From an uncultured Phycisphaerales bacterium (GTDB taxonomy: Bacteria > Planctomycetota > Phycisphaerae > Tepidisphaerales > Tepidisphaeraceae): a stretch of DNA of 64,000 bases. Each line of letters opens with the position of its first letter. Within the stretch, counting starts at the first letter, position 1. The notes under the pieces were generated by a model. That model ran no database searches and was not told the origin of the DNA. It saw nothing but the letters and a program-made list of their open reading frames with translations. Positions 1 to 64,000 of this stretch are shown here, in pieces. Location of the stretch: the NCBI GenBank assembly GCA_963755915.1, contig CAVWLP010000002.1, forward strand, positions 4,032,001-4,096,000, given 5' to 3'. A program made the translations under genes and the position numbers.

Positions 1-415
1 GGATTACTATTACAGCTACAGTATGAATGACTTCGTGGGGAATCCGATCGAGAATCCGTCGAATTATGGTTCGAATGTCAATGCCAGGGCGTGGGGAGTG
101 TTTACCGGGAAAATTACGTCGATTAAGAACTCGGCGAATATCGTCTTATTCGTTTGTGAAGATAACCGAACGCTCGATGACGGCTGTTTCTCAATCAATA
201 TCAACAACTGGATTCTGAATAAGCCGGTGAACACGCTCTCGACCCGTCACTACGTGAATAAATTGACGGTGATCACTTCGCTTGGGCAGAATGTGAACCA
301 GGACGGCTATGGGAACGCCTCGTTCTGTGATGGGCACGCAGAGGTGATTTCACGGAAGGATGTCTTCCGGCAGGCGCATTCCGGAAGCCCGCAGCCGGAT
401 CCGGCGGGATTCTGA
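1..415 (+). CDS. C-terminal part of a prepilin-type / H-X9-DG (DUF1559-like) protein; 5' end lies outside the window
   Basis: Ends ...LSTRH...GYGNASFCDGHAEVIS, the H...N-x-x-F-x-DGH motif of planctomycete DUF1559/H-X9-DG proteins. The frame is open back to the window edge. Confidence 0.75.
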   Translation, partial: DYYYSYSMNDFVGNPIENPSNYGSNVNARAWGVFTGKITSIKNSANIVLFVCEDNRTLDDGCFSININNWILNKPVNTLSTRHYVNKLTVITSLGQNVNQDGYGNASFCDGHAEVISRKDVFRQAHSGSPQPDPAGF

Positions 416-452
416 TTCCGGCGCGGTTAGACATTTTTTTTTGAACATTGAT

Positions 453-486
453 CGCCTCCGTTTCGAAAGACGGAGGCGTTTTTTTT
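453..486 (+). terminator. Rho-independent terminator
   Basis: Stem CGCCTCCGT/ACGGAGGCG (453-461/470-478) followed by T8, just downstream of the stop at 415. Confidence 0.8.
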
Positions 487-537
487 GGGGGGATGGGCAG
501 TGGATTCGTTTGTGCGAAGTGAGCGGTTTTTGGAAGA

Positions 538-615
538 CCCACGGCGGCGCGGTTCGGCTGCCTTCGGCTCTGAGGCTTAGGCTCGAAGAGAGCTCACCGA
601 AGTCCGTGGGCGTTC
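538..615. repeat. Three nested short palindromic elements (A contains B, B contains C)
   Basis: 538-550 + 605-615 = CCCACGGCGGCGCCGTGGGCGTTC, identical to 26951-26974 (A). Inside it, 551-559 + 590-604 = GGTTCGGCTGAGCTCACCGAAGTC (B, 24 bp). Inside that, 560-589 (C, 30 bp) is the reverse complement of 10353-10382 at 29/30. Confidence 0.9.
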
Positions 616-647
616 AGGGATCAAACTGACCGAGTACCGGGGATGGA

Positions 648-2729
648 TCAGGGGTTGACTGTCCAGAGACATTCGTCGGTGAATTGCTGTCCGTTTTTCT
701 CGGCTGATGCAGTTAACTCGCACTTTCCCGGTGCGAGGGGAACCTGATTCCAGACGAAGATGTGGTCGGCACTGGAACGGGTGCCGAGCAACCGGTCGTT
801 GAGAAAGAGGCGGACCGTCTCGCAATTGGAATAGACCTTCAGGTCGGCGAGTCCGGCGGGGCGGGGGTTGTAGCGCTGGTCGGTGATGTGGACGAAGGGT
901 TTTTCGGACCAGTTTGCCTTGTAGAAATAGAAGGCGTCTTTTCTGGTTTGGCGGTTGGCGGTGACGAGGCCCTTGTCGTTGCGGCCGGGGGTGTCGCCTT
1001 CATTGCGGGCGTCGGAGGCGAAATCGAACATGCACCAGACGTAGGTGCCCCACAGCCAGGGGCGCTGATTGATGGTGCGCCAGGCGGTTTCGTGGACGAG
1101 GGATTGCCATTCTTCGGGGTGCCAGTGGCCTTTGGTGGAGGGTTGGGTGGTGGGCTGCTCATGTTGCGCGATGCTGGCGCCGGCGCCGTATTCGCTGATG
1201 CCGATGGCGCGGTTGGGGAGGGTGGCGTGGAGTTTATCGAGTTCGGTAGGCCAATCCGAAACGGTTCCGGTGTACCAGCCGAAGTAGCGGTTGAAGCCGA
1301 TGATGTCGGGGTAGCCGTTGAGGGGGATTTCGGCGGGGAGATGGGAGGCGGCGACGGTGAGGCGCGTGGGATCTAGATGGTGGGCGATATCGTTGAGGTC
1401 GTGGACGAGACGCCAATCGGTGCGGGTATGGGGGCCGAGCTCGTTGAAGAGGCTCCAGAAGCAGATGGAGGGGTGATTATAGTTTTGCTTGATGAGCTCG
1501 CGGACCTGCTCCTGCGCGGCGGCGTAGAAGGCGGGGGTGTCGCTGATGCGATTGACGAGGCAGGCTTCGGCCCAGACGACGATGCCGGCGCGGTCGCAGA
1601 GGGAGTATTCGTATTCGGGGTGCTGGTAATGGGCGAGGCGGACGGTGTTGCAGCCCATTTCTTCGATCAGGGCGTAGCTTTGTTCGATATCGGCGGGGGT
1701 GACGGCCCAGCCTTTGTTGAAGAAGTCCTGGTGGACGGCTACGCCGTGGAGGGGGTAGGGATTGTTGTTGAGGAAAAAACCTTTTTGGGCGTCGACGCGG
1801 AAGGTTCTAAGGCCGAGGGGTTGGATGACGCGGTCTACGATCGTTCCGTTTTGGATGAGTTCGACGGTGGCTTGGTAGAGGTAGGGATCGGCTAGGCCGT
1901 TCCAGAGGTGGGGGGAGGGGATGGTTAGATTCTGGGTGACGTTGGCAGTGGAGTTGGCGGAGATATTTTGCGGGATTTGGGCGGAGCAGATTTGGTGATT
2001 TTCCGCGTCGGTGATGGTGCAGCGGACGTTGATGGCGGCGTCGGATGGGGAATCATTTTTCAGGAGGGTTAGGGCGGTGATTGAGGCGGAGTCGGGGGTG
2101 ATGCGGAAGGGCTGGAGGTAGAGGCCGGGGGAGGCGTCGTCCAGGGGGGAGATGTGGATTTTATTGAGGGTGAGGAGATGGACATTGCGATAGAGGCCGC
2201 CGCAGATGGTGAAGTCGCCGGAGAGAGGGGGGACGTCCTGGGTGGGGGAGTTGTCGACGCGGACGGCGAGGAGATTAACGCCGGGGTGGATGAGGGGGGT
2301 GATGTCGAAGCAGAAGGCGGCGAAGGCGCCGGCGTGATGGCCGGCGGGGTGGCCGTTGAGATAGACGTCGGCGACCATCGAGGCGGCTTCGAAGCGGAGG
2401 AAGAATTGTTTGCCGGTGTCGGCGGGGTCGATGTGGAGGGTGCGGCGATACCAGCAGGGGCCGCGGAAATAGTCGTTGCGGCCGTCCTGGCCGTCGAGGG
2501 CGTTCCAGGTGTGGGGGAGGGTGATGGATTGCCAGGCGGTGTCGTTGAAATCGGGGGATTGGGCGGAGGGGATGTCGCGGCGGAGGAAGCGCCAGCCGGT
2601 GGTGAGGAGGGTGTCTTGGTGGATGTCTTGGCGGGGGGATTGGGAGTTGGGGGTGGTGGCGCAGGCGGTGGAGAGGAGAGATAAGAGCGCGGTGAGGAGG
2701 ATGGTGCGGGAGAATGCGGGCGGGGGCAT
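648..2729 (-). CDS. GH2 glycoside hydrolase, probable beta-glucuronidase/beta-galactosidase; exported, possible lipoprotein
   Basis: 693 aa. N-terminal hydrophobic signal (LLSTAC). GH2 motifs NHPSICFWSLFNE and ISEYGAG. The N-x-K-G motif (RNDKG) is typical of GH2 glucuronidases. Confidence 0.85.
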   Translation of the reverse strand: MPPPAFSRTILLTALLSLLSTACATTPNSQSPRQDIHQDTLLTTGWRFLRRDIPSAQSPDFNDTAWQSITLPHTWNALDGQDGRNDYFRGPCWYRRTLHIDPADTGKQFFLRFEAASMVADVYLNGHPAGHHAGAFAAFCFDITPLIHPGVNLLAVRVDNSPTQDVPPLSGDFTICGGLYRNVHLLTLNKIHISPLDDASPGLYLQPFRITPDSASITALTLLKNDSPSDAAINVRCTITDAENHQICSAQIPQNISANSTANVTQNLTIPSPHLWNGLADPYLYQATVELIQNGTIVDRVIQPLGLRTFRVDAQKGFFLNNNPYPLHGVAVHQDFFNKGWAVTPADIEQSYALIEEMGCNTVRLAHYQHPEYEYSLCDRAGIVVWAEACLVNRISDTPAFYAAAQEQVRELIKQNYNHPSICFWSLFNELGPHTRTDWRLVHDLNDIAHHLDPTRLTVAASHLPAEIPLNGYPDIIGFNRYFGWYTGTVSDWPTELDKLHATLPNRAIGISEYGAGASIAQHEQPTTQPSTKGHWHPEEWQSLVHETAWRTINQRPWLWGTYVWCMFDFASDARNEGDTPGRNDKGLVTANRQTRKDAFYFYKANWSEKPFVHITDQRYNPRPAGLADLKVYSNCETVRLFLNDRLLGTRSSADHIFVWNQVPLAPGKCELTASAEKNGQQFTDECLWTVNP

Positions 2730-2812
2730 GTGAGGGGGAAATATAGCAGACGTGGCAGTTGAGGGCGCGAGCCTGCGCGGGCAAGAGCCGTTGGTCGGGC
2801 AGATTTTTTTTA

Positions 2813-2854
2813 GGCCCTCACCCCAACCCTCTCCCGGGGTACCGGGCGAGGGGG
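2813..2854. repeat. REP-like palindromic element D (CCCTCACCCCAACCCTCTCCC...GGGCGAGGG), followed by a 3x imperfect 10-bp tandem GGGGTAAGAG (2851-2880)
   Basis: GGCCCTCACCCCAACCCTCTCCCGGGGTACCGGGCGAGGGGG. A second copy at 10331-10402 carries an insertion. Confidence 0.8.
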
Positions 2855-2904
2855 TAAGAGGGGGTCAGAGGGGATAAGAGGGGCGGACGCAAATGTGTAA
2901 TTGA

Positions 2905-5900
2905 TTGGAGATGGAACGGAATTGCGAAAAAGGGGTGAATCGGCCAGACTATTTGATCGTGATTCGAGTGCGCATTTCTGGCTGGATTTGGGTGCTGATT
3001 ATCTTGGGCTTGGGGGTTTGGCCGGAGGGCGCGAGGGGGGAAATCGATTCGCGGCAGTTTGGGGCGGACTTGAGCGCGATCTGTGCGTGCGGGTCGAGGG
3101 TGGTGGGGTCGGCGGGGTATTATGAGGCGGGGAAATATCTTGAGCGGGAGATCGGGAAACTTCCTGGGGTGCAGCTTCAGAAGCATGAGTTTGCGGTGAT
3201 GACGCCGGTGACGGAGTGGGCGACGCTGACGATGGAAGGGGGGCGGGTGGAGAATGTTTATCCGTTTTGGCCGGCGCAGATTCGGACGTGCTCTACGCCG
3301 GAGGGGGGAATTTCCGGGAAGGTGGTTTATGCGGGGGAGTGCCGGTACGACGAACTGAAGCCGGCTTCTTTGAATGGGCAGATAGCGGTGATTGAGGCGT
3401 CGGCGGGGGGGCGATGGCCGGAGGTTTTTTATCAGGGGGCGCGGGCGGCGCTGGTACTGGGGAGTGCGGAGACGAGTTGGGTGGATCTGAAGGACGACGA
3501 TCTTCGGATTCCGGTGAATTTTCCGAGGTTTTATGTGCCGCCGGGGAAGCTTGCGGATGATCTGCGGGCGGGGCGAATTGGGCAGGCGACGCTGAGGGCG
3601 AGTGTGAAATGGGAGAGGAGGGTGGGGGTGAATTATTATGCGCTGGTCGATGGAGCAAAGGGGGGAAGAAGAAGGGGGCGGCGCTGATGTTCAGCGTGCC
3701 GCTGGATTCTACCTCGCTGGTTCCGGATTTGTCGCCGGGGGCGAGCCAGGCGGTGCAGGCGGCGGCCGGGCTGGGGCTGGTTCGCGATCTGGCGAAGCAT
3801 CCGTGGGGACGGCCGGTGGTGGTGTTTTTTTCCGGGGCGGATGGGATTCAGTTTTTGGGGACGCGGAATATGCTGATGGCGCTGGGGTCGGGGGCGGAGA
3901 CGTGGGGGGGGCAGATGGGGGAGATGGATGGAGGCATTGCGGAGGCGAGAGGCGAGATTGAAGAGGCGGTTGCGGTGCGCAAATCTTTGCAGGAGTTGGC
4001 GGAGGGTGGGGATCGGGGGCTGGTGCAGAGAATTTTGGAGATCGTGGATGCGGATGCGCTGGGGGTGCAGGATCGGCTGTTTCGGCTTCGCAATGACGGG
4101 GCGGGGGAAGGGGAGATTGCGAAATTGGCGGATGAGCAGCAGGAGTTGAACCGGGTGCGGGCGATGTTTCGGGATCGTCCGGGGGAATTGAGCCAGGCGG
4201 GGTATTCCGCGGAGGCGAGAGATTATATCGATCGGACTATTGCGCGGCTGGGGGGGCTGGTTCAGGAATATAGCGCGCGGAAGGGGGAGTTGCGGAGGCG
4301 AATTGAATTGCATGGTTGGCTGGCGAGCGCGGAGGGTGCGAAGCAGCAGGGGGGGCTGATTGAATTGCTGGTGGGGCTGGATTTAACGGATCGGGGGTAT
4401 CGGGTGGGGCCGTTGTCGTTTGGATATTTCCAGCGGGCAGCCAATGGGGCGATGGGGGAAGTGAGTCCGTTTACGCAATGGATGCTGGAGCGGGGGGAGG
4501 ATTTCGCGAATCATGTTGCGGGGAGCGGGTGGTGGGGGAAGGTGAGTGGGGAGATCGATCTGGGGCCGTTGCGGGGGTTGCGGTCGGCGAATAGTTTTCT
4601 GGCGGGGCCTTTGCCGGTGGGATCGGAGATGGCGTTTGGATGGGGGGTGCCGGGGTTGTCGATGGTGACGCTGGACGATCTTCGGCTGAGGCGGGATACG
4701 CCGACGGACACGGTGGATCGGATTGATGTGGGGGTGGTGGTGGGGGAGTTGAATGGGGTGCGGGATTTGTTTGCGAATGCGTGGAGCGATCCGGCGTTTC
4801 GTGGGCAGGGGCGGGTGAGGCAATTGAACGCGGGGTTTACGGGGCAGGTGGTGAGCGCGTCGGCGGGGAGGCCGGTTCCGGATTTGCCGCGGGAGGGTTT
4901 TCTGGCGACGTATTCGTATATTTTGAACGGGGCCGTGGATCAGAAGATTCCACCGCTGGGGGCGATGCCTTGGGTGCTGGGGATTCGACGGACGGAGGTT
5001 CAGGCGTGTGATTCGTTGGGGGAGTATCGGTTTGAAGGGTTGCCGCAGTTTCCGAGTGACGTGCTGGTGGGGCCGTTCAATGCGACGAACGATATGCAGA
5101 CGTTTGCGGTGAATGTTTATCGGGTTGATCCTTCGAGCGGGGAGATCACGGCGACGACGGATTATGGGAGGCAGGCGGAGGATATTAAATGGTCGGCGGA
5201 TATCAAGCAGGAGGTTCCGCCGCTGCGGAGTTTGCCGTTTGATTGCGAGGAGTATTCGCTGAGCGGGTTATACGATCCGCGATTTTTGCAGACGCTGGGG
5301 GCGGTTTCGGTTCTGGACGCGCGGCGGGGAGCGGAGGCGGAGCATTATTCGGTGTGGCTGGATAATAAGATGCTGGCGGGTTTTGCGGAGCCGGGGGCGC
5401 GGAGCGATCTGCTGATCCGGTATGGGGCGATTGGGAATCGGTTGATTCTGGTCAACGTCCCACCGAGCGGGGAGGGGGAGGGGCGCGGATATACGGCGGG
5501 GGAGTTGAATGGGCTGGGGCCGTTGGCGCTGGCGACAGCGCGGGATTTTTATCGGTTGGATGATGCGAGGCTGGAGAATTATCGGCGGGCGGGAGTGTCG
5601 AGCGGGTTGGTGGATGAATTGCATCGGGAAGCGGGCGAGGAGATTGGGGAGGCAGAGGAGGCGCAGCGCGGGGATGACGGGGTGGCGCTGATGCGCAGCG
5701 CGACGGGGGCTTGGGCGAATGAGGCGCGGGTGTATGACGCGGCGCAGGCGATGGCGCGGGACGTGGTGCGGGCGGCGATTTTTCTGCTGATGATCTGTGT
5801 GCCGTTTTCGTTTTGCATGGAGAGGCTGCTGATCGCTTCGCCGAATGTGTACCGGCAACTCGGCGGGATGGGAGGCATTTTTGCGGTGATGACGGGGGCG

Positions 5901-7889
5901 CTGTGGACGTTTCATCCGGCATTTAAGATCAGCGCGAGTCCGCTGATGATTGTTCTGGCGTTTGCGATCATTTTCATGTCGGGGCTGGTGATTGTGGTGC
6001 TGTATCAGAAGTTTGACGCGGAACTGAAGCGAATGCGGACGGGGAGGGTGGCGGCGAACGGGGCGTCGTTTGGGAGGATGAGCGTACTGATGAGCGCTGT
6101 GCTGCTGGGGATCGCGAATATGCGCCGGCGGAAGTTTCGGACGCTGCTGACCAGTGTGACGATCGTGCTGATCACGTTCGTTGTTTTGTGGTTTACGAGC
6201 ACGAGCCGGTTTCTGGGGACGACGACGGTGGCGACGGGGGTTGCGAGTTCGCATCGGGGAATCATGCTGAGGCAGCGGGGGTTCAGGCCGATTCCGGAAA
6301 TGATGGCGGAGCAATTGCGGGCGGTGCTGGCGGATCCGGCGCTGAAGCTGGGGAAGGCGCGGGTGGTGGAGCGGTGGTGGGCGGTTTCGGCGGATCCGCA
6401 GGATGAATATGACATTGTGGTTGGTACGGGGGGAGGAAAATCGAGGGAGTTTGCGGTGCCGGGGATACTGGGGCTTTCGCCGGGGGAGGGGGAGGTTTCG
6501 CGAGCGGCGGAGGTGATTGGGGCGGATAAATTTGCGCGGCTGGAGAGGGGTGAACAGAACATTGTGTACCTGAGCGGGGCGACGGCGGCGAACATGGGGG
6601 TGCGCGAAGGGGACAGGATTCGGCTGGGGGGGATTGAACTCCAAGTCGCGGGGATATTTTCGGCGGATGCTTTCGATCAGGAGGTTTTATCGCTGGATGG
6701 GCAGGGGATTTCGCCGCTGAAATATAGCGCGGGGGAGCTGGATCCGGGGGGGCAGTCGATGGACGATGCGAGCATGCAGTCGCTGGAGCTTTCGGGAAGC
6801 TCGGCGGCGGCGGAGGCGGGGGTGGTTTATGAGCATCTGTCGGCGACGGATTTTGTGATCGTGCCGTCGGGACTTTGCCGGAGGCTGATGAACAGCTCGC
6901 TGCGGACGGTAGCGGTTCGGCTCGGGAGCGAAGAGGAAGTGAAGACGGTGAGCGATGAAGTGGCGCGGCGTTTTGTGCTGGCGACGTACGCGGGATATGA
7001 CGACGGGGTGAAGATGGTGGCGGCGGGAAATCTGATGAGCATCAGCGGAACAACGCAGGTGGCGATTCCGCTGCTGATCGCGGCGCTGATTGTTTTCAAC
7101 ACGATGATGGGGGCGACGGCGGAGCGGAAGAGGGAGATTCACGTGTATACGTCGCTGGGGCTGGCGCCGATGCACGTGGGGGCGCTGTTTGTGGCAGAGG
7201 CGATGACGTATGGGTTGATTGGGACGGTGTTTGGGTATGTGATCGGGCAGGGGATCGGGAGCGCGCTGCTGAAGCTGGGATGGCTGGGGAGCATCACGCT
7301 GAATTATTCGGGGAGCAGCGCGATCATGACCATGGGATTGATCCTGGCGGTCGTGTTTGTGAGCGCGCTGGTGCCGGCGCGGGTGGCGAGCAAGATCGCG
7401 GCGCCGAGTATTGATCGGACATGGAAGGTGCCGGCGGCGATGAATGATGAGATCCGGGCGGTGCTACCGTTTACGATCAACCGGACGGCGGCGGAGGGGG
7501 CGCTGGCGTATATCGCGGAGTATCTGGAGCTGCATCGGGAGGGGAGTATCGGGAAATTCGCATCCGATCGGGTCGATCCGGTGGCATATGAGGAGACGGG
7601 GGGGTCGTCGCGGGCATTAAAGACGACGGTGTGGCTGACGCCTTATGACCTGGGGATAAGGCAGCAGATGCTGCTGCTGATTCATCCGGGTGTGGATAAG
7701 GATATTTATGAGGTTGAAGTTCGGCTGCGGCGTCAGAGCGGGGATGACGGGAGCTGGCACCGGATGAACAAGACGTTTTTGACGGAATTGCGGAAGCAGT
7801 TTTTGCAATGGCGATCGCTGACGCCGGCGCGGATGCTGGAATATGTGGAGCAGAGCAAGCGGCTGTTTGCGGCGCCGGCAGGTGTTTAA
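2905..7889 (+). CDS. Large (~1650 aa) membrane protein: signal peptide, PA + degenerate M28 peptidase-fold region, then C-terminal FtsX/MacB-type permease domains; one frameshift near 3660-3685
   Basis: ORFs 2905-3687 and 3609-7889 join in a G/A homopolymer stretch. M28-like segments SRVVGSAG, VPLDS...PGASQA, LDL and RDTPTD. FtsX signatures ANMRRRKFRTLLT and ERKREIHVYTSLGLAP...LFVAEA. The likely start is GTG 2968. Confidence 0.75.
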
Positions 7890-7894
7890 CGCGG

Positions 7895-9902
7895 ATGAAA
7901 GAAGATCTTGAACTGAAAGCATTTCGGGAGCTGATGGAGCCGCCCGATACGTGGGAGGACGGTTTTGGCCTGAAGGCCATGATCGGGGGGGTGTTCGTCG
8001 GCGTGATTATGACGCCGGCGAGCATGTATATGCAGCTTGTGGCGGGATCGGAGGTGGGGACGGCGGCGCAGTGGGTGACGATCATTTTGTTCCTGGAGCT
8101 GGCGCGGCGGAGTTTTACGGTTTTGAAGCGGCCGGAGATTTTTGTGCTTTATTACATGGCGGGGGCGTGCCTGGTGAACACGACTTCGGCCAATGGGGGG
8201 CCGGGGCATGGGTTGCTGTGGCAGCAGTTCATTGTGCAGAGCGATTCGTTTCGGCAGTTTGGGCTGGCGGGAAAGATACCGTCGTGGGTGGCGCCGTCTT
8301 CGCCGACGGTGTTGGGGGCGAGGAGCTTTTTCAATTCAGAATGGATCGCGCCGGTGGGGCTGCTGATTCTGGGGCAGTTTTTGGCGCGGGTGGATAATTT
8401 TTGTTTGGGATACGTGATGTACCGGGTGACGAGCGACGTGGAGAAGCTGCCGTTTCCGCTGGCGCCGGTGGGGCGCAGGGGGTGACGGCACTGGCGGATG
8501 CGTCGAAGGGGGATGACACGTGGCGGTGGCGGGTGTTCAGTTTTGGGGCGATGCTGGGGATTGGGTTTGCGGCGATTTACATCGCGCTACCGTCGATAAC
8601 GGGATCATTTTTGCCGCAGCCGATCAGCATTATTTCGTTTCCGTTCAAGGATTTCACGAGCAACACGGAGGATTTTCTGCCGGCGGTGCCGATGATCGTG
8701 GCGTTTGATTTGGGGCTGGTGATTTTGGGGATGGTGCTGCCGTACTGGGCGATGGTGGGGAGTTTGATCGGGCTGATTGGGTCGATGGTTATGAATCCGG
8801 TGCTGTTTCATTTTGGGATATTGAAGAGTTGGGGGCCGGGGCTGGGGGCGGTGCGGACGATGGAAGCGAACACGCTGGATTTTTACTTTTCATTTGGGCT
8901 GGGACTGACGGGAGCGATCGCGGTGATTGGGATTTGGCACGTGGTGAGCCGGTTGTTTGGCGGGCGTGAAGGCCCCGGGCAAAGCGATTGGCGGTCGCTG
9001 CTGAAGCCACCGCCGGGGAGGGGGGATTTTTCGGTGTGGCTGGCGCTGTTTCTATATTTCGCGGCGGCGTTTTCGACGATTGGGGTTGCGTGGTGGCTGC
9101 TGCGTATGGCGCACCTGGAGGGGATGGGAAGCGCGGTGACGGCGCGGTTGCTGGGGGTGCTGATTTTTTATGGGTTGTTTTATTCGCCGATCATTGGATA
9201 TGTGAGCGCACGGATGGAGGGAATCGTGGGGCAGAATGTTGAGCTGCCGTACGTGCGCGAGGCGGCGCGGATATTGACGGGATATCGCGGGGCGGCGATC
9301 TGGTTCATTCCGATGCCGAGCAACAATTATGGAAATCAGGCGCTTTATTTCCGCAAGACGGAACTTACGGGAACGAAGATCAGCTCGATGGTGAAGGCGG
9401 AATTGTTTGTGTTTCCGGTGACCGTGCTGGCGATGGTGGTGTTCAGCAATTTGATCTGGAAGATTGCGCCCGTGCCGAGCGGGGCGTTTCCGTATGCGCA
9501 GCAGTGGTGGGAATTGGCGGCGTATCGGCAGGGGCTGCTCTATTCGAGCACGCTGGCGGGGGGGAATTCAGTCCCTTTTCGCAGGCGTTTCATCCGGGTT
9601 ATCTGCTGGGTGGATTGGGGGGATCGGTGGTGTTGTATGTATTGTTGTCGGCGCTGGGAATGCCGGTGCTGCTCTTTTATGGGATTGTGCGGGGGATGGA
9701 TCAGAGCGCGCCGCAGGTGATCCTGCCGGAATTTTTCGGGGCGCTTTTGGGGCGGTATTATTTCGAGAAAAAGATCGGTCCGAAGTGGAAACAGTACATC
9801 GTGGTTTTCTTTGCGGGGTATAGCTGCGGGGTTGGATTGATCATGATGTTCAGCCTTGGGCTGGTGTTTATAAGTAAGAGCGTTTTTCAGAGGCCTTATT
9901 GA
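7895..9902 (+). CDS. OPT/YSL-like oligopeptide-transporter-family membrane protein; frameshifts near 8470 and 9580
   Basis: Three overlapping hydrophobic ORFs (7808-8485, 8401-9720, 9504-9902) form one polytopic protein. Contains the EKLPFPLAP(VGA) motif resembling the OPT LxFP motif. Confidence 0.7.
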
Positions 9903-10882
9903 TGATTTTCGCGTGGCAAGGTTGGCAACTTCAGATGCCGGATGAATGGAATCCGGTGAATCTCCATGGGACGTTCGAGGCGGGTTATGCGCTGCTGTCG
10001 GATATTCATCGGCCGCGGCTGGGAATTCGGTGGGGGACGCCTGGGAGGGGATTCGATTGCAAGCGATGGGCGCGGGAGGCGCTGGTGGCGGAGATTGGGG
10101 AGCTTGCGGCGAAGGAAGGGGAAGAGTGCGGGGATGAGCGATTTGGGGAGGCGATTTTGTATTTGGAGGCGGAGCCGCCGGGACGGGACGTTTGGGTGGG
10201 GTTCAGCAAGGTTTTGGGGCGAACATTTGAGATGGTTCATCACGTTTACACAGGCGAAACTTCGAAGATGAGAAAGTTGGGAAAGGGATTTTCGGACGGG
10301 GCGATTGGATGTGGCTCAAAATTCTTTCACGGCCCTCACCCCCTCCCTCTCCTCTTCGAGCCTGAGCCTCAGAGCCGAAGGCCAGAGTACCGGGCGAGGG
10401 GGAAAGAAGCGCGTGGGGGAGAAATGGCTTGGGCGGCGTTTGATTTGAGTTGCGTGACTGGCGGTGGGTGGCGGCTGGCTTCGCATAAGATGAATGCGGG
10501 GGATTTGAGTTTGGAATTCGCGCGGAAATCGGAGCGGATGAGCGTGCGGCAGATCGCGGTGGCGCATTTGGCGTTGAAGCGGATGCTGCTGGAGAAGTGG
10601 ATAGAGGAGCAAAGTCGGCCGTGGATGAAACGGTATCGCCGGGTCGGCGACGTTGCGGCGGTTTCGATGGCGACGAGCGACGGGCGCGGGTTGGAAGGTG
10701 TTTCGTGCCGGCTGGAGCGCCGGAAGTTGATGATCTGGGGGCCCGGGATGGGGGCGATGTATCTGGCGGTGCTGCATGATGCAAGGAGGGACCGGCTGAT
10801 ATTCGTGGAGGCGAAGGACGAATCGCAGGCGGAGGAGTTGGTGCGTTCGGTTGGTTGGGCGGCGCAGGAGGTTTTGTGTTGA
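9899..10882 (+). CDS. Hypothetical protein with two similar halves, separated by an in-frame repeat-derived insert
   Basis: 327 aa, overlapping both neighbours. The halves begin FAWQGWQLQMPDEWNP and WAAFDLSCVTGGGWRL. Residues GPHPLPLLFEPEPQSRRPEYRARG are encoded by the repeat at 10331-10402. Confidence 0.65.
   Translation: MMIFAWQGWQLQMPDEWNPVNLHGTFEAGYALLSDIHRPRLGIRWGTPGRGFDCKRWAREALVAEIGELAAKEGEECGDERFGEAILYLEAEPPGRDVWVGFSKVLGRTFEMVHHVYTGETSKMRKLGKGFSDGAIGCGSKFFHGPHPLPLLFEPEPQSRRPEYRARGKEARGGEMAWAAFDLSCVTGGGWRLASHKMNAGDLSLEFARKSERMSVRQIAVAHLALKRMLLEKWIEEQSRPWMKRYRRVGDVAAVSMATSDGRGLEGVSCRLERRKLMIWGPGMGAMYLAVLHDARRDRLIFVEAKDESQAEELVRSVGWAAQEVLC
10331..10402. repeat. REP-like element D with 30-bp element C inserted, lying inside a CDS
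   Basis: 10331-10352 and 10383-10402 match 2813-2854 (38/42). 10353-10382 matches the reverse complement of 560-589 (29/30). Total 72 bp = 24 codons. Confidence 0.9.
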
Positions 10883-11203
10883 CGCGTGAGGATATTCTGA
10901 CGGCGAAGCCGCTGCGCGGCGGACGCGGTGGTGGAGCGGCGGGAAGACGGCGGTGCGCACGTGAAGATTCCGGTGAGCGGGCGGTGGCCGTTTCGGATGC
11001 CGGCAGGGGCGGTGAAAACGTTCGAGCTTGACGAGATGGGATTGTGGGTTTGGGATGCGTGCGACGGGAAGAGGACGCTGCTGGAGGTGATTACGAAGTT
11101 TGCCGAAAATTACCGGCTGAGCGTGCGGGAGGCGGAAGTGGCGACGACGAAGTTTTTGCAGACGCTGGGATCGCGGCGGCTGATGAGGTTGGAACCGAAA
11201 TAG
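10876..11203 (+). CDS. PqqD-family (RRE winged-helix) protein; frameshift near 10920
   Basis: AGGAGG RBS at 10866, then (V)LTREDILTAKPLR. After the shift, FELDEMGLWVWDACDGKRTLLEVITKFAENY...FLQTLGSRRLM fits the PqqD pattern. Confidence 0.8.
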
Positions 11204-11216
11204 GATGTGAGCGGCA

Positions 11217-11915
11217 ATGGACGCGCAGAGATTAGACGGCAAGAAAGCGCCCGGGCGGCAGATTGTACTGCCGCTGGGGGTGGCGCTGCGGATCGCGTAT
11301 GAGAATATCCGGATGCGACTGGGGCGAAGTTTGCTGACGACGAGCGGGATTGTTCTGGGCATCGCGTTTTTGACGTCGATCCTGGTGATGAACGTGATGA
11401 TGCGCGGCATGCGGGAGTGGGCTGTGAGTTCGGCGGGCCAGGTTGCCAAGCTGCAGGAACTGATGAATAAAAACGGCGTGCCGGTGACGCGGGAGGAGAT
11501 TGCCAACGATGCGATTCAGACGCGGTGGCTGCTTGGGCTGGCGATGCTGGTGGCGTTTATCGGGATATTGAATTCGACTCTGATGAGCGTGACGGAGCGA
11601 TTCCGGGAAATCGGGACGATGAAATGCCTGGGGGCGCTGGATGGGTTTATCCTGCGGCTGGTTTTTCTGGAGAATTTGTTTCAAGGGGTGGCGGGGACGA
11701 CGATCGGTATTTTGCTTGGGGCGGGCCTGGCGATGGTGGCGCAGACGGTGAGTTACGGGGCGTTCGCGTGGAAGAATATTCCGGTGGCGGAGCTGATTGA
11801 ATCCATGGGATTCTGTTTCATCGTGGGGTTGGCGCTCACGCTGGGAGGGGCGATTTGCCCAGCGTGGCAGGCGGCGCGGATGCAGCCGATCGCGGCGATG
11901 CGAGTGGAGCCATGA
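11217..11915 (+). CDS. Small FtsX-like ABC permease (4 TM)
   Basis: RSLLTTSGIVLGIAF, GILNSTLMSVTERFREIGTMKCLGA, PAWQAARMQPIAAMR. Confidence 0.9.
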   Translation: MDAQRLDGKKAPGRQIVLPLGVALRIAYENIRMRLGRSLLTTSGIVLGIAFLTSILVMNVMMRGMREWAVSSAGQVAKLQELMNKNGVPVTREEIANDAIQTRWLLGLAMLVAFIGILNSTLMSVTERFREIGTMKCLGALDGFILRLVFLENLFQGVAGTTIGILLGAGLAMVAQTVSYGAFAWKNIPVAELIESMGFCFIVGLALTLGGAICPAWQAARMQPIAAMRVEP

Positions 11916-12640
11916 ACGAATTTACGGTGCGGACGATCGATGTGAAGCGCAGCTACCCGATGGGGGGCGAAGTGTTGCATGCGCTGAAGGGGGTGAGTTT
12001 GTCGATCGGGCGGGGGGAATATATTTCGATCATGGGGCCGTCGGGGTCGGGGAAGAGTACCTTGTTCAATATGATTGGGGGGCTGGACAAGCCGTCGGAG
12101 GGGAAGGTTTATATTGACGAAGTGGATATCGCGCAGCTCGATAGCTATGAGCTGGCTTGGATGCGTTGCCATAAGATCGGGTACATTTTTCAGACGTTTA
12201 ATTTGATTCCGGTGATGACGGCGCTGGAGAACGTGATGATGCCGATGATTTTTGCGGGTCTGAATGCGGCGGATGCGCAGGACAAGGCGGCGGAAATTTT
12301 GAAGCGGGTGGAACTGGGGCATCGGCTGATGAACCGGCCGAGCGAGATGTCGGGGGGGCAGCAGCAGCGGGTGGCGATAGCGCGGGCGTTTGCGAATGAT
12401 CCGACCATTATTCTGGCGGATGAGCCGACGGGGAATTTGGATCTGCAGACGGGTAAGTTGATCATTGAGCTGCTGCGGCAACTGAACAAAGAACGGGGGG
12501 TGACGATCATTAGCGCGACGCACGATCATAAGATGCTGGCGGTGAGCGATCGGATTATGTGGATCAGCGATGGGAAGCTGGAGCGGATTCAGAATCGGGA
12601 GGATGTGAAGATTGAGGTGGGGAAGATCGAAGGGGCTTGA
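11912..12640 (+). CDS. ABC transporter ATP-binding protein (LolD/MacB type)
   Basis: Walker A GPSGSGKST, signature MSGGQQQRVAIARA, Walker B ILADEPTGNLD, H-loop ATHD. ATGA overlap with the permease. Confidence 0.95.
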   Translation: MNEFTVRTIDVKRSYPMGGEVLHALKGVSLSIGRGEYISIMGPSGSGKSTLFNMIGGLDKPSEGKVYIDEVDIAQLDSYELAWMRCHKIGYIFQTFNLIPVMTALENVMMPMIFAGLNAADAQDKAAEILKRVELGHRLMNRPSEMSGGQQQRVAIARAFANDPTIILADEPTGNLDLQTGKLIIELLRQLNKERGVTIISATHDHKMLAVSDRIMWISDGKLERIQNREDVKIEVGKIEGA

Positions 12641-12820
12641 TAGATTTTTATTGAGTGGGGCTTCCCGGGTTTGGGGAGAATAAAGAGGAAGATTTTTATC
12701 GGTTGCGGTTTGTGTGACGAGAAGAGGCGGTCACTCGTATAGGGGACCGCGGTTCCGCCGCGGGAGCACATGGCTGGCCGGGTGACGTTCGGGGCGACCT
12801 TGGGGTGTTGATCGGGGAGG

Positions 12821-13939
12821 TTACCGAAGTCCCTGCGTGAAGGCGGTGGAGAGGTTGGACGGCCAGGAGTAGGTGCCGGGTTTTAAAATGAGAAGGGGGG
12901 CGGTTCTGCCGGCGGGCAGGAGGGCGACGACGCCGGGGGCGATTGTGGATTTGACTTGGAGGGTGGACCACTGGAGACGCTCGATGACGGCGGAGGCGGT
13001 GGCGCCGCCTTCGATGATGAGAGTTTGGACTGGATGGGCGGAGAGGAGCGGGGGGATGAGATCGGCGATGGCGGTGCGGATTTGGTCGGTGCGGGCGGAT
13101 GTGACGGGGGAGCGGGCGGCGATGAAGGCGTAGCCGGTGGTGCGAAGTTGGAGAAGGGCCTTGGGGGCGTCGAAGGGGAGGTCGCAGATGACGGCGCCGG
13201 CGGCGAGTTGTGCGACAAACTCGCGGCTGGGGGTGGAGGCGCTGCCGAAGATGACGATTGCGTTGAGCGGTGATGCGAAGGGTTCGGTGGGGATGGGTTG
13301 GAGGGCGAGGGATTGGAGCAGGGCGGCGAAGAAATCTGCGCCGCCGGCGAAAAGGGTTTGGGAATCTCGTTGGGTGGACCAGTGGCGGATTTCGGATGCG
13401 GTGGCGGCGGCGCCGATGGTGATTCCGCGCGGCAGGGGGGGCTGACCTGGAGGGAGGCATTCGACATCGAGCGTTTGTGCGGGGTCGAGGAGGCGGCAGA
13501 CTTCGGATGTCGGTGGTGGGTTTTCGAGATCGACGGCCACCGGGGAATGGTGCAGGGGGATGTGGTCGATCAGGTATTGGCCATTTTCGATGATGCGGTT
13601 GCGAGAGGGATTCTGGGGGACGAGCAGGGCGCGAGGGAATTTAAGCGATGCGATGGCGGCGAGGAGTTCGGCGGCGACGCAGCCACGGAGCATGGAGTCG
13701 GTTTTTTTATAGATGAGGCTGAAATCGGCGGGATCGACGGTGTTGAGAATCGATTTGATCCGCTCGGCGGCCGCGTGCGGCGGGAGAAGGCGTGAGTCGG
13801 TGTCGAAGATGAGAACGTCGGCGGGGGTTTGGGGGAATTCGCCGCGGTGGATTATCGCGGAGAGGCCGTGGGCGGTTGCGAGGCCACCGATTTCAGCGGC
13901 GCCGGTGAGGTCGTCGGCGATGACAAGGAGGGGTTTCAA
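12821..13939 (-). CDS. Four-carbon acid sugar kinase family protein (DUF1537; DtnK/DenK-like)
   Basis: IADDLTGAAE, DTDSR, IYKKTDSMLRG, EGGATA, LKPG. Confidence 0.9.
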   Translation of the reverse strand: MKPLLVIADDLTGAAEIGGLATAHGLSAIIHRGEFPQTPADVLIFDTDSRLLPPHAAAERIKSILNTVDPADFSLIYKKTDSMLRGCVAAELLAAIASLKFPRALLVPQNPSRNRIIENGQYLIDHIPLHHSPVAVDLENPPPTSEVCRLLDPAQTLDVECLPPGQPPLPRGITIGAAATASEIRHWSTQRDSQTLFAGGADFFAALLQSLALQPIPTEPFASPLNAIVIFGSASTPSREFVAQLAAGAVICDLPFDAPKALLQLRTTGYAFIAARSPVTSARTDQIRTAIADLIPPLLSAHPVQTLIIEGGATASAVIERLQWSTLQVKSTIAPGVVALLPAGRTAPLLILKPGTYSWPSNLSTAFTQGLR

Positions 13940-14964
13940 CGGTTGGCGGCCATTTTCGCCGCATATTGAATGGCATCAAGGAGGCTGGCGTCGCTGGCGG
14001 TGCCTTTGCCGGCCTGGTCGAAGGCGGTGCCGTGATCGACAGAAACGCGGATGATGGGCAGGCCGAGGGAAACATTGACGCCGTTGACGCGTGCCCAGTG
14101 TGCGGCGGCGGGATCGAAGAGGAAGCCGCGGATTTTCGCGGGGATGTGGCCCTGGTCGTGATACATGGCGACGCAGATGTCGTAGAAGCCGGTGACGGCC
14201 TTGGCGAAAAATGTGTCGGGGGGCTCGGGGCCTTCGACTTTGATTCCGGCGGCCCGCGCGGCATCGATGGCGGGAATGATGTGCTCGCGTTCTTCGGTTC
14301 CGAAAAGGCCGCCGTCGCCGGCGTGGGGGTTGAGGCCGGCTACGCCGATGCGGGGGCTCTTGATGCCGAGGCGCAGACAGGCTTCGTGGGCGAGCTTGAT
14401 GACGCTGAGGACGCGCTCCTTGGTGATGGCGTTGCAGGCGTCGCGAAGCGAGACGTGGGTGGAGACGTGGACGACGCGAAAATTGTCGGCCGCGAGCATC
14501 ATGGTGAAATTTTGGGTCTTGGTGAAATGGGCGAAGATTTCGGTGTGGCCTGGAAAGTCGTGGCCGGCGAGGACGAGGGATTCTTTGTGAATCGGCGCGG
14601 TAACGGTGGCGTCGATATCGCCGGCGAGTGCGAGGGTGATCATCGTCTTGACGGCGCGGAAGGCGGCGTCGCCGGCCATCGCGGAAATTTCGCCGAGGCG
14701 AAGAGCGGATAAATCCGGGCCATCGATGGCGAGGACATCGATCACATCCGGTTTGAAATGGGTTTCGGATGGTTTGGCGATGGGGTTGATTGTTAGGTTG
14801 ACGCCCGCATAGGCGACAGCGTGTTTCATGATGGCGGGATCGCCGATGACGATCGGGCGGCAGAGCTGGTGCGTTGGCTGGCGCGAAAGAGCCATGGCGA
14901 TGATTTCCGGACCGATGCCGGCGGGATCGCCCATGCTAATTCCGATTTTGGGTGGTTGATTCAT
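13936..14964 (-). CDS. pdxA: PdxA-family dehydrogenase, probably PdxA2 (D-threonate/D-erythronate 4-phosphate dehydrogenase)
   Basis: MGDPAGIGPE, PGHTE, GLNPHAG, AMYHDQGHIP, RVSVDHGTAFD. Adjacent to a DUF1537 kinase. Confidence 0.9.
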   Translation of the reverse strand: MNQPPKIGISMGDPAGIGPEIIAMALSRQPTHQLCRPIVIGDPAIMKHAVAYAGVNLTINPIAKPSETHFKPDVIDVLAIDGPDLSALRLGEISAMAGDAAFRAVKTMITLALAGDIDATVTAPIHKESLVLAGHDFPGHTEIFAHFTKTQNFTMMLAADNFRVVHVSTHVSLRDACNAITKERVLSVIKLAHEACLRLGIKSPRIGVAGLNPHAGDGGLFGTEEREHIIPAIDAARAAGIKVEGPEPPDTFFAKAVTGFYDICVAMYHDQGHIPAKIRGFLFDPAAAHWARVNGVNVSLGLPIIRVSVDHGTAFDQAGKGTASDASLLDAIQYAAKMAANR

Positions 14965-15929
14965 TTCAAAGGGCGCTGTTTTGGTGGGTTTGTTTGGAGG
15001 GCATCGGCGGAATTTGAATTCCCCACGGCAGCGCCGTGGGCGTTCACAGAGGAAACTGGGCCGGGAGCGTCGCCGTTTTGGTTGGTTAGAGGGGGGAGCA
15101 TGGTGCGGCCGCAGAGGCCGCGCTCTTCGAGCATTGCTTTGAGGGAAGCTAATCCGAGGCCCAGGGTGCGGCATTTGAGATATCGAGAGCAGAGGGCATC
15201 CGTTTGATTTTGCAGCTCTTCGACGGCGTCCCAGCGCTCTTCGGAGGCGGCGTCGAACAGGGCGCGATAGAGTTCCGGGGCGAGATTGGCGCCGCTGGGA
15301 ACGATGCCCGCGCCGCCGCGTTTGAGGCCGAGGAGGAACTGGGGGCTGTTGCCGATGAGGATGGGAAAACCGTCGCGACCACCGGTGAGGCGGAGGAGAT
15401 CGACGACGCGGGTGGGGTCGCCGGCGGACTCTTTCAGGGCGACGATGTTTTCGTGGCGGCGGAGGCGGTCGATTGCGGTGAGGGGAATGGTTTGATGCGT
15501 GGTGGACGGGATGTTGTAGAGAACCAGGGGAAGGGGAAGATCGTCGGCGAGGCGGACAAAGTAAGATTCGATCTGCTCGTTGGTGAGGGGAAAGTAACTG
15601 GGCACATGGGCGACAAGGACGTCGGCGCCGATTTGGGCGTAGGCTTTGGCGGCTTCGAGGGATTCCTGAAAGCAGTTGGCGGCGATGCCGGCGTAGACGG
15701 TGGCTTTTTTGTCGGCGGCGCGAACCGTGAACTCGACCAGACGCCGTTTTTCGGTGGGATGGATTGAGGCGGACTCGCCGGTGGTACCGAGGGCGAAGAT
15801 TCCGTGGACACCGCCGTTCACGAGGTGGGCGACGAGACGGTCAACCGCGGGTTTGTCGATGCGGCCGTCGGTGGTGAAGGGGCTGACCATGGGAACGACC
15901 AGTCCGTGGAGGGAAAGAGAAACGGGCAT
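14961..15929 (-). CDS. DHDPS/NAL-family class I aldolase
   Basis: GTTGES, LYNIP, Schiff-base Lys in ALKES. The C-terminal tail runs through repeat A. Confidence 0.9.
   Translation of the reverse strand: MPVSLSLHGLVVPMVSPFTTDGRIDKPAVDRLVAHLVNGGVHGIFALGTTGESASIHPTEKRRLVEFTVRAADKKATVYAGIAANCFQESLEAAKAYAQIGADVLVAHVPSYFPLTNEQIESYFVRLADDLPLPLVLYNIPSTTHQTIPLTAIDRLRRHENIVALKESAGDPTRVVDLLRLTGGRDGFPILIGNSPQFLLGLKRGGAGIVPSGANLAPELYRALFDAASEERWDAVEELQNQTDALCSRYLKCRTLGLGLASLKAMLEERGLCGRTMLPPLTNQNGDAPGPVSSVNAHGAAVGNSNSADALQTNPPKQRPLK
15011..15049. repeat. Palindromic element A (CCCACGGC-N3-GCCGTGGG)
   Basis: 36/39 identical to 26940-26978; lies within the 3' end of the aldolase ORF. Confidence 0.85.
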
Positions 15930-17958
15930 TACAGTGGGCTCCTTGAAAAGTCATAGTGGGTTTTAGAGGTTGCTTCATTCTGCTCTTGCTCGGTGGCGAT
16001 GATGCGCTCGGCGATGGCTTCCATCGCTGAAGCGGCGGCCCAGGCGTTGTAGCTCCACCAGGTGCTGGAGGCGGAGTTGTCGTCATGGTATCGCTCGACG
16101 AGAAGTCCGTCGCTGGGGCAGGTGCGCTCGGAAAGAACGCCGTAGGCGCCGTAGCCGGTGACGCGGGGGTAGAGTTCCATCGTGTTCATAAGCCAGGCGA
16201 TGCCGTCTTCGGCACGGTTGGCGTGATAGGCGTCGGCGGTTTTTCGGGCGAGGTAGTGAAGGTCTTCGGTGACGACGGTGCTCATGGGATGGATGTGGGG
16301 GTTGGAGACGGAAGTGATCGAGCCGCCGCAGGAATTCCAATCGCTGGCTTTGAGGGGCGGCGATTGGGGGCGGGTGCGGAATCCGTAGCGCCAGAGGTAT
16401 TCGTAGTGGGCGCCGTCCTGGAGCATGTCGAGATAGAGCGGATCGGCGGTGTGCGTGTGCATGAGGCGGGCGGCGCGGATGAAGGCGAGGTTTCCTTCGG
16501 AATCGACGCTTTTGAAAGTGTCCATCGGCGATCCCCAGCAGGCGAGATTTGTCACGAAGTGACGGTAGTAGTGTAGTGCGCGGGCGGCGGCGTCGCGATA
16601 GCGGGTGTTGCTGGTGAGCTTCCAGGCGTGAATGAGCGCGGGGGCGAACCAGCAACCGGCGAAGCCGTCCCAGTCGACGACCTTTTTTTCTGAGCTGCTG
16701 AAGATGTAACCGAAGGCGCCGTCGTCGCGCTGTAATTCGACGGCGGTGTCGAGTACGCGGAGGGCGACGTCAACCCAGCGGCGGCAGTGGGGGGTGTCCG
16801 CGGGGAAGGGGTTTGAAGCGGCGCGAAGAAGATAATAGGCGGCGTGGGCGTTGGTGTAGGCGCAATGGTTGCCCTGGGTTTGAGGTAAGAAACCTGACCA
16901 CCAGCCGTTGATTTCGGATGCGTTCCAATCTTTGGGGCGGTTGTGGGTGAAGCGATTGAGAGTGGTGTCGTTGAGGAAGCCGGAGGACTCGTTGAAGCCG
17001 GTTGCGATCTCGTTGAAGATTTGGGCTGAATCTTTGGGAAGTTTTAGATCGGGGAAGAGGCGCTCGGCGAGCTGGAAGGGGTAGGCGAGGACGGTGCCTC
17101 CGGTCCAGCCGATTTCGACGATGGCGCGCCAGGGTTCGAGATTGAGGTCAACCGGGACGCGGCATTTTCGGTTGGTGTACTGCTGAAGCTCGGGGGAAAA
17201 GTTGATTTTTGCGAAGGCGTCGGCGAGGGCGCGCAGGGCGTCGCGAAACGAGCGGGAGAATTGCGGAATGCTGCGCATCTCCTCGTAGATGGCGCGGATG
17301 ATTCGGTGGGCGGCGAGGCGCCCGGCGCCGGGCACGGCGAATATTTTTCCTGTTGCACCGGCGCGATGGGTAAGATCGGCCGTGGCGGGGGCGAAATGCG
17401 TTTTTTCGACAAAGGTTAGCGGGTCATTTCCGTAGCCCAGGGCGACGCCGAAGCGATCGGGGAGGGCGGCGAAGAGGCCGTTGCGGATGAAGCCGTCGTC
17501 GGCGTTGCCGGAGGGGGAATAGGGGTCGATGGAAATTCCAACCGCTCCGCGCTGGCAGCAGAGGATTGAGACGGGATGAGAAGCGCGATCGGCGCGGAAT
17601 TCCCAGAGGGGGGCGCAATTTCGCTCGGCGGGGCGGGCGCCGGTGAGGCAGGGGAATTCGCCGGGACGGACGAAGGGGGCGTTGTTGTCGCCGTGGATGT
17701 TTCCGGGGATGAGATGGAAGAGGTCGGATTCATCCAGCAGCCGGGCTTGGAGGCGGATGCGGGTTTTGAAGTGGGATTTGAAGTTGAGGGAGTATTCCAA
17801 ATGGTCGTGTTCGCGATCGACGTGGAACCGGCCCTCGATGCCTTTGTGGTTGAAAACGTCTCCATCGGCGCCGGGCGCAGGGGGAGATCCATCCAACTTC
17901 CCTGCTGGAAGGCGGTGAGCGACAGTTGGAGCGCGAAATCGTTCAGGTGGACGACCAT
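15929..17958 (-). CDS. Hypothetical protein with a predicted C-terminal (alpha/alpha)6-barrel, glycoside-hydrolase-like; probable frameshift near 17880
   Basis: Helical repeats such as LQRDDGAF, WKLTSNTRYRDAAARA and HTADPLYLDMLQ. A plausible N-terminus MVVHLNDFALQLSL lies in another frame (ATG 17958). Confidence 0.6.
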
Positions 17959-18121
17959 ACAACTAATTGATAGCGGGATGAATCGCGACGCCCAAAAGTT
18001 AATCTGCGGGTGGCGAAGGGCCTAGAACAATCTAGCGTAATTGTTTTGCAGATTTGCGCACTTGCGGATATAGGGTAAGAAAGTGGGCCGATAAGGGCCG
18101 AAATCGCGGAAATAAGGGAAT

Positions 18122-18145
18122 GGTGGGCGAATTCGCCCACCCTAC
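18122..18145 (-). repeat. GTAG-type REP-like palindrome
   Basis: Minus strand reads GTAG-GGTGGGCGAATTCGCCCACC: GTAG followed by a perfect 20-bp palindrome. Confidence 0.7.
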
Positions 18146-18152
18146 GTTGGGT

Positions 18153-20503
18153 ATGCGAGAGCGTCTATCTCTGGACCACAATTGGAGGTTTGCGTTGGGG
18201 CATGCGGGTTGCGCGGCGCGGGACTTTGGGTTTGCGGCCAGCCGGTGCCTGGTCAAAGCGGGCGAGGCTCGTGGTGCCGCCGGACGGGAATTCGATGACT
18301 CGCGCTGGCGGCGGGTGGATGTGCCGCATGATTGGGCGATCGAGTTGCCGTTCGATTCTAAGGGAGATAAGGAGCTGGCGGAGCATGGATTTCGGGCTAT
18401 CGGGCCGGCGCATCCTGAGAATAGCGTGGGATGGTATCGCCGGAAATTCCCGGTTCCGAAAGGCGACCTCGGGCGGCGCATCGGGATTGAATTTGATGGA
18501 GTGTTTCGAAATAGCATTGTGTGGGTGAACGGATTCCGGCTGGGACGCCACGAGAGCGGATATACGAGCTTTCGATATGACGTGACGGATGTAGTGGAAT
18601 ATGGGGGCGAAAATGTTGTTGCCGTTCGCGTCGATGCGACCGACTGGGAGGGGTGGTGGTATGAGGGGGCGGGGATTTATCGTCATGTCTGGCTGGTTAA
18701 AACCGATCCGCTTCATGTTGCGCCGAGTGGAACTTTTGTGAGCAGCAAAATTGTCCGGGGGGCCGCGACGGTTACGGTGCGAACGCGGGTGGTTAACGAT
18801 GGGGAGGAGAGTGCAAAGTTCGACTTAACGTCGCGCATCCGCGATGCCGGCGGGGCGGTAGTCAAAGTCGGCAAAGGCCGGGGCGTACGGCTCGCGCCTG
18901 GGGACGGTGCGGAATTGGTGCATCAATTGCGAATCGATAATCCGCGGCTTTGGTCGTGCGATGCTCCGAATTTGTATGAACTGGAAAGCGTGATAAGCGA
19001 CGGGCGGCGGACGCGGGATTCATACGTGACGACGTTTGGGATTCGGACGCTGCGATGGGATGCCAAGCGCGGATTTTTCCTCAACGGGAAGGGGCTGAAG
19101 ATCAAAGGGACGTGCAATCACCAGCAATATGCCGGAGTGGGGATCGCCGTGCCGGACCGGGTTCATGAGCTGCGGGTTGAAAAGCTGAAGGAAATGGGGT
19201 CGAACGCGTATCGCTGCTCGCATTATGCGGCGACGCGGGAACTGCTCGATTTTTGCGATCGTAACGGGTTGCTGGTGATGGCGGAAAACCGCCTGGCGGG
19301 TGGGGGGCAGGAGGCGCTGGGGGAATTCGAGAGCATGATTCTGCGGGACCGAAATCATCCCAGCATTATTTTGTGGTCGATCGCAAACGAGGAGCACACG
19401 ATTCAGTGGTCGGCCAGGGGGGAGCGAATCGCCCGGGCGATGGTGAAATTGGCGCACCGCCTGGATCCGACGCGGAAGGTTACGGCGGCGATGCACGACA
19501 GGGGGCTTGGGGAGGGATTTGCGAATGTCGTGGACGTTCATGGATGGAACTACATCAACGTGGGGAATATTGAGGCGTTCCACCGCCGGCGGCCGGAGCA
19601 GCCGATCGTCGGCAGCGAAGAGGGAAGCACTGTATGCACGCGGGGGATTTATGCCGACGATCCGGGCGCGGTTATGTGAGCGCCTACGATGTTCGCGCTC
19701 CGAAATGGGGTTCGACGGCGGAGAACTGGTGGACGTTTGTGGCAAAACGTCCGTGGATCGCAGGGGGGTTCGTGTGGACGGGGTTCGATTATTTTGGCGA
19801 ACCGATTCCCTACCAATGGCCATGCACGGGCTCGCATTTCGGGCTGATGGACATGTGCGGATTTCCGAAAGACAATTATTATTACTTCAAGTCCTGGTGG
19901 AGCCGGGAGACGGTTTTGCATCTTTTTCCGCACTGGAACTGGCGAGGGAAAGAGAAGCGGATGATCGACGTACGGTGTTTCAGCAACTGTGATGAGGTGG
20001 AATTGCTACTCAATGGCACGAGTCTGGGAAGAAAGCGGATGGGGCGAAACTCTCATCTGGTTTGGCCCGTGGCTTATGCGCCTGGGGTGCTGGAGGCGCG
20101 AGGCTTTCGCGATGGAAAGCGTGTTGCCACGACGAGAAATGAGACCAGCGGTGCCGCGGCGAGGATCGTGCTTGAGGCTGATCGCCACGCGATTCGCGCC
20201 GATGGGGAGGATGTCGTGGCAGTGACGGCAGCAGCGGTCGATGCGAAGGGACGAACGGTTCCAACCGCTCAAAACCTGGTTCGATTTGATATTTCGGGGG
20301 CGGGGCGGTTGCTGGGCGTGGGCAATGGGGATCCGAGCAATCACGAATCGGTTAAGGAGCCACAGTGCCGATTGTTCAATGGCCGATGTATGGCATTGAT
20401 CGGCGCGGAAACGAAGGCGGGGAGGCTGCGCGTGCGCGGCCAGTCGGTCGGGCTGGAAGAATCGGTTGTGGAAGTGCAATTGGCGCCGGGCGCAGGAAAG
20501 TGA
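18153..20503 (+). CDS. GH2 beta-galactosidase-like protein, no signal peptide; frameshift near 19670
   Basis: VPHDW, WWYEGAGIYRHV, GTCNHQ, RNHPSIILWSIANEE, then GGFVWTGFDY and GVGNGDP in the second ORF (19634-20503). Confidence 0.9.
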
Positions 20504-20507
20504 TTCT

Positions 20508-21740
20508 ATGACGGCGAAGCCGAGTCGAACGCGCAAGGAAGGCCAGGCAAAGACAGGATTAACGGCGAAACTGCCGCGGCGGTTTCCAAGCGTCGCCCTG
20601 CTGGTGGAAACGACGCGGTCCTACGGGCGGGATTTGTTGCGCGGCATCAATGATTACGCGCAAATCCGGGGTCCGTGGCTGTTTCATTTGCCGAACGACA
20701 TACCGATTCTGGGGATACCACCGGCGGACGAATGGCGGGGCGACGGGATCATCGCGCAGCCGAGGCAGAACAAGGAATTCGTCCGGCAATTGGTTGAAGT
20801 GGGGATTCCGGTGGTGACGCTGTCGGGTCCGCCGGGGACGGGCGGGCTGCCGGCCGTGCGGGGAAATCACAACGCGGTGGCGGACCTGGCAATGGCGCAT
20901 TTCCGCGACCGGGGATTCGTGCGCTTTGCATATTGCGGAGCGCCGAACGAATGGGATTGGCCCCCGACGGGGAAGAATTTTCAGCGTCTGGCCGAAGAGG
21001 TGGGGATGCAATGCGAGATTTACCATCCACGGGAAGATCCCGGGAGCCATACGCTGCAAATCGCTTCGCTTGGCGAGTGGCTGAAATCGCTGCGGAAGCC
21101 GGTGGGGCTGCTGGCGTCGAACGATAACCGGGCGCGGGAAGTTTTGGACGCGTGCAGATCGGAGGGGATTTTCGTGCCCGAAGAGGTGGCGGTGCTGGGC
21201 GTGAATGACGACGAATTGATTTGCGAGCTTGCCAACCCGCCGCTGTCGAGCGTGATCCATAATGCGCGGCGGATTGGGTACGAGGCGGCGGCGATGCTCG
21301 ACCAGCTTATGTCTGGCAAGACGGTGACGAACGATGTGATTATGGATCCGCTGGGCGTACATGCGAGAAAATCGACCGATTTGCTGGCGATCGAAGATCC
21401 GGAAGTCGCCAAAGCGGTGCGGTTTATCCGCGAGCATGCTTGCGACGGGATTCGCGTTGAGAATGTTCTGGAAGAAGTGGCGATGTCGCGGCGATCGTTT
21501 GAGAAGCGGTTCCGGCAGGCGCTGGGACGGCCGCCGCACATGGAGATTCGGCGGGTGCAGTTGGAAAGGGTGAGGCAACTGCTGGTGGGAAGCGATTTTA
21601 AGCTGCAAAAAATCGCGGAAGCGGCGGGATTTTCGTCGGCGCAATATCTGGCCGGGCTTTTTCATCAAACGATGGGGATGACGCCGGGGGCGTGGCGGCA
21701 GGCGGGGCGGTCGAGTGGGTCGAAGAGCGGCGAGAAATAA
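20508..21740 (+). CDS. XylR-type transcriptional regulator (periplasmic-binding-protein-like sensor + AraC HTH)
   Basis: VALLVETTRSYGRDLLRGI, VPEEVAVLGVNDD, PPLSSV, RKSTD, C-terminal AraC double HTH. Confidence 0.9.
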   Translation: MTAKPSRTRKEGQAKTGLTAKLPRRFPSVALLVETTRSYGRDLLRGINDYAQIRGPWLFHLPNDIPILGIPPADEWRGDGIIAQPRQNKEFVRQLVEVGIPVVTLSGPPGTGGLPAVRGNHNAVADLAMAHFRDRGFVRFAYCGAPNEWDWPPTGKNFQRLAEEVGMQCEIYHPREDPGSHTLQIASLGEWLKSLRKPVGLLASNDNRAREVLDACRSEGIFVPEEVAVLGVNDDELICELANPPLSSVIHNARRIGYEAAAMLDQLMSGKTVTNDVIMDPLGVHARKSTDLLAIEDPEVAKAVRFIREHACDGIRVENVLEEVAMSRRSFEKRFRQALGRPPHMEIRRVQLERVRQLLVGSDFKLQKIAEAAGFSSAQYLAGLFHQTMGMTPGAWRQAGRSSGSKSGEK

Positions 21741-21766
21741 AACGAAATGGGCCATAGAGCAGACTG

Positions 21767-23794
21767 ATGCTAGATCTGGATGAATCCCCCGTATCGATTG
21801 AAGAGCAGAAACCCGCCGTCACGCTGCGCAGCGTGTTGCTGGGGTTGATCGCGGTGGTGGTGGTATGCGCGGTCACCCCGTTCAACGATTACGTGCTTTC
21901 GAATACCAGCCTGAGCGCGGGGTTTATGCCGCTGGGGATGGTGCTGATTCTGTTTGTGCTGGTGGTGGGGATAAACGGGACGCTGCACCGCTGGTTTCCG
22001 CGGCGGGCGCTGGGTACGGGAGAACTGGCGATCATCGTGCTGATGACGCTGGTCGCGTGCAGTTTGCCGAATTGGGGAATGATGCGGTTTCTGGTGCCGA
22101 TGCCGGTGACGGCGTTTCACATGGGTGCGCGGGACGAGCTTTTCTGGAACGCGTTTACGGGGATGAATCTGCCGAAATGGTTGTTTCCGGTGGCGGACAT
22201 CCAAAGCGGGCGTACGAGTCCGATCGTTCAGTGGTTCTTTAATCGGGTGCCGGCGGGGTCGGCGATTCCGTATCGGGCGTGGTTGATTCCGCTGGCGGGG
22301 TGGGGTGTGTTTGCGGGGGCGATGATGTTGACGCTGGGATCGCTGGCGCGGCTGGTGCTCGACCAGTGGGCCCTGAATGAACGATTGCCGTTTCCGATCG
22401 CCCAGGTGCAGACGGCGCTGATCGAGGCTCCCGAACCGGGATTTGCGCTCAACAGGCTGTTTCGCGATCCCGTCCTCTGGATCGGGCTGTGCGGGGTGCT
22501 CGGGATTCAACTGCTTTCGATCCTCAACACTTATTTTCCCAGGCATGTTCCGGTGGTGTCGCTGAAGTTTGACCTCAGCGGGATTCTGTCGGAAGAGCCG
22601 TTTATTTATTTACGGCCGCGGCTGAAAAAATCGTTCCTGTCGTTCACGGTGGTGGGAATGACGTATTTTATCCGGTCGCGGGCGGCGTTCAGCTTGTGGG
22701 CGACGTTTGTGGTGCTGAACCTCATCGATATGGAACAGGGGATGAGACAGGCGGATATTTCGCCGGCGGCTTACGCGGACCAGCATCTGGGCGCGTGCGT
22801 GGCGTTCGTTCTGGGGATCGCATGGGTGGGCAGGCATTACTGGCTGCGCGTGCTGCGAAATGCGTTTGGCGGCGGGGGTAATCGGGGGGGTGATCGAAGC
22901 GGGCGGGCTTCGTTCTGGCTGGCGTGTATTGGGATTGCAACGATGCTGGGGTGGTTGTCGATTGTGGGGACGCATTTTTTTATGGCAGTGATGATCGTTG
23001 GTTTTATTGTCATGGGGCAATTGGTTGTGGCCCGGGTGGTGGCGGAGACGGGGATGACGTTTTTCCGGACCAGCGCGGTATCGTCGCAGATTTACACGAA
23101 TACGCCGGCCAAGTGGTATAACACGAACGACATTTATTTTGGGGGCGTTTTCACGCTGCTTGGGGCTTATGCGACGCGCGAGGGGCTGACGACGTTGGCG
23201 ACGACCGGTCTTGTGGTCTGCAAGAACGCGGGCGTGGGGGTGCGAAATCCACGGCGGATTGGGTGGGTGATTGCGCTGGCGCTGGGGGTGGGGTTTGCGG
23301 TGGCGGCTTGTACCACGCTCTGGTGCCAGTATTCGTATCCGACGCCGGCGGCGCAAACGGCGATACCGCAGCGGAATTATTTTGGGGCCGAGGCGTTTCC
23401 GCAGCGGGAGATTGGGGCGGGGGTCGATCAGTTCGGCAAGGGGCGTTTCGCGCCGAAGGAATATAATTCGCCGCTGCATATGGGGATTGGGTTTGGGGTG
23501 ACGGCGCTGCTGGAGGGGGCATCACTGCGATGGGCGAGTTGGCCGTTTTTGCCGGTGGGGTTTGTGGCGAGCTATGGGACGCCCATTGGGGATGCTTGGT
23601 TCAGCATTTTCGTGGGTTGGCTGGCGCAGTTGCTGATCGTGCGTTTCGGCGGTGCCCGCTTCTATCAACGGGCGAAGCCATTTTTCATTGGACTTATTTT
23701 TGGGGAGGGTTTGGCGGCGGGAATCTGGATCATCGTGAATGCTTTGATTGTGCTCAACGGCGGGGCGTCGCAAAGCGTGAAGTTTATTATGTAG
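21767..23794 (+). CDS. DUF6785/DUF6784-like polytopic membrane protein (putative transporter)
   Basis: 675 aa with many TM segments. Contains QWALNERLPFP, ARVVAETG, WPFLPVG and YQRAKPFFIGLIFGE, motifs recalled for this family. Confidence 0.7.
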   Translation: MLDLDESPVSIEEQKPAVTLRSVLLGLIAVVVVCAVTPFNDYVLSNTSLSAGFMPLGMVLILFVLVVGINGTLHRWFPRRALGTGELAIIVLMTLVACSLPNWGMMRFLVPMPVTAFHMGARDELFWNAFTGMNLPKWLFPVADIQSGRTSPIVQWFFNRVPAGSAIPYRAWLIPLAGWGVFAGAMMLTLGSLARLVLDQWALNERLPFPIAQVQTALIEAPEPGFALNRLFRDPVLWIGLCGVLGIQLLSILNTYFPRHVPVVSLKFDLSGILSEEPFIYLRPRLKKSFLSFTVVGMTYFIRSRAAFSLWATFVVLNLIDMEQGMRQADISPAAYADQHLGACVAFVLGIAWVGRHYWLRVLRNAFGGGGNRGGDRSGRASFWLACIGIATMLGWLSIVGTHFFMAVMIVGFIVMGQLVVARVVAETGMTFFRTSAVSSQIYTNTPAKWYNTNDIYFGGVFTLLGAYATREGLTTLATTGLVVCKNAGVGVRNPRRIGWVIALALGVGFAVAACTTLWCQYSYPTPAAQTAIPQRNYFGAEAFPQREIGAGVDQFGKGRFAPKEYNSPLHMGIGFGVTALLEGASLRWASWPFLPVGFVASYGTPIGDAWFSIFVGWLAQLLIVRFGGARFYQRAKPFFIGLIFGEGLAAGIWIIVNALIVLNGGASQSVKFIM

Positions 23795-24776
23795 AGCGAA
23801 GGTCGGCGCTGGTGGCGAGGGCAATGGCGCGGCCGCGATTTCCGACCGCGCAGTAGAAGTGATAGACAATCCCCTTCCAATGGACGAGCCAGGGTTTATG
23901 AGCGAAGGTGGCGTCCCACGGCTCCGACGGCTCGACGAGATGGGGGCCATGCCATCGGGTCCAGTTCACCAGATCGTGGGAGCAGGCGAACGTGTCGAAA
24001 GCTTTGGGCTTCCAGACATGGCCGAAATAGAACATGACCCAGAGGTCGCCGATGCGGACGACCTGGGGATCGCCGGAGATTCCGCGTGGGCCGTTGTCGA
24101 TGACGGGGCCGGGGCCGTGGCGCTTCCAGTGGGTCATGTCGTCGGAGAGGGCCATGCCGATGCGCTCCGTGCCGGGTCCCTGCTGTTTTGCGTTGTAGAA
24201 CATCACGAAAGGGGAGCCCAGGGATTTGGAGGGGTCCTGGATGATGTTGCTTTTGTAGAGGGTGGCTTTTTCGAAGGGGCGGGCGTCGGGATCGCCGGGG
24301 CCGAGGACGGGGTTATTGCTTAAGCGCGTGCATTCCTGCGCCGCCGAGGGATCTTGCGTCCAGGCGATGCCGATGGAGAGGGGATCGGGTTCATAGCCTG
24401 GCAGAGCGCCGCCGATGTAACTGAGCCAATATCTGCCGTCGAATTGGTGTAGAGCATGGTCGCCGTCCCATTGAACATCGGCCAGGGCGATGCCGCCGTC
24501 GGCCTGGCAATGGTCCCAGCCGTCCTCGCGGAAGGAGAGGATTTTTCCCAGCGGCTGCCAATTCAGGAGATTGTCGCTGACGGCAAGGTGGGTCTCGTAG
24601 CCGATTTTGTCGGTGTTGGCGACGTAAACCATAAACCAGCGGTTTTCAAAACGAAAAACGCTGGGGCAGTCGTAGAGGGATCCTTGCGGGGGCTGGAGGA
24701 CGATTCCATATTTGAACGGGGTTTTTGTTTGATCGTATATGACCTGCATCAAATCGGGGGCGACTTCGTTTTGCAT
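23787..24776 (-). CDS. Five-bladed beta-propeller glycosidase, GH137-like (beta-L-arabinofuranosidase)
   Basis: YDQTKTPFKYG, DCPSVF, GYETHLAVSDNLLNW, FAHKP, YHFYCAV resemble the recalled GH137 domain of BT0996. Confidence 0.7.
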   Translation of the reverse strand: MQNEVAPDLMQVIYDQTKTPFKYGIVLQPPQGSLYDCPSVFRFENRWFMVYVANTDKIGYETHLAVSDNLLNWQPLGKILSFREDGWDHCQADGGIALADVQWDGDHALHQFDGRYWLSYIGGALPGYEPDPLSIGIAWTQDPSAAQECTRLSNNPVLGPGDPDARPFEKATLYKSNIIQDPSKSLGSPFVMFYNAKQQGPGTERIGMALSDDMTHWKRHGPGPVIDNGPRGISGDPQVVRIGDLWVMFYFGHVWKPKAFDTFACSHDLVNWTRWHGPHLVEPSEPWDATFAHKPWLVHWKGIVYHFYCAVGNRGRAIALATSADLRST

Positions 24777-24788
24777 GGGTGAGCCTTC

Positions 24789-26825
24789 TTACAGCTTTTT
24801 ATCGAGCGCCGGAGTTCGCGCCGGTTCGTCGGCTAGATTGTGATGAGCGATGACGCGGCCGTCGTCGCGGCTGTCGCGGCGGACGTCTCGCAGCGCGGTG
24901 AAAAACAAACGCATGTCGCGAATTCCGCCGAAGGTGAACCAGACCAGGGTTACGAGCGATACGCCAAAGGGAACGACGATCGCGAGGATCAGCCAGTAGT
25001 CGGCCCACCAGCGCGCGGGCCACCAATGCCAGAGAAAATTCCAGGCCATGATCACGAGGTTGACGGCGACCAATGCCATCGCCCACCAGAATATGGAACT
25101 GGAAAGAATCTTGTCGCCAAGGGTGAAGTTTTCATCGAAGCGAAAGACGCTGCCCAGGCGGAAGCGCTCACGGAGGGGCCTGGTTTTCGGCGCTTCGCCC
25201 GAAACGGCGTATTGGCCGCGGTGGAGCATTCGGTCGAGATTGAATCCGTCGCGGCAGGTAATCAGGGAGACGATCACGTAAACCGAGGCGGCGACGACTT
25301 GGGCGATGAAGCTGGAGACCTGGTAGTTAAACCAGAACTTGTCGGGGAGGTGGATCCCGAGATGAATGAGGGGCGGGCGGAGGATCCGCAACATTGCCGG
25401 CCAGAAGCTGCCGAAGAGAATGCCGAGGAGGCAGAGGACTGAGCCTGAAATCGCGGCGGCCCAGGCGGCGGAGGCGGTTCCTTTTTTCCAGTAGAGTCCA
25501 CCGATGATCGCCGCGCCGGCGCCTGCTGAAAAGACCGCGCCGGTGAGCAGCCACCAGAGGAAGATATATTCCGTCTGCGGGAAAAACGTGCTGAAGACAA
25601 AGGCGAAGCAGGCGACGCCGATGATCGCGGCGCGGATTGCCCAGATGTGCGCGCGGCGACAGGGCCTCCTTTCTGAGCGGTAAGATGAAATCCTGCACGA
25701 GAATGCTGCCCCAGGAGTGCAGATGGCCGCCGTCGGAGGAGAGCAGGCCCATTACCATGAGGCGCAGAAGAGGCCCTTGATTCCGGTTGGGAGCAGGAAT
25801 CGCAGGGAAATGGGGACTGTCAACTGCTGCTGGAGATAACCGGCGTCAACGGAGTTGATAGCATTTTGGATGGGCACAGCCTGCTTAGCGAACGCCGGAT
25901 CGCGCAGATAGGTGATGGCGCAGATGCTGAGCACCAGGATCATGAGGGTGCCGGCGTAGCCGCGCCATTCGCCCAGGACATTAGCCATGCGCGATTCGTG
26001 GGCGGTTCGGGCGGCGCTGTTGAAACCCTGGCGCTGCTGGAAGGTCATGGTTCCGTAGATGCGCGTGAAGGTGCCCATGAGGATGAACCAGAGGTTGAAA
26101 TCCTGTACCTTGGAAGCGTCGAAGGGATTCAGGGGGGAATGGCCCGCGGGGGCTGCGGCCATCATATCGACGATGCGATGCCAGCGGACGATATAAAGCA
26201 CCACGATGGCGATGATGATGTAGATAAGCTGCGAAAAGATTCCCTCGAGGCAGCAGGCGATCATGATCGTCGCCTGGCCGCCGATGAGAACGATGGTAAC
26301 GGTGCAGGCGAGATAGATGAGCATGATGAGGGAAAAAGTGGAGATGTGGATCGGGCCGATCTCGGCTGTGGGGGGCAGATCGAGGAAGTAGATGAAGAAG
26401 CGGGCATTGATTGCCGGGAAGACGCCGTAGTTGAGGATTCCGCCGATGAAGGCGAGCATTCCCATGAAGAGGCGGAAACCGCGGGTGTAGCGGATTTCGA
26501 GGAATTGCGCCAGCGTGAGGGCGCGGGTTTCGCGAAAACGGTAGTAGACGAAACCGGAGATGGCGATGGCCAGGACGACCGGATAGGTGAGGTTATTCCA
26601 ATAGCTGAGGACGAAGCCGGAGACGAGAAAGATTTCGAAGCGGGACATTGTGCTGGCGAGGCCGGAATCGGCTTCGCCCTTGGCATTGGCGAGGAGGTAT
26701 CGTCCGGCGCAGCGCCCGCCGGAGAGGAAATCGGCGACGCCTTTGACAAATTGGTTGGTGTAGAGCGCGAACGCGAAAATCACGAGCAGGGGGACGAAGA
26801 CGAAAATCCAGTCGATGAGATGCAT
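24789..26825 (-). CDS. Sodium:solute symporter family protein; at least two frameshifts in 25390-25760
   Basis: MHLIDW...DFLSGGRCAGRYL, YRFRETRALTLAQFLEIRY, GGLYWKKG. Split over ORFs 25752-26825, 25327-25758 and 24789-25394. Confidence 0.85.
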
Positions 26826-26939
26826 TCAGGCGGTTGAAGAGTAACGGGCTGTCACGGCCGCACATATTACGATATCGCGCATTTGTTTTGCAGGAAGACG
26901 CTGTGGGAAGCCCTGTGTAAATTTTGATCGCGGCATTGA

Positions 26940-26978
26940 AATTCGAATTCCCCACGGCGGCGCCGTGGGCGTTCCCAG
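26940..26978. repeat. Palindromic element A (uninterrupted copy)
   Basis: AATTCGAATTCCCCACGGCGGCGCCGTGGGCGTTCCCAG, immediately after the stop of the gene ending at 26980. Confidence 0.85.
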
Positions 26979-26979
26979 A

Positions 26980-28725
26980 TCATGGTGACCCACGATTGCC
27001 AGAGGCTTGATCGGGGCCAGCTGGAATGATGCTGAGGTTGGAAATACGGAAGGAGAATCTGCGGGCGGGGTGGTCGGTACCGGGTGGAACGGGTTTGGCG
27101 CCGCCGATGCCGCGCCAGGTCCCGGTGCGGAAGGAAAGGCGGTGCAGGGGGGCGGGGGATTCGGCGAAGGGGGCATCGGGCAGGATGGTGGCGCCGTTGA
27201 TTGAAACCGAGAAACGGCCGCGATCGGCGTCGGCCTCGATTTGAAAATGGGCGAACTTTGCGCCGAGGAGTGAGGGGTTGATGTTTCCGTCATTGGCGAT
27301 TCTGAGCCGGACCAATCGTCGGGAACCAAACTTGCTGAGCAGATCGATTTCGAGGGCGCCGTCGTCAGTGCGATCAATTTCAAGATCGAAAGTGACGGTG
27401 ATTCTTGCCGACTCGGCAAACACGCGGGTCGCCTGGGCGTAGTCGTAAGGATCTTCATTCGTCAGTCGCAGGACGCCTGCGGCGATTTCGACGGAGGACC
27501 AGTTTGGCCGGTAGATATTCCAGCCGGGAATAAATGGGCCCGGGGGGAAGCTGCTGAAATCGTCGTTGACGGTTGCCGTTTCCTGGGAGTTTAGGGGCAG
27601 AGGAACCCGGCTTACCCAGATGTCCTCCTTATTCATGCTGTAGGTCAGCCACATCGCGTTGTCATTGCGCGAGCCGTCGTCGGCCCAGTGTGAAATGCCG
27701 CGGACGTATTGGGGGCCGATGCTGCGGTGCAGGCCGGCGTAGCGCTGGATGGGGAGTTCGCCCTGGATGATGCGCATGTCGGCGAAGTTGACGCCGTCGG
27801 AGCTGGTGACGGCTACAAGGGGGTATCGGCTCGATTTCGACGGGTTAAAGACCAACACGTAGCGGCCGTCGCGGGTGCGCTGGGACCAGACTTTGGCTTT
27901 GCCGGTGATGAGCGACGCCGGGACGCTGGGCTGCGACCAGGTTTTTCCGTCGTCCGTGGAGGCCGTGACCCAGCCCATCTTGCTGATGCCGACCCAGGCG
28001 TTGTCGGCGCGGCGGAAGAAGGAGAAGGCTTTGCCGCAGACCCATTTTTCGTTTTCGCCCGGGACCGCGCCACCGGGCCAGGCGGCGGGGTCGTGCCACT
28101 TCATGCGGCGTGGGCCTAGCAAGCGGCCGCGATCCTGTTGTTCTAAGAACATGCGGTCGGCCAGAAGTTCCCGGCAGGCTTGTTTGAAGGCGTCGTCGCT
28201 GGAGGTGTCGAAGCGCGGGGCGGGCAGTTTGATGGACTGCGAGGCCTGGAGGGTGAAGACGTCGGCGAGGGAATGATCGGGCCGGATTTCGCGGACGACC
28301 AGGGCGCTTTTGCGGTCTTCGCTGGTTTCCTGCTGGTCCGTGCGCAGGCCGGCGATTGCCAGCATGCGGTCGTTGGATGCGCGGTAGAAATACATGCGCA
28401 GGCAGGTCGAGATGCCCTGGGGAAAAAGTTCCACTGGGTCGGTCCAGCCGGAGCCGTCCGTGGAGGTGCTATATAGTTCACGCGAAGGCCAGACATCTTC
28501 ATCGCGCTGGCAGGAGTTCCACCCGACGTAGAGGCGGCCTTTCCAGCAGGCCATGTCGACGTGATGGTGATAGGTCCAGCCGAGTTGGTCGGTTAGGTCG
28601 GGAACGTCGGAGGAGGCGCGGAAGATCTGGAAGGAATGGACGCCGGGCATTGGGGGAAGGCCGCCGTCGGGGAGGGTTGGATTGAGGAGCGATTGCTCGC
28701 GGCCGTGAATCTGCAGAACGTCCAT
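26980..28725 (-). CDS. Sialidase-fold beta-propeller, GH143-like (DHA hydrolase)
   Basis: Asp-boxes STDGSGW, STDDGKTW and SSDGVNF. DGGLPPMPGVH...GWTYHH, GPQYVRGI and TYSMNKEDIWVS resemble the recalled N-terminal domain of BT1020. Confidence 0.7.
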   Translation of the reverse strand: MDVLQIHGREQSLLNPTLPDGGLPPMPGVHSFQIFRASSDVPDLTDQLGWTYHHHVDMACWKGRLYVGWNSCQRDEDVWPSRELYSTSTDGSGWTDPVELFPQGISTCLRMYFYRASNDRMLAIAGLRTDQQETSEDRKSALVVREIRPDHSLADVFTLQASQSIKLPAPRFDTSSDDAFKQACRELLADRMFLEQQDRGRLLGPRRMKWHDPAAWPGGAVPGENEKWVCGKAFSFFRRADNAWVGISKMGWVTASTDDGKTWSQPSVPASLITGKAKVWSQRTRDGRYVLVFNPSKSSRYPLVAVTSSDGVNFADMRIIQGELPIQRYAGLHRSIGPQYVRGISHWADDGSRNDNAMWLTYSMNKEDIWVSRVPLPLNSQETATVNDDFSSFPPGPFIPGWNIYRPNWSSVEIAAGVLRLTNEDPYDYAQATRVFAESARITVTFDLEIDRTDDGALEIDLLSKFGSRRLVRLRIANDGNINPSLLGAKFAHFQIEADADRGRFSVSINGATILPDAPFAESPAPLHRLSFRTGTWRGIGGAKPVPPGTDHPARRFSFRISNLSIIPAGPDQASGNRGSP

Positions 28726-28728
28726 GGT

Positions 28729-31113
28729 TTATCCCTGAAGATGAAGCTGGCCGTCAATTTTGTAGGAATTGCCGGGGGTGGTTTGCAGCGACAGTTCATG
28801 CCCGGCGCTGCGAATCAGGCAGGGGGTTCCGAACTTTGAGCGGACGACGGCCGAAACAAGTTTTCCATCGCTCCAGGTCATATCAACTTCAAAACCTCCG
28901 CGGGCACAAAGCCCGGTGACGGAACCGGAAGGCCAGGCCTTGGGCAGGGCCGGAAGGAGGTCGATTTGAATGACATTCGGCTGGCCGGGGGGGTGCAGGT
29001 GGCTTTGGATAAGCATTTCGGCGATGCCGGCGGTGGCGCCGAAATTTCCGTCGACCTGGAAGGGGCCGCACTTGTCGAATAAATCGGAGAATGTTCGCTT
29101 GGCCAACTGAAGCGAGAGCTGGCGATAGGACATCTCGCCGTCATCGACGCGCGCCCAGAGGGGAATTCGCCAGGCGTAGGACCAGCCGGTGCTGCCGTCG
29201 CCGCGCCATTTTAAAAGGACCTTGGCGGCATCAAGAACGGTGGAATTTTCCGGCGTAAATTCGGAGCCTGGATAGAGGCCCCACAGGGGGGACATGTGGC
29301 GATGATTGTTGTTGGGCTTGTCGATGTCGTCCTGCCATTCCTGGAGCTGGCCATATTTGCCGATTTTGTCGGGGGCTAATTTCTCGCGAATGGATGCGAG
29401 TTGCTCGGCGAAGTCTTGATCGACGTTCAAAATATTTGAAGCTGCGATGGTGGAACCGAACAGGGCGCGGATCAACTGCATGTCCATCGCGGGGCCGGCG
29501 CAAAGGGTGCCTTCTTCGGGTGAAAACGATGGGCAGGTGACGAGGTAGCCGGTGGTCGGGTCTTTCACGAGTGAATCGACAAAAAACAGGGCGGCGCCCT
29601 TCATGGATGGATAAGCCACGGTTGCGAGGAATTTGGCGTCGCCGGTGAAGAGATAGTGTTGCCAGAGATGGCTGCAAAGCCAGGCGCCGCCGGTGGGCCA
29701 GATTCCGTCGATGTTGTTGATGGGGGCGGCGCCGCGCCAGATGTCGGTGTTGTGGTGAACGACCCAGCCGCGGGCGTGATAGAGATCGTGGGCGGTGCGG
29801 GCGCCGCTGATGGATAGATCGTTGATCATGTCGAAAAGCGGGCTCGCGCACTCGCTTAGGTTGGTCACTTCCGCGGGCCAGTAATTCATCTCGACGTTGA
29901 TGTTGGTGGTGTACTTGCTTTCCCATGGGGGATTGAGCAGTTCGTTCCAGACGCCTTGCAGATTCGCCGGCTGGGTTCCCGGGCGGCTGCTGGAAATGAG
30001 CATGTAGCGGCCAAACTGGAAGAAGAGTGCCGCCAGGGCGGGGTCGCGATCCAGCCCGGAGCTGCCGAGATGCTCGGGGGCTGGCGCATCCTTGGATTCG
30101 TTGCCGGTGTCGGCGGAAGCAACGACGCGCTTCAGGCGCTGATCGGTTGGGAGGTCGGCGATATCCGTATGACCAAGATCGAACGTGACACGGTCGAACA
30201 GCGACCTGAAGTCCGCGACGTGAGCGTCGCGCAGACTTTCGTACGATCTGCCCTGAAGTTTGGCGAGCATCTCATCGCAACGCTGCGCGGGATCGGCGCT
30301 GATGTCCTGGAAATTCCTGAAGCTGGTCGCGGCCACGAGTAAAAGTGTCGCGGTATCGGCGTTTTGAATGAGAATGCTGTTTCCCGCGACGGTGAGGCGG
30401 CCGCCGGTGTTTATCACCCGCAGGCGAGACTCGAAGCGCAGGCCCAATTCGAAGGGGGCTACGAGGTCGCGAACTTGGCCGGTCATTTTCAGCGTGCCTG
30501 GGGAGATGGCCGTCGTTTGGGAGATCTTGTGGGGGCTATCCATCGTCGCCGTGAAATTCAGGGTTCCGGGCTGGTTGGTGGAGAGATGAATGACGATGAC
30601 GTTGTCGGGATAGCTGGCGAAAACCGCGCGTTGAAAAAAAATGCCCGCGGCGCGATAGGAGGTGCGGGCGATGGCGGTATCGAGATCGAGTTGGCGGCGA
30701 TAGCCGGTGACTGCGGTCTGGCCCGGGAAATGCAGGTGAATATCGCCGAAGGGTTGATAGGCTTTTTGGCGGACGGGATCGCTGAGGAATTTCTTGCGGG
30801 CCAGGTCGGCGGCCTCGTTGACCTTGCCGGTGAAGACCAGTTGGCGAATCTCGGGAAGCACGTCGCCTGCGCCGGCGCGGTCGTAATTGTGGGGCTGGCC
30901 GGTCCAGAGGGTGTCTTCGTTGAACTGGATTCGTTCATCGGGGACGCCGCCGAAGACCATTGCGCCGAGGCGTCCGCTGCCGATGGGGAGGGCATCTTCC
31001 CAGGCGACGGCGGGCTGCTGATACCAGAGAGAGAGCGAATCACAGGAAGCGGCAAACAGCGGGGCCGTGGCCAGCAGGAAAACGATCGCGGCAAAGTGGA
31101 GGCTTCTGCTCAT
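28729..31113 (-). CDS. GH95 alpha-L-fucosidase/alpha-L-galactosidase with signal peptide
   Basis: ALPIGSGRLGAM, FQFGRYMLISSSR, PANLQGVWN, YTTNINVEMNYW, HRHMS, FQVDGNFG. Confidence 0.95.
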   Translation of the reverse strand: MSRSLHFAAIVFLLATAPLFAASCDSLSLWYQQPAVAWEDALPIGSGRLGAMVFGGVPDERIQFNEDTLWTGQPHNYDRAGAGDVLPEIRQLVFTGKVNEAADLARKKFLSDPVRQKAYQPFGDIHLHFPGQTAVTGYRRQLDLDTAIARTSYRAAGIFFQRAVFASYPDNVIVIHLSTNQPGTLNFTATMDSPHKISQTTAISPGTLKMTGQVRDLVAPFELGLRFESRLRVINTGGRLTVAGNSILIQNADTATLLLVAATSFRNFQDISADPAQRCDEMLAKLQGRSYESLRDAHVADFRSLFDRVTFDLGHTDIADLPTDQRLKRVVASADTGNESKDAPAPEHLGSSGLDRDPALAALFFQFGRYMLISSSRPGTQPANLQGVWNELLNPPWESKYTTNINVEMNYWPAEVTNLSECASPLFDMINDLSISGARTAHDLYHARGWVVHHNTDIWRGAAPINNIDGIWPTGGAWLCSHLWQHYLFTGDAKFLATVAYPSMKGAALFFVDSLVKDPTTGYLVTCPSFSPEEGTLCAGPAMDMQLIRALFGSTIAASNILNVDQDFAEQLASIREKLAPDKIGKYGQLQEWQDDIDKPNNNHRHMSPLWGLYPGSEFTPENSTVLDAAKVLLKWRGDGSTGWSYAWRIPLWARVDDGEMSYRQLSLQLAKRTFSDLFDKCGPFQVDGNFGATAGIAEMLIQSHLHPPGQPNVIQIDLLPALPKAWPSGSVTGLCARGGFEVDMTWSDGKLVSAVVRSKFGTPCLIRSAGHELSLQTTPGNSYKIDGQLHLQG

Positions 31114-31121
31114 GGACCCTT

Positions 31122-33055
31122 TCAGTTTTGGCGGGGAAGCCAGACGGTCATTTCCGATTCGCCTCGATTGTCCCAGGCGAAATAGGGGATCAGTTGAAGG
31201 TCGATTTTGCGGAAGTGATGCACAGCCGCATCGCGATAGAGCTCATCAAACCAGGGGTCGCGAGGGATGAGCGTGGCGCGGCCTTTCAGGACGGTGATTC
31301 CCGGGAGCTGGGGGTCGGTTGCCGGGACCAGATCGGCATCGGAACCGAGATGCACGTCCAGCATCCCGGCGTCGGGCGGGAGATCGATCGATTCGAGGCA
31401 ATAAACGATCGGCCCGCGCACGACGGCAAGCTGGTTGCGGGTTTCCTCGATGTAGGGATGCGATTCGACCAGGCGCACCGGCATCGGAAGATTCAACTCA
31501 ACGACGTCGTCCGTTGACCATTTGCGATTAAGGGGATGAAATGTGCCGGGGCGGATTGAATCATTGACGCGTATGCCGTTGACTGTGATGGTCGCGTTGT
31601 TTGCCCACGCGGGAATGCGAAGGTTAAGCGTAAATGATTCGGCGGGCGCGGTTTCGAACGTGAAGCGGATGCCGCCGTCCCAGGGATAGTCTGTTTGCTG
31701 CCGCAGCTTCAGCGCACCGCCTGCCAATTTAGTTTCGATGGTATTTCCACCATAGAGCGTAACCCACAGTTCGCGATCGGATTTCAGATAGGCGTAATTT
31801 GCCGACTGCGCGACGGTGCGGACGACGTTGGGCGGGCAGCAGAAGCAGGGGGGAAATTTCACACGCCGGCGATCCCAGCGGAGGTCGACCGGCATCGGGC
31901 TGAGCTGCCGAAGGGTGTTGGTATAGAAAAACTTCGTGCCGTCGAGGCTGACGCCGGCCAGGACGCTGTTGAAGAGGGTTTGTTCGACGAGGTCGGCGAA
32001 TTTCGCATCGTCGGTGATCTGCAGCATGCGCCAGCTCCACAAGACGCTGCCGATGGCGGCGCAGGTTTCGTTGTGTGCGGTCGATTGGGGGAGCTGATAA
32101 TTGCGGCCGAAGGACTGGTGGACGCGGGTGATGGTTTCCTGCGCGGCAGAGCCGTCGGGCGATGCGCCGTCGAAGAGCGCGCCGCAGCCGCCGGTGATAA
32201 AGAGCTTGTGGGAAACCAGGTCCTGCCAGGTGGCGGTTAGGACTGGCATGAGGGATGGGTCGCCGGTCTCGGCATAGATATCGGCGGCGCCGGCGTAGAG
32301 ATAGGTCGCGCGCACGGCGTGGCCGACAATTTGTTTCTGCTGTTTCAGGGGGACACGGTCCTGGTTGTCGTCGTCGCCGTTTTTAACCAGGTCGCGCATC
32401 GCCAGGAGCTTGGTTGCGAGGTGGAGATATTTCTCGTCGCGCGTGGTTCGATATAAATCGATCAGTCCCATGAGGTGGGATGGGCAGATGCCGTGCCGGG
32501 CCACTTCCGGCGTGGGGTTCTCGAAGTGAACGGCGAGAAAATCGGCGGCCTTGCGGGCGATCGAAAGCAAATTGGATTTGCCGGTGGCGGCGTGGTGTGT
32601 GCATGCGGCCGACATCAGGTGGCCCATGTTGTACATCTCGAAATCCATCGGATTGCCGAAGCGGGGGACGGTTTCGCCGGCGCTGGCGGATCTGGACGTC
32701 GGTGTGAATGTAGCCGTCGGGATCCTGCGCGGGCGAGGAGGGCGATGAGGCGATCCATTTCGCGATCGAGGGAGGAATCGCGGCTCAGGGCGAATGTCGC
32801 GGCAGCGGCCTCGAGCCATTTAAAGAAATCACCGTCGTCCCATTTGGCGCCGTGATGTTTTCCCTCGGTTGAGCCGGCGGCGACCTCGAAGTTTCCAACA
32901 AAGCGCCCGCGCTCGGTCTCCTGCATCAGGCGGCCCATGGCGGGGACCATGGCCGTTTTGCAATTCTCGAAACGATCGGCCCAGAAGCCGGTGGTCCATC
33001 GCGTTTCGCCCAGGGCGGGGGGGTGAAGGCGTCGGGGTTGGATGGGATTAGCCAT
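31122..33055 (-). CDS. GH127 hydrolase of aceric-acidase type; frameshift near 32730
   Basis: GHAVRA, NETCAAIG and CFCCPPN are GH127 motifs. ICPSH, DDNQDR and HQSFG (Gln where GH127 arabinofuranosidases have the acid/base Glu) fit the BT1003-type aceric acid hydrolases as recalled. Confidence 0.8.
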
Positions 33056-33063
33056 GTGGATAA

Positions 33064-36000
33064 TTATTGATGGACGAGCCAAAGGATGTTCATGCCGCTC
33101 GTGGGGGGTTTGAATTCTGTGCCCTGGGATTCCAACAGTTCGCCTGTGCGCGGGTTGATCCAACGCTGGACGTAGGACGATTTTCCCGCGGGCAAATCGA
33201 AGTCGATCGCGCCACGGCCGATTTTATAGATCAGGAAATTTTGATTCGAGTCGGCGAGCGCGTATTCACCGGCAGCGGGCGGCGAGATCGGGTGCATATT
33301 GGGGATGGCGGCGAGGAGCCGGGAATCCATGTGAGTGCGGATATCGGGAAGCGACCCGCCGGCCATCAGCGCGGCCCAGCCGAACTCCGCCTGGCCGTCG
33401 GCGGAATAGATGACGGCTTTGTCCGGATATTTTTCCCGATATTCACGAACGGCCCGGTAGACCTGCGCGAACGAGCTGTTCTTGTGAGGGAAAACCCGCT
33501 CGAGCTGGCGGGGCGACAGATTCAGTCCGCCGGCGGGGGCGTATGGTTTGCCGTCTACCTGATACCACCAGTAGCGAATGTCGATGACCGAGACGATCGG
33601 GGCTCGTTTCGGATCGCGCAGGATATCATCCTGCACATCCTTGGTGGCGCTCAGGCCCACGATGACCTGTTTGCCGGTGTCGTGTTCCCACTGGGCGACC
33701 GTGTCGATCCAGAACTGCATGAAAGCCAGAGGACCGGTGAACTCGGCGCCGGTAAGCTGGATCACGTTGGTGTCGTTGGCCTGTTCGTCGAGGCAATGGC
33801 GGATGTAGGCGCGATAGATTTCGCAGCGGTGGGCGTTGGTCATGTCGTAGAACTGGCCCGCCATGAAAATGCGCTTGTCGCCGGCAAACGGGGGCGGCTC
33901 GGGGAATCCCATGTCGTTGATGTTGTTGGCGCTTCGCCAGGGACAACTTGCCCAGTGGGCTCCGGCCTCGATGATGTTGTGCTGGAAAAACTGCTGATTG
34001 ATGAGCACGAGGCCCTTGCTATCGCAAAGCTGAGCGAATTGCTTGAGCCGATTGAAGTACCAGGGATTGTAGCGCGTCAAATCGTATTTGCTGAGGCCGT
34101 CCCACGCCTGGCCCTGTCCGCTGCGCAGAAATGGCAGCTCGTAGAATGGCGGCCAAACATTGCCGTTCATCCGGCGGACGCGCTCGTGATCGTCATCCCG
34201 CTCGTCGTACCAGAGGGCGTAGTGATGCTCGATGCCAATCATGTGACTCTTGGCCATGGAATCGGTGAGCTCGTCGAGATCATCGGTCAGGCCCGGGCCA
34301 TCGCGGCCGGGGACGAATCGTGTGAGGCATGGCTTATTCTTGGGAATGTCGGATGGACGAATCCCGCCGAGCCACCACTGGACTTCATCGCGCCCGCCGG
34401 CGGCGAGGTTGCCGGAAATGATGCAAAGGCCGTTTTTGATCGTAAGCGGCTGATTGATACCCTGCGGCGGTGGAGGGGCAGGGGGAATTTCGTCGATCGA
34501 CTTCGCGCCGCTTTGGTCAGAGGGGATGGGAAGGCGCTCGCTGACTTTGTCGATCCAATCGGACAACAGCGGGCCCGGTTGATTGGACTCGGCAATGAGC
34601 CACGCGGCCTCGGCGGGGGTGGGGCTGCTGGAGGCGTCGGAGGAAAACATCATTAGATCGGCGCGCTGGTCGGCGTCGGAAATCCCGCGATCGGCGAGCT
34701 GGGCGTAATAGAGACTGTACGGTTTGACGGAGGCGTTGCTGTCGGCCCAGGCGCCGTCGCCGGAGAATTCGCCCCAGCATCCGAACGCCCAGTTCTGCGC
34801 GGTCGGGGGTTTGGGACAGACCAGCAGAGAAGCATCGCACTGCCACAGGACAGAATTCGCGGCCGACCAGCCGATGAATTCGTCTTCGTATCCCCGGTTC
34901 CCGAGATTGATTGCGTTGCCGTCGATGCGAACATTGTCGAACAGGACCCCGGACGCCCAACTGTCGATCGACCCGCTATCGTCGAGCGGATTGACGGCCT
35001 CGCACTGCACGAATGCGTTGGGTCCCGCGGCGCAGCAGCCCACGGAAAAATCATGACGGCCAAATTCAGACCAGCAGGCTTTGAAGAGCGTCAGTTGGCC
35101 GGTGGTATAAAAGGTGTGGCGGCGATAGCCGGCGATTTCGGAGACCGGGGCGAGGGATCGGCAATCTTCCACAGTGATCTGGCTGGCGGTTTCGAACACC
35201 GACACCGCCGAACCGGCGAAATGCGTCGTGGTGATTCGGCGCACCCAGGCGTTACGCACGTTTTCGAGCGATACCGCGATCCAGGAATGCGCTTCGTCTT
35301 TTGGATTGGCGGGATCGCAGGCGGATTCGCACGCCAGGCTTTCGACGCCGACTTGGGAGATTTGGCCCGGCCACCGGAATTTTGCGATCGTGCCGCCGCC
35401 AAAAGCGGCATCGATGGCGGTGGTGATGGGGGCGTCGATCGTAATCTGATTTGCGGAGACGGCGACAATGGTGCGGTCCCAGGTGATGTTGCGCGTGCTC
35501 GGTTTCCAGCCCAGCCCAATGCCGCCGCCGACGTCGGCCATTGCGAGGGCTTTGATCCACTCGGCCGTGCAGGGGCGAACGATTGCGACGGGATCGCCCA
35601 CCTTGAATTGACTGGGATCGGCAACGTGGAATTGGGTTGCATTAACGGGAACGTAAGAATCGGTGATTGAAGCGGGGTGGCCTTCGATTTCCCGATCGCT
35701 CGCTCCCTTGATGGTGATGAGTGTCCGGCGGTCCACGCCAGTGGCGACCAGCAGGGTTCCTCCGTCGCCAGGGCCCTGACCGCGCAGCACAATTCCTGAT
35801 TGCAGCAGGGTAATTCCACCGGCCACCTCGAATTTCCCACTTTGAAGCAGAACGGCGCCGCGGAAACCGTCGGCGTCGGGCTTCAGCGACGCGACATAAT
35901 CGATGGCGGCCTGGATGCGCGCGGTGTTGTCGACAGCGATGGGAGTTACGATCACACGAACCGGCACGTTTGGAATCGGGACTCGGCCCTGCATGTAGCC

Positions 36001-36183
36001 CGCGTACGAAAAATCGGGAACGCGATTGCCGTGAGCGTCCTGGGTGTAGGAGAGCGCGCCGCCCTCATATTGGATGGCCGGTTCAGACTCCGGCGAAGCC
36101 GCCAGGGAAAGGGCCGACAGAATCAGAATCGCGACCATGACCAGCGAGACAAAGTGAAATCTTGAAAGGCGGTCATGCATCAT
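33064..36183 (-). CDS. Secreted protein with an N-terminal pectate-lyase-like beta-helix and a C-terminal DUF6298-like domain
   Basis: Signal peptide; PDFSYAGY, IQAAID and SGIVLRG beta-helix start; C-terminal HHYALWYDERDDDHERVRR and DGLSKYDL. Confidence 0.7.
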   Translation of the reverse strand: MMHDRLSRFHFVSLVMVAILILSALSLAASPESEPAIQYEGGALSYTQDAHGNRVPDFSYAGYMQGRVPIPNVPVRVIVTPIAVDNTARIQAAIDYVASLKPDADGFRGAVLLQSGKFEVAGGITLLQSGIVLRGQGPGDGGTLLVATGVDRRTLITIKGASDREIEGHPASITDSYVPVNATQFHVADPSQFKVGDPVAIVRPCTAEWIKALAMADVGGGIGLGWKPSTRNITWDRTIVAVSANQITIDAPITTAIDAAFGGGTIAKFRWPGQISQVGVESLACESACDPANPKDEAHSWIAVSLENVRNAWVRRITTTHFAGSAVSVFETASQITVEDCRSLAPVSEIAGYRRHTFYTTGQLTLFKACWSEFGRHDFSVGCCAAGPNAFVQCEAVNPLDDSGSIDSWASGVLFDNVRIDGNAINLGNRGYEDEFIGWSAANSVLWQCDASLLVCPKPPTAQNWAFGCWGEFSGDGAWADSNASVKPYSLYYAQLADRGISDADQRADLMMFSSDASSSPTPAEAAWLIAESNQPGPLLSDWIDKVSERLPIPSDQSGAKSIDEIPPAPPPPQGINQPLTIKNGLCIISGNLAAGGRDEVQWWLGGIRPSDIPKNKPCLTRFVPGRDGPGLTDDLDELTDSMAKSHMIGIEHHYALWYDERDDDHERVRRMNGNVWPPFYELPFLRSGQGQAWDGLSKYDLTRYNPWYFNRLKQFAQLCDSKGLVLINQQFFQHNIIEAGAHWASCPWRSANNINDMGFPEPPPFAGDKRIFMAGQFYDMTNAHRCEIYRAYIRHCLDEQANDTNVIQLTGAEFTGPLAFMQFWIDTVAQWEHDTGKQVIVGLSATKDVQDDILRDPKRAPIVSVIDIRYWWYQVDGKPYAPAGGLNLSPRQLERVFPHKNSSFAQVYRAVREYREKYPDKAVIYSADGQAEFGWAALMAGGSLPDIRTHMDSRLLAAIPNMHPISPPAAGEYALADSNQNFLIYKIGRGAIDFDLPAGKSSYVQRWINPRTGELLESQGTEFKPPTSGMNILWLVHQ

Positions 36184-36195
36184 TGTGAACTCGAC

Positions 36196-37680
36196 TCAGC
36201 TCAACGAGCGAAGCACATCCAGCGTCACAATCGGCCGAAGCTCTTGCGCATGTCCAACCGACTTACCGTCGAGAAACACCGTCAGGCCCGCTTCGCGCTT
36301 GAATTTGCTCCCATCGCGATCCCAGAGAATGGTAAGCAGCGATCCGTGATAGGGAACGTCCTGAAGGCAGAACCAATCCCACGCGTCCGCCGGCAGGAGG
36401 GGGGCGATTTCGATCTTTTCATCGCCGCGCGGCACCACCCCGACCAGCCCGGCGATTACCAGGTCGCAAAACGTGGAATGATTGTAATAACGGCTTCGTG
36501 GGTTATCTCCCTTGAGCCATCGGCCGTTGACTTCATCGAGGTATTCGCCGATGTACGGCTTGTCGTTGTCCCAGTGCTGCGATTTGACGTAGGTGTTCAT
36601 CCCCTCGAAATAGTGCCGCTTTTCGACCGGCGGATTGGGGTAATGCCGCAAAACATTCGCCAGCGCCGTCAGCGTCTGCGAGGTCGCAAACGGCCAGACC
36701 GCCCCGTCCCATTCGCAATCGCCAACCCCGTGGGAACGGAATTTTGGATGCCGGCGTTCAGCGGTGGTAATCCCCAGCGGGGCCCAGAATCCCTTCGGAT
36801 CGATAAGCTGCGCCCAGGCACCTTCATACCCGGCGTCGGGAAGGCGGAAATACCAGGGGATAAAGCCTATTTCCTCTCGCGCATCGCACAGTCCATCGAC
36901 GTGCGTCTGGGCCTTGAAGAATGGCGCGGAGGGGTCCCAGAGCTTTTCAAGCACGAGCGATTTGAGCCGGGCCGCTTTTCCCAGGTGCGTTGTTTCTACA
37001 TCGGCTCGGCCGATGTGCCGCGCGATTGCGGCGATCGCGGTGGCGTTGGCAAACATGTAGCTGTTGATGGTGGGCCGCGCGTTCTTGTCGGTACGCGACC
37101 CGCTGATCGACTCCTCCATGCCGTCGCGAACGTCGAACTGCCAGAAAAGACCGCTGGGCAGAAGCTTTTCGTCTTCCCATTTCCCGTAATCGGCGATCAG
37201 ATCGTCAAAGAGGTCGAGCATCTGATGATGATCGCCGGTGACCAGGAACCGCTCGTACACGGCCGAGGCGATCCAACTGCTGTAATTGTGGAATTTGGGC
37301 TCGGGCTTGCCGCCGTCGCCGCGGAACCAGAATCGAACGTATTCGTCCAGATATTGCGGATTGCGAATCCACCGTCCTTCAGCGATGTGATGTCCGAGCG
37401 CGCAGCTAATGGAGTTATAAGCGCCGGCGTGTTTGACCGGCGTGAGGAACTCGGTGACGATTATTCCCGCCGGGGTTTGGGCGATATGCTTGCGATAGGT
37501 CCACCAGCGAAAATAATACATCTGCTCCATCGCCGGGTCCGGGCACGTAAAGAGCGGAATGCGTTCTTTCATCCAATCCCAGGACTGGCTGTTTGGGATC
37601 AGATTGACGACGGTCTCCGGCTCCATCGTGTTGAAGTAGTCGACGTGGTGCTTGAAATTGTCGGCGTCGAGGATTGGCAT
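36196..37680 (-). CDS. (alpha/alpha)6 glycoside hydrolase, GH142-like / MGH1-like (beta-L-arabinofuranosidase)
   Basis: HHVDYFNTME...IPLFTCP...YYFRWW, CALGHHI, DGMEESISG, RPTINSY and YNHSTF resemble the recalled C-terminal domain of BT1020. Confidence 0.7.
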   Translation of the reverse strand: MPILDADNFKHHVDYFNTMEPETVVNLIPNSQSWDWMKERIPLFTCPDPAMEQMYYFRWWTYRKHIAQTPAGIIVTEFLTPVKHAGAYNSISCALGHHIAEGRWIRNPQYLDEYVRFWFRGDGGKPEPKFHNYSSWIASAVYERFLVTGDHHQMLDLFDDLIADYGKWEDEKLLPSGLFWQFDVRDGMEESISGSRTDKNARPTINSYMFANATAIAAIARHIGRADVETTHLGKAARLKSLVLEKLWDPSAPFFKAQTHVDGLCDAREEIGFIPWYFRLPDAGYEGAWAQLIDPKGFWAPLGITTAERRHPKFRSHGVGDCEWDGAVWPFATSQTLTALANVLRHYPNPPVEKRHYFEGMNTYVKSQHWDNDKPYIGEYLDEVNGRWLKGDNPRSRYYNHSTFCDLVIAGLVGVVPRGDEKIEIAPLLPADAWDWFCLQDVPYHGSLLTILWDRDGSKFKREAGLTVFLDGKSVGHAQELRPIVTLDVLRSLS

Positions 37681-37683
37681 CGC

Positions 37684-40399
37684 TTACTTCTCCATCGTCA
37701 GGTGGGCGTCGCGCGGGGTAATCTCGACCGACCGGAGAATTACCCCCAGCACGATGAAGCTCCCGGAGCCGTGCACTTCGAGTTTATGCTGTCCCGCGCC
37801 GTAATACTGCGTGTAAACATCGACGGCCGGCAGGCCGGGAATGGCGACGGCATTGCGAATGAGCGGCGCTGTGCTGCCACGCTCCGCCGCCAGGGCGTCG
37901 GTTTCCAGTTGCGGCGGCTGGAGCCACTTTTTGTCCTCGGAATTGAAATACCCGATCAACACCTGAACCGGCTGTGACGTGGAAAACTCGATCGGTTGGT
38001 AATTGCCGGTTCTAGTTTCCTTCTCAGAGATACGGATTCCCACAAGGCCGCGCAATTCGGGCGCAACCGACATGATAACGTCAGCCCGATCCGAAAAAAC
38101 CGCGGCCCCCACGCGCACCGTAAAAGTGTCTTCGTTCTTGCCGATCAATTCAAAAGCCGCGGGCGGCAGGGGCTTGATCGAAGCTTCGTCAACGGTCTGC
38201 GACGTCCCATGTTGAATCTCATCGACGCGCCGGCGGAATTCGATCAGCTCATTTTCGTAAAGCGGCAGTAGCTGGCCCCAGAGATAATTCGCCGGTTTGC
38301 GAAAGATCGCGCCGGGTACCGGAATCTGCCGCTGGCTCGTCTGCATGGCGTTGGCGAATTGGTAATGTGCGTCGGCCAGCCTGGCCAGCGTGCGATAGTA
38401 TTCCAGACTTTGGGCCAGAAATTCTGATGCCTTGACCATGTCGCCGGGATCATTGCTGCATTGATAGCGAAGAACCAGCAGCGCGGCATTGGCCTTGCGC
38501 AATACGACTGCGACATCGCGCGGATGCAGTAAATGTCGTTGCGCAGGCGATCGAATTCCGGCTTGTTTGCGGTGACGGACGGCGCGGCAGCATCGATCTC
38601 ATCGACGGCCTTCTTTGAGAAATCGAGCACCTCCGAAATAATCTGCGGAGGCGTTTCGCCGACGTGCGGCTGGTGTTTCCATTCCCGATCGGCGTATTCG
38701 TCCAAGCGCTCTCCGGGCGGAGACTGCGATAACCACAACTCCTCAAATGCGTGGTAGTCGCCTGGATTCACCAGTTCGTCGAGGGTCATTCCCAACGACA
38801 GCGTCTGGCGATTGCCTTCGGTGATTCCGAAGCGGCGGATGAGGCGCAGGCGCATTCTCCCGAGTCGTTGTAAGCGGCAAGAATGTCCTCGGCAGCGCCG
38901 GGACCGTACATCGACGCCAGCCGCGAAACCCAGTATGCGTGATCGGTCGCTTCGTCGATATCCGGGTTCCAGGAATAACGTGCCCAGCTTTCGAACCAGA
39001 TCCAATCCCGATCCCACTGTCTCAGCGGAGGATCGGCGATGTCGGGAGAATCCGGCCAGTTCCAGTAGGAAAGGGGATAAAGATGCACTCCCCGGGCGCC
39101 AAGCCGGTCGCGTGCGGCGATGACGCATTGTTTGATGAATCGCTGATCGCCGTAGCGGAAGGGCTCGAGGTTGGCCAGGATATGAACATTAACAATGTGG
39201 GTAGAAACGAGCTTGCTCATTGCCAAATGAAGCGCCTGGCGAACGCCCCGCGGCTCGGAAGTCGTCAGCGATTCGCCGTTGTATTTTTCCAACGTATAAA
39301 TGTTGTGGTAGACCTTGAGGGCGGCGGGAATGACAATTCGCGGATCGGTTGCGTGGGCGCGGATGATGACCGGCGGCTCATTGGTCAGATGGGCCTGGGC
39401 CATTCCGTCTTTAATGCCGGGCAGGATTACCTGGGTGCACCACCGGACCTGATTGTCGATCCCCTGCAGCGCTTCTCCCAGGCAGAACATCAGTCCAACG
39501 CCGGGATACTGCCGGACGAATTCGGCGATCGATTTGCGGGTGTAGTCCGCCACCAGCGGGGTTGGCGTCGAGAGCTGCGTGTCGATGCCGTTGTGCTCGG
39601 CGAAAGGCTTCGAGACCAGGATGTTATAGAAGCACTGAATGACCCAGATGCCCCGCCGGTCGGCTTCCTTGACGATAAACCGAAACATCTCGACGTTGCG
39701 CTGGAAGGTTTCTTCCGGCACTTCAAGCCCGTAGGGGTAATCCTTCAGCTTAACCAGCGATGCGAAGGGATGGCCGCTCCATAGATAGAGCGTGTTCATC
39801 CGATTCTTCACCATAAAATCGAGATACTGCTGCCAGAACTGCTTGTCGTAGAAGAACGGGAAGAGGGCGGGCGTATACGGATATTCGTAGGCATGGCGAC
39901 CTGGCAGGATAAATGTTTTCTGCATGCCGATGCAGGCTCCCCGCAGCTTGAACGCGGGTGCGTCAATAAAATTGAGGTGGTCGGGCAGCCCCTTGGCGTT
40001 TTCAACGCGATCCGCCAATTCGAGGCATCCGTAAAGCTCCCCCGAGTCGTCCGCCCCGACCACGGCAATCTGATTCGCGCTGGTGGTAGCGAGGAGAAAC
40101 CCCTCGCTCTTTAGCGCAGTGGGATTCACGCTGAGGCTCTTGGAGAGGACAAGGGATTCGATGGATGGCGAGTGAAGCGTGCCGACGATAATTTTCGATA
40201 ACTCCGGATCGCCGTCGCGCACCACCGAGCCCTGAAGTCCAATGGAGTCAATCGCATCCACCAAACGCGAGGCGCCAAATTCCACGCGCGAGGCCGCGTC
40301 CTGATCGATGTGAATCGCAATTGATTCTCCCCAGGAGACCCGCGCGATCAGGCAAAAGCAGACAAAAACCGGCGGCAGTGCGAAGGCCCATCGACGCAT
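37684..40399 (-). CDS. GH138-like alpha-galacturonidase with signal peptide; frameshifts near 38850 and 38500
   Basis: GH20/GH67-like N-domain (EGFLL...VVGADDSGELYG). LRGACIGMQK...YEYPYTP..FPFFYDK and NVHILANLEPFRY resemble BT0997 as recalled. Spans ORFs 38786-40435, 38244-39128 and 37684-38502. Confidence 0.7.
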
Positions 40400-40424
40400 T
40401 GTCCCCGGCTGCGCCGAGTCGGCA

Positions 40425-41966
40425 TTAATCGCCATGGTTGCGAACTTCCTGCTGCGCCGTCGCCGGAATTCCGCCCACGCGCTTGATCCGCAGCGCGATA
40501 TATGGTTTGCCGGGCAATTTCACGGTCTTTTGCGCCTCCGCACGGTATCGATACGTGCTGTCCGCCACGATCTTAAAGGTTTCCTCAACCGGGGTCACGC
40601 TCATGTTCCAGGTGTCGATGATTTCGGCCTTGAATTCCATGCCGGCCGCCAAACGATCGCGCGGAAGCTCGAAAACAAACTCCGTGGGACTCTGCTTTCC
40701 AAAATAGATCAGATAATATTCGCCCGCCTTTCCGGCGGTTTGCAAATCCTGCCATTTGTCGATCGGCTCGATCCCCTCGCGGGGAGCGGAATCCAGAATC
40801 TGCCTGAGAAAGGCCAGTCGGCTGGGGCTTTGCCCGTGCAGCGTTCCGCCTCGAGCCCACCACATGATGTCTTTGGGATGCAAATAAGTTTCCCCGTGAC
40901 CAACGTAAGTGCCCGCGATAATCCCTTGCCAGAAACGATAAACCATTTCCTCCGCGGAGATATCTCCCCAGCGCTGCGGCAGGTTCCCCTCGTATTTCAC
41001 TTCATCGAAAATGATCGGTTTGTTATAGACGTCGCGGTAAATACCGGCACGGCCGAAATCCTGAACGGCCGATCCGTTCTGGATGCTGGCGTGAGTGACC
41101 CACGGCTTGTTGTGATCGTAGATCCCCTTGCCGTTATGGATCGATCGCAGCCGTCCGTACGGGTCGGTTTTCTGCACGATCTGGAAATAGCGGTCCCAGT
41201 CGGAGACCGTCTTTTCTTTTATGAAGTCGAATTCGTTGGCCATTGACCACCAGACGTTGGAGAACGCCGCCAGCCGCGCGACCACGTACTTGATATAGCG
41301 CTCGTTGGCGCCTTCGTCCATGCGGTCAAAGCCCCAGTGTCCCTCGTCGTAGGGATGGAAGAGAATCACATCCGCCTGAATGCCCAAATCGCGCAACTGT
41401 TGAATGCGCTTTTCCTGATGTTGAAAGAATTTCGGATTGAACCGCGTGAAGTCCCACCTGTTGGGCGGCGTTCCTTCAAATGGATAAAGCGACGGCTCGC
41501 TTCCGTTGTAGGCATACCGCTTCGGGAAAACGCACATTCGAATCTTGTTAAAGGGAGAATTTGCCAGGGCCGCGAGCGTCTGCTCTTCGATGGCTTCGCC
41601 CTGGTGGGTCCATGCGTAGCACGTCGTGCCGATCTGGTAGTACGGCGTGCCGTCGGCATAGGCGAAATGAAACGTGTTGTGAACGCGCACGGGTCCATGG
41701 TTCTGCGGCCCCGCTGCCGCGCATTCAAACCCCCCCGTCTTTCCGTCGAGCGCCGGAGAATTGCTTTGCGTCCGGTAACGCCACTGCCCGATGGCGTCCG
41801 GCATGAAACGAATCCGGTACGTCCCCTCGCCGTCATAGAACCCGCCCACGCTGAATTTCCGGTCGCCTTGAGAAAACTCGGCGGAAACGTCAACGTCAAG
41901 GAACGGCCTGCCGTTCGACGGTCCTTCCAGCGCAGCTTCGAAAACGTCCCACTGTTTAACCAACAC
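40425..41966 (-). CDS. DUF5060 + DUF4038 (apiosidase-like, GH140-related) + DUF5605 protein
   Basis: GFYDGEGTYRIRFMP, YADGTPY..GTTCYAW, FNKIRMCVFPK, WWSMANEFD, DEVKYEG, GHGET. Confidence 0.75.
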   Translation of the reverse strand: MLVKQWDVFEAALEGPSNGRPFLDVDVSAEFSQGDRKFSVGGFYDGEGTYRIRFMPDAIGQWRYRTQSNSPALDGKTGGFECAAAGPQNHGPVRVHNTFHFAYADGTPYYQIGTTCYAWTHQGEAIEEQTLAALANSPFNKIRMCVFPKRYAYNGSEPSLYPFEGTPPNRWDFTRFNPKFFQHQEKRIQQLRDLGIQADVILFHPYDEGHWGFDRMDEGANERYIKYVVARLAAFSNVWWSMANEFDFIKEKTVSDWDRYFQIVQKTDPYGRLRSIHNGKGIYDHNKPWVTHASIQNGSAVQDFGRAGIYRDVYNKPIIFDEVKYEGNLPQRWGDISAEEMVYRFWQGIIAGTYVGHGETYLHPKDIMWWARGGTLHGQSPSRLAFLRQILDSAPREGIEPIDKWQDLQTAGKAGEYYLIYFGKQSPTEFVFELPRDRLAAGMEFKAEIIDTWNMSVTPVEETFKIVADSTYRYRAEAQKTVKLPGKPYIALRIKRVGGIPATAQQEVRNHGD

Positions 41967-42475
41967 GTTGTTCCTCTGTGGAGTGCGTTACTTGCCTTCT
42001 AAATGCGTGAAGCGAAACAGGCAGGGTATGCCTCGACGCTGCCAGCGGTGACCGAACACGCGACACCAAGCTTACTGACAATTATGACACAAATTCTGAC
42101 CCAATTCGATTGAAATTTGGAGGCCGGGAAAAATTGCAATCAACGATTCCACGGCGTCGATGTGCGCAGATGTGAAATTAGCGGGGATTTTCCGTCATCG
42201 TGCGGCCCAGGTTGCGGTAGGCGCTGAATTTTTGGCGCAAAAAACAGAACGGAATGGTTGCGGCGCCGGATTAAAACTCCGCTTGTTTGTGCAAAAAATG
42301 CGTGCGGAGCGTTAGTCCGAAGGCAGTTCGCAATACTCGCCAGCAACGCGTCGGCCGTCGCGGCGATGTACGGGTGTATAATAGAATCGCCATTTTCGCT
42401 TGACTGGGGGCGCGCCAATGCCGGTCAATGATGTCGCACTGCGCGACCACGCTGGTTGCTGGTAAAATCTTTCGC

Positions 42476-45242
42476 ATGTCCGAACCTTCCATCCGTCAGA
42501 TCGCTTTGCTGGAATCGGATTGGAAGTTCCATCTCGGCGACGTGGCGAATCCCGTCGCCAATAACCACATCTCGGCATACATGGCAAACAAGGCCGGGTG
42601 GGCCGGCGGCGCCGCCAGGCCCGATTTTGACGATTCGGATTGGCCCTCGGTGGCTTTACCGCACGACTGGTCGGTGGAAGGGCGGTTCGACCCGCAAAAC
42701 CATGTCGACAATGGATTTCTGCCGCGCGGGATCGCCTGGTATCGCAGGTATTTTCGCCTTGAGCCTTCCGATCGGGGAAGATATCTCGCCCTGCAATTCG
42801 ACGGCGTGGCGACGCACTGCACTGTCGCGGTCAACGGGCATGTGCTGCATCGCAATTTCTGCGGCTACACCCCGTTCACGGTCGACTTCACCGATGTCGC
42901 CAACTTCGGCGAGGAATTAAACGTCGTCGCCGTCAGGGTCGACGCCAACGCAATCGAGGGATGGTGGTACGAAGGAGCGGGAATTTATCGCGATGTGCGC
43001 CTGATCAAAACGTCGCGGCTTCACATCGACACGTTTGGCATTTTCGTTTGCCCGCGCAGAATCGCCGGCGACCGATGGGCTACCAATATCGAAACCACGC
43101 TGGTTAATGCTTCCGATGTCCAGACGAATTGCAAGGTGATCTGGACGATCGAGGACTCGGATGGGAAAACCATCGCCCGACGCGGCGAAGAGGCCACGCT
43201 CGCGCCGCGCACCTCGCGGACGGTGGCCGCGGAGATTGAAATCAACAACCCGCGGCTTTGGTCCCTTGAAACACCGCATCTTTATGTTTTGAAAACCCTG
43301 GTAACGGAAGATGGACGCGACGCGGACGACGACGAGGTCCATTTCGGATATCGCACCATTCGATTCGATCCCGATCTCGGCTTCTTTCTCAATGATGCGC
43401 CGGTGAAACTCGTAGGAACGTGCAACCATCAGGACCACGCCGGCGTCGGAGTTGCCGTGCCGGATTCGATCCAGGAATTTCGAATTCGCCGGCTCCTGGA
43501 AATGGGCACCAACGCCTACCGATGCGCACAACCCGCCGTCGACCTCTCTGCTCGATGCATGCGATCGACTTGGCATGCTCGTCATGGACGAGAACCGCAA
43601 TTTCGGTAGTTCACCGGAGCACCTGAGCCAGCTTCGGACAATGGTGCGGCGCGACCGCAATCATCCATCCGTCATTTTGTGGTCGATTTGCAACGAAGAA
43701 GCGATTCAAGGGACGGCCGTCGGCGCTAACATCGCCAAGACCATGCAGCAGGAGATCCGGCAGCTCGATTCCTCCCGCCCGGTAACGGCGGCCGTAAGCG
43801 GCGGAATTCTAAACGAAAACGCCATCGCCAGCGTCGTTGAGATCATGGGAATCAACTATCAACTCCCGCAGCACGATCAGTATCACGCGAAATATCCCCA
43901 CGTTCCACTGGTCGCTTCCGAAACACATTGCGTGCTCTCCACGCGTGGGACGTATGAAACGAATCCCCACGAGTACACGTTTGCCTCCTACGACTCAGAG
44001 GTTGCCACTTGGGGCGCGACGGCCAGGAAAACTTGGGAATATGTTCTGGCCCGTCCCTTTGTCGCCGGCGCGTTTATTTGGACGGGGTTCGATTACCGCG
44101 GCGAGCCCACGCCCCACGAATGGCCCTGCGTGAATTCGCATTTCGGGATCATGGACACCTGCGGTTTCGCCAAGGACGCCTTCTTTTTTCACAAGGCGCT
44201 GTTTGCATCGCAAAGTTTCCTGCACGTTTTTCCCCACTGGAACTGGCTCGGCCGGGAAGGCAAGCCGATCAAGGTCGTGGCCTACTTAAACTGCCCCTGG
44301 GCCGAACTCTTTCTCAACGGCCAATCGCTCGGCAGGCGGCAAGTTGACCCGATGCGAACGGCAACCTGGGAAGTTCCGTATCAGCCGGGCGCGTTGACCG
44401 TCGTTGCGTCCGACTCTGAAGCTCCGGCGCAGTTTTCCACGACCGTAAAAACGACAGGACTTCCAACCATCCTCGGATTGGAAATCCATCCGACGTTCAA
44501 CGCAGCCACGATCCCGGCCAACGGGCGTTTTGCCATCCCCATAACCGTCTTTGCAACGGATGCCGAGGGAAATCGCGTTCCAACGGCGGCCAATTTTGTG
44601 ACCTTCTCTTTGAGCGGACCGGCGAAAATCCTTGGCGTGGGAAATGGCGACCCGACCTGCCATGAGCCGGACAAGGCATCGGCTCGAAGTCTATTTCGCG
44701 GCTTGGCGCAAGTTATTCTGCAAACTTCGACCACGCCCGGTGAAATCGAATTGACCGCTGCCGCCGATGGCCTGAGCCCGGCGCTCTTGCGTTTCAAATC
44801 CGCCACCGCCGACCCTGGCCTGATCGTTCCCATCGCGAAGATGCGATATTTTGTATCGAATTGGCGGATAAGCCCGATCACAATCGCGCGCCCCGACATC
44901 CGGCAGCCCGCGATGGACAAGGACGTCAACAGTTGGGATCGAATCAATCCCAGCGCCGGCCCGCAGGAGGCCTGGACCCGGGCATCTGGATACGCGATTT
45001 ATCGCACCACCTGCAAACCGCGGAAAATTCTTCAAGCGACCGGAGGCCGCGTGGTTTTTCGCGAGATCATTGGAGAGGCCGAGGCGTTCATCGATGGCGC
45101 CATGGCCGGACGAAAATCGAATGCGGCGCCGGGCGAGCTGACCATTTCTTTTCCGCCGGGAATCGAGCGTTTTGTGCTTTCGCTGATCGTTCGCGCCAGC
45201 AGCTCGCCTGCGGGCGTGACCAAGAGTGTCGAGATAATTTAG
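42476..45242 (+). CDS. GH2 beta-galactosidase-like protein (paralogue of 18153-20503); frameshift near 43530
   Basis: LPHDW, WWYEGAGIYR, GTCNHQDHAG, RNHPSVILWSICNEE, FIWTGFDYRGEP, GVGNGDP. Confidence 0.9.
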
Positions 45243-46088
45243 ATGCGATGATCCTGCCGATATTGCCGCGGCGACACCCCGCAGGCGCGGCGGAAGGCGC
45301 TGTTGAATCGGCTGATCGACCCGAAGCCCGAGCTTAACGCAACGGAAAGAATCTTTTTGTCCGTCGTCGCCAGCAGCCGCTGGGCATGGGATATGCGGTG
45401 TTGGCCCACGTAATCGGTCACGGTCGTGCAAAAGACGCGCTTGAAAAGGCTCATGGCATAGTTGGGATGCAGGCGGACCGATTGGCTGATGCGCTCAACG
45501 CTGAGCCGTTCGAGATAATGCTGGGCGATGAAGCAGGCCATCTGCTCGGCCTTGGTGAGGCGCTGCGCCCTCCAGTGCTCCATGCCGCGCGGCAGTGGCC
45601 GCTTTGTCCCGCCGTGGCAGGCTTGAAGCCAGGCGCAACAGCCTCGCTTCAAGTTCCAGCATCATCACCCGCCGCCCCGGTCCCTCGGCGCACTTCAGGT
45701 CGCCGATCCATCGCCGGAATAGCTCCGCATCGGCCGAACCATTCTCTTTCGACGCGCTCTGGAGAACCTGTCCATGAAGAATCGGCTGCACCAGACGATC
45801 GTCGAATCCGCACTGCAGAAACCACGCCAGGGGCAGCGTCGCAACGAAATAATTATGCCGCCCGGCGATATCGATGATCTGATGCGGAATCGCCGCCCAG
45901 AACACCGCCAGGCGGTGCGCCTCGATCTTCACCTTGCGGCCGCCCAGCAGGTAGGTAATCGATCCATGCTCCAGCAGGTTCAGCTCGATTTCGTTGTGGC
46001 GATCCGGCCGGCGCATCAGCGAAGGTGTCCATCGCTGGCAGGTGAGGCCGTATGGCGCGAAATCGGGCCGGCGCGGATCGAAATGCAT
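45239..46088 (-). CDS. AraC-family regulator (MelR-like); frameshift near 45580
   Basis: RHNEIELN...FWAAIPHQ cupin sensor domain. C-terminal LHPNYAMSLFK...GFGSISRFNSAF. Divergent from the isomerase operon. Confidence 0.9.
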
Positions 46089-46199
46089 CGCACCTTAGGA
46101 TACAGGCATATTTGATGCGAAAATAGGTAGAAATCACCTGAATCTACGGTAAACTCGATCGCAAATCACTCATTCGCTTTCTTTTGGCGAGGGAAAACC

Positions 46200-47614
46200 A
46201 TGGCGAAAACGTCCTCCGTCGCACTTGGCGTCATCATCGGAAACCGCGATTTCTTTCCCGATGTGCTCGTGGGAGAGGCGCGAAAGGAAATCGGCAAACT
46301 GCTTCAAGAATCGCAGATCGATGCGGTCATGCTCTCCCCGGAGCAAACGAAGCTCGGCGGGGTCGAGACCTATTCCGATGCCCGAAAGTGCGCCGATCTC
46401 TTTTCCGAAAATCGGCGTCGAATCGACGGCGTCCTGGTCGTTCTGCCCAACTTCGGCGACGAGAAGGGCGTAGCCGATACGCTGAAGCTCGCGCGCCTCA
46501 ACGTCCCGGTGCTTATCCAGGCCTATCCGGACGATCTCAACGCCCTCGGCGTTGCGCGGCGGCGCGATGCGTTTTGCGGCAAAATTTCCGTCTGCAACAA
46601 CCTCAATCAGGCCCGCATTCCCTTCACCCTTACGCAAAAGCACGTCGTTCAGCCCAGCGATCCGTCCTTCAAAAGCGACCTGGCCCAGTTCGTCGCGGTA
46701 TGCCGGGTTGTCAAAGGCCTTCGCTCAGCGCGGTTCGGCGCCGTCGGCGCGCGGCCCGGTGCGTTCAATACCGTCCGCTATAGCGAGAAAATCCTCGAGC
46801 GCTACGGCATCAGCGTCACCACCGTCGATCTCTCGGAAATTCTCGGCAAGGCCGAGAAGCTGGGGCCGGGCGACGCGCCCGTGAAAGCCAAGCTGGCCGA
46901 GATCAAGGATTATGCACCGTCGGTGGGCGTCCCCCCGGAGAAAATCGTGCAGATGGCCAAACTTGGCGTGGTTCTCGACGATTTCGTCGCCGCCAACGAC
47001 CTGGACAGCACCGCCATTCAATGCTGGACCAGCCTTCAGCAGAACTACGGCTGCAACGCCTGCACGTGTATGAGCATCATGTCGCAGAAACTCATGCCCA
47101 GCGCCTGCGAGACCGACATCACCGGCGCACTTCGATGCACGCCCTCTCGCTGGCTTCGCAACAGCCCAGCGCCCTGGTCGATTGGAACAACAATTACGGC
47201 GACGATGAGGATAAATGCGTTTTGTTTCATTGCGGCAACTGGCCGATCGGGTTCGCGCCCGACACCAAGATCGCCAACGCGCCGATCCTCGGCAGCACCC
47301 TCGGCGTTGAAAACACCTACGGCGCGATGGAAGGACGCGCGCCTGCCGGTCCGTTGACGTATGCCCGCTTCACGACCGACGATGCCAACGGCGTGATTCG
47401 CGGATACGCCGGCCAGGGCACCCTCACCAGCGACGCCCTGGAAACCTTCGGCCAGCGCGCGGTGGCCAAGATCCCCCGTCTACAATCGCTCCTGCGGCAC
47501 GTATGCCTCGAAGGATTCGAGCATCACGTCGCCGTCAACCCCTCGCATACCGCCGGCGTAATTGTGGAAGCCTGCGGGCGATATCTGGGCTGGGAAATGC
47601 ATCATCACGCCTGA
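46200..47614 (+). CDS. L-fucose/L-arabinose isomerase family protein; frameshift near 47135
   Basis: GNRDFFP, NFGDE, RRDAFCGKISVCNNL, AIQCW, SACETD, FHCGN, GFEHHVA. Confidence 0.85.
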
Positions 47615-47632
47615 TTTTCAGCGGCCATTGCC

Positions 47633-48475
47633 ATGAGCATGACTGACGCGCAACTTGCACTCAAAAGTATTTCCTACCGCCGGCGCATTCTCGAAATCAT
47701 CCGCCACGCCGGCGCCGGGCACACCGGCGGAAGCCTTTCCTGCATCGATATCCTCAGCGTTTTGTACAACCGCATCTTGCGGGTTTCTCCGCAAACATTT
47801 GGCGACGCCCAGCGCGACCGTTATATCCAGAGCAAGGGGCATTCGGTTGAGGCGTTGTATGTCGTGCTCGCCGACCGCGGATTTTTCCCCCGCGAGCAGC
47901 TCGATACGCTCTGCGCGTATCAATCGCACTTCGTCGGCCATCCGACACGCAAGGTTCCCGGGATCGAGCAAAACACCGGCGCACTCGGGCACGGTTTGCC
48001 CATCGCCGTCGGAACGGCCATCGCCGGGAAGATGGATCACGCCGCGTTCCGGGTTTTCGTCCTTCTCGGAGATGGCGAGCTTGCCGAAGGATCGAATTGG
48101 GAAGCGGCGATGGCCGCCGCCCATTATCGGCTCGATAACCTCATCGCGATCGTCGATCACAACACGCTGCAAATCACCGGCCGCACGCGCGATGTCTGCT
48201 CCAACGAACCGCTTGACGAAAAGTTCCGCGCTTTCGGGTGGACCGTAAAAACCGTCGATGGCCATTCGATTTCGCGGCTCACCGAGGCTCTGACCAGCAC
48301 GGATTCCACCGGCAAACCCCTGGTGGTGATCGCCAACACCATCAAAGGCAAGGGCGTGAGCTTCATGGAAGACGTGGCGAAATGGCACCACGGCGTGCCC
48401 ACAGATGCGGAGTTTGCGGCGGCGATCAAGGAATTGGACGCCGCCCTTGCCGCCGCGGAAAAGGCGGTCCAATGA
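47633..48475 (+). CDS. Transketolase, N-terminal (ThDP-binding) subunit
   Basis: GHTGGSLS, SKGH, GHP, TGALGHG, GDGELAEGSNWEA, TIKGKG, WHH. Confidence 0.95.
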   Translation: MSMTDAQLALKSISYRRRILEIIRHAGAGHTGGSLSCIDILSVLYNRILRVSPQTFGDAQRDRYIQSKGHSVEALYVVLADRGFFPREQLDTLCAYQSHFVGHPTRKVPGIEQNTGALGHGLPIAVGTAIAGKMDHAAFRVFVLLGDGELAEGSNWEAAMAAAHYRLDNLIAIVDHNTLQITGRTRDVCSNEPLDEKFRAFGWTVKTVDGHSISRLTEALTSTDSTGKPLVVIANTIKGKGVSFMEDVAKWHHGVPTDAEFAAAIKELDAALAAAEKAVQ

Positions 48476-49470
48476 GCGCTGCGGCCCCGTCCATGTTTAG
48501 CCCAGCCGCTGCCGCAATGGCTGCGCGATTGGGCCTGAAACTCGGCCGCCCCAATCTCGAGGAGTTCGGCGCCACGCTCCTCAAACTCGCAACCGAAAAC
48601 CCCCAGATCGTCGCCGTCACCAGCGACTCCCGCGGTTCGGGCAAGCTCGTCAATTTCGGCTCGGCGCTTCCGACCCAGTTGGTCGAACTTGGTATCGCTG
48701 AGCAGAACCTCGTCGCTGTTTCGGCCGGCCTCTCGTCGGTCGGCAAGATCGTTTTTGCCGTCTCCCCCGCTTGTTTTCTCACCGCCCGGGCCCTCGAACA
48801 AATAAAAAATGACGTCGCCTATTCAAACAACCCGGTGAAGTTGATCGGCATCAGCGCCGGCGTCAGCTACGGCGCGCTGGGATCGACCCACCATTCGCTG
48901 CACGATCTGGCCGCCCTGCGGGCCATCAACAACATCGAAATCGTCGTGCCCGCGGATAATTTCGAAGCCCGTGAGTCGATCAAAATTGCCGCCGCACATC
49001 CGCGCCCGATGTTTATCCGCTTCGGCAAGGCGTCGCTCTACGATTTAACTCAGACCCAGCAGGGCTTTGAAATCGGCAAAGCCCGGCTCATTCGGGACGG
49101 ATCCGACATCGCATTCATCGCCACCGGCGAAACCGTCATTCACGCGCTTCTGGCCGCGGGCGCTTTGGCGGATGAGGGGATCTCCTGCCGGGTCGTGAGC
49201 ATGCACACGATCAAACCGCTGGATCACCAGGCGATTCTCGACGCGGCAAACCGTTGCGCGGCCATCATCACCGTCGAAGAGCACAGCGTTTTCGGCGGCC
49301 TCGGCGAAGCCTGCGCGGCCGTGCTCCTTCAGGCGAACGCTGCCCCGCGGTTCAAAATCGTCGGAATTCCCGACGAATACACCGTCACCGGCAGCCAGGC
49401 CGACATCTTCCGCCACTATGGCATCGCCATGGAAGCATTGGCAACGCTGGCACGAAATCTCCTGCGCTGA
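48472..49470 (+). CDS. Transketolase, C-terminal subunit
   Basis: GIAEQNLV, RALEQIKND, GSTHHS, TVEEHSVFGGLG. ATGA overlap with the N-terminal subunit. Confidence 0.95.
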   Translation: MSAAAPSMFSPAAAAMAARLGLKLGRPNLEEFGATLLKLATENPQIVAVTSDSRGSGKLVNFGSALPTQLVELGIAEQNLVAVSAGLSSVGKIVFAVSPACFLTARALEQIKNDVAYSNNPVKLIGISAGVSYGALGSTHHSLHDLAALRAINNIEIVVPADNFEARESIKIAAAHPRPMFIRFGKASLYDLTQTQQGFEIGKARLIRDGSDIAFIATGETVIHALLAAGALADEGISCRVVSMHTIKPLDHQAILDAANRCAAIITVEEHSVFGGLGEACAAVLLQANAAPRFKIVGIPDEYTVTGSQADIFRHYGIAMEALATLARNLLR

Positions 49471-49479
49471 GGCAGCAAA

Positions 49480-50968
49480 ATGGCTCATCTACTGGCCATC
49501 GATCAAAGCACTTCCGCCACCAAGGCAATCCTTTACGACCCCCTCGGCAACCTGGTCGACAAGGCGTCGATCGAACACCGCCAGTTCTACCCCCAGCCGG
49601 GCTTCGTTGAGCATGACGCGGGCGAAATATGGAACAACACGCTGGCGGCGATCAATTCACTCTCCGAACGCGCCGGCGACAGTCTCCGAGATGCCTCCTG
49701 CCTGAGCATCACCAATCAGAGAGAAACCTTTGTGGTTTTCGATCGCGCCACCGGCCAGCCGTTGCATCCGGCTATCGTCTGGCAATGCCGGCGCAGTGAT
49801 GAAATCTGTGAAGAACTTCGAGGCGCCGACACCGGCGAAATTGTCCCCCGCAAAACCGGGCTCAGGATCAATTCTTACTTCTCCGCCCCCAAGCTCGCCT
49901 GGCTGATCCGCAACCGGCCCGATATCGCCGCGAAGCTGGCCGCCGGCGAAGCGCTTGTCGGGACCATCGACGCTTACCTGATTTACCGTCTGACCGCCGG
50001 CAAAACCTTCGCCACCGATCACACCAATGCAAGTCGTACCCTGCTCTATGATATTCTGGGCCTGCGCTGGGATGAAGAATTATGCGCGATCTTCGGCGTC
50101 CCGATGCGCTGCCTGCCGGAAGTGCGCGACAGCTCCGCGGAATTTGGCACAACCGACGCGCGCGGAATCCTGGGCAAACCCATTCCAATCTGCGGCGTGA
50201 TTGGCGACTCTCAGGCGTCGCTGGTGGCGCACCAATGTTTGCAGCAGGGAATGGCAAAGGTCACGCTCGGCAGCGGCGCATCGGTTCTTTTGAACATCGG
50301 ATCTTCGCATCGCGCCGCTGGCGAGGGCGCGGTTTCCACCATCGCCTGGACCCATCACGGCAAGCCGGTTTACTGCTTCGAGGGAATCATCAATTATGCC
50401 GCCGGAACGATCGCTTGGCTGAAGGACCAGTTGGGATTAATTCAAACCGCCGAGGAAACCGAAACCCTTGCGCAGCAAGTGCCCGACAACGCGGGCGTAT
50501 ATTTCATTCCCGCCTTCGCTGGGCTTGGTGCGCCCTATTGGGCCCCGCGGGTGCGGGCGGCGATTGTCGGGTTGACGTCGCATTCCAATCGCAATCACGT
50601 CGTGCGGGCGGCGGTCGAATCGATCGCCTACCAGGTCTGCGATGTCCTGGAAATGATGCAAACCCGTTCCGGCGTAAACCTGCGGACCTTGCGCGCCGAT
50701 GGCGGCGCCAGCCGCAATAAGTTCCTGATGCAGTTCATGGCCGATATCAGCGGGCTCGAGGTGGTCGCCGCGCCGATTGCCGAGTGCTCGCCCCTCGGAG
50801 CCGCGCTTCTGCGCACTCGGGATGGGACTGTTCGCCTCGATGGACGACATCTCGCGCCTCCCATTTGCTGGGCTGAAATATCAACCCTTGATGCCCAAAG
50901 GTCGGGCCGAGGCCTTTCGGCTCGGCTGGAAAAACGCCGTGAAACAGCAATTGGCTGGAATCGAATGA
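49480..50968 (+). CDS. FGGY/glycerol-kinase family carbohydrate kinase (apulose kinase candidate); frameshift near 50810
   Basis: IDQSTSATK, ITNQRET, IVWQCRR, TDHTNASRT, GDSQA, GLGAPYW, DGGAS. The true C-terminus (LGMGLF...GWKNAV) is in ORF 50777-50968. Confidence 0.9.
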
Positions 50969-53643
50969 ATTCCCATTTCCGTCCCCCTGCGCTTCGCTGT
51001 GAATACCGCGCGGAGCCTCTGGGCATCGACACGCCGGCTCCACGATTCAGTTGGCAAATCGATGCCGATTCGCATCGGCTGGGCGGGAAACAGATCGCGT
51101 ATCAAATTCTCGTCGCCTCATCGCGCGATCTTCTCGACGCAAATGTCGGCGATCTTTGGAACCCCGGCAAAGTCTGCTCGTCCCAATCGTTCAGCATCCC
51201 CTATCAGGGCCGCACCCTCTCTTCCGCCGAGCAGGCTTGGTGGAAGGTTCAAATCTGGGACGAAACCGCCGCGTCGGAATGGAGCGACCCAGCCGCCTTC
51301 ACAATGGGATTGCTAAATGCATCCGATTGGATCGCGAATTGGATCACAACCGATCCGCAAACATACGTCTCGAAATCCCTCCCCATATTTCGCAGAGAAT
51401 TCACCCTGGAAGCGATCCCGGCCCGGGCCCTGATATTCGTCTGCGGCCTGGGGCATTTCAAATTACGCATCAACGGACAAACCGCCGGCGAAAACGTCCT
51501 CGATCCCGGCTGGACGAATTATTCGAAGACGTGCTTGTACGTCACCCACGACGTAACTTCGCTCCTTCGCACCGGTTCCAATGTGCTGGGGATGATGCTC
51601 GGCAACGGGATGTTTAACGTCGTGGGGGGGCGCTACAAGAAATTCAAGGGCTCGTTCGGACCGCCAAAATTCATCCTGCAGATGCTCTTGACCTTTCCGG
51701 ACGGCACCACGCGGACAATCATCAGCGATGAATCATGGAAGTGTTCCCCAGGCCCCATCACCTTCAGTTGCATCTACGGCGGAGAGGACTCCGACGCCCG
51801 CGACAACCCAACCGGCTGGGATATGCCGAATTGTGCCGGCAACGGATGGTCGCAGGCCGCGCTCACATCCGGTCCGGGCGGCACGTTGCGATCACAAACG
51901 GCCCCTCCAGTAAGAGTCATGAAAACATTTCGTCCCGTCCGGATTTCCAGTCCCGCGGCCGATCTGGCCGTTTACGACCTGGGCCAAAACTTTTCCGGCT
52001 GGCCGCGGATTAAGACCACGGGCCAACCCGGATCGAAAATCGAACTAATCCCCGGCGAACTGCTCGACGCCTCCGGCCGCGTTTCCCAGCGCTCCTGCGG
52101 AAGCCCCATATCATTCTCTTGCACCAGCGCCGGCAAACCCCAATCGTGGCATCCCGAATTCAGCTTTACCGGCTTCAGATTTATCGAAGCCCGGGGCGAC
52201 GTGGCCGCGATCGAAGAACTCGAAGGCCAGTTCGTTCATTCATTCGCCGCCGCCGCGGGATCGTTTAGTTGTTCCAACCCGCTTTTCAACCAGATCCATG
52301 AACTGATTAACGCCGCCATTGCTAGCAACATGCAAAGCGTGCTCACCGATTGCCCTCACCGCGAAAAACTCGGCTGGCTGGAACAATCGCACCTGATGGG
52401 GCCTGCCATCATGTTCAACTACGACGTGCCCCTGCTTTACGCCAAGATATGCGCCGATATGCGCGAGGCGCAGCAGGGCGATGGGTGCGTCCCGACGATT
52501 GCCCCGGAATACACCAAATTCACCGGTCAATACGCCGATTTCAGCAATTCCCCCGAATGGGGCAGCGCCGCGGTCATCAATCCCTGGCTCACTTTTCAGC
52601 AATATGGAGACGTTCAAATTCTCCGTGACAATTTCGACATGATGCGGCGGTACGTGCAATATCTTGATCGCCGCGCACAGGACGGCATCATCGACTTTGG
52701 TCTGGGCGATTGGTACGACATCGGCCCGGGCGATCCGGGCTATTCCAAGCTCACCACCAAAGCCCTGACCGGAACCGCCTTCTACTTTTTGGATCTTCAA
52801 ATACTCGCGAAGGTGGCCCTCCTGCTGGGCGATGCCACCGAGTCCCAATTATGCGCCGAGCGCGCAAATGAGGTTCGCCGCGCGTTTCAGGCCCGGTTCT
52901 TCGACCCCCGGGCCGGCCATTACGATCGAAACAGCCAGACCGCCAACGCAATGGCCCTCGCCCTTGGTTTGGCCGACCCGGGCGATGCGCCGCGCGTTCT
53001 CGATAGCCTGATCGCCGACATTCGCGCACGCGAGAATCACATCACGGCAGGGGACATCGGATTTCGATTCGTCCTGGACGCGTTAAGCGAAGCGAATCGA
53101 TCCGACGTAATCTTCGACATCCTCTCGCGCACCGATTCCCCCAGCTACGGCGCCCAACTCCGCGCCGGCGCAACATCCCTCACCGAAGCCTGGGACGCCA
53201 ATCCCGCGAAATCGCAGAATCATTTGATGCTCGGCCATGCCGAACAATGGTTCTATCAGTCCCTGGCCGGGATTCGTCTGGACATGTCCCTGAGCGGCGC
53301 CGATCGGCTGGTAATTCGTCCGGCGATCGTCGGCGATATTTCCTGGGCCGAGGCGGATTACGACTCCATCCTCGGGCGCATCCGCTGCCGCTGGGAGCGG
53401 CGAGATCACGGTCTCGATTTGTCGGTCGAAATTCCATTCAACAGCAGCGCCACGATCTATCTGCCCGCACCGTACGGAACACGGATATTTGAATCCGGCC
53501 GTCCAATCGCCGATATGTCCAATGTTAAACTCAAAAATCTGGACCGCGAGGTCGCTATAATAATCGCTGACGCCGGCAAATATTCGTTCGAGTCGCGATG
53601 GAATGCCCACCACAGAAACATCCCCACGAACCACGCCGACTAA
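50965..53643 (+). CDS. GH78 alpha-L-rhamnosidase
   Basis: LRCEY..EPLGID.PAPRFSW, YDLGQNFSGW, TDCPHREKLGWLE, GLGDW, GATSLTEAW, SQNH.MLG. ATG 50965 overlaps the kinase stop (ATGA). Confidence 0.92.
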   Translation: MNSHFRPPALRCEYRAEPLGIDTPAPRFSWQIDADSHRLGGKQIAYQILVASSRDLLDANVGDLWNPGKVCSSQSFSIPYQGRTLSSAEQAWWKVQIWDETAASEWSDPAAFTMGLLNASDWIANWITTDPQTYVSKSLPIFRREFTLEAIPARALIFVCGLGHFKLRINGQTAGENVLDPGWTNYSKTCLYVTHDVTSLLRTGSNVLGMMLGNGMFNVVGGRYKKFKGSFGPPKFILQMLLTFPDGTTRTIISDESWKCSPGPITFSCIYGGEDSDARDNPTGWDMPNCAGNGWSQAALTSGPGGTLRSQTAPPVRVMKTFRPVRISSPAADLAVYDLGQNFSGWPRIKTTGQPGSKIELIPGELLDASGRVSQRSCGSPISFSCTSAGKPQSWHPEFSFTGFRFIEARGDVAAIEELEGQFVHSFAAAAGSFSCSNPLFNQIHELINAAIASNMQSVLTDCPHREKLGWLEQSHLMGPAIMFNYDVPLLYAKICADMREAQQGDGCVPTIAPEYTKFTGQYADFSNSPEWGSAAVINPWLTFQQYGDVQILRDNFDMMRRYVQYLDRRAQDGIIDFGLGDWYDIGPGDPGYSKLTTKALTGTAFYFLDLQILAKVALLLGDATESQLCAERANEVRRAFQARFFDPRAGHYDRNSQTANAMALALGLADPGDAPRVLDSLIADIRARENHITAGDIGFRFVLDALSEANRSDVIFDILSRTDSPSYGAQLRAGATSLTEAWDANPAKSQNHLMLGHAEQWFYQSLAGIRLDMSLSGADRLVIRPAIVGDISWAEADYDSILGRIRCRWERRDHGLDLSVEIPFNSSATIYLPAPYGTRIFESGRPIADMSNVKLKNLDREVAIIIADAGKYSFESRWNAHHRNIPTNHAD

Positions 53644-54722
53644 CCCGCCAACCCCTGAAGATCCCATTCTTCCAAAACGGACCTGACAGTGACCGGCTGA
53701 CGCCGTTGAAGGCTCCGGTCCATCGCCGTCATGAGCGCGACAGTCACAATCCCCTCCCGCAAATCGGGCGCAGGCGTCTGGTTGCTTTCGATGCATCGCG
53801 CGAAATATTCAATGTAATTCTGATACTCCCCCGCATGATGACTGCGCCCGCCGAAGCGGAAATAATAGGGCGCCCGCGTTTCAATATCATATTGCACGCA
53901 TCCTTCCCCTTTGAAATGCGTGCTGTAGCGCAGATCGTAATAATCCGCCTGGCTCGCCCCATTTTCCCCCCGAAGAATGCAGGTCATGTGGCTGTCGCGC
54001 ATATGGTTCACCGGCGGCGAGCTGTAACACCCGCTCACCCGCGCAATGTTTCCAGCCCCCGTCGTCATCACGAAGTGCATCGAATCCGCATCGCGAAGGC
54101 CGCCCACTCGTCCGTTTTCCGTCAGCATGCCATACCCCATCACCTCCGTCACATCCGGAAAATACCAGCGGACCAGGTCGACAGGATGACTCAATCCCCC
54201 GAATAGCCATTTCAGCCCACCCGTCTTCGCCCAGTCCTTCTGAAGGAACCACCGGTTGTCGGCGTGATAGTGTGCCTCGACGGAAAAAAGTTTGCCGTGC
54301 TTTCCAGCATCGAAATCGGCGCGCTGCCAGATCATCGGCTCGAAGAACCGCGAGCTCTGCCCCACGAACACCCGCCGCCCGGTTCTCTGGGCAACCTCCA
54401 GCAGCGACTTCGCCTGCTCCAGGTTATCCAGCAGCGGCTTCGTGCATATCGCGTGTTTCCCCGCCTCCAAAATCTGCTTGATGTGGCTCGCATGCAGCGG
54501 ATCGGGCGTATACACCCCGATCACGTCAATCTTCGAATCCCCCAGCATCTCCTCAAATTTCGTCGTATAGCGATCGAGCCGGAACTCGGCCGCGCGCTCC
54601 TTGCAAAGCGCCTCGTTCAAATCGCAAATCTGGGCCAGCTCCCAAAGCTGGCTGTTCAACGCCGCCGAGATAATGCTTCGGCCTTCTCCCAGTCCCAGCA
54701 CGCCAAGTCTCAGTTTCGTCAT
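53640..54722 (-). CDS. Gfo/Idh/MocA-family NAD(P)-dependent oxidoreductase
   Basis: LGVLGLGEG, YTPDPLH, GKHAICTKP, SHPVD. Confidence 0.9.
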   Translation of the reverse strand: MTKLRLGVLGLGEGRSIISAALNSQLWELAQICDLNEALCKERAAEFRLDRYTTKFEEMLGDSKIDVIGVYTPDPLHASHIKQILEAGKHAICTKPLLDNLEQAKSLLEVAQRTGRRVFVGQSSRFFEPMIWQRADFDAGKHGKLFSVEAHYHADNRWFLQKDWAKTGGLKWLFGGLSHPVDLVRWYFPDVTEVMGYGMLTENGRVGGLRDADSMHFVMTTGAGNIARVSGCYSSPPVNHMRDSHMTCILRGENGASQADYYDLRYSTHFKGEGCVQYDIETRAPYYFRFGGRSHHAGEYQNYIEYFARCIESNQTPAPDLREGIVTVALMTAMDRSLQRRQPVTVRSVLEEWDLQGLAG

Positions 54723-54742
54723 GTTAAAAATACCCGGCTAAA

Positions 54743-57252
54743 TCAACGGTTCGATAATACACCATAAAGTTCAGCTTCGCGCAGATTCGCTCGCGCGCCG
54801 GGCGAAATTGACGTGAACGTGATCCGCACATACCGGGCCACCGCTCCCGGATCGAAGATATCGTTGCGCACCGCATCTACCCGCTCCGTCCGCGTTCGAT
54901 CTATCCCGAGCGCCCATTGCGCCCCATCCATCGACAACTCCATCCGATACCGATAGTTTCCCGCCGCGTTGAAGGTAAGCCTGCAACTCGAAAGCTGGTA
55001 AAACCCCTCCAGATCGATCCTGAACCACGCTGGAAGGCCGGCGTCCCGCGCCTCCCACCAGGTCTGCGCATTTGCATCGTTCGCGAACCGTGCAGGCTGC
55101 CCTTCGGCTTCCGAGCTTGCCGCGCTCGGCCGGTCGCGGGCAACGTTCACTGCATTCTTCATCGCCTCGATCGAAGCCTGCGACGGCTCCGCCCGTTTGT
55201 ACGGTCGAGCCGCCGCTGGCAACGTTTCACCCTCCACCCATCGCGGCTCCCCCTCGGTTGTGATGACGAGCCACGCATCCCCCAGCCCCGGCGAAGTCGC
55301 GCGAATCCGGCTCTGTCCCCCGTGATAGGAGCGAAACGCAATCCCCGCCTCTCCTTCGGCAATAGCGATATCGCCATCGGCTTCGAAGGTGATGCTTCTC
55401 CCGGTCGGAAATTCTCCCGGTCCCGATTCGATCGTCAACGTGATCGCCGGCGAATTGCTGATCCGATTTCCCCCCGCATCCAGCACACAAACCACGATTT
55501 GGCAATCGTCGGTTGCATCCGTGCCCGCGATTGTGGTCTTGTCCGCCGTTATCTCCAATTTGGCCGCGGTTCCCGGCGCGGGCCACGGCGGGGGGGCAAT
55601 TCCGCGCAGTTCATTGCGATACCAGTACCAGCTCCGTTTCGGAATACGATTGTGCTGCACGATTCCCTTCAGACCCTGCCGCCCCGCGATGCTGCCATAA
55701 TCAAACCCGCACCAGATCGCCTCTCCTCCGCGCCACGCAAACCGCTCCGATTGCAACTCGCCAAAGAAGGGTTCATACGCATCGACCGGCTTGCTGATCG
55801 CGCCATATTCGCTGACCATGTTGGCGATGCCCGGGTCCATAAAAAGCCGGGCCCCATCGCCGTTATATCCAGCGACGTCCCCCAGCTTGTCCACCTGCCC
55901 GCGCTGAGCCCCGCCGACAGCCGCGGGGCGGGTCGGGTCGAGCTCATGGCTCAGCTCCACCATCCGCGCGATCAGCAACCTGGCCCTTTCAAGGTCATAC
56001 GTGAAAAACGCCTCGTTCGTCATGCTCCAGATCACGATCGACGGATGGTTCCGATTGAAGCGGATCATTTCCGCAAGCATCCGCTCACAACTCTCCTCAA
56101 ACGCTTCCCGATCCGCCGCATTGATCGGATACGCGCTCGCATTCCAATACCCCTCAGGCCCGAATCCGCCTTTCCCCCAAAAACATGCTTCCGACCAGAA
56201 GATCATCCCCAGCCGGTCGCACGCATCGGCAAACGCCGGGTTATGCGGATAATGCGCACTGCGCACGAAATTGAACCCGGCCTCTTTGATCAGTTTCGCA
56301 TCCCGAAAACACGCCCCCTGCGTCGTCGCGATGCCCCATCCCGCCTGATCCTGATGCGCGTTGACGCCGCGCAGGTAAAGATGTTCGCCATTGAGAAAAA
56401 AGCCCCGATCGCTCGTCCATTCAAACCAGCGGAAACCAATCGCGGTTTCGAAGTCGTCCAAAAGCCCGTCGTCATGCAGTTCCACTCGCACGCTGTAAAG
56501 CGCCGGATGATTTGGATGCCACAACTCCACCCCGGCAATGGCCGGCAAAGCCTGCTCGATTTCAACCGTCGATCCCGCCCCGATCTCGTGCGACGTATCG
56601 CTCGAAGCCACAACGCGCCCCCGCGGATCGCAAACCCGCGTCGCCAGCCGAAAGCTGCTCGCGTGATCCAAGCGATTTGAAACCTCCGTTGTCACCATCA
56701 CCGTCGCCGATTCCCGCGACACCGACGGCGTGGTCACGCCCACCCCATGCCACGTAATATGCAGCGGCTCCTTCACCACAAGATAAACATCCCGATAGAT
56801 CCCCCCCGAAAAATGTGCTCGCCCGCCCGCGGAACCAGCCGCGGATTCCAGCTATTGTCCACCTTAACGGCCAGCAAATTCGCCCCGGCGCGAACCGCAT
56901 CAGTAATCTCAATGCAAAACCCCGTATATCCCCCTTCATGCCGCCCAACCAATGTGCCGTTAAGAAAGACATCGGCGACCTGAAAGACCCCCTCAAATTC
57001 GAGAAACAATCGCTTTGTCGCCCAATCATCCGGAATGTCGATTCGCTTTCGATACCAACCAACGCCGACATAAAAATCGGCCGCGCGAAAATAAGGAAGA
57101 TCAAATGTGTGCGGCAGTCCCACCCGCGTCCAATTGGTGTCGTCGAACTTCCAGTCCTGCGCACCGCCTGCGTCGCCAGGAAAGAATTGCCACTCCCGAT
57201 TGAGGTTCAGCCGCCTGCGGCCCGATTGCCGTGATGACACCAATCCTCCCAT
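54743..57252 (-). CDS. GH2 glycoside hydrolase with C-terminal F5/8-type (CBM32-like) domain; frameshift near 56800
   Basis: LPHTF, FLEFEGV, HEGGYTGF, RGVNAHQD, RSAHYP, RNHPSIVIWSMTNE, SEYG, then NVARDRPSAASS...AND...ARYVRI. Confidence 0.88.
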
Positions 57253-57254
57253 TT

Positions 57255-57926
57255 TCAGCTCGCCGCGACGATCTGCGCCAGATGTTCAACGGCAAGCCGG
57301 GGGCTGGAGAGAATCGGCACAGGTTTCTCCTCCGCCTTGAGCCCGTCGGCAGTGCGCGCCATCGAAGCCTGCGCCAGCACGATGACATCCACCCTCGGCG
57401 ACAAATCTCGCAGCGCCTGCCCAATCAGCGCATCGTGCCTCGCCCCGTCTCCGGACATCACCGCTTCAAACGCTCCGCTCACCACTTGCGAGATGACCTC
57501 AACCGCCTTCCCATCCTTCCGCCGGCAGCTTCGGATGAGAGCAACGGTCGGCTCCAACGTCGAAGGCAGCGTCGCCACCACCCCCACCCGATGCCCGGTA
57601 TTCACCGCCTTTTGCGCCATCGCTTCATCGACTCGCAAAACGGTCGCCGCGCTAAGCGCCCGCGAGGCCTCCACTGCCCGCCCCATCGAAGAACACGTCA
57701 CCATGATAAACTCCGCCCCCGCCTCCTCGGCCGAAAGCACGTGCCCAACCAGCCGCCGCGCCGTCGCCGGCGGCGTCTTTCCCTCCCGAATGATGTCGCA
57801 CAGCAGGCTTTCATCCACCATGTTGAAGATCGTCGCTCCAGGCAACAGCTCGTTCGCCAACGCCTTGAAAATTGGAATCATCGACGGCGACGTATGAACA
57901 AACGCGATCGTTTTCGACATAATCAT
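57255..57926 (-). CDS. Asp/Glu/hydantoin racemase-fold protein
   Basis: AFVHT, VTCSS, RVDEAMA, ATLPST, VIVLAQASMA, LSSP. Only the first catalytic Cys (TCSS) is evident. Confidence 0.8.
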   Translation of the reverse strand: MIMSKTIAFVHTSPSMIPIFKALANELLPGATIFNMVDESLLCDIIREGKTPPATARRLVGHVLSAEEAGAEFIMVTCSSMGRAVEASRALSAATVLRVDEAMAQKAVNTGHRVGVVATLPSTLEPTVALIRSCRRKDGKAVEVISQVVSGAFEAVMSGDGARHDALIGQALRDLSPRVDVIVLAQASMARTADGLKAEEKPVPILSSPRLAVEHLAQIVAAS

Positions 57927-59244
57927 TCCCGGTGAAATTCCCGCCCCTGCTCCACAAGCCCAAAGAATTCCTCATTGCCGATCTGCCCCCCCTTGAAGGC
58001 GATTTCCAGTCCGTCGATGGATGGATTCGTAGAACTCGCCTTGCACAGCGGCACGCCGCGCGTCAGCTCGCCGATCATTTCAACCGCTTCAATCCCCAGT
58101 GCCCGCGCGACTTGACTCGATGTATCTCCGCCCGCCACCACGGCCCGGCGCATACCCGTCTCACCCAAAGCCCTCGCGAGAATTCTCCCCAGCGCCGCGC
58201 CAATTCCTGATGTGTCATTTGCCCACAGGTCCTTCGTCCCGCTGCCGCCCGTGTGAAGGCAAACGCTCCTGCCCGCGCGGATCGCAGCGCACACCTCAGA
58301 GCAGGTATCGCCCACATCCTGCCCATCAAAAACAATCTCCGCGAAACCATTGCCCACCGCCCAGCGAATCTGCGCCCCGGTAACCGGAGAGCAGCTCCCC
58401 GCCACAGCGATAATCGGCGTTGCCGGCCCCGGCTGCTCGAAATGCGCCGTCCGGGCCGCGCTTCCCGTTTTCATCCAGTGCGCGCACAGAGCAGACTCCA
58501 CCCCGGATGATCCTGCGACAAACAGGGGGCCATCGCTCCTCGCGTGCTCCGCCATGATTGCCCCGATCGCTTCCAGATGGCGATCATAAAGAACATCCAT
58601 CAGTACAATTCGCGCGCCCTCTCCCAGCAAAGACTCCAACCGCCGATGCAGATCCTCCGACTGCATTTCCATATCGATCGCGTCCACCAATCCGATCCGC
58701 TTCGACGTTTGTTTCCCCAGATGCACGCGCAGATCCGCTTCGTCCATCGGCGTAATCGGATGCCGGCTCATCGACGGATGCCGGTCCAGCCGATAGATTT
58801 CCGGTTCCCCTCCGCACCGCGCAAAAAGATTCCCGAATGCGCAGTATCGCCCCAGCGCCGGTGCGCCCACCACCACCGGCACAAACCGAGACCCAAACAC
58901 TTCCATCCCAACGTCAATCACCCGCCCAATACTGCCGATCGCGGGCGATGAATCGAACGTCGAGCAGGTTTTGTAATGGACAATCGGCGCGCCCGAATCG
59001 CGCATCGCCAGAAAATCGGCTCGATCTGCTTGGCGATCTGATCCGTCGGCAGCGACCGCGTCAATCCCGCCACGCCCAGCGCCTGCAATCCCTTATACCG
59101 TTCCAATTGCGCCGCCGTCGGAACATTCGTGAACAGCACCGTGCGGATTCCATGCCGAGCCAGCGATTCCATCGCATCCGTCGACCCGGTGAAATCGTCG
59201 CCGACAAACGCCATCAGCAGGTTGCTTTGCTTCGCGCCGTTCAC
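57923..59244 (-). CDS. Four-carbon acid sugar kinase family protein (OiaK-like); frameshift near 59010
   Basis: GDDFTGSTD, HYKTCSTFDSSP..GSIG, DRHPSMSRHP.TPMDEADL, GSSG, GGDTS, KGGQIG. The GTG start overlaps the RLP stop. Confidence 0.88.
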
Positions 59245-60504
59245 GTGGATTGTTTCCCAAACCTGGCGATGCTTTGCCCCAGTTCCCGGTGATCGCGCGC
59301 ATAATCTTCCAGCGGTCTGCCGGCAACCGCCGCTTCCCACGCCTGCCGCAGCGCCGCCACTCCCGACCCCGGCCCACCCGGATGCGCCATGATTCCTCCC
59401 CCCGCCAGGTAAAGAAGATCAGCCGTATGCGTGCGCCGCCACGTTTCCGGTGCTTGAAGCCCCGTCTGTCCGGATGAGACGACCGGAAGAACCGCGCGCC
59501 CTCCGGACATCGGCTCCAGGCAAGCCGCGATCGATCTCACCACCGAATCATCGCTCTCCCAGAACTTGTTGGCGATCCCGTTCACATGAATCTGATCCAC
59601 CCCGGCCAATCTCCAGATTTTCTGATATGCGGTGAATTCTATCCCCAGCCACGGATGCCGGTTCAGCATTCCCCATCCGTTGCGGTGTCCGTGAACCGCC
59701 AGCGCGCCCAGATCGCAAATCTTTTTCACGCCGGCCAGGCCCACGCTGTTCAGCGAGACCATCACCGCCGTCCCTCCCGACGTGCGGACCTTCTCATAAT
59801 GCCGCAGCATCGCGTCGATTTCATCGCTGATGTTGAACGCATACATCACCTTCTTTCCCGTGCGATCGGCATGCGCGTTCAGTACCTTCATCACCGCATC
59901 GACGCGCTGGTCGAATGGCGAGTGAGGCGGATTGGCCATCAGCTCATCATCTTTAATGAAATCGATCTTCGCTTCCGCAAGTAGAGCGACCAAATTTGCC
60001 GTCTCCTCCGGCGACAGCCCGATGCTCGGTTTTATAATTGTCCCAATCAGCGGCCTGCCGCGCACACCACTCAATTCACGCGTACCCGCGATTCCAAATC
60101 GCGGCCCCGGGAACGCCTTGACGTATGTCTCCGGAAACTCCAGATCGACCAGCTTCACCCCCGAAAATTCTCGCAGCTCATACAAATTCCCCTGCACCGT
60201 CGAAACCAGCGTGGGTAAATTGTGCCCGAAGTTTTCGATCGCCCAGGAAACCACGATCTCGGCGCGCCGGTACTGCCCCGAAAATCCCTCTCGGGGCTTT
60301 TTAATTGGCAAGCTCGGCTCCGAAACGCCCGGCAACTCGCTGATCTTCTCCACCCGCGCCAAATCGCCGCCGGATTTCGTCCGTCTCCCCGGGAACTTCC
60401 ACAAATGTTCCCGATGATTGTTCCCCCGCCAAAACCGCGGCCGCGCGGTTGACTTCCAGGGGGGTCTCGATCAAATAGGTGGCGCTGATTCGCTCTGCCG
60501 GCAT
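59241..60504 (-). CDS. RuBisCO-like protein (form IV; OiaX/OiaT-like); frameshift near 60370
   Basis: TYLIET...AGEQSSGTF, GTIIKPSIGL, DFIKDDE, HGHRNG, SSGQ, GGGIMAHP. No rbcS or prk nearby. Confidence 0.9.
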
Positions 60505-60547
60505 CCTCGATTATGATCCCAAAAATCAGTCGAATTGTCATGTTTTC

Positions 60548-62739
60548 ATGATAGACCGCCTCGATGAATTCAACGTCGTTTGGGATTCGCCCAGCGGGGA
60601 TGCTTCAGGCTCAATGCCTCTCGGCAACGGCGACATCGCGCTGAATGTATGGGTTGAAGCGGGGGGCGACTTGCTGCTCCTGACCGCCAAATCCGATGCC
60701 TGGGACGAAAATTCGATCAATCTCAAACTCGGCCGCATCCGCGTAAAACTCTCCTCAAATCCTTTCCAGCCCGGCCAGAAATTTCGCCAGACACTGCGCC
60801 TCAGAACCGCCGAAATTGAAATCGATGCCGGAACAGTCCATCTGCGAATCTGGGTCGATGCCAATTCACCCGTCATTCACATTGAAGCCCACGGAGACAC
60901 GCCGTTCGAAATCGAAGCCTCGCTGGAAATGTGGCGTACCTCACCCGCGCCATCCAGACCCAAACCAGCGACATGTTCAAGAACCTGGCCGCAAAAAACA
61001 GCGATCCCTATCCCACGATCGTCTGGCCCGACCAACTCCTCGAAGGTCCCGCCAATTCCGTGACCTGGTGCCACCACAACGAGAAACGCGATCCCGATCC
61101 CTACGAAACTAATCTGCGTCTTCAGGGTCTCGGTCAAATGCTGGATCATCTGCCCCATCCGCTGCTCGGCCGGGTTTTCGGGGCGTCGATGTTCGGCGGG
61201 AATTTCAAACGCGTCGATCCGCAAACACTTCGCTCGAATTCCGCGAGCACCAGTCATCATCTGAACATATTCGCCCTCAGCCAGTATCCCTCGACCCCAT
61301 CGCTATGGCTCGACGAAATGCATTGCAGGATTGCCAATGTCGGCGAATCTTCTTCCTCGCGCCAGCGCACGAGCTCCATTGGGAAAAGTTCTGGAATTCA
61401 AGCTGGATCTATATCACCGCCAGTTCCCCCGAAGCAAAGGCCGATGCCTTTCAGATCACGCGGGCGTACATCCTCCAACGATTCATGAATGCCGCCGCCG
61501 GCGCGGGCCCGATCAAGCACAACGGCTCCCTCTTCACCGTTGGCACTCCGGACGATCCCGATTTCCGGCGGTGGGGGGGTCCCGGGTTCTGGTTCCAAAA
61601 CCAGCGACTGATCTATTGGCCCATGCTCGCCGCCGGCGATTTCCATCTCATGCGCCCGTGGCTTGAAATGTATTTCCAATCCCTCCCCCTTGCCCGTCAC
61701 CGCACCGAAACCTATTTCCACCATGGCGGCGCCCACTATCCCGAAACCATCACCTTCTGGGCGCCGAAGTCAGCGCTCACTATGGCTGGACTCCATTCGA
61801 ACAGCGGAAAAATCCCGAAGCCGAATCCCCCTATCTCAAATACTACTGGACCGGCGGCCTGGAATTAACGCTCCTCCTGTGCGAATACTGCGCCTATACC
61901 GCCGATCCGCAATTCGCCCGCGACCGTCTCCTCCCCATCGCCGAGGCCGTCATCGAGTTTTTCGATCTTCACTATCCGCGCGACCCCGATGGAAAAATCC
62001 GCTTCGAGCCGGCCCAGGCTTTGGAGACCTGGCACCAGGCGGTCAACCCGCTGCCCGAAATCGCCGGGCTTCGCTATACGCTTGGCCGCCTCCTCGCCCT
62101 CCCCGAAGAATTCATTTCCAAGAGTTTGCGCGATCGATCCGCGCACGTGCTCGCGAGCTTCCCCAGCTCCCCCTCGGCGAAAAAAACGGAAAACGCTTCC
62201 TTTTTCCTGCCCAGCAGTTCGATCGCCTGAAGAACACCGAAAATCCCGAGCTATATTGCGTATTTCCCTATCGATTATTCGGCGTCGGCAAACCCGATCT
62301 CGACCTCGCGCAAAATACCTTCGACGCTCGCCTCCACTGCTCGCACGATTGCTGGTCGCAGGACGACATTCAATTGGCCCTGCTCGGACGCAGCAACCAG
62401 GCCAAAAACTGGCTCGCCAAACGCGCTTCCCCCGCCTCCCACAGCGACAGCCGTTTTCCCGCCTTCTGGAACGCCTTCCACGATTGGCTCCCCGACGTCG
62501 ATCACGGCGGCGTCCTGCAGATGGCGCTCCAGTTAATGATCATGCAGGCCGACGACGGCCTCATCACTCTCCTGCCCGCGTGGCCCCCTGAATGGAACGT
62601 CGATTTCAAGCTCCACGCCCCCGGCCGCACGATTATCGAGGGCTCCGTGCGCGATGGAGAATTCGTCCATCTCCACGTCTCGCCACCCGCCTCCACAGCC
62701 CGAGTGAAAGTTGCGCAAAATCGAAACTCTTTGCCCTGA
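60548..62739 (+). CDS. DUF5703 / GH95-like glycoside hydrolase; about four frameshifts (near 60950, 61350, 61760, 62150)
   Basis: NVVWDSPS..ASGSMPLGNGDIALNVW, YILQRF, IKHNGS, FWFQNQRLIYW, ENPELY.VFP, PDVDHGG, LLPAWP.EWNVDFKLHAP. Confidence 0.8.
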
Positions 62740-62781
62740 TCCTGCAATGGATCGAGCCGGTCCCCGTCCGTTAAAATCGCG

Positions 62782-64000
62782 GTGTTGAATTTATCCGCAA
62801 AAGTGTTTGGCGCCTGGTTTCTCGCCTGTTCCTGCACGGCCGGCGCTTTCGCCGCGCCCCCGGCAACCCTTCCAGCCGGCGGAGAGATTCAATTTCACAG
62901 CCCCGCCACCGGCGGCGTCGTCAACGGCAAAGTGCTCGTCCCCCCAAAGCCCGCCCCCAGCGCCGATGGCCGCATCCCGCTCGTCGTTTATCTCACCAAT
63001 CTCTCAATCCCCCGCCTCGGTCAGGAGCCGGACGATTCGATCATCCACGGCCTTCTCGATTCCGGCGATCTCGTCCTCCTCCTCGATTACGCCAAAAACC
63101 CCGCGGCCGTTTCTCCATCCCTCAATGCCGACATGCTCGAGCTCCGCCAGGAGATCGGCGGAAAAAAGAAAACCCTTCTCACCGAATATAACGTCGATGC
63201 CAATCATGTCTTCATTCTTGTCGAAGGCTATCGCCTCATGCGCGACGTGGAATTCGCCCGCGACAAATCCCGCATACTGGCCATGGACATTCAATATCCG
63301 TCAAACCCCGTCCATCCAGTCCCCGCCCTCATGGAGATCACCTGCGACAACACCAATCGCATGAGTTGCTACTCCCTTCTCTATTGTCACGATACCTTAA
63401 CCGACGGCGGCATGGCCGCCGGATTCGCCGTCGCGATGATCGATCATCCCGTTCCCCCGCCCTACAAAGGCATCGACGATCCGGAGCCGCAGCTCATTTA
63501 CCGTCTCAAGGCCGCCGTCAGAACCCTGCGCTTTACAGGCCGCCAACTTGGATTCACCGACCAGATCGGCGCCATCGGCTTCTCCCGCGGCGGACCCATG
63601 GCCGCGCTCCTCGCCGTCACCGGCGGCCGCACCGATCTCGAAGGCCCCGGCATCCATCCCGACGTCTCCAGCCGCATCCAGGCCGCGCTGATCCACGGCT
63701 GCCGATACGATTACGCCAATCTCGATTCCGACGATCCCATGCTCAAGCGATTTGAAAAAGTCTGGGGCCCGCGCGATCAGAATCCCACCCAATGGGACCA
63801 GCACGGCGCCGCATATTATCTCACCAAAGACACCGCCCCCATGTTCCTCAACACCAGCGACGCCGAATCAAAGGAATATCGGGACCAGCTCGCCCTCTTC
63901 AACGATGAGTTAACCCACGCCGGAATCGAGCACCAATATCAGCTCGATGTCGACGGCCGCGGCCACCATGTCACGTCCGACCCAAAAACCCTCGCCGCGA
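62782..64000 (+). CDS. Secreted alpha/beta-hydrolase (esterase-like); runs off the window and is absent from the ORF track
   Basis: Hand translation from GTG 62782 stays open to 64000: signal peptide (...CTAGAFA), LKAAVRTLR, nucleophile motif GFSRGG (63577-63594), late GRGHH. Confidence 0.8.
   Translation, partial: MLNLSAKVFGAWFLACSCTAGAFAAPPATLPAGGEIQFHSPATGGVVNGKVLVPPKPAPSADGRIPLVVYLTNLSIPRLGQEPDDSIIHGLLDSGDLVLLLDYAKNPAAVSPSLNADMLELRQEIGGKKKTLLTEYNVDANHVFILVEGYRLMRDVEFARDKSRILAMDIQYPSNPVHPVPALMEITCDNTNRMSCYSLLYCHDTLTDGGMAAGFAVAMIDHPVPPPYKGIDDPEPQLIYRLKAAVRTLRFTGRQLGFTDQIGAIGFSRGGPMAALLAVTGGRTDLEGPGIHPDVSSRIQAALIHGCRYDYANLDSDDPMLKRFEKVWGPRDQNPTQWDQHGAAYYLTKDTAPMFLNTSDAESKEYRDQLALFNDELTHAGIEHQYQLDVDGRGHHVTSDPKTLAA

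Follow-up and report, generated by a model that had tools for sequence, protein, structure and literature searches.

The six genes at positions 2905-12640 of the window (the whole 64,000-nucleotide stretch of DNA analyzed) make up one module of a larger conserved system that has seven or eight parts, the seventh being the permease D. This set of membrane and cytoplasmic proteins is real, widely conserved and unstudied, and its core is an ATP-driven type VII ABC module. We favor, with a probability of roughly 0.45, a reading in which an ATP-driven mechanotransducer, coupled both to the cytoplasmic pair P-H and to two OPT-like permeases, acts on a peptide-like ligand.

Organization of the operon and its ABC module

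All six genes lie on the plus strand, tightly packed in the order G-O-H-P-F-A (Table 1). Gaps of 5 nt and 13 nt, the latter the widest in the operon, separate G from O and P from F, respectively, and the remaining neighbors overlap, by 4 nt at both O/H and F/A and also at H/P. These coordinates confirm the preliminary description of six co-oriented genes with overlaps or gaps under 15 bp. Chance is a poor explanation for the grouping, as this gene set is found again in 80 O-anchored loci. The earlier proposal of a single system, a MacB/FtsX-type ABC with two unlike permeases, is supported. A consensus scan of positions 2500-13000 is uninformative on the limits of the operon, as it returned 6 promoter-like sites (3.0 expected), every one of them on the minus strand, together with 15 terminator-like sites (9.1 expected). 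Literature searches found no published account of the system and no paper mentioning DUF6785 or DUF6784. A term search of a Phycisphaerae genomics paper (PMC11266412) found none of the terms FtsX, oligopeptide, PqqD, ABC transporter, GC skew and SusC.

Table 1. Positions of the genes and features discussed in the text
Feature	Position	Strand	Description
G	2905..7889	+	Giant FtsX/MacB-type permease, ~1,650 aa; PF02687 5.5e-13
G beta domain	residues about 674-870		Part of the ectodomain, along with helical hairpins
O	7895..9902	+	Polytopic OPT-like permease, ~669 aa when intact; three frames in the assembly
H	9899..10882	+	Cytoplasmic; two tandem Mog1/PsbP-like domains; no signal peptide or Pfam match
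REP-like palindromic repeat	10330..10405		In frame within H, no stop
P	10855..11203	+	PqqD-family (RRE-type) small protein; PF05402 1.2e-9
F	11217..11915	+	Small FtsX-type permease, 4 TM helices, short outer loop; PF02687 9.2e-20
A	11912..12640	+	LolD/MacB/FtsE-type ATPase; PF00005 (ABC_tran) 1.6e-36
D	21767..23794	+	DUF6785+DUF6784 permease; PF20581 1.5e-83, PF20580 2.8e-24

The type VII assignment follows from two features, namely PF02687 in G, in F and in their homologues, and a cognate ATPase, A, whose Walker A, signature, Walker B and H-loop motifs are intact in the translation. The NCBIfam models that score highest against A are those of LolD, MacB, YbbA and FtsE. The best of them is LolD (TIGR02211, 1e-70) at 237.7 bits, below its cut-off of 307.75, and FtsE reaches 201.6 bits against a cut-off of 264.85; the next-best models include the exporter ATPases of darobactin (NF038007, 199.5 bits) and bacteriocin (TIGR03608, 193.4 bits). 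The lolCE model gave 43.5 bits against a cut-off of 362 and the FtsX models at most 30 bits against cut-offs of 225-255, and none of the equivalog cut-offs for LolCDE, FtsX, MacB or YbbA was reached. F, with an outer loop of ~45 aa, is presumed to be the heterodimer partner of the FtsX module of G, and F and A adjoin the cluster in other genomes. A MacA/HlyD membrane-fusion partner is absent from the window operon, and of 17 loci, one has an HlyD-family ORF in its flanks.

The large permease G carries a putative pseudo-peptidase ectodomain

G comprises, in order, an N-terminal membrane anchor, a PA/M28 ectodomain with a coiled-coil insertion and the beta domain; these are followed by three conserved TM helices, a MacB-type FtsX module (TM1, a putative periplasmic core domain and TM2-4) and a conserved cytoplasmic C-terminal domain of ~170 aa. 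The insertion is a coiled-coil hairpin of ~150 aa that lies within the M28 domain. A profile of G homologues matches the PDB aminopeptidase 2ek8 (1.7e-19) and MacB 5gko (1.5e-12), with weak matches to the periplasmic domain of LolE/LolC. For the periplasmic core domain, PF12704 was found at 2.6e-4, below the cut-off, in homologue L071 and is precomputed in some homologues; an Atlas search with the C-terminal domain gave no usable match. When the ectodomain of homologue L012 was modeled (pLDDT 89.6, pTM 0.88) and submitted to Foldseek, the best match was again 2ek8 (8.1e-17), followed by PaAP, TfR1 and GCPII, the rows being PA-M28 proteins throughout.

From the profile alignment of G homologues to the PDB, we mapped the columns of the residues that we take to be the M28 metal ligands and tabulated the two histidines, the catalytic glutamate and one ligand glutamate. 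Among 45 homologues, neither the first nor the last His is retained in any (0/45 each), the catalytic Glu is present in 1 and the ligand Glu in 2. Judged from this alignment, the M28 domain of G is a pseudo-enzyme whose metal ligands appear to have been lost, and the loss of the zinc-ligand columns across the 45 homologues agrees with the earlier pseudo-M28 call.

The companion permeases O and D

O belongs to a family of at least 1,945 homologues, each about 666 aa long, and is 97% identical to an intact protein (P0001). No Pfam match at E<=1 was found for the window pieces, for the O proteins of L012 and L071 or for 17 aligned members, although PF03169 is precomputed for one O homologue, and a PDB sequence search with the O profile found no match. 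The Atlas neighbors of O are clusters partly annotated as OPT and DUF6785, with PF03169 (OPT) in 15-33% of their members.

D is the only DUF6785/DUF6784 copy in this genome. It is encoded 9 kb downstream of the operon, beyond the interval covered by the preliminary description, and is preceded by a XylR/AraC-type regulator (20466-21740) and a split GH2 gene. In many other genomes, D instead lies inside the cluster, and it is found in the same genomes as O, which bears out the association with DUF6785 genes that had been anticipated. Two hhalign runs of O against D gave E-values of 0.0016 (probability 16%) and 1.9e-4 (47%), the latter alignment being colinear over 568 columns. Both proteins are polytopic, measure about 660-720 aa and share the motif E(K/R)LPFP(M/L)A. 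These sequence comparisons suggest that O and D are distant relatives of each other and may be OPT-superfamily-like. The lack of a Pfam OPT match for O and the weakness of the O-D homology both count against the favored reading.

H and P form a predicted cytoplasmic pair

Each half of H adopts, in a model of homologue L012 (pLDDT 90.8, pTM 0.84), a fold shared with 3hlz, 2xb3, 5h7y and Mog1 (residues 33-173 and 172-325; VIA-align Z of 9-11.5 per domain). Foldseek retrieves TplEi at 1.3e-4, and the fold is also common to SciW, a T6SS protein solved as 6xrb (Z 9.5). An H profile found no match among PDB sequences, and the likeness is at the level of fold only. The family numbers 1,916 cluster representatives. 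In this genome, H contains a lineage-specific extra segment of ~44 aa, a REP-like repeat that is missing from 20 homologues and present in some 30-46 copies in the genome (17 protein-level matches; 47 blastn rows, including its own place; as many as 31 copies overlapping at a single position). At this repeat, short-read contigs stack up and break off, and in the related assembly G401 that site in H holds a different REP-like element.

The ORF of P as assembled spans 10928-11203, with the true start at about 10855 (TTG) or 10876 (GTG). Alignment and a three-frame read place the conserved N-terminal segment 'LTREDILTAKPLR' upstream of 10913 in another frame, because of a 2-nt assembly error at that position. 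P has a conserved N-terminal extension of ~50 aa, its homologue in L012 matches PF05402 at 4.4e-13, and P itself gives weak matches to the PqqD models for PQQ, lasso and SCM, below every NCBIfam cut-off.

Structure prediction for pairs of the PqqD protein with candidate partners, an approach suggested in the preliminary description, scored the H-P complex well above controls (ipSAE 0.65, 0.73 and 0.65, best control 0.00). In the benchmark, this level was attained by 116 of the 157 solved pairs and by 2 of the 215 mismatched ones. At least 97% of contacts agree between runs, the partner pLDDT is at least 79, and the interface includes the invariant H residues G201, A223 and L227 together with the nearly invariant P residues R98 and E99. 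H and P are predicted from these models to form a cytoplasmic heterodimer.

Integrity of the genes

Four indels interrupt reading frames within 9.7 kb, at about 3655-3685 in G (within G6/G5 runs), at about 8470 (in a GGGG run) and 9557 (in a G run) in O, and at 10913 in P. Short-read contigs of 3 runs add one G behind 9557 and a contig of 1 run (X1) inserts GC behind 10913, thereby correcting two of the four; visible cover is lacking at about 3655-3685 and about 8470. At least some of the frameshifts reported earlier are errors of the assembly.

If these breaks and the REP-like repeat in H were real lesions, the operon would be a decaying relic in this genome, an explanation that we regard as very improbable. 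It would account for the concentration of four indels and a repeat insertion in so short a region, for the occurrence of the break at about 8470 in both this assembly and the independent assembly G401, and for the failure to find the system in 11 of 12 other genomes of the genus. Against it stand the two indels contradicted by short-read contigs, the location of every break in or beside G runs in a G-rich stretch, and a repeat that stays in frame with no stop. Moreover, marker completeness is low in both this assembly (81%) and G401 (66%), each of which consists of few contigs, and the two split other genes at differing places. The genes are probably intact here, with breaks that are mostly assembly errors. 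The two uncorrected indels, of which the one at about 8470 is common to G401, weigh against the favored functional reading.

Conservation and distribution

Members of the Tepidisphaerales, other Planctomycetota and the Desulfobacterota also carry the cluster. The synteny sample of 80 O-anchored loci includes 42 Tepidisphaerales-like loci that could be tested for G, and in 37 of these G immediately precedes O; H and P lie downstream in 22 and 20 of 31, respectively. The Desulfobacterota gene order is F-A-G-D-O-h1-H-P, with D adjoining O in 10 of 10 testable loci. In several O-anchored loci G, H, P, F and A are not nearby.

Across 401 sampled genomes of the phylum, O was found in 67, G in 67, D in 65 (over the cut-off) and H in 41. 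By a reading of the genome lists, 66 genomes hold both G and O, 64 both D and O, and all 41 H-positive genomes fall within the O set; at E<=1e-10, no H was detected in 26 of the 67 O-positive genomes. These genomes, like the loci in which O stands apart from the other parts, count against the favored reading. Among 12 other genomes of the same genus, the system is present in 1, and only G401 shares the flanking genes, with the same glycan-locus arrangement as the window. An origin of the operon in another phylum was considered and dropped, since the same Tepidisphaeraceae relatives recur, at 70-72% identity, for a neighboring PdxA-like gene.

The system is accessory (67/401 genomes; 1/12 in the genus), unlike core envelope machinery, and this bears on whether it could be an FtsEX-EnvC-like regulator of envelope remodeling. 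Under such a scheme, the ABC module would switch the dead-peptidase/coiled-coil ectodomain and an envelope enzyme would be activated or positioned, with O and D being co-inherited transporters that do a separate job. The architecture of G does parallel that of FtsEX partners, described in part in PMC7668044 and PMC11491553. These partners are coiled-coil proteins that carry a hydrolase domain, either degenerate or active. Some loci also adjoin KdsD/KdsC-like genes, TamB/Omp85 or a Wza-like exporter. However, the sets of genomes that carry G, O and D are almost identical, and in all 10 pairs whose coordinates were compared G immediately precedes O. This co-occurrence and adjacency argue against separate jobs, and we consider the scheme unlikely.

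Gene neighborhood and the nature of the cargo

The window operon is flanked by GH2, GH95, GH127 and GH43-like genes and by genes of acid-sugar catabolism, and it had been read as an ATP-energized uptake or envelope machine for large oligosaccharides, a SusC/D substitute in a planctomycete glycan locus. The same arrangement in G401, the position of D behind a sugar-type regulator and a GH2 gene, and a pectinesterase, sulfatases or a GH42 fragment near some loci elsewhere are in keeping with that view. Nevertheless, no more than 3 of 17 loci have a degradative CAZyme or sulfatase within 6 kb, and in genomes other than this one and G401 the neighbors of the cluster are unrelated and mostly housekeeping genes, among them MgtE, PNPase, succinate dehydrogenase, ribosomal protein L9, PRPP synthetase, MreB and cytochromes. 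In Fontivita, moreover, DUF6785 paralogues occur in mixed gene contexts. The seven proteins contain no carbohydrate-binding or glycoside-hydrolase domain, and their recognizable domains are peptide-related (M28/PA, OPT-like, PqqD). Given neighbors elsewhere that are mostly housekeeping and seldom CAZymes, glycan uptake is unsupported and in our view quite unlikely. A sugar-derived cargo still has some probability, since here the operon lies within a glycan-degrading island and D shares its orientation with the sugar-type regulator and the GH2 gene; these points count against the favored reading. The genomic rationale given for a glycan role is not supported, also in light of the 11 of 12 same-genus genomes in which the system was not found, and the parts are better matched by the second option offered at the time, a peptide or protein partner. 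What stands of the original interpretation is a conserved ABC-based system with a pseudo-M28 domain and a DUF6785 link that is not RiPP machinery.

This last point is supported for classical RiPP pathways: no maturase of the radical SAM, YcaO or lasso-cyclase families is encoded among 122 flanking ORFs of 17 loci, and neither a RiPP precursor nor a maturase was found among the ORFs and Pfam matches of the window operon, whose junctions, of at most 13 nt, leave no room for a small ORF. These results also weigh on a related alternative, likewise unlikely, in which the system exports or matures a peptide or small protein whose gene lies elsewhere. P-H would then bind a leader in the cytoplasm, O/D or the ABC module would move the cargo out, and the G ectodomain would receive it. 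PqqD domains are RiPP leader-recognition elements and P matches PF05402, MacB-type ABCs are exporters, A resembles the darobactin and bacteriocin exporter ATPases among its next-best models, and the fold of H recurs in the T6SS protein SciW. In contrast, no membrane-fusion or outer-membrane partner travels with the system (HlyD in 1 of 17 loci), and the M28 domain cannot cleave a leader.

Proposed mechanism

Type VII ABC modules relay movement across the membrane without themselves passing cargo through it. In the reading that we favor, the operon would encode the bulk of an autonomous machine in the inner membrane. Two copies of A would power the F and G heterodimer as a MacB/LolCDE/FtsEX-like module, and the ATP-driven flexing of F/G would move the dead-peptidase receptor domain, akin to the movement of the coiled-coil pseudo-peptidase EnvC by FtsEX. 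On the outside, this domain would capture or release a peptide-like ligand, while O and D would provide the path across the membrane, and P-H would act as cytoplasmic acceptor or donor. We lean toward uptake or sensing of peptides, in an accessory nutrient or signal role. To our knowledge, type VII ABCs are exporters, extractors or regulators and not importers, and a PqqD domain normally signals RiPP biosynthesis; both points count against this proposal.

A bolder version, to which we give a modest chance, is a hybrid transporter without a described precedent, in which the type VII mechanotransducer would be physically coupled to an OPT-fold permease pair and a peptide or polypeptide would pass through this non-ABC conduit. 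Here the fused dead-peptidase receptor outside and the PqqD/PsbP-fold receptor pair inside would flank the conduit, and ATP-driven movement would gate or drive passage.

Comparison with known systems

Few type VII ABC systems are known, and each does a different job, from efflux and lipoprotein sorting to cell-wall hydrolase control and lipid extraction, and a further widespread kind with unprecedented partners would extend the uses of the mechanism. The system occurs in about one sixth of sampled Planctomycetota genomes, and it is testable, as the cultured strain Fontivita pretiosa carries it, there divided between a G-O locus and a D-H-P-F locus. It would offer the first functional handle on the orphan families DUF6785/6784, O (at least 1,945 homologues) and H (1,916 cluster representatives), and it shows a PqqD domain in a setting without RiPP enzymes.

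With MacAB-TolC, LolCDE-LolA, FtsEX-EnvC and YbbAP-TesA, the system shares 4-TM FtsX modules and a LolD/MacB/FtsE-type ATPase. G has a putative periplasmic core domain of the MacB kind, the permeases are two and unlike, as with LolC/LolE, and an outer coiled-coil and dead-peptidase element is found as in FtsEX-EnvC. In contrast to these systems, the receptor/pseudo-peptidase is fused to the permease as an ectodomain of ~1,000 aa, and G adds three highly conserved TM helices and a conserved cytoplasmic tail; unlike in MacAB-TolC, no MacA/TolC-type partners travel along. We know of no type VII ABC that has OPT-like permeases or a PqqD/PsbP-fold pair as obligate companions.

The individual companions depart from their relatives as well. 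Known OPT proteins are proton-coupled importers that work alone, whereas here two paralogues, D a bona fide DUF6785/6784 member and O below the Pfam threshold, travel with an ABC module. P, by its match to PF05402, is akin to the PqqD/RRE domains of PqqD-PqqE and lasso B1, but has no precursor or maturase nearby, and its predicted partner is a tandem Mog1/PsbP-fold protein and not an enzyme. Finally, G shares the PA and M28 fold with TfR, GCPII and nicastrin and with 2ek8, BSAP and PaAP; as in TfR and nicastrin, the metal site appears to be lost, and the domain would serve for binding. Unlike these PA-M28 proteins, G has the coiled-coil hairpin of ~150 aa, followed by a beta domain and helical hairpins, and is joined to an ABC permease.

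The operon and its surroundings

Six tightly packed, co-oriented genes lie on the plus strand at window positions 2905-12640 as the preliminary description had them, and their junctions range from -28 to +13 nt. They encode a giant FtsX/MacB-type permease (G), an OPT-like permease (O), a tandem Mog1/PsbP-fold protein (H), a PqqD protein (P), a small FtsX permease (F) and a LolD/MacB-type ATPase (A). The top models for A are LolD, MacB, YbbA and FtsE, every one under its curated cut-off (Pfam/NCBIfam). Around the operon stand GH2, GH95, GH127, BNR/sialidase-like, DUF6298 and acid-sugar catabolism genes. Judged by the named relatives of O and of a neighbouring PdxA-like gene, the organism is Tepidisphaeraceae-like.

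Features of the window (domain matches from Pfam/NCBIfam, with E-values)
Feature	Position	Strand	Content
G	2905-7889	+	FtsX domain, 5.5e-13
O	7895-9902	+	no match
H	9899-10882	+	no match
Repeat in H	10330-10405		palindromic REP-like element
P		+	PqqD, 1.2e-9
F	11217-11915	+	FtsX, 9.2e-20
A	11912-12640	+	ABC ATPase
Gene cluster	12821-15929	-	SBD_N/NBD_C (four-carbon acid-sugar kinase type), PdxA-family dehydrogenase and DHDPS-family genes; resembles a module for acid-sugar catabolism
ORF	15929-17962		676 aa, after the acid-sugar cluster; no Pfam match
GH2 gene	18054-20503		two overlapping ORFs (18054-19679, 19634-20503)
D (DUF6785/DUF6784 permease)	21767-23794		sole DUF6785 gene of the genome, 9 kb downstream of the operon
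Gene cluster	23787-36183	-	glycan-degrading genes: GH43/GH130-like, BT_1020-like propeller with sialidase-type CBM, GH95, GH127
DUF6298 protein	within 23787-36183	-	1,038 aa

Frame breaks, an inserted repeat and strand asymmetry

As assembled, G lies in two frames and O in three, the picture that a dead operon would give. All three breaks fall in or beside runs of guanine, in a stretch where guanine far outnumbers cytosine. Logan contigs from four soil-metagenome runs of one study, aligned to the operon, speak to positions 9557 and 10913, the breaks near 3670 and 8470 having no visible coverage. Three runs carry an extra G behind 9557, at the second break of O, and one contig has GC inserted behind 10913, which joins the assembled PqqD ORF with an upstream frame containing LTREDILTAKPLR, in agreement with the conserved N-terminal extension of P in 32 homologues. 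The protein collection contains a 669-aa protein that is intact and 97% identical to O. The break near 8470 is also found in the genome of a close relative (G401; five contigs, 66% marker completeness, against three contigs and 81% for the window's genome), and between the two genomes other genes are split too, at different places. The breaks are thus mostly, perhaps all, assembly errors; the correction of frameshifts that the preliminary description called for is achieved at 9557 and 10913, and those near 3670 and 8470 may be real. The split GH2 gene at 18054-20503 is probably a further assembly indel; a second GH2 gene, at the opposite end of the locus, is whole in the window and in three pieces in G401.

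Aligned with 20 homologues, the window's H is longer by approximately 44 residues, an in-frame, stop-free insertion with the REP-like element at its core. Elements of this family, approximately 75 nt long with arms of the CCCTC...GAGGG type, are scattered over some 30-46 other places in the genome (blastn returned 47 rows including the query's own place, at most 31 overlapping one position; a protein-level search gave 17 matches). At the same site in H, G401 carries a different REP-like element of the same style.

Strand asymmetry is extreme and local. GC skew declines smoothly along the window, from +0.46 at 2-4 kb to -0.24 at 62-64 kb with the zero crossing near 40 kb, while GC content stays constant. 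Third-codon-position skew reaches +0.73 in plus-strand and -0.76 in minus-strand genes and therefore follows the DNA strand, not gene orientation. On the scale of tens of kb, skew along the three contigs of the genome swings from about -0.3 to +0.35, and a two-replichore pattern is absent. In 5-kb windows the median absolute skew is 0.105 (95th percentile 0.31) in this genome and 0.04 (0.14) at relatives' loci, L009, L056 and G401 excepted.

The operon belongs to a larger conserved system

We collected 80 loci from species-representative genomes, anchored on an alignment of O homologues, and placed the remaining parts with tblastn. Sorted by record title and identity band, 79 fell into three groups, L055 being left out with its O cut by a contig end. 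The grouping of G-O, H, P, F and A recurs among them and D adjoins O in all three groups, bearing out both the synteny and the DUF6785 association anticipated from the window; the six genes form one portion of a larger conserved system.

Recurrence of the parts in three groups of loci (denominators include only loci with enough flank)
Group (loci)	G upstream of O	D adjacent to O	H	P	F	A
Tepidisphaerales-like (48)	37/42	9/33	22/31	20/31	21/38	17/38
Second Planctomycetota group (11)	5/9	5/9	0/9	0/9	1/9	1/9
Desulfobacterota (20)	9/16, D between	10/10	6/10	4/10	5/11	7/11

Where present in Tepidisphaerales-like loci, D, a DUF6785+DUF6784 protein, is an additional gene of approximately 2.2 kb between O and H; the Desulfobacterota order is F-A-G-D-O-h1-H-P, and at some loci O is solitary. 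In cultured Fontivita pretiosa the system is split, with G-O at approximately 4.85 Mb and D-H-P-F at approximately 5.245 Mb, where a DDE transposase stands in place of the expected ATPase (L100, G429:C1:5238000-5256000).

Further genes accompany individual loci. A Wza-like (Poly_export+SLBB) gene precedes the D-H-P-F half in Fontivita. A protein of approximately 1,050 aa with no Pfam match, which may be an additional lineage-specific part, lies directly upstream of G in the second Planctomycetota group (L056:1718-4933, L064:1861-5004), itself preceded by KdsD-like (SIS+CBS) and KdsC-like (HAD) genes. Neither h1 (approximately 200-290 aa, separating O from H in Desulfobacterota; e.g. L071:11962-12702) nor a protein of approximately 180-220 aa between F and A in Tepidisphaerales-like loci (L012:14524-15054, L013:16988-17617, L018:14540-15202) has a Pfam match.

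In a sample of 401 genomes of the phylum, where kin genomes are not independent and counts are descriptive only, O (E<=1e-20) and the C-terminal half of G (E<=1e-40) each occur in 67 genomes, 66 of them shared, and D in 71, 65 above Pfam's cut-off, of which 64 also hold O. All 41 genomes with H (E<=1e-10) lie within the O set, G immediately precedes O in 10 of 10 pairs compared by coordinates, and in 27 genomes no more than 15 kb separate D from O. Because only 1 of 12 other genomes of the window's genus and 2 of 18 of its family have O, the system is accessory there.

The window's own neighbourhood would suit uptake of glycans, a role that the preliminary description had proposed along with a peptide or protein partner. 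Our scan of flanking genes took in 122 ORFs, up to 6 kb away from the cluster, at 17 of 25 picked loci, the rest exceeding a size limit. Degradative CAZymes or sulfatases flank only three of these loci (L021, L027, L039), so that an enrichment beside CAZymes is not supported. GH57, GT2, GT4 and Wzy genes are spread over three further loci, and flanks elsewhere are mixed (MgtE, PNPase, flavoprotein, succinate dehydrogenase, L9, PRPP synthetase, MreB, PPDK, multihaem cytochromes, KdsD/KdsC-like, TamB/Omp85, type IV pilus genes), as are the contexts of Fontivita's five DUF6785 paralogues. Export of a peptide encoded at an unlinked place is another alternative; a HlyD-type ORF flanks 1 of the 17 loci, and RiPP maturases, reported absent from the operon, are likewise absent from all 122 ORFs.

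A pseudo-peptidase on a giant permease

The N-terminal part of a profile built from 22 G homologues matches PA-M28 aminopeptidases (2ek8, 1.7e-19), nicastrin and transferrin receptor, and its C-terminal part matches MacB, YtrF, LolF and LolC/E. For G from the homologous locus L012, the AlphaFold model, which covers residues 1-1003, is confident (pLDDT 89.6, pTM 0.88) and runs from a membrane anchor through a PA-M28 domain, interrupted by a long helical hairpin (~362-508), and a beta domain (~674-870) to helical hairpins leading to the membrane; Foldseek matches it to 2ek8, PaAP, BSAP, TfR1 and GCPII. In the columns aligned to M28 ligands, none of 45 homologues has the first His (Pro 24, Phe 8, others) or the last His (Asp 36, Gly 7), the catalytic Glu is Asp in 33, His in 7 and Glu in 1, and the ligand Glu is Ser in 24 and Glu in 2; at the first and second of these sites the window's own protein has VPLDST and FSGADG. 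The pseudo-M28 assignment made from the window is thereby upheld. Past the ectodomain, three highly conserved TM helices lead to the FtsX module, and the protein ends in a tail of approximately 170 aa that is also conserved and for which a search found no recognisable relative. G homologues bear only generic names ('FtsX-like permease family protein', 'hypothetical protein').

OPT-like permeases and a predicted H-P pair

In the Atlas, O is placed next to 'peptide transporter' clusters, with PF03169 in 15-33% of members, and DUF6785/6784 clusters come after these. By hhalign, O and D are colinear over 568 columns (E 1.9e-4, probability 47%; first run, E 0.0016), and they are probably distant paralogues of OPT-like architecture, short of proven OPT members. 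H, confidently modelled (pLDDT 90.8, pTM 0.84), lacks a signal peptide and is predicted to comprise two tandem Mog1/PsbP-like domains, each with Z of 9-11.5 against BT_1490, PsbP, TplEi, Mog1, SciW and LpqN; its family counts 1,916 representatives at E<=1e-3.

At four loci the stop of H coincides with the start of P (ORF calls). The controlled H-P complex prediction, of the PqqD-partner kind proposed earlier, gave ipSAE of 0.65, 0.73 and 0.65 against 0.00 for the best control, a level attained in 116 of 157 solved pairs and in 2 of 215 mismatched ones, although this calibration holds only roughly because own alignments were used. With contact agreement of at least 97%, partner pLDDT of at least 79, and an interface uniting invariant residues of H with two nearly invariant ones of P, R98 and E99, the prediction passes and supports a putative binding of H to P.

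A type VII ABC module with proposed new partners

These observations are compatible with one machine, in which A, F and G would form a type VII ABC motor, G acting as a dead-peptidase receptor borne on a coiled-coil lever, together with two OPT-like permeases (O and D) and a cytoplasmic P-H pair. Three of the recognisable domain types (M28/PA, OPT-like, PqqD) are peptide-related and none is sugar-related, which tells against the glycan half of the preliminary reading and for its peptide or protein half. An FtsEX-like envelope regulator would match the build of G, but the patchy, accessory spread suits acquisition or sensing better than core envelope biogenesis. Because of these domain types and this distribution, we favour a system in which a peptide-like ligand would be handled across the inner membrane, and lean towards uptake over export.

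We found no paper on DUF6785/6784 and none connecting PqqD to MacB/FtsX systems, and the partner set of this type VII ABC module is new in that no earlier description was found. The lever and pseudo-peptidase of G may be likened to FtsEX with EnvC, and the system would extend the type VII ABC kind with the putative novel partners O, D, H and P.

Follow-up and report, generated by a model that had tools for sequence, protein, structure and literature searches.

Results

The window, a stretch of 64,000 nucleotides from the genome of an uncultured Phycisphaerales bacterium, encodes an RG-II degradome (GH95, GH127, a GH143-like protein, DUF6298, GH138, GH140, GH78 and GH2) together with both apiose routes. 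Within it, four genes form an operon on the minus strand. The first (15929-17962) encodes a 677-aa protein of an unnamed family and is followed by genes for a DHDPS-family aldolase (14961-15929), a PdxA-family NAD-dependent oxidative decarboxylase of the PdxA2 type (13936-14964) and, in last position, a divergent DUF1537 acid-sugar kinase (12821-13939). The stop codon of the 677-aa ORF overlaps the aldolase start (TAATG at 15931-15927, with AAGGAG 10 nt upstream), the aldolase/PdxA junction reads ATGA at 14964-14961 in the sequence, and the PdxA/kinase junction is TTGA at 13939-13936, a 4-bp overlap. The four operon genes are translationally coupled. Pfam matches and the overlapping start and stop codons thus bear out the original prediction that the aldolase, pdxA and a four-carbon acid kinase are coupled. 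The window holds many split genes and the assembly is otherwise rich in frame breaks, whereas this trio, hereafter the module, is intact.

The aldolase matches PF00701 over residues 7-285 (181.9 bits against a Pfam cut-off of 22.1), which places it in the DHDPS/NAL superfamily. Residues K166, Y138 and G48-T49-T50-G51-E52 are invariant across 25 aligned orthologues, and we take K166, Y138 and the GTTGE motif to be equivalent to K161, Y133 and T44 of DapA. The protein scores below the NCBIfam cut-offs for the DapA equivalog TIGR00674 (157.4 vs 206.15 bits), the NanA models (109.6 and 82.2 vs 281 and 382 bits), KdgD (67.4 vs 374 bits) and the archaeal KDG aldolase Arch_KDGaldase (81 vs 390 bits), and its best solved relatives, unnamed DHDPS-like proteins, reach only 130 bits. 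It carries a 34-aa C-terminal extension compared with most homologues, the orthologues being about 285 aa long, and other DHDPS paralogues are encoded elsewhere in the genome. It is a class I enzyme of a distinct subfamily, and we propose that it acts as a DHA (3-deoxy-D-lyxo-2-heptulosarate) aldolase.

The PdxA gene was called as a longer ORF (13936-15174, minus strand) that matches PF04166 with 352 bits from residue 103 onward in Pfam; because relatives align from the ATG at 14964 (Met71 of the long ORF), this is the true start. In NCBIfam the protein passes the generic pdxA model TIGR00557 (350 bits, cut-off 290) and scores below the D-threonate 4-phosphate dehydrogenase equivalog NF002891 (327 vs 583 bits). 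The genome has a second PdxA elsewhere (C2:2229573-2230262) and a PdxJ (C2:4589240-4589951), and a separate second PdxA is found in 17 of 18 module genomes. In a phylogenetic tree, a branch with UFboot 99 and SH-aLRT 95 separates 19 module PdxAs and the PdxA2 of an E. coli accessory island (see below) from 13 second copies and the E. coli housekeeping PdxA; the E. coli rows are long branches. The second copies follow taxonomy, whereas the module PdxAs cross phyla. By PDB bit scores, the second PdxA of the genome is as PdxA2-like as the module copy. The tree suggests that the module PdxAs form a PdxA2 group apart from the housekeeping copies, and the proposed reaction is that of a 4-phospho-D-threonate dehydrogenase yielding DHAP and CO2.

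The kinase, a proposed D-threonate 4-kinase, matches the Pfam domain SBD_N with 100 bits (profile positions 1-166 of 230) and NBD_C partially with 36.9 bits (positions 84-160 of 168). Its best NCBIfam model is DtnK (NF047819), as is always the case among the module kinases, but the match covers the N-terminal 160 residues only and fails the equivalog cut-off (100.8 vs 450 bits); the two other DUF1537 models score lower (OtnK 51.8 bits, OiaK 19.8 bits). Although only 24.6% identical to E. coli DtnK, the protein aligns end to end with the L003 kinase (residues 1-372), and such alignment with relatives indicates that it is whole and free of frameshifts. It evolves faster than its partners, with 84% amino-acid identity to L003 compared with 92-96% for the others. 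Against the nearest relative, dN/dS is 0.08 for the aldolase, 0.13 for PdxA and 0.33 for the kinase, and the operon genes that remain are under purifying selection (dN/dS 0.08-0.33).

The 677-aa protein has no Pfam or NCBIfam match, even at E<=10, and 389 cluster representatives at E<=0.001. Its AlphaFold model (pLDDT 89.9) comprises an N-terminal beta-sandwich and an (alpha/alpha)6 barrel. The top Foldseek match is the PL27 lyase 5nok/5no8 (TM 0.36-0.45), and residues 232-662 gave, in VIA, Z-scores of 18-19 with GH76 and of 16-17 with AGE-type epimerases; together the fold searches recover only a generic (alpha/alpha)6 barrel. On the sequence side, the comparison with GH142/GH127-type beta-L-arabinofuranosidases gave weak matches to the GH127 catalytic domain in 4 of 35 homologues. 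Of the 26 module loci, 9 have a homologue encoded upstream of the module. The protein probably acts before the module, as a glycoside hydrolase, a lyase or a sugar isomerase.

We compared 80 loci that encode an aldolase homologue. The aldolase, PdxA and kinase occur together in 26 of them: all 25 loci with an aldolase of at least 38% identity, plus L075 (Eubacteriales). PdxA or the kinase accompanies none of the more distant aldolases (0/54). Order and strand are the same in the 25 loci, which belong to Planctomycetota and Bacteroidota, and L075 keeps the three genes together in a different order. The arrangement is far beyond chance: 25 other loci have these three genes side by side in this order, and a 26th also holds all three. 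The trio is a conserved module across several bacterial phyla (Planctomycetota, Bacteroidota and Bacillota, with lineages in Phycisphaerae, Pirellulales, Bacteroidota and Eubacteriales). Among its carriers is a cultured species, Fontivita pretiosa (L004). An SSF symporter gene follows the kinase in 7 of the 26 loci, and the Bacteroidota loci have LacI and SusC/D alongside.

In 21 of the 26 module loci, and also in G299 and G677, a gene for an Fe-alcohol dehydrogenase (Fe-ADH) lies directly upstream of the aldolase. It is absent from the other 5 loci, as well as from the operon of the window and that of its nearest relative, and no orthologue was found in G401, G418, G424 or G425. The L020, L026 and L027 lineages keep the module without it, and the L017 locus is cut, with a 62%-identical Fe-ADH copy at a contig end of the same genome. 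The present genome yielded no orthologue either; its only Fe-ADH is 40% identical and has MMPL and two-component genes as neighbours. The operon has lost its dedicated Fe-ADH gene both here and in the nearest relative, so the reduction proposed below must rely in this genome on another reductase. The earlier remark that the operon lacks a reductase therefore holds for this genome, but a conserved reductase exists in its relatives, where the Fe-ADH supplies the reductase co-occurrence that had been sought. The Gfo/Idh/MocA protein at 53640, named earlier as one candidate for this role, is never linked to the module: none of the 80 loci encodes a homologue (E<=1e-10), and the gene lies near apiose-pathway genes.

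The GH143-like gene (26980-28725, minus strand) lies 11 kb from the module. In keeping with the GH143-like assignment already made, its product carries the BT_1020-type beta-propeller (PF24067, 123.4 bits in two stretches) together with a sialidase-like CBM (PF22585, 80.4 bits) and without a GH142 domain. It is presumed to release DHA from side chain D of RG-II. A second GH143-like copy lies at G000:C2:299247-299813. GH143 is present in 25 of 26 module genomes as against 5 of 400 and 10 of 300 background genomes, so the co-occurrence on which the original prediction staked itself was found. The only module genomes in the two background samples, G299 and G677, are both GH143-positive, and the L075 cluster that holds the module includes the GH143 gene as well. 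Because the RG-II-specific GH138 is nearly as frequent (23 of 26 module genomes), this co-occurrence ties the module to RG-II and not to DHA specifically. The module is missing from most of the GH143-positive sample genomes, 4 of 5 in one sample and 9 of 10 in the other; the genome of B. thetaiotaomicron encodes GH143 and no DUF1537 protein.

Discussion

RG-II is among the most complex plant glycans, and DHA is one of the rare acidic sugars of the plant wall. The glycosidases that degrade RG-II have been mapped in Bacteroides; to our knowledge, the intracellular fate of its rare acidic sugars (DHA, Kdo and aceric acid) has not been mapped, and our full-text literature searches found no described route of DHA catabolism. 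Gene anatomy and conservation are observed directly in our analysis, and the reactions of the following route are all ones that we infer. A GH143-type hydrolase would free DHA, and uptake would follow. The aldolase would then form a Schiff base at C2 and cleave the C3-C4 bond, giving pyruvate and D-threuronate (2,3-dihydroxy-4-oxobutanoate). An NAD(P)H-dependent aldehyde reductase, the Fe-ADH in most relatives, would reduce D-threuronate to D-threonate, which the DUF1537 kinase would convert to 4-phospho-D-threonate and the PdxA2-type dehydrogenase would in turn oxidise and decarboxylate to DHAP and CO2. In sum, DHA and ATP would yield pyruvate, DHAP and CO2 in a redox-neutral process. The predicted passage from a threo-configured C4 uronate to D-threonate is sound on paper: the D-lyxo configuration sets C5 and C6 as threo, and the reduced fragment, numbered from its carboxyl, is D-threonate.

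The original prediction of this route survived all computational tests (conservation, GH143, Fe-ADH and PdxA2 grouping), although the GH143 link is not specific to DHA and the kinase and PdxA score below equivalog cut-offs. On the strength of these sequence comparisons, we consider it rather likely that the module degrades DHA through pyruvate and D-threuronate, D-threonate and 4-phospho-D-threonate to DHAP and CO2. A broader reading would see here the missing pathway of DHA catabolism, with D-threuronate as a new metabolite, a DHA aldolase that would be the first of its kind and an Fe-ADH dedicated to threuronate reduction, all leading into DtnK/PdxA2. Gene transfer would have spread the pathway between RG-II degraders belonging to three or more phyla, the model degrader B. 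thetaiotaomicron not among them. It would also have been assembled a second time, around an aldolase of another lineage, in Eubacteriales and in E. coli, where a fifth of the complete genomes carry it. To this joint reading we give an even chance.

The breadth of the RG-II association leaves room for another acidic sugar of RG-II or pectin, such as aceric acid, Kdo or a different keto-deoxy acid, with a hydroxy-acid other than D-threonate as the substrate of the kinase and PdxA; aceric acid, for example, could undergo C1 reduction, phosphorylation and PdxA-type oxidative decarboxylation to a 5-deoxypentulose phosphate. GH138 accompanies the module in nearly as many genomes as GH143, the kinase and PdxA are divergent, and we know of no assignment for aceric acid catabolism or for a Kdo aldolase gene, which we count on this side. 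We nonetheless hold this to be unlikely, since the carboxylate-binding GTTGE motif, the Tyr and the Lys are invariant in the module aldolases. The known enzymes of the DHDPS family work on pyruvate-derived 2-keto acids; aceric acid lacks the 2-keto-3-deoxy structure. Cleavage of Kdo would give D-arabinose and hence leave no role for an acid-sugar kinase or PdxA2. Moreover, the RefSeq record of the E. coli analogue gives the two downstream enzymes as D-threonate kinase and D-threonate 4-phosphate dehydrogenase, and the module PdxAs group with the latter. It is very improbable that the kinase and PdxA consume free D-threonate or D-erythronate, for instance from plant ascorbate breakdown, beside an unrelated aldolase and Fe-ADH. 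DUF1537 kinase and PdxA2 do form a self-sufficient known pathway, and some module loci have no Fe-ADH, but trio order and strand are kept in 25 loci, the genes stay together in L075, the distant-aldolase loci have no partners, and the start and stop codons of the operon overlap. In addition, E. coli and Eubacteriales combine these partners with an aldolase of a second lineage, and the module is closely tied to genomes with GH143 and RG-II degradation.

The missing Fe-ADH, the faster evolution of the kinase and the many split genes of the window would also fit a pathway that is decaying in the present genome, the three genes being relics left after loss of the reductase. All three genes are, however, intact despite the frame breaks of the assembly, their dN/dS is low against a relative with the same Fe-ADH-less arrangement, and three other lineages keep the module without Fe-ADH; we judge decay highly unlikely. 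That PdxA and the kinase serve vitamin B6 (PLP) synthesis or 4-hydroxy-L-threonine salvage is scarcely credible, although PdxA2 is able to carry out the reaction of PdxA, and 4-hydroxythreonine can be phosphorylated by DUF1537 proteins. Passages of PMC9997740 and PMC12928451 cite Thiaville et al. 2016 for such B6-related activities of PdxA2 and DUF1537 proteins, and a passage of PMC12928451 interprets the E. coli pair as B6-related. Against this, the genome has a separate PdxA and PdxJ, the second PdxAs of module genomes follow taxonomy while the module copies cross phyla, and a role in B6 metabolism would not explain why the pair is linked with an aldolase, an Fe-ADH, transporters and glycoside hydrolases.

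If the broader reading is correct, free or glycosidic DHA would be a cross-fed nutrient in the gut. B. thetaiotaomicron is without the route, and DHA may therefore be a public good for cross-feeders. The module would represent a complete, redox-balanced and directly testable pathway, giving specific functions to four proteins whose present annotation is generic or, in the case of PdxA, likely wrong, and accounting for the D-threonate kinase/dehydrogenase pair in pectin loci.

Comparison with known systems

D-threonate catabolism by the DUF1537 kinase DtnK and the D-threonate 4-phosphate dehydrogenase PdxA2 was reportedly described by Zhang et al. 2016 in PNAS. The module has the same two families adjacent and coupled, the proposed products (DHAP and CO2) are the same, DtnK is the best model for its kinase, and its PdxAs group with E. 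coli PdxA2. However, D-threonate would be an internal intermediate of the module, made by aldolase and reductase, and not an imported nutrient; the module kinase and PdxA are divergent clades below equivalog cut-offs, and they lie among RG-II glycoside hydrolases and not threonate transporters. A passage of PMC9997740 also cites Zhang et al. 2016.

The E. coli accessory island lies between nagE and glnS (CFT073 740007-747692) and occurs in 1049 of the 5426 complete genomes of the species; it is GR6 of PMC12928451, where a passage lists it among uncharacterised features. It encodes a DHDPS-family protein, an Fe-ADH, dtnK, PdxA2 (D-threonate 4-phosphate dehydrogenase), a sialidase-family protein, a YhcH/NanQ-like protein and a regulator. 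The island thus shares all four enzyme types with the module, and its PdxA2 groups with the module PdxAs, but its aldolase comes from a different lineage (identity of 29% to the module aldolase here and 41% to that of L075), its kinase is a canonical dtnK product, its sialidase-family hydrolase is BNR_2 and not GH143, and it consists of two divergent operons with no RG-II degradome. We regard it as an independent analogue of the module. Sialic acid catabolism likewise employs a DHDPS-superfamily lyase, NanA, whose substrate is a nonulosonic-type 2-keto-3-deoxy acid that a sialidase-fold hydrolase has released; the transporter is of the SSF type or another kind. An SSF symporter adjoins the module in 7 loci, yet the module aldolase scores far below NanA cut-offs, and the downstream enzymes are completely different.

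The D-apiose pathways, said to have been described by Carter et al. 2018, also degrade a rare RG-II sugar via a DUF1537 kinase (OiaK), and their genes lie in the same window (57923-60404 and 47633-49470). A passage of bioRxiv 10.64898/2026.03.13.711244 names these pathways. They differ from the module in kinase clade, the OiaK model giving 334 bits on 57923-59005 compared with 19.8 on the module kinase, and in the RuBisCO-like or transketolase chemistry of the apiose route. In the D-glucarate/galactarate pathway, the aldolase GarL, the tartronate-semialdehyde reductase GarR and the glycerate kinase GarK act in succession. The shared logic is cleavage of a 2-keto-3-deoxy diacid into pyruvate and an acid semialdehyde, followed by reduction and phosphorylation. 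The proposed route starts one carbon longer, from a C7 acid, and would pass through a C4 semialdehyde; its aldolase is DHDPS-type and not HpcH-type, its reductase Fe-ADH-type and its kinase a DUF1537 protein, and it needs an extra decarboxylating dehydrogenase, so that the likeness is one of logic and not of membership. The module would encode a C7 version of the glucarate/galactarate route that continues into the D-threonate route already known.

Results

The aldolase, PdxA and kinase genes named in the original prediction are confirmed on the minus strand by their Pfam domains and coordinates. The DHDPS-family aldolase (14961-15929; PF00701, 181.9 bits) is followed by a PdxA-family dehydrogenase (13936-14964; PF04166, 352 bits) and a DUF1537 kinase (12821-13939; SBD_N, 100 bits; NBD_C, partial, 36.9 bits), and the operon is headed by a fourth minus-strand gene, a 677-aa ORF (15929-17962) whose stop overlaps the aldolase start. 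The PdxA gene was placed inside a longer ORF (13936-15174) because the Pfam match begins at residue 103 of that ORF and relatives align from Met71. Stop and start codons overlap at all three junctions of the sequence, as TAATG (15931-15927, with AAGGAG upstream), ATGA (14964-14961) and TTGA (13939-13936). The overlap between aldolase stop and PdxA start arises from a 34-aa C-terminal tail on the aldolase (14961-15065, minus strand), which is absent from the nearest relative (L003, 288 aa) and most orthologues (~285 aa); a metagenome protein 95% identical to the aldolase has the same length, 322 aa. The weak kinase Pfam match reflects divergence rather than damage, as the protein aligns over its whole length with the kinases of relatives. 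Comparison with L003 indicates purifying selection (dN/dS of 0.08 for the aldolase, 0.13 for PdxA and 0.33 for the kinase), and a promoter and terminator scan of 12500-18200 gave nothing above shuffled-sequence level.

A profile built from 25 aldolase orthologues identified 80 loci in one-genome-per-species contigs, against which the window's proteins were run by tblastn. At all 25 loci with an aldolase at least 38% identical (L003-L027), PdxA and kinase genes lie directly downstream with their order kept. Both are also present, in a different gene order, at an Eubacteriales locus (L075; aldolase 31% identical), and tblastn found neither at the remaining 54 of the 80 aldolase-homologue loci. 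The trio is a conserved module, carried by Phycisphaerae, one Pirellulales MAG, Bacteroidota (Odoribacter and Prolixibacteraceae) and one Eubacteriales MAG. Within 10 kb, many of these loci hold homologues of the window's RG-II genes, pectate lyase, pectinesterase, GH28, GH78, GH106 and apiose transketolase. An SSF sodium/solute symporter gene lies 3′ of the kinase in 7 of the 26 loci and likewise in G299, a module genome from a background sample, and the Bacteroidota loci have LacI upstream and SusC/SusD downstream. The L075 locus reads regulator, kinase, iron-containing alcohol dehydrogenase (Fe-ADH), aldolase, PdxA, ABC transporter, MGH1-like hydrolase, beta-lactamase-fold protein and GH143 (263 bits).

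Several other genes were observed at or near these loci. In G299, a sodium/bile-acid symporter (SBF) gene lies between the module Fe-ADH and an apiose-type split transketolase (L122, G299:C35:6186-7334), and in Fontivita pretiosa a TerC gene lies near the module (L004:2450-3637). At seven further loci (L161 and L162, in the Bacteroidia genomes G691 and G599 respectively, L028-L031 and L067), a distinct DHDPS paralogue with 33-37% identity has an SSF symporter as its partner (29-41% identity to that of the module; ~38% in L161 and L162), and no PdxA or kinase matches were found there. At L161 and L162, Fe-ADH, PdxA and kinase were all unseen within the 1.5-kb flanks. This pair probably serves a different keto-deoxy sugar acid.

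The original prediction tied the trio to GH143, the presumed hydrolase releasing 3-deoxy-D-lyxo-2-heptulosarate (DHA) from RG-II side chain D, and this association holds across genomes. The GH143 family (PF24067) is present in 25 of the 26 module genomes, compared with 5/400 and 10/300 background genomes, counts that overstate independence because the module genomes are related to one another. The sole GH143-negative module genome is the 3.1-Mb Pirellulales MAG. The first background set, an even sample of the phylum, contains one genome with the module aldolase (1/400; G299), and the second, from the class of the Odoribacter carrier, also contains one (1/300; G677, with Fe-ADH, PdxA and kinase adjacent to the aldolase). 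Both are GH143-positive. Two more genomes of the second set, G599 and G691, carry a 35%-identical aldolase paralogue beside an SSF symporter, with no Fe-ADH, PdxA or kinase found in the 1.5-kb flanks, and are GH143-negative. The module is thus nested within GH143 genomes. The reverse nesting fails, as 4 of 5 and 9 of 10 GH143 genomes in the two samples are without the module. As a control, Bacteroides thetaiotaomicron has GH143 and no DUF1537 domain. GH138 is found in 23/26 module genomes, linking the module to RG-II as a whole; co-occurrence was consequently rejected as a means of telling DHA from other RG-II sugars, as it gives no discrimination.

The window's genome encodes a second PdxA and a PdxJ elsewhere. 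Exactly two PdxA genes occur in 17 of 18 module genomes, and the Eubacteriales genome has the module copy alone. In a phylogenetic tree, a branch with SH-aLRT 99 separates 19 module PdxAs from three phyla from 13 second copies whose placement follows taxonomy. When the enzymes of E. coli CFT073 were included, the PdxA2 of a genomic island (L164), annotated as D-threonate 4-phosphate dehydrogenase, was placed within the module clade (99/95) and the housekeeping PdxA outside it, both E. coli rows being long branches. For the counterpart of this island PdxA2 in strain BEN2908, a published study gives 75% identity to PdxA2 P58718 (PMC12928451). Bit scores against PDB entries were set aside in favour of the tree, as the genome's second PdxA also ranks PdxA2 first. 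NCBIfam scans of three module kinases (window, L021 and L075) each gave D-threonate kinase as the best model (101-160 bits), with the 3-oxo-tetronate kinase model scoring lower and both under cut-off; the OiaK model matches only the window's module kinase among the three (19.8 bits, under cut-off). The aldolase fails the dapA, nanA, KdgD and KDG-aldolase NCBIfam models, and a search for a close solved relative found none. In a 25-orthologue alignment its Schiff-base lysine, tyrosine and GTTGE motif are conserved. The genome encodes at least four further DHDPS paralogues.

The reductase that the original prediction noted as missing from the operon was found in relatives, as Pfam on neighbours and tblastn place an Fe-ADH gene immediately 5′ of the aldolase in 21 of the 26 module loci. 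It also accompanies the module in G299 and G677, and the genome of L017, a cut locus, has a 62%-identical copy at a contig end. The best NCBIfam models for this Fe-ADH are ErcA and lactaldehyde reductase, all under cut-off. The gene is missing from the window, L003 (aldolase 96% identical), L020, L026 and L027, with no orthologue found in their genomes (matches at most 40%). Because L013 and L016 have the order 677-aa gene, Fe-ADH, aldolase, PdxA, kinase, the arrangement in the window looks like a clean loss of Fe-ADH. The only Fe-ADH of the window's genome (C3:310313-311308) was rejected as the lost reductase, being 40% identical compared with 56-74% among orthologues and neighboured by MMPL, two-component and transposase genes. 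The Gfo/Idh/MocA protein originally put forward as one candidate reductase (53640-54722; best NCBIfam model iolG, 95.8 bits) was also rejected, as none of the 80 loci contains a homologue of it at E<=1e-10; it lies near apiose genes.

The 677-aa protein received no family assignment from Pfam or NCBIfam and belongs to a modest family of 389 representatives. Its predicted structure (pLDDT 89.9) combines a beta-sandwich with an (alpha/alpha)6 barrel. Over the full length, a PL27 lyase matches best (TM 0.36-0.45), and the barrel alone matches GH76 (Z 18-19) and AGE-type epimerases (Z 16-17). The fold searches thus returned a generic barrel and a low-TM lyase, and BT1020 was not among the matches listed. 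A protein atlas hints at GH127, as do 4 of 35 homologues. As a candidate separate GH142, the protein had no tblastn match within the 1.5-kb flanks of 30 GH143 loci. Homologues precede the module in 9/26 loci, all Phycisphaerae. The probable substrate of the protein is a glycoside containing DHA, or the sugar itself. The L003 copy of the gene is frameshifted.

As an RG-II degradation locus, the window contains a GH137-like fragment (23787-24776), a GH143-like BT_1020 propeller (26980-28725), GH95 (28729-31113), GH127 (31122-32819), DUF6298 (33064-36183), GH138 alpha-galacturonidase in two pieces (37684-40435) and a GH140-type apiosidase (40425-41966), together with GH78 and several GH2 genes. 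The window also appears to carry two D-apiose routes, one comprising a split transketolase and FGGY kinase (47633-53643; split transketolase 47633-49470) and the other OiaK and the RuBisCO-like OiaX (57923-60404; OiaX 453.6 bits against a cut-off of 700 in NCBIfam), with an Asp/Glu-racemase-fold protein in the same region (57255-60404). The FGGY kinase (residues 5-444) shares one 1387-aa plus-strand ORF (49480-53643) with a complete GH78 rhamnosidase (504-1335). The two are separate genes in relatives (L013 FGGY, 551 aa; G299 GH78, 1150 aa), and the joined ORF could represent a true fusion or an artefact of read-through. A DUF6785/DUF6784 membrane protein (21767-23794, plus strand) adjoins a XylR/AraC-type regulator (20466-21740, plus strand); the pair recurs by the module in L003 and L008, and the membrane protein may be the transporter of the window's lineage, which is without the SSF symporter.

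The genome assembly comprises 6.6 Mb in 3 contigs (81% complete, 8% contaminated). Genes split between frames include two GH2, GH138, OiaK (N-terminus in another frame) and PdxJ (18054-20503, 37684-40435, 42428-45242, 57923-59211 and G000:C2:4589240-4589951); these could reflect assembly indels or be pseudogenes. The aldolase/PdxA/kinase operon is intact amid them. GC skew falls near-linearly across the window, from +0.46 to -0.24, and does not track gene orientation; on the 5-Mb contig C2 it ranges from -0.37 to +0.30 in 20-kb windows (SD 0.13).

Discussion

Our analysis leans towards reading the module as a DHA breakdown route. DHA is HOOC-CO-CH2-(CHOH)3-COOH, and cleavage between C3 and C4 by a pyruvate-type class I aldolase would yield pyruvate and OHC-CHOH-CHOH-COOH. 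Because the D-lyxo configuration places the C5 hydroxyl left and the C6 hydroxyl right in Fischer projection, this C4 fragment would be D-threuronate, and reduction of its aldehyde would give an acid that, numbered from the carboxyl, is D-threonate. The DtnK/PdxA2 route, reportedly described by Zhang and colleagues in 2016, converts D-threonate to DHAP and CO2; entry of the reduced fragment into this route would give the same products, and the NAD(P)H spent by the reductase would be regenerated by PdxA2. The original prediction therefore stands in part: its route idea fits the genomics, namely the conserved module and the GH143 link, and its candidate reductase, the Gfo/Idh/MocA protein, was wrong.

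The module could instead act on another acidic RG-II sugar, as the GH138 association is with RG-II overall. We consider this unlikely, since cleavage of Kdo would yield arabinose, and aceric acid lacks the structure of a 2-keto-3-deoxy acid. Among the RG-II sugars considered, DHA alone would give a four-carbon acid by aldolase cleavage and reduction, which favours the DHA route. A recent preprint describes side chain D as L-Araf-beta-1,5-Dha on the backbone, with BT1020 acting on side chain D (bioRxiv 10.64898/2026.03.13.711244). No DHA catabolic route was found among the literature matches listed.

An independent, analogous gene set occurs in E. coli, in an accessory island between nagE and glnS (CFT073 740007-747692). 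On one strand the CFT073 island encodes YhcH-family, sialidase-family (BNR_2), TerC, DHDPS-family and Fe-ADH proteins, and on the other dtnK, D-threonate 4-phosphate dehydrogenase and a DeoR regulator. The island occurs in 1049 of 5426 complete E. coli genomes, ATCC 25922 and ABU 83972 among them, and PMC12928451 lists it as uncharacterised and reads its PdxA2/DUF1537 pair as B6-related. The island aldolase is 29% identical to that of the window and 41% identical to that of L075, which indicates that two aldolase lineages have become associated with one set of three partners and with a sialidase-fold hydrolase. The proposed DHA route is a new pathway variant made of known enzyme families.

What the first reader, a model, noticed from the sequence alone, without database searches (positions are those of the whole stretch)
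57255..60504. RuBisCO-like protein + kinase + racemase-fold operon: candidate pathway for aceric acid catabolism
Seen: RLP, OiaK-like kinase and a racemase-fold protein are translationally coupled. No apionate oxidoisomerase (ApnO) is recognisable in the window, while an aceric-acidase-type GH127 is present. Known: in D-apionate catabolism OiaK phosphorylates 3-oxo-isoapionate, HOOC-C(OH)(CH2OH)-CO-CH2OH, and an RLP (OiaX or OiaT) decarboxylates or cleaves the product. Inference: aldose-ketose isomerisation of aceric acid (3-C-carboxy-5-deoxy-L-xylose) gives HOOC-C(OH)(CHOH-CH3)-CO-CH2OH, a methyl homologue of 3-oxo-isoapionate. The racemase-fold protein, or the isomerase at 46200, could supply this step in place of ApnO. 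I know of no described aceric acid pathway.
Basis: inference. Interest (0 to 1): 0.8.

Follow-up and report, generated by a model that had tools for sequence, protein, structure and literature searches.

The report
Candidate aceric acid breakdown operon
A RuBisCO-like enzyme, a sugar-acid kinase and an unusual one-cysteine racemase-fold enzyme form an operon in a soil planctomycete's pectin-degrading locus; it is a good candidate for the unknown pathway that consumes the rare plant sugar aceric acid.

Summary
The three genes are at the stated coordinates on the minus strand. As deposited, the RLP and the kinase each carry a frameshift. Short-read contigs from soil metagenomes have extra bases exactly at both sites, so these are probably assembly indels.

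The operon continues into a GH2 and a Gfo/Idh/MocA gene (53640-60504). It faces a fragmented GH139, the 2-O-methyl-fucosidase of RG-II chain B.

- RLP-kinase-racemase-fold is a conserved cassette in 80 loci from three phyla, usually followed by a BASS carboxylate carrier.
- An aceric-acid-hydrolase-type GH127 is the commonest neighbouring hydrolase: 37 of 80 loci, and directly upstream in 21 of 70 with enough flank.
- This GH127 type is present in 51 of 51 cassette genomes searched.
- ApnO is absent from this genome and from 47 of 50 cassette genomes.
- A same-family relative whose RLP-kinase pair sits next to ApnO has neither the racemase-fold gene nor the GH127.
- The racemase-fold gene also occurs with a split transketolase, or with an RraA-like aldolase plus an OtnI-like isomerase. 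Both fit a 2-keto isomer of aceric acid as its product.

Nothing is shown biochemically. Three earlier notes of this scan reached the same reading on other genomes. I found no paper describing the pathway.

The parts
59241..60504 (-). RuBisCO-like protein of the OiaX-related, racemase-linked clade. It is interrupted by a frameshift at 60354/60355.
   Evidence: PF00016 E 1.3e-65. NF042437 OiaX scores 453.6 bits plus 40 for the N-terminal piece, against a cut-off of 700. Frame junction at 60355-60359. A short-read contig has 'CG' inserted after 60354. Catalytic K161, K187/D189/E190, H274, H276/R277, K316, S347 and G371-373 (P0002 numbering) are conserved.
57923..59244 (-). DUF1537 acid-sugar kinase, OiaK-related. 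It is interrupted by a frameshift at 59011/59012.
   Evidence: SBD_N plus NBD_C. NF042436 OiaK scores 334.6 plus 61.8 bits, against a cut-off of 700. Frame junction at 59011-59023. A short-read contig has 'A' inserted after 59011.
57255..57926 (-). One-cysteine Asp/Glu-racemase-fold protein ('RACE'), the proposed aldose-ketose isomerase for aceric acid.
   Evidence: PF01177 scores 74.2 bits. The AF2 model has pLDDT 94.9. Foldseek's best matches are Asp/Glu/hydantoin racemases at TM 0.7-0.79 and at most 21% identity. C78 and Q186 are invariant in 64 cassette sequences. They are present in 132 and 131 of 136 diverse representatives.
54743..57252 (-). GH2 glycosidase with a C-terminal F5/8 type C domain, in the same operon (2-nt gap after RACE). 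It is split by a frameshift near 56800-56824.
   Evidence: Pfam GH2 N, middle and TIM-barrel domains. Frame junction. The order RLP-KIN-RACE-GH2-GFO is conserved in relatives L111 and L115 and in L095.
53640..54722 (-). Gfo/Idh/MocA oxidoreductase, the last gene of the operon. Its role is unknown.
   Evidence: PF01408 and PF02894. 66-71% identical orthologues sit in the same position in L111 and L115. It has no tblastn match to the Gfo/Idh/MocA gene of the Rhizobium apiose cluster.
60572..62706 (+). GH139-type (DUF5703_N) gene, divergent from the RLP and broken into at least 4 frames.
   Evidence: tblastn with the L111 and L041 homologues gives pieces in several frames. The L041 homologue scores 937.9 bits on PDB 9HYQ. 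9HYQ and 9HMB are the GH139 2-O-methyl-fucosidase structures of PMC12282258.
31122..33031 (-). GH127 of the aceric acid hydrolase (BT1003) type, about 25 kb from the operon. It is split by a frameshift.
   Evidence: NF049879 scores 736.8 bits over profile positions 139-656 of 657. The N-terminal piece lies at 33031-32726 in another frame. A generic GH127 scores only 104.9 bits on this model.
46200..50900 (+). Context: an isomerase-like ORF, a split transketolase and a GlpK-like FGGY kinase, convergent on the operon. It is probably a separate apiose (transketolase) route.
   Evidence: Pfam and NCBIfam. The same cluster lies next to the cassette in L111, and directly follows GH140 in L110. The assignment to apiose rests on my recollection of Carter 2018 and on the Figure 1 legend of PMC13753588.
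40425..41966 (-). Context: GH140-type apiosidase.
   Evidence: PF13204 Apiosidase, DUF5060 and DUF5605.

Best explanation
The operon RLP-kinase-RACE(-GH2-Gfo) is the Tepidisphaeraceae form of a widespread cassette that catabolises L-aceric acid (3-C-carboxy-5-deoxy-L-xylose). Aceric acid is released from rhamnogalacturonan-II side chain B by the GH127 aceric acid hydrolase.

Proposed steps (all chemistry is inferred; only gene identities and associations are shown):
1. The one-cysteine racemase-fold enzyme shifts a proton between C2 and C1. This converts the aldose into its 2-ketose, HOCH2-CO-C(OH)(COOH)-CHOH-CH3, the methyl homologue of 3-oxo-isoapionate.
2. The DUF1537 kinase phosphorylates the new C1 hydroxymethyl group. 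OiaK and OtnK do the same to their 3-oxo acids.
3. The RLP uses its intact carbamyl-lysine/Mg site to decarboxylate this beta-keto acid, which resembles the carboxylated RuBisCO intermediate. The product is a 5-deoxy-pentulose 1-phosphate.
4. A FucA/RhaD-type aldolase elsewhere in the genome could split that product into DHAP and acetaldehyde.

Aceric acid already carries its carboxyl group, so no ApnO-type oxidation or rearrangement is needed.

In most lineages a BASS-family carrier imports the acid. This genome has no BASS homologue, so its importer is unknown.

The two frameshifts in the window are most likely consensus errors of the assembly, so the genes are probably functional.
For: Family placement:
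- The nearest characterised families are OiaX and OiaK, but both proteins fall below the equivalog cut-offs. Intact relatives do too: 504 and 435 bits against 700.
- Catalytic residues of the RLP are conserved.

Cassette conservation in 80 RLP-centred loci from Planctomycetota, Verrucomicrobiota and Bacteroidota:
- Kinase in 72, RACE in 68, BASS carrier in 60.
- No dehydrogenase belongs to the core.

Link to aceric acid:
- GH127 is the commonest neighbouring hydrolase (37 of 80). For comparison: GH78 22, GH2 21, GH106 20, GH139 19, GH95 8, GH140 5.
- GH127 lies directly upstream and co-directional in 21 of the 70 loci with enough flank.
- In Pedobacter the gap is 2 bp and the GH127 scores 1185.8 bits on NF049879, cut-off 950.
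- Chain-B enzymes and a SASA esterase flank the cassette there.
- 51 of 51 cassette genomes hold a GH127 of this type.
- In this window the operon's immediate neighbours are a GH139 and a GH2. BT_0993, a GH2, cleaves Gal-beta-1,2-aceric acid (passage in PMC11739564).

Against an apionate route:
- ApnO was not found in this genome, nor in 47 of 50 cassette genomes.
- It was in 0 of 80 RACE-centred loci.
- G084 carries RLP-kinase with ApnO. It has no RACE in the 15 kb fetched around the RLP and no GH127 of this type in the genome.
- Both ApnO-linked RLPs fall outside the 82-row cassette group in a quick tree (SH-aLRT 88).

RACE as a supplier of a 2-ketose:
- In 5 loci RACE-BASS follows a split transketolase in place of RLP-kinase. 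One of these has the GH127 upstream.
- In 3 loci RACE sits among an aldehyde:ferredoxin oxidoreductase, an RraA-like aldolase, a 2-oxo-tetronate-isomerase-like protein (310 bits, cut-off 325) and a DUF1537 kinase.
- All three downstream modules need a 2-keto isomer. The last one fits release of acetaldehyde from a 5-deoxy sugar.

Frameshifts: short-read contigs carry insertions at both sites.
Against: - No biochemical, genetic or expression data exist. No RNA run held the stretch.
- An aldose-ketose isomerase in the Asp/Glu racemase fold has no precedent that I know of. Aceric acid has no proton alpha to its carboxylate, which is the usual point of attack in this fold. RACE could instead be an epimerase, or act on another acid.
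- In this window the GH127 is about 25 kb away. The cassette is as close to an apiosidase-linked transketolase cluster, and in G092 a GH140 is the RLP's divergent neighbour.
- All RG-II genes co-occur, so genome-level co-occurrence cannot separate aceric acid from apiose, Dha or Kdo.
- In the Phycisphaerae sample, 3 of 8 RLP holders lack the GH127 type. One of these (G210) has RACE, though its genome is 90% complete in 290 contigs.
- In the same sample, 14 of 19 GH127-type holders lack the RLP. B. thetaiotaomicron also did not ring for the RLP family but did for the GH127 family.
- No aldolase for the proposed product is conserved in the cassette.
- The choice between decarboxylase (OiaX-like) and transcarboxylase/hydrolase (OiaT-like) is open.
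- The read evidence for the frame corrections is one contig each, at depths 5.8 and 2.4.
Confidence: 0.6

Rival explanations
1. The cassette is a divergent D-apiose/D-apionate route. The substrate of the kinase and RLP is still 3-oxo-isoapionate or a close apiose-derived acid, made without ApnO by other enzymes such as the Gfo/Idh/MocA oxidoreductase plus RACE.
For: - The best family hits are OiaX and OiaK.
- Apiosidase GH140 is in the window and lies next to the RLP in G092.
- A Gfo/Idh/MocA gene ends the operon here and in relatives. A Gfo/Idh/MocA gene also sits in the Rhizobium apiose cluster.
Against: - Both proteins score below the equivalog cut-offs.
- ApnO was not found in 47 of 50 cassette genomes, nor in this one.
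- Making 3-oxo-isoapionate needs an NAD-dependent oxidation with a carbon shift (PMC13753588, sections read). A cofactor-less racemase fold is unlikely to do that.
- The Gfo gene is present in only 8 of 80 loci and is unrelated to the Rhizobium one by tblastn.
- GH140 is near the RLP in only 5 of 80 loci, against 37 for GH127.
- A separate transketolase cluster next to GH140 can account for apiose.
Confidence: 0.12
2. The cassette handles some other carboxylated sugar or hydroxy acid taken up by the BASS carrier. This could be another RG-II product or a soil acid. Its link to GH127 would then reflect only general clustering of RG-II genes.
For: - RG-II loci mix many functions.
- About half of the loci (43 of 80) show no GH127 within 10 kb.
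- RACE also occurs beside tdh-kbl (L121, L122) and in other contexts.
- The RACE family is large: 807 representative clusters at E <= 1e-30.
Against: - GH127 is the only hydrolase that sits directly upstream, co-directional and repeatedly (21 of 70).
- It is of the aceric-acid type, at 830-1209 bits for full-length copies against about 105 for a generic GH127.
- 51 of 51 genomes hold it.
- The three downstream modules found with RACE all fit a C6 branched 5-deoxy keto-acid.
Confidence: 0.2
3. In this particular genome the RLP and kinase are true pseudogenes and the operon is decaying.
For: - The deposited sequence has frameshifts in the RLP, the kinase, GH2, GH139 and GH127.
- No BASS carrier is present in the genome.
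Against: - Short-read contigs, 99% or more alike, carry the frame-restoring insertions at both sites.
- The frameshifts are spread over unrelated neighbouring genes. The genome is 3 contigs with 81% marker completeness. This is the pattern of indel-prone long-read consensus.
- The protein is 93% identical to an intact relative, with no stops within either frame.
- Other Tepidisphaeraceae also lack BASS next to an intact cassette.
Confidence: 0.07

Closest known systems
Oxidative D-apionate route 1: ApnO, OiaK, OiaX. Source: Carter et al. 2018, Nat Chem Biol, which is not held here. I know it from recall, from PMC13753588 (sections read) and from a passage in PMC6302742.
   Same: - A DUF1537 kinase paired with an RLP, translationally coupled.
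- The best NCBIfam hits are OiaK and OiaX.
- The proposed chemistry is the same: phosphorylate the CH2OH next to a ketone, then decarboxylate a 2-substituted 3-oxo acid on the RuBisCO-type metal site.
   Different: - Scores fall below both equivalog cut-offs.
- There is no ApnO, lactonase or apiose dehydrogenase in the cassette.
- A racemase-fold gene and a BASS carrier take their place.
- The linked hydrolase is the aceric acid hydrolase GH127, not an apiose transporter or apiosidase.
- The proposed substrate has CH(OH)CH3 where 3-oxo-isoapionate has CH2OH.
3-oxo-tetronate pathway: OtnI, OtnK, OtnC. Source: Zhang et al. 2016, PNAS, which is not held here. It is summarised in PMC13753588.
   Same: - A DUF1537 kinase phosphorylates HOOC-C(OH)(R)-CO-CH2OH, and decarboxylation follows.
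- The variant RACE context includes an OtnI-like isomerase (310 bits, cut-off 325).
   Different: - The decarboxylase here is an RLP, not a class II aldolase-fold OtnC.
- The kinase scores 164 bits on the OtnK model, against a cut-off of 350.
Asp/Glu/hydantoin racemase superfamily, PF01177. My recollection is that arylmalonate decarboxylase is its known one-cysteine member.
   Same: The fold (TM 0.7-0.79) and the first catalytic cysteine motif (TCSS) are shared.
   Different: - The second catalytic cysteine is an invariant glutamine, in the motif LAQASM.
- Identity to any solved member is at most 21%.
- The genomic partners are sugar-acid enzymes, not amino-acid metabolism.
Bacteroides thetaiotaomicron RG-II utilisation loci: BT1003 (GH127), BT0993 (GH2), BT0984 (GH139), BT1012 (GH140). 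Sources: the enzyme table in PMC13501991, and passages in PMC11739564 and PMC12282258.
   Same: The window holds the same set of RG-II hydrolase families: GH127, GH95, GH140, GH78, GH2, GH139 and a BT_1020-like protein.
   Different: B. thetaiotaomicron did not ring for the RLP family in the control search. The catabolic cassette is an addition found in soil and freshwater phyla.

Membership tests
[quoted passage not shown] | Score at or above the curated equivalog cut-off of 700 bits. | tested here: not met
   The window scores 453.6 bits plus 40 for the N-terminal piece. The intact Pedobacter orthologue scores 504.3.
[quoted passage not shown] | RuBisCO-type catalytic residues: the KPxxG lysine, KDDE, H/HR, the loop-6 lysine, and the S/G and GGG phosphate site. 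| tested here: met
   K161, K187, D189, E190, H274, H276, R277, K316, S347 and G371-373 are conserved in 68 cassette RLPs and in 4 outgroup RLPs.
[quoted passage not shown] | Pathway context with ApnO, which supplies 3-oxo-isoapionate. | tested here: not met
   ApnO was not found in G000. It was found in 3 of 50 cassette genomes and in 0 of 80 RACE-centred loci.
[quoted passage not shown] | Decarboxylation of 3-oxo-isoapionate-4-phosphate. | not testable with these tools
   This needs an enzyme assay.
OiaK, 3-oxo-isoapionate kinase (NF042436) | Score at or above the cut-off of 700 bits. | tested here: not met
   The window scores 334.6 plus 61.8 bits. The Pedobacter orthologue scores 435.3.
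DUF1537 four-carbon acid sugar kinase family | SBD_N plus NBD_C domain architecture. | tested here: met
   PF07005 and PF17042 are both present, over two frames.
Asp/Glu/hydantoin racemase (PF01177) | Pfam gathering score and fold. | tested here: met
   74.2 bits against 31. Foldseek TM 0.7-0.79 to racemases.
Asp/Glu/hydantoin racemase (PF01177) | Two catalytic cysteines for two-base racemisation. | tested here: not met
   Only C78 is present. The second position is Q186, invariant in 64 of 64 sequences and present in 131 of 136 representatives.
Aceric acid hydrolase GH127 (NF049879) | Score at or above the cut-off of 950 bits. | tested here: inconclusive
   The window copy scores 736.8 bits on 79% of the profile because of a frameshift. 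Full-length planctomycete and verrucomicrobial copies score 832-964, Bacteroidota copies 1123-1209, and a generic GH127 scores 104.9.
Bona fide RuBisCO (forms I-III) | Score over the form III or large-subunit model cut-offs. | tested here: not met
   TIGR03326 scores 221.6 against 497. PRK04208 scores 211.2 against 438.

The most novel reading that the evidence does not exclude
The one-cysteine racemase-fold protein is a new kind of aldose-ketose isomerase, dedicated to the branched sugar acid aceric acid. Bacteria attach at least three interchangeable back-ends to its product:
- a kinase plus a RuBisCO-like decarboxylase;
- a branched-ketose transketolase;
- a retro-aldolase feeding the 3-oxo-tetronate pathway.

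On this reading the RLP acts on a five-carbon 2-carboxy-3-keto phosphate. Among the RLP substrates I know of, that would be the nearest mimic of RuBisCO's own carboxylated intermediate.
Probability: 0.4. Interest if true: 0.85.

Novelty: new variant of a known kind. Interest (0 to 1): 0.72.

Why it matters
Aceric acid occurs only in rhamnogalacturonan-II, a pectin domain present in all land plants. The enzyme that releases it is known. I found no report of how any organism consumes it:
- 'aceric acid' with 'catabolism': 8 papers, seen as a search listing.
- 'aceric', RuBisCO-like or DUF1537 terms: 3 papers, none relevant.
- 'aceric acid' since 2019: 61 papers, 40 listed, none on its breakdown.

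The cassette gives three small soluble proteins and a carrier that can be tested directly. It is present in culturable strains such as Pedobacter heparinus, Dyadobacter jiangsuensis and Fontivita pretiosa.

If the reading holds, three things follow:
- a gap in the carbon budget of pectin turnover in soil would be closed;
- a new reaction would be added to the RuBisCO-like protein family;
- a first function would be assigned to a racemase-fold subfamily of at least 807 sequence clusters.

Tried and rejected
Literature:
- Carter 2018 (DOI and PMC6435334) and Zhang 2016 (PMC4961189) are not held. What I say about OiaX, OiaT, OiaC and the transketolase route rests on recall and on PMC13753588.
- Supplements were not consulted.

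ApnO search:
- I guessed that NCBIfam accession NF042435 was ApnO. It is QuiC.
- I recalled ApnO as a Gfo/Idh/MocA enzyme. That was wrong: it is KARI-like.
- The two best PF03807 hits in the genome are ProC and a 3-hydroxyisobutyrate-dehydrogenase-like protein, not ApnO.

Searches that found nothing:
- RACE has no close solved relative by sequence (best E 0.12).
- The ORF at 46200 has no Pfam hit, no PDB hit, and only a weak SftI-like NCBIfam hit.
- There is no BASS homologue in the genome. An empty answer with one query is weak evidence.
- No RNA holder was listed for the stretch, so nothing can be said on expression.
- The scan's own notes for this genome were empty.

Limits of what I did run:
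- Parts of the stretch without contig cover in runs X2-X4 say nothing.
- The careful tree did not finish, so only the quick tree is reported. Its long branches (L100, L109, L110) are unreliable.
- Eight positions differ between cassette RLPs and the two ApnO-linked RLPs: E55, S89, S104, Q107, V210, Y239, H286 and L388. With two sequences on one side this is only a lead.
- The tdh-kbl genes beside RACE in L121 and L122 may be coincidence.

A statement I withdrew: an early note said there was only one DUF1537 kinase in the genome. A second lies at 12821-13939, and the OiaK model missed it.

Not run: apnL or apsD searches, a complex prediction, and an Atlas search.


Full report
WHAT IS THERE

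On the minus strand of 53640-60504 lie five tightly packed genes.
- A RuBisCO-like protein (RLP): PF00016, E 1.3e-65.
- A DUF1537 acid-sugar kinase: SBD_N plus NBD_C.
- A 223-residue Asp/Glu-racemase-fold protein, here called RACE: PF01177, 74.2 bits.
- A GH2 glycosidase.
- A Gfo/Idh/MocA oxidoreductase (all).

The junctions are tight. RLP to kinase reads GTGA, and kinase to RACE reads ATGA. RACE to GH2 is a 2-nt gap and GH2 to Gfo a 20-nt gap.

The finding's coordinates cover the first three genes.

On NCBIfam the RLP's best model is OiaX, at 453.6 bits plus 40 for an N-terminal piece. The kinase's best model is OiaK, at 334.6 plus 61.8 bits. Both fall below the equivalog cut-off of 700.

FRAMESHIFTS

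The RLP and the kinase are each split between two frames.
- A 93%-identical relative aligns to 60507-60355 in one frame and to 60359-59244 in another.
- Kinase relatives change frame between 59023 and 59011.
- The GH2 changes frame near 56800-56824.
- The upstream gene and the GH127 are also fragmented.

The genome is 6.63 Mb in 3 contigs, but only 81% complete by marker genes.

Four soil metagenome runs of one study hold the stretch. In their short-read contigs, X1 has 'CG' inserted after 60354 (depth 5.8). X4 has 'A' inserted after 59011 (depth 2.4). No other indel is listed. Read, each insertion restores the frame seen in relatives.

I therefore take the frameshifts to be consensus errors. 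One contig per site at low depth is not proof. The best-holding run may also be the sample from which the genome was assembled.

SURROUNDINGS

The window is a rhamnogalacturonan-II (RG-II) degradation locus. It holds:
- GH127 of the aceric acid hydrolase type: NF049879, 736.8 bits on 79% of the profile;
- GH95, a BT_1020-like protein, a GH140 apiosidase, GH78 and several GH2.

The gene divergent from the RLP (60572-62706) is a GH139 homologue. Its Pedobacter counterpart scores 937.9 bits on PDB 9HYQ. That entry is one of the GH139 2-O-methyl-fucosidase structures of PMC12282258 (passage seen).

GH139 and GH127 act on side chain B of RG-II. So does the GH2 BT_0993, which cleaves Gal-beta-1,2-aceric acid (passage in PMC11739564; enzyme table in PMC13501991).

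Convergent on the operon lies a cluster of an isomerase-like ORF (46200), a split transketolase and a GlpK-like kinase.

THE ORGANISM AND THE FAMILY

The closest RLPs (93-74% identity, intact, 414-435 aa) come from Tepidisphaeraceae metagenome genomes and from Fontivita pretiosa.

A scan of species-representative genomes found 545 relatives, of which the best 80 loci were kept. They come from Planctomycetota, Verrucomicrobiota and Bacteroidota, including Pedobacter, Mucilaginibacter and Dyadobacter.

I clustered all ORFs of these loci.
- The core: RLP in 80 loci, kinase in 72, RACE in 68.
- A 435-residue protein in 60 loci, absent from the window. It is a bile-acid:sodium-symporter (BASS) family carrier, whose best NCBIfam hit is the pantoate carrier PanS.
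- The canonical gene order is RLP, kinase, RACE, BASS.
- No dehydrogenase belongs to this core.
- Many of the loci that miss a member are short contigs.

LINK TO ACERIC ACID

GH127 is the most frequent neighbouring hydrolase, in 37 of 80 loci. The others are GH78 in 22, GH2 in 21, GH106 in 20, GH139 in 19, GH95 in 8 and GH140 in 5.

GH127 lies directly upstream and co-directional (gap under 300 bp) in 21 of the 70 loci that have at least 2.1 kb of upstream flank.

In Pedobacter ginsengiterrae the gap is 2 bp. There the GH127 scores 1185.8 bits on the aceric acid hydrolase model, whose cut-off is 950. The cassette sits between GH106 and GH127 on one side, and a SASA-type esterase and GH139 on the other.

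Of ten further GH127 genes scored singly:
- three pass the cut-off;
- five full-length copies from Verrucomicrobiota and Planctomycetota score 875-924;
- one partial ORF scores 357;
- a second, generic GH127 scores 104.9.

All 51 of 51 cassette genomes searched, this one included, hold a GH127 of this type at E <= 1e-150. Of these, 28 are over the cut-off.

APNO

I took an ApnO reference from a Rhizobium plasmid, where it follows a PGAP-named oiaX and a kinase. It scores 437 bits on PDB 5T57, which a preprint names as ApnO.
- It has no match in this genome: best E 0.54.
- It matches in 3 of 50 cassette genomes. No RLP or kinase lies within the 3.4-3.8 kb fetched around each of those matches.
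- It matches in 0 of 80 RACE-centred loci.
- The other 29 of the 79 handles I had submitted were not searched.

A CLASS-LEVEL SAMPLE

The sample is 201 Phycisphaerae genomes, G000 included.
- The RLP is in 8.
- The aceric-type GH127 is in 19.
- Both are in 5, all of this family.
- Three RLP holders lack the GH127.
  - G084 has RLP-kinase with ApnO (51% identity) about 1.3 kb beyond the kinase, and no RACE in the 15 kb fetched.
  - G114 has RLP-kinase only.
  - G210 (90% complete, 290 contigs) has RLP-kinase-RACE at a contig end.
- Fourteen GH127 holders lack the RLP.

So the hydrolase does not imply the cassette. G084 shows ApnO and RACE as alternatives beside related RLP-kinase pairs.

In a quick tree the 82 cassette-locus RLPs form one group (SH-aLRT 88, not starred). 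The two ApnO-linked RLPs lie outside it. Rows on long branches are unreliable.

THE RACEMASE-FOLD PROTEIN

In 64 cassette sequences the first racemase cysteine is invariant (motif TCSS, C78). The second cysteine is replaced by an invariant glutamine (motif LAQASM, Q186). H11, D38, D100, H164 and D165 are also invariant.

A profile search finds 807 representative clusters at E <= 1e-30. Among 136 near-full-length representatives, C78 is kept in 132 and Q186 in 131.

The AlphaFold model is confident, at pLDDT 94.9. It matches Asp/Glu/hydantoin racemases at TM 0.7-0.79 and at most 21% identity. By sequence no solved relative is close.

A single thiol base suits a suprafacial 1,2-proton shift. This is an inference. 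I know of no isomerase in this fold.

RACE-CENTRED LOCI

A metagenome scan with the RACE alignment gave 80 loci.
- The kinase is in 44 of 59 with at least 1 kb upstream.
- The RLP is in 32 of 44 with at least 2.4 kb upstream.
- BASS is in 43 of 51 with at least 1 kb downstream.

Two other contexts recur.
- In L148, L154, L162, L190 and L195 a split transketolase directly precedes RACE-BASS. In L195 this follows an aceric-type GH127 and an MFS carrier.
- In L124, L127 and L139 the order is aldehyde:ferredoxin oxidoreductase, an RraA-like aldolase, RACE, a protein scoring 310 bits on 2-oxo-tetronate isomerase (cut-off 325), and a DUF1537 kinase. A GH88-like ORF precedes the aldolase in L124 and L127.

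HOW IT MOST LIKELY WORKS (INFERENCE)

Aldose-ketose isomerisation of aceric acid gives HOCH2-CO-C(OH)(COOH)-CHOH-CH3. Each back-end found with RACE needs exactly this isomer.
- The kinase needs the new primary alcohol, and the RLP needs a beta-keto acid.
- A transketolase needs a ketose donor. It would leave 3-hydroxy-2-oxobutanoate.
- A retro-aldolase needs a beta-hydroxy ketone. It would give acetaldehyde, a substrate for the ferredoxin oxidoreductase, plus 3-oxo-tetronate, the known entry to the OtnI/OtnK pathway.

In the form present here the RLP would decarboxylate the phosphorylated keto-acid to a 5-deoxy-pentulose 1-phosphate. An L-rhamnulose- or L-fuculose-phosphate-type aldolase could split that to DHAP and acetaldehyde. 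No such aldolase is part of the cassette.

Whether the RLP decarboxylates or cleaves hydrolytically is open.

The roles of the GH2 and the Gfo oxidoreductase in the Tepidisphaeraceae form are not established. The order RLP-kinase-RACE-GH2-Gfo is conserved in L111 and L115 and in L095. The importer in this genome is also unknown.

COMPARISON AND NOVELTY

The design is that of the OiaK/OiaX branch of apionate catabolism and of the OtnK pathway. The membership tests for OiaX and OiaK fail on score and on ApnO context. RACE fails the two-cysteine test of racemases.

I found no paper on aceric acid catabolism (listings and abstracts only).

Three earlier notes of this scan (e1-4326366, e1-2136745, e1-3998281) reached the same reading on other genomes. 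I saw them after forming mine. They are not independent evidence.

New here are:
- the Tepidisphaeraceae variant without BASS;
- the read evidence on the frameshifts;
- the whole-genome ApnO and GH127 counts;
- the G084 counter-example;
- the alternative RACE back-ends.

VERDICT

Confidence in the aceric acid reading is 0.6.

Noticed in passing
window 1-64000; G000 contigs C1-C3: The plus-strand GC skew falls almost linearly from +0.46 (2-4 kb) to -0.24 (62-64 kb). It is carried by third codon positions and does not follow gene orientation (coding-strand position-3 skew from -0.76 to +0.73).

Genome-wide, 126 of 661 10-kb windows have |skew| > 0.2. Contig C2 shows a sawtooth: 13 sharp upward jumps (> 0.3) against 1 sharp downward jump.

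Same-family relatives show |skew| <= 0.09 at the homologous loci. One other Phycisphaerae MAG (L050) shows -0.22 to -0.42.

The pattern resembles the skew 'N-domains' that mark multiple replication origins in eukaryotes. I have no explanation for it.
   Followed up: partly
window 12821-15929 (-): A second DUF1537 kinase (12821-13939) sits with a PdxA-family dehydrogenase (13936-15174) and a DHDPS-family aldolase or lyase (14961-15929).

This could be a route from the RG-II sugar acid Dha: aldol cleavage to pyruvate plus a C4 uronate, then the tetronate kinase and PdxA2 path. That reading is inference only.

The OiaK-model genome search missed this kinase.
   Followed up: no
window 46200-50900 (+); L110, L111: An isomerase-like ORF with no Pfam or PDB match, a split transketolase and a GlpK-like kinase form a conserved cluster. 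In G210 it directly follows the GH140 apiosidase.

It is probably the transketolase route for D-apiose, with an isomerase of a family that appears undescribed.
   Followed up: partly
window 49480-53643 (+): One 1387-residue ORF joins a GlpK-like FGGY kinase (residues 5-444) to a complete GH78 rhamnosidase (residues 504-1335).

In relative L111 the kinase matches only query residues 1-438 (ending at 4766), and the Gfo gene begins about 210 nt later on the other strand, so no GH78 follows it there. The fusion here may be an artefact of an indel that removed the stop codon.
   Followed up: no
L124, L127, L139 (metagenome loci): RACE sits in an operon with an aldehyde:ferredoxin oxidoreductase, an RraA-like aldolase, an OtnI-like isomerase and a DUF1537 kinase, and in L124 and L127 also a GH88-like ORF.

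This may be an anaerobic variant of the same pathway.
   Followed up: partly
L121, L122 (metagenome loci): Bona fide tdh (584.7 bits) and kbl (659.3 bits) genes lie directly upstream of RACE.

This could be coincidence. It could also be a link to the C4 product (3-hydroxy-2-oxobutanoate or threonine) expected from the transketolase variant.
   Followed up: no
window 60572-62706, 54743-57252, 31122-33031: Frameshifts occur about once per 1-2 kb across unrelated genes: GH139, GH2, GH127, the RLP and the kinase.

Gene calls throughout this genome will be fragmented, and its 81% completeness figure is probably an underestimate.
   Followed up: partly
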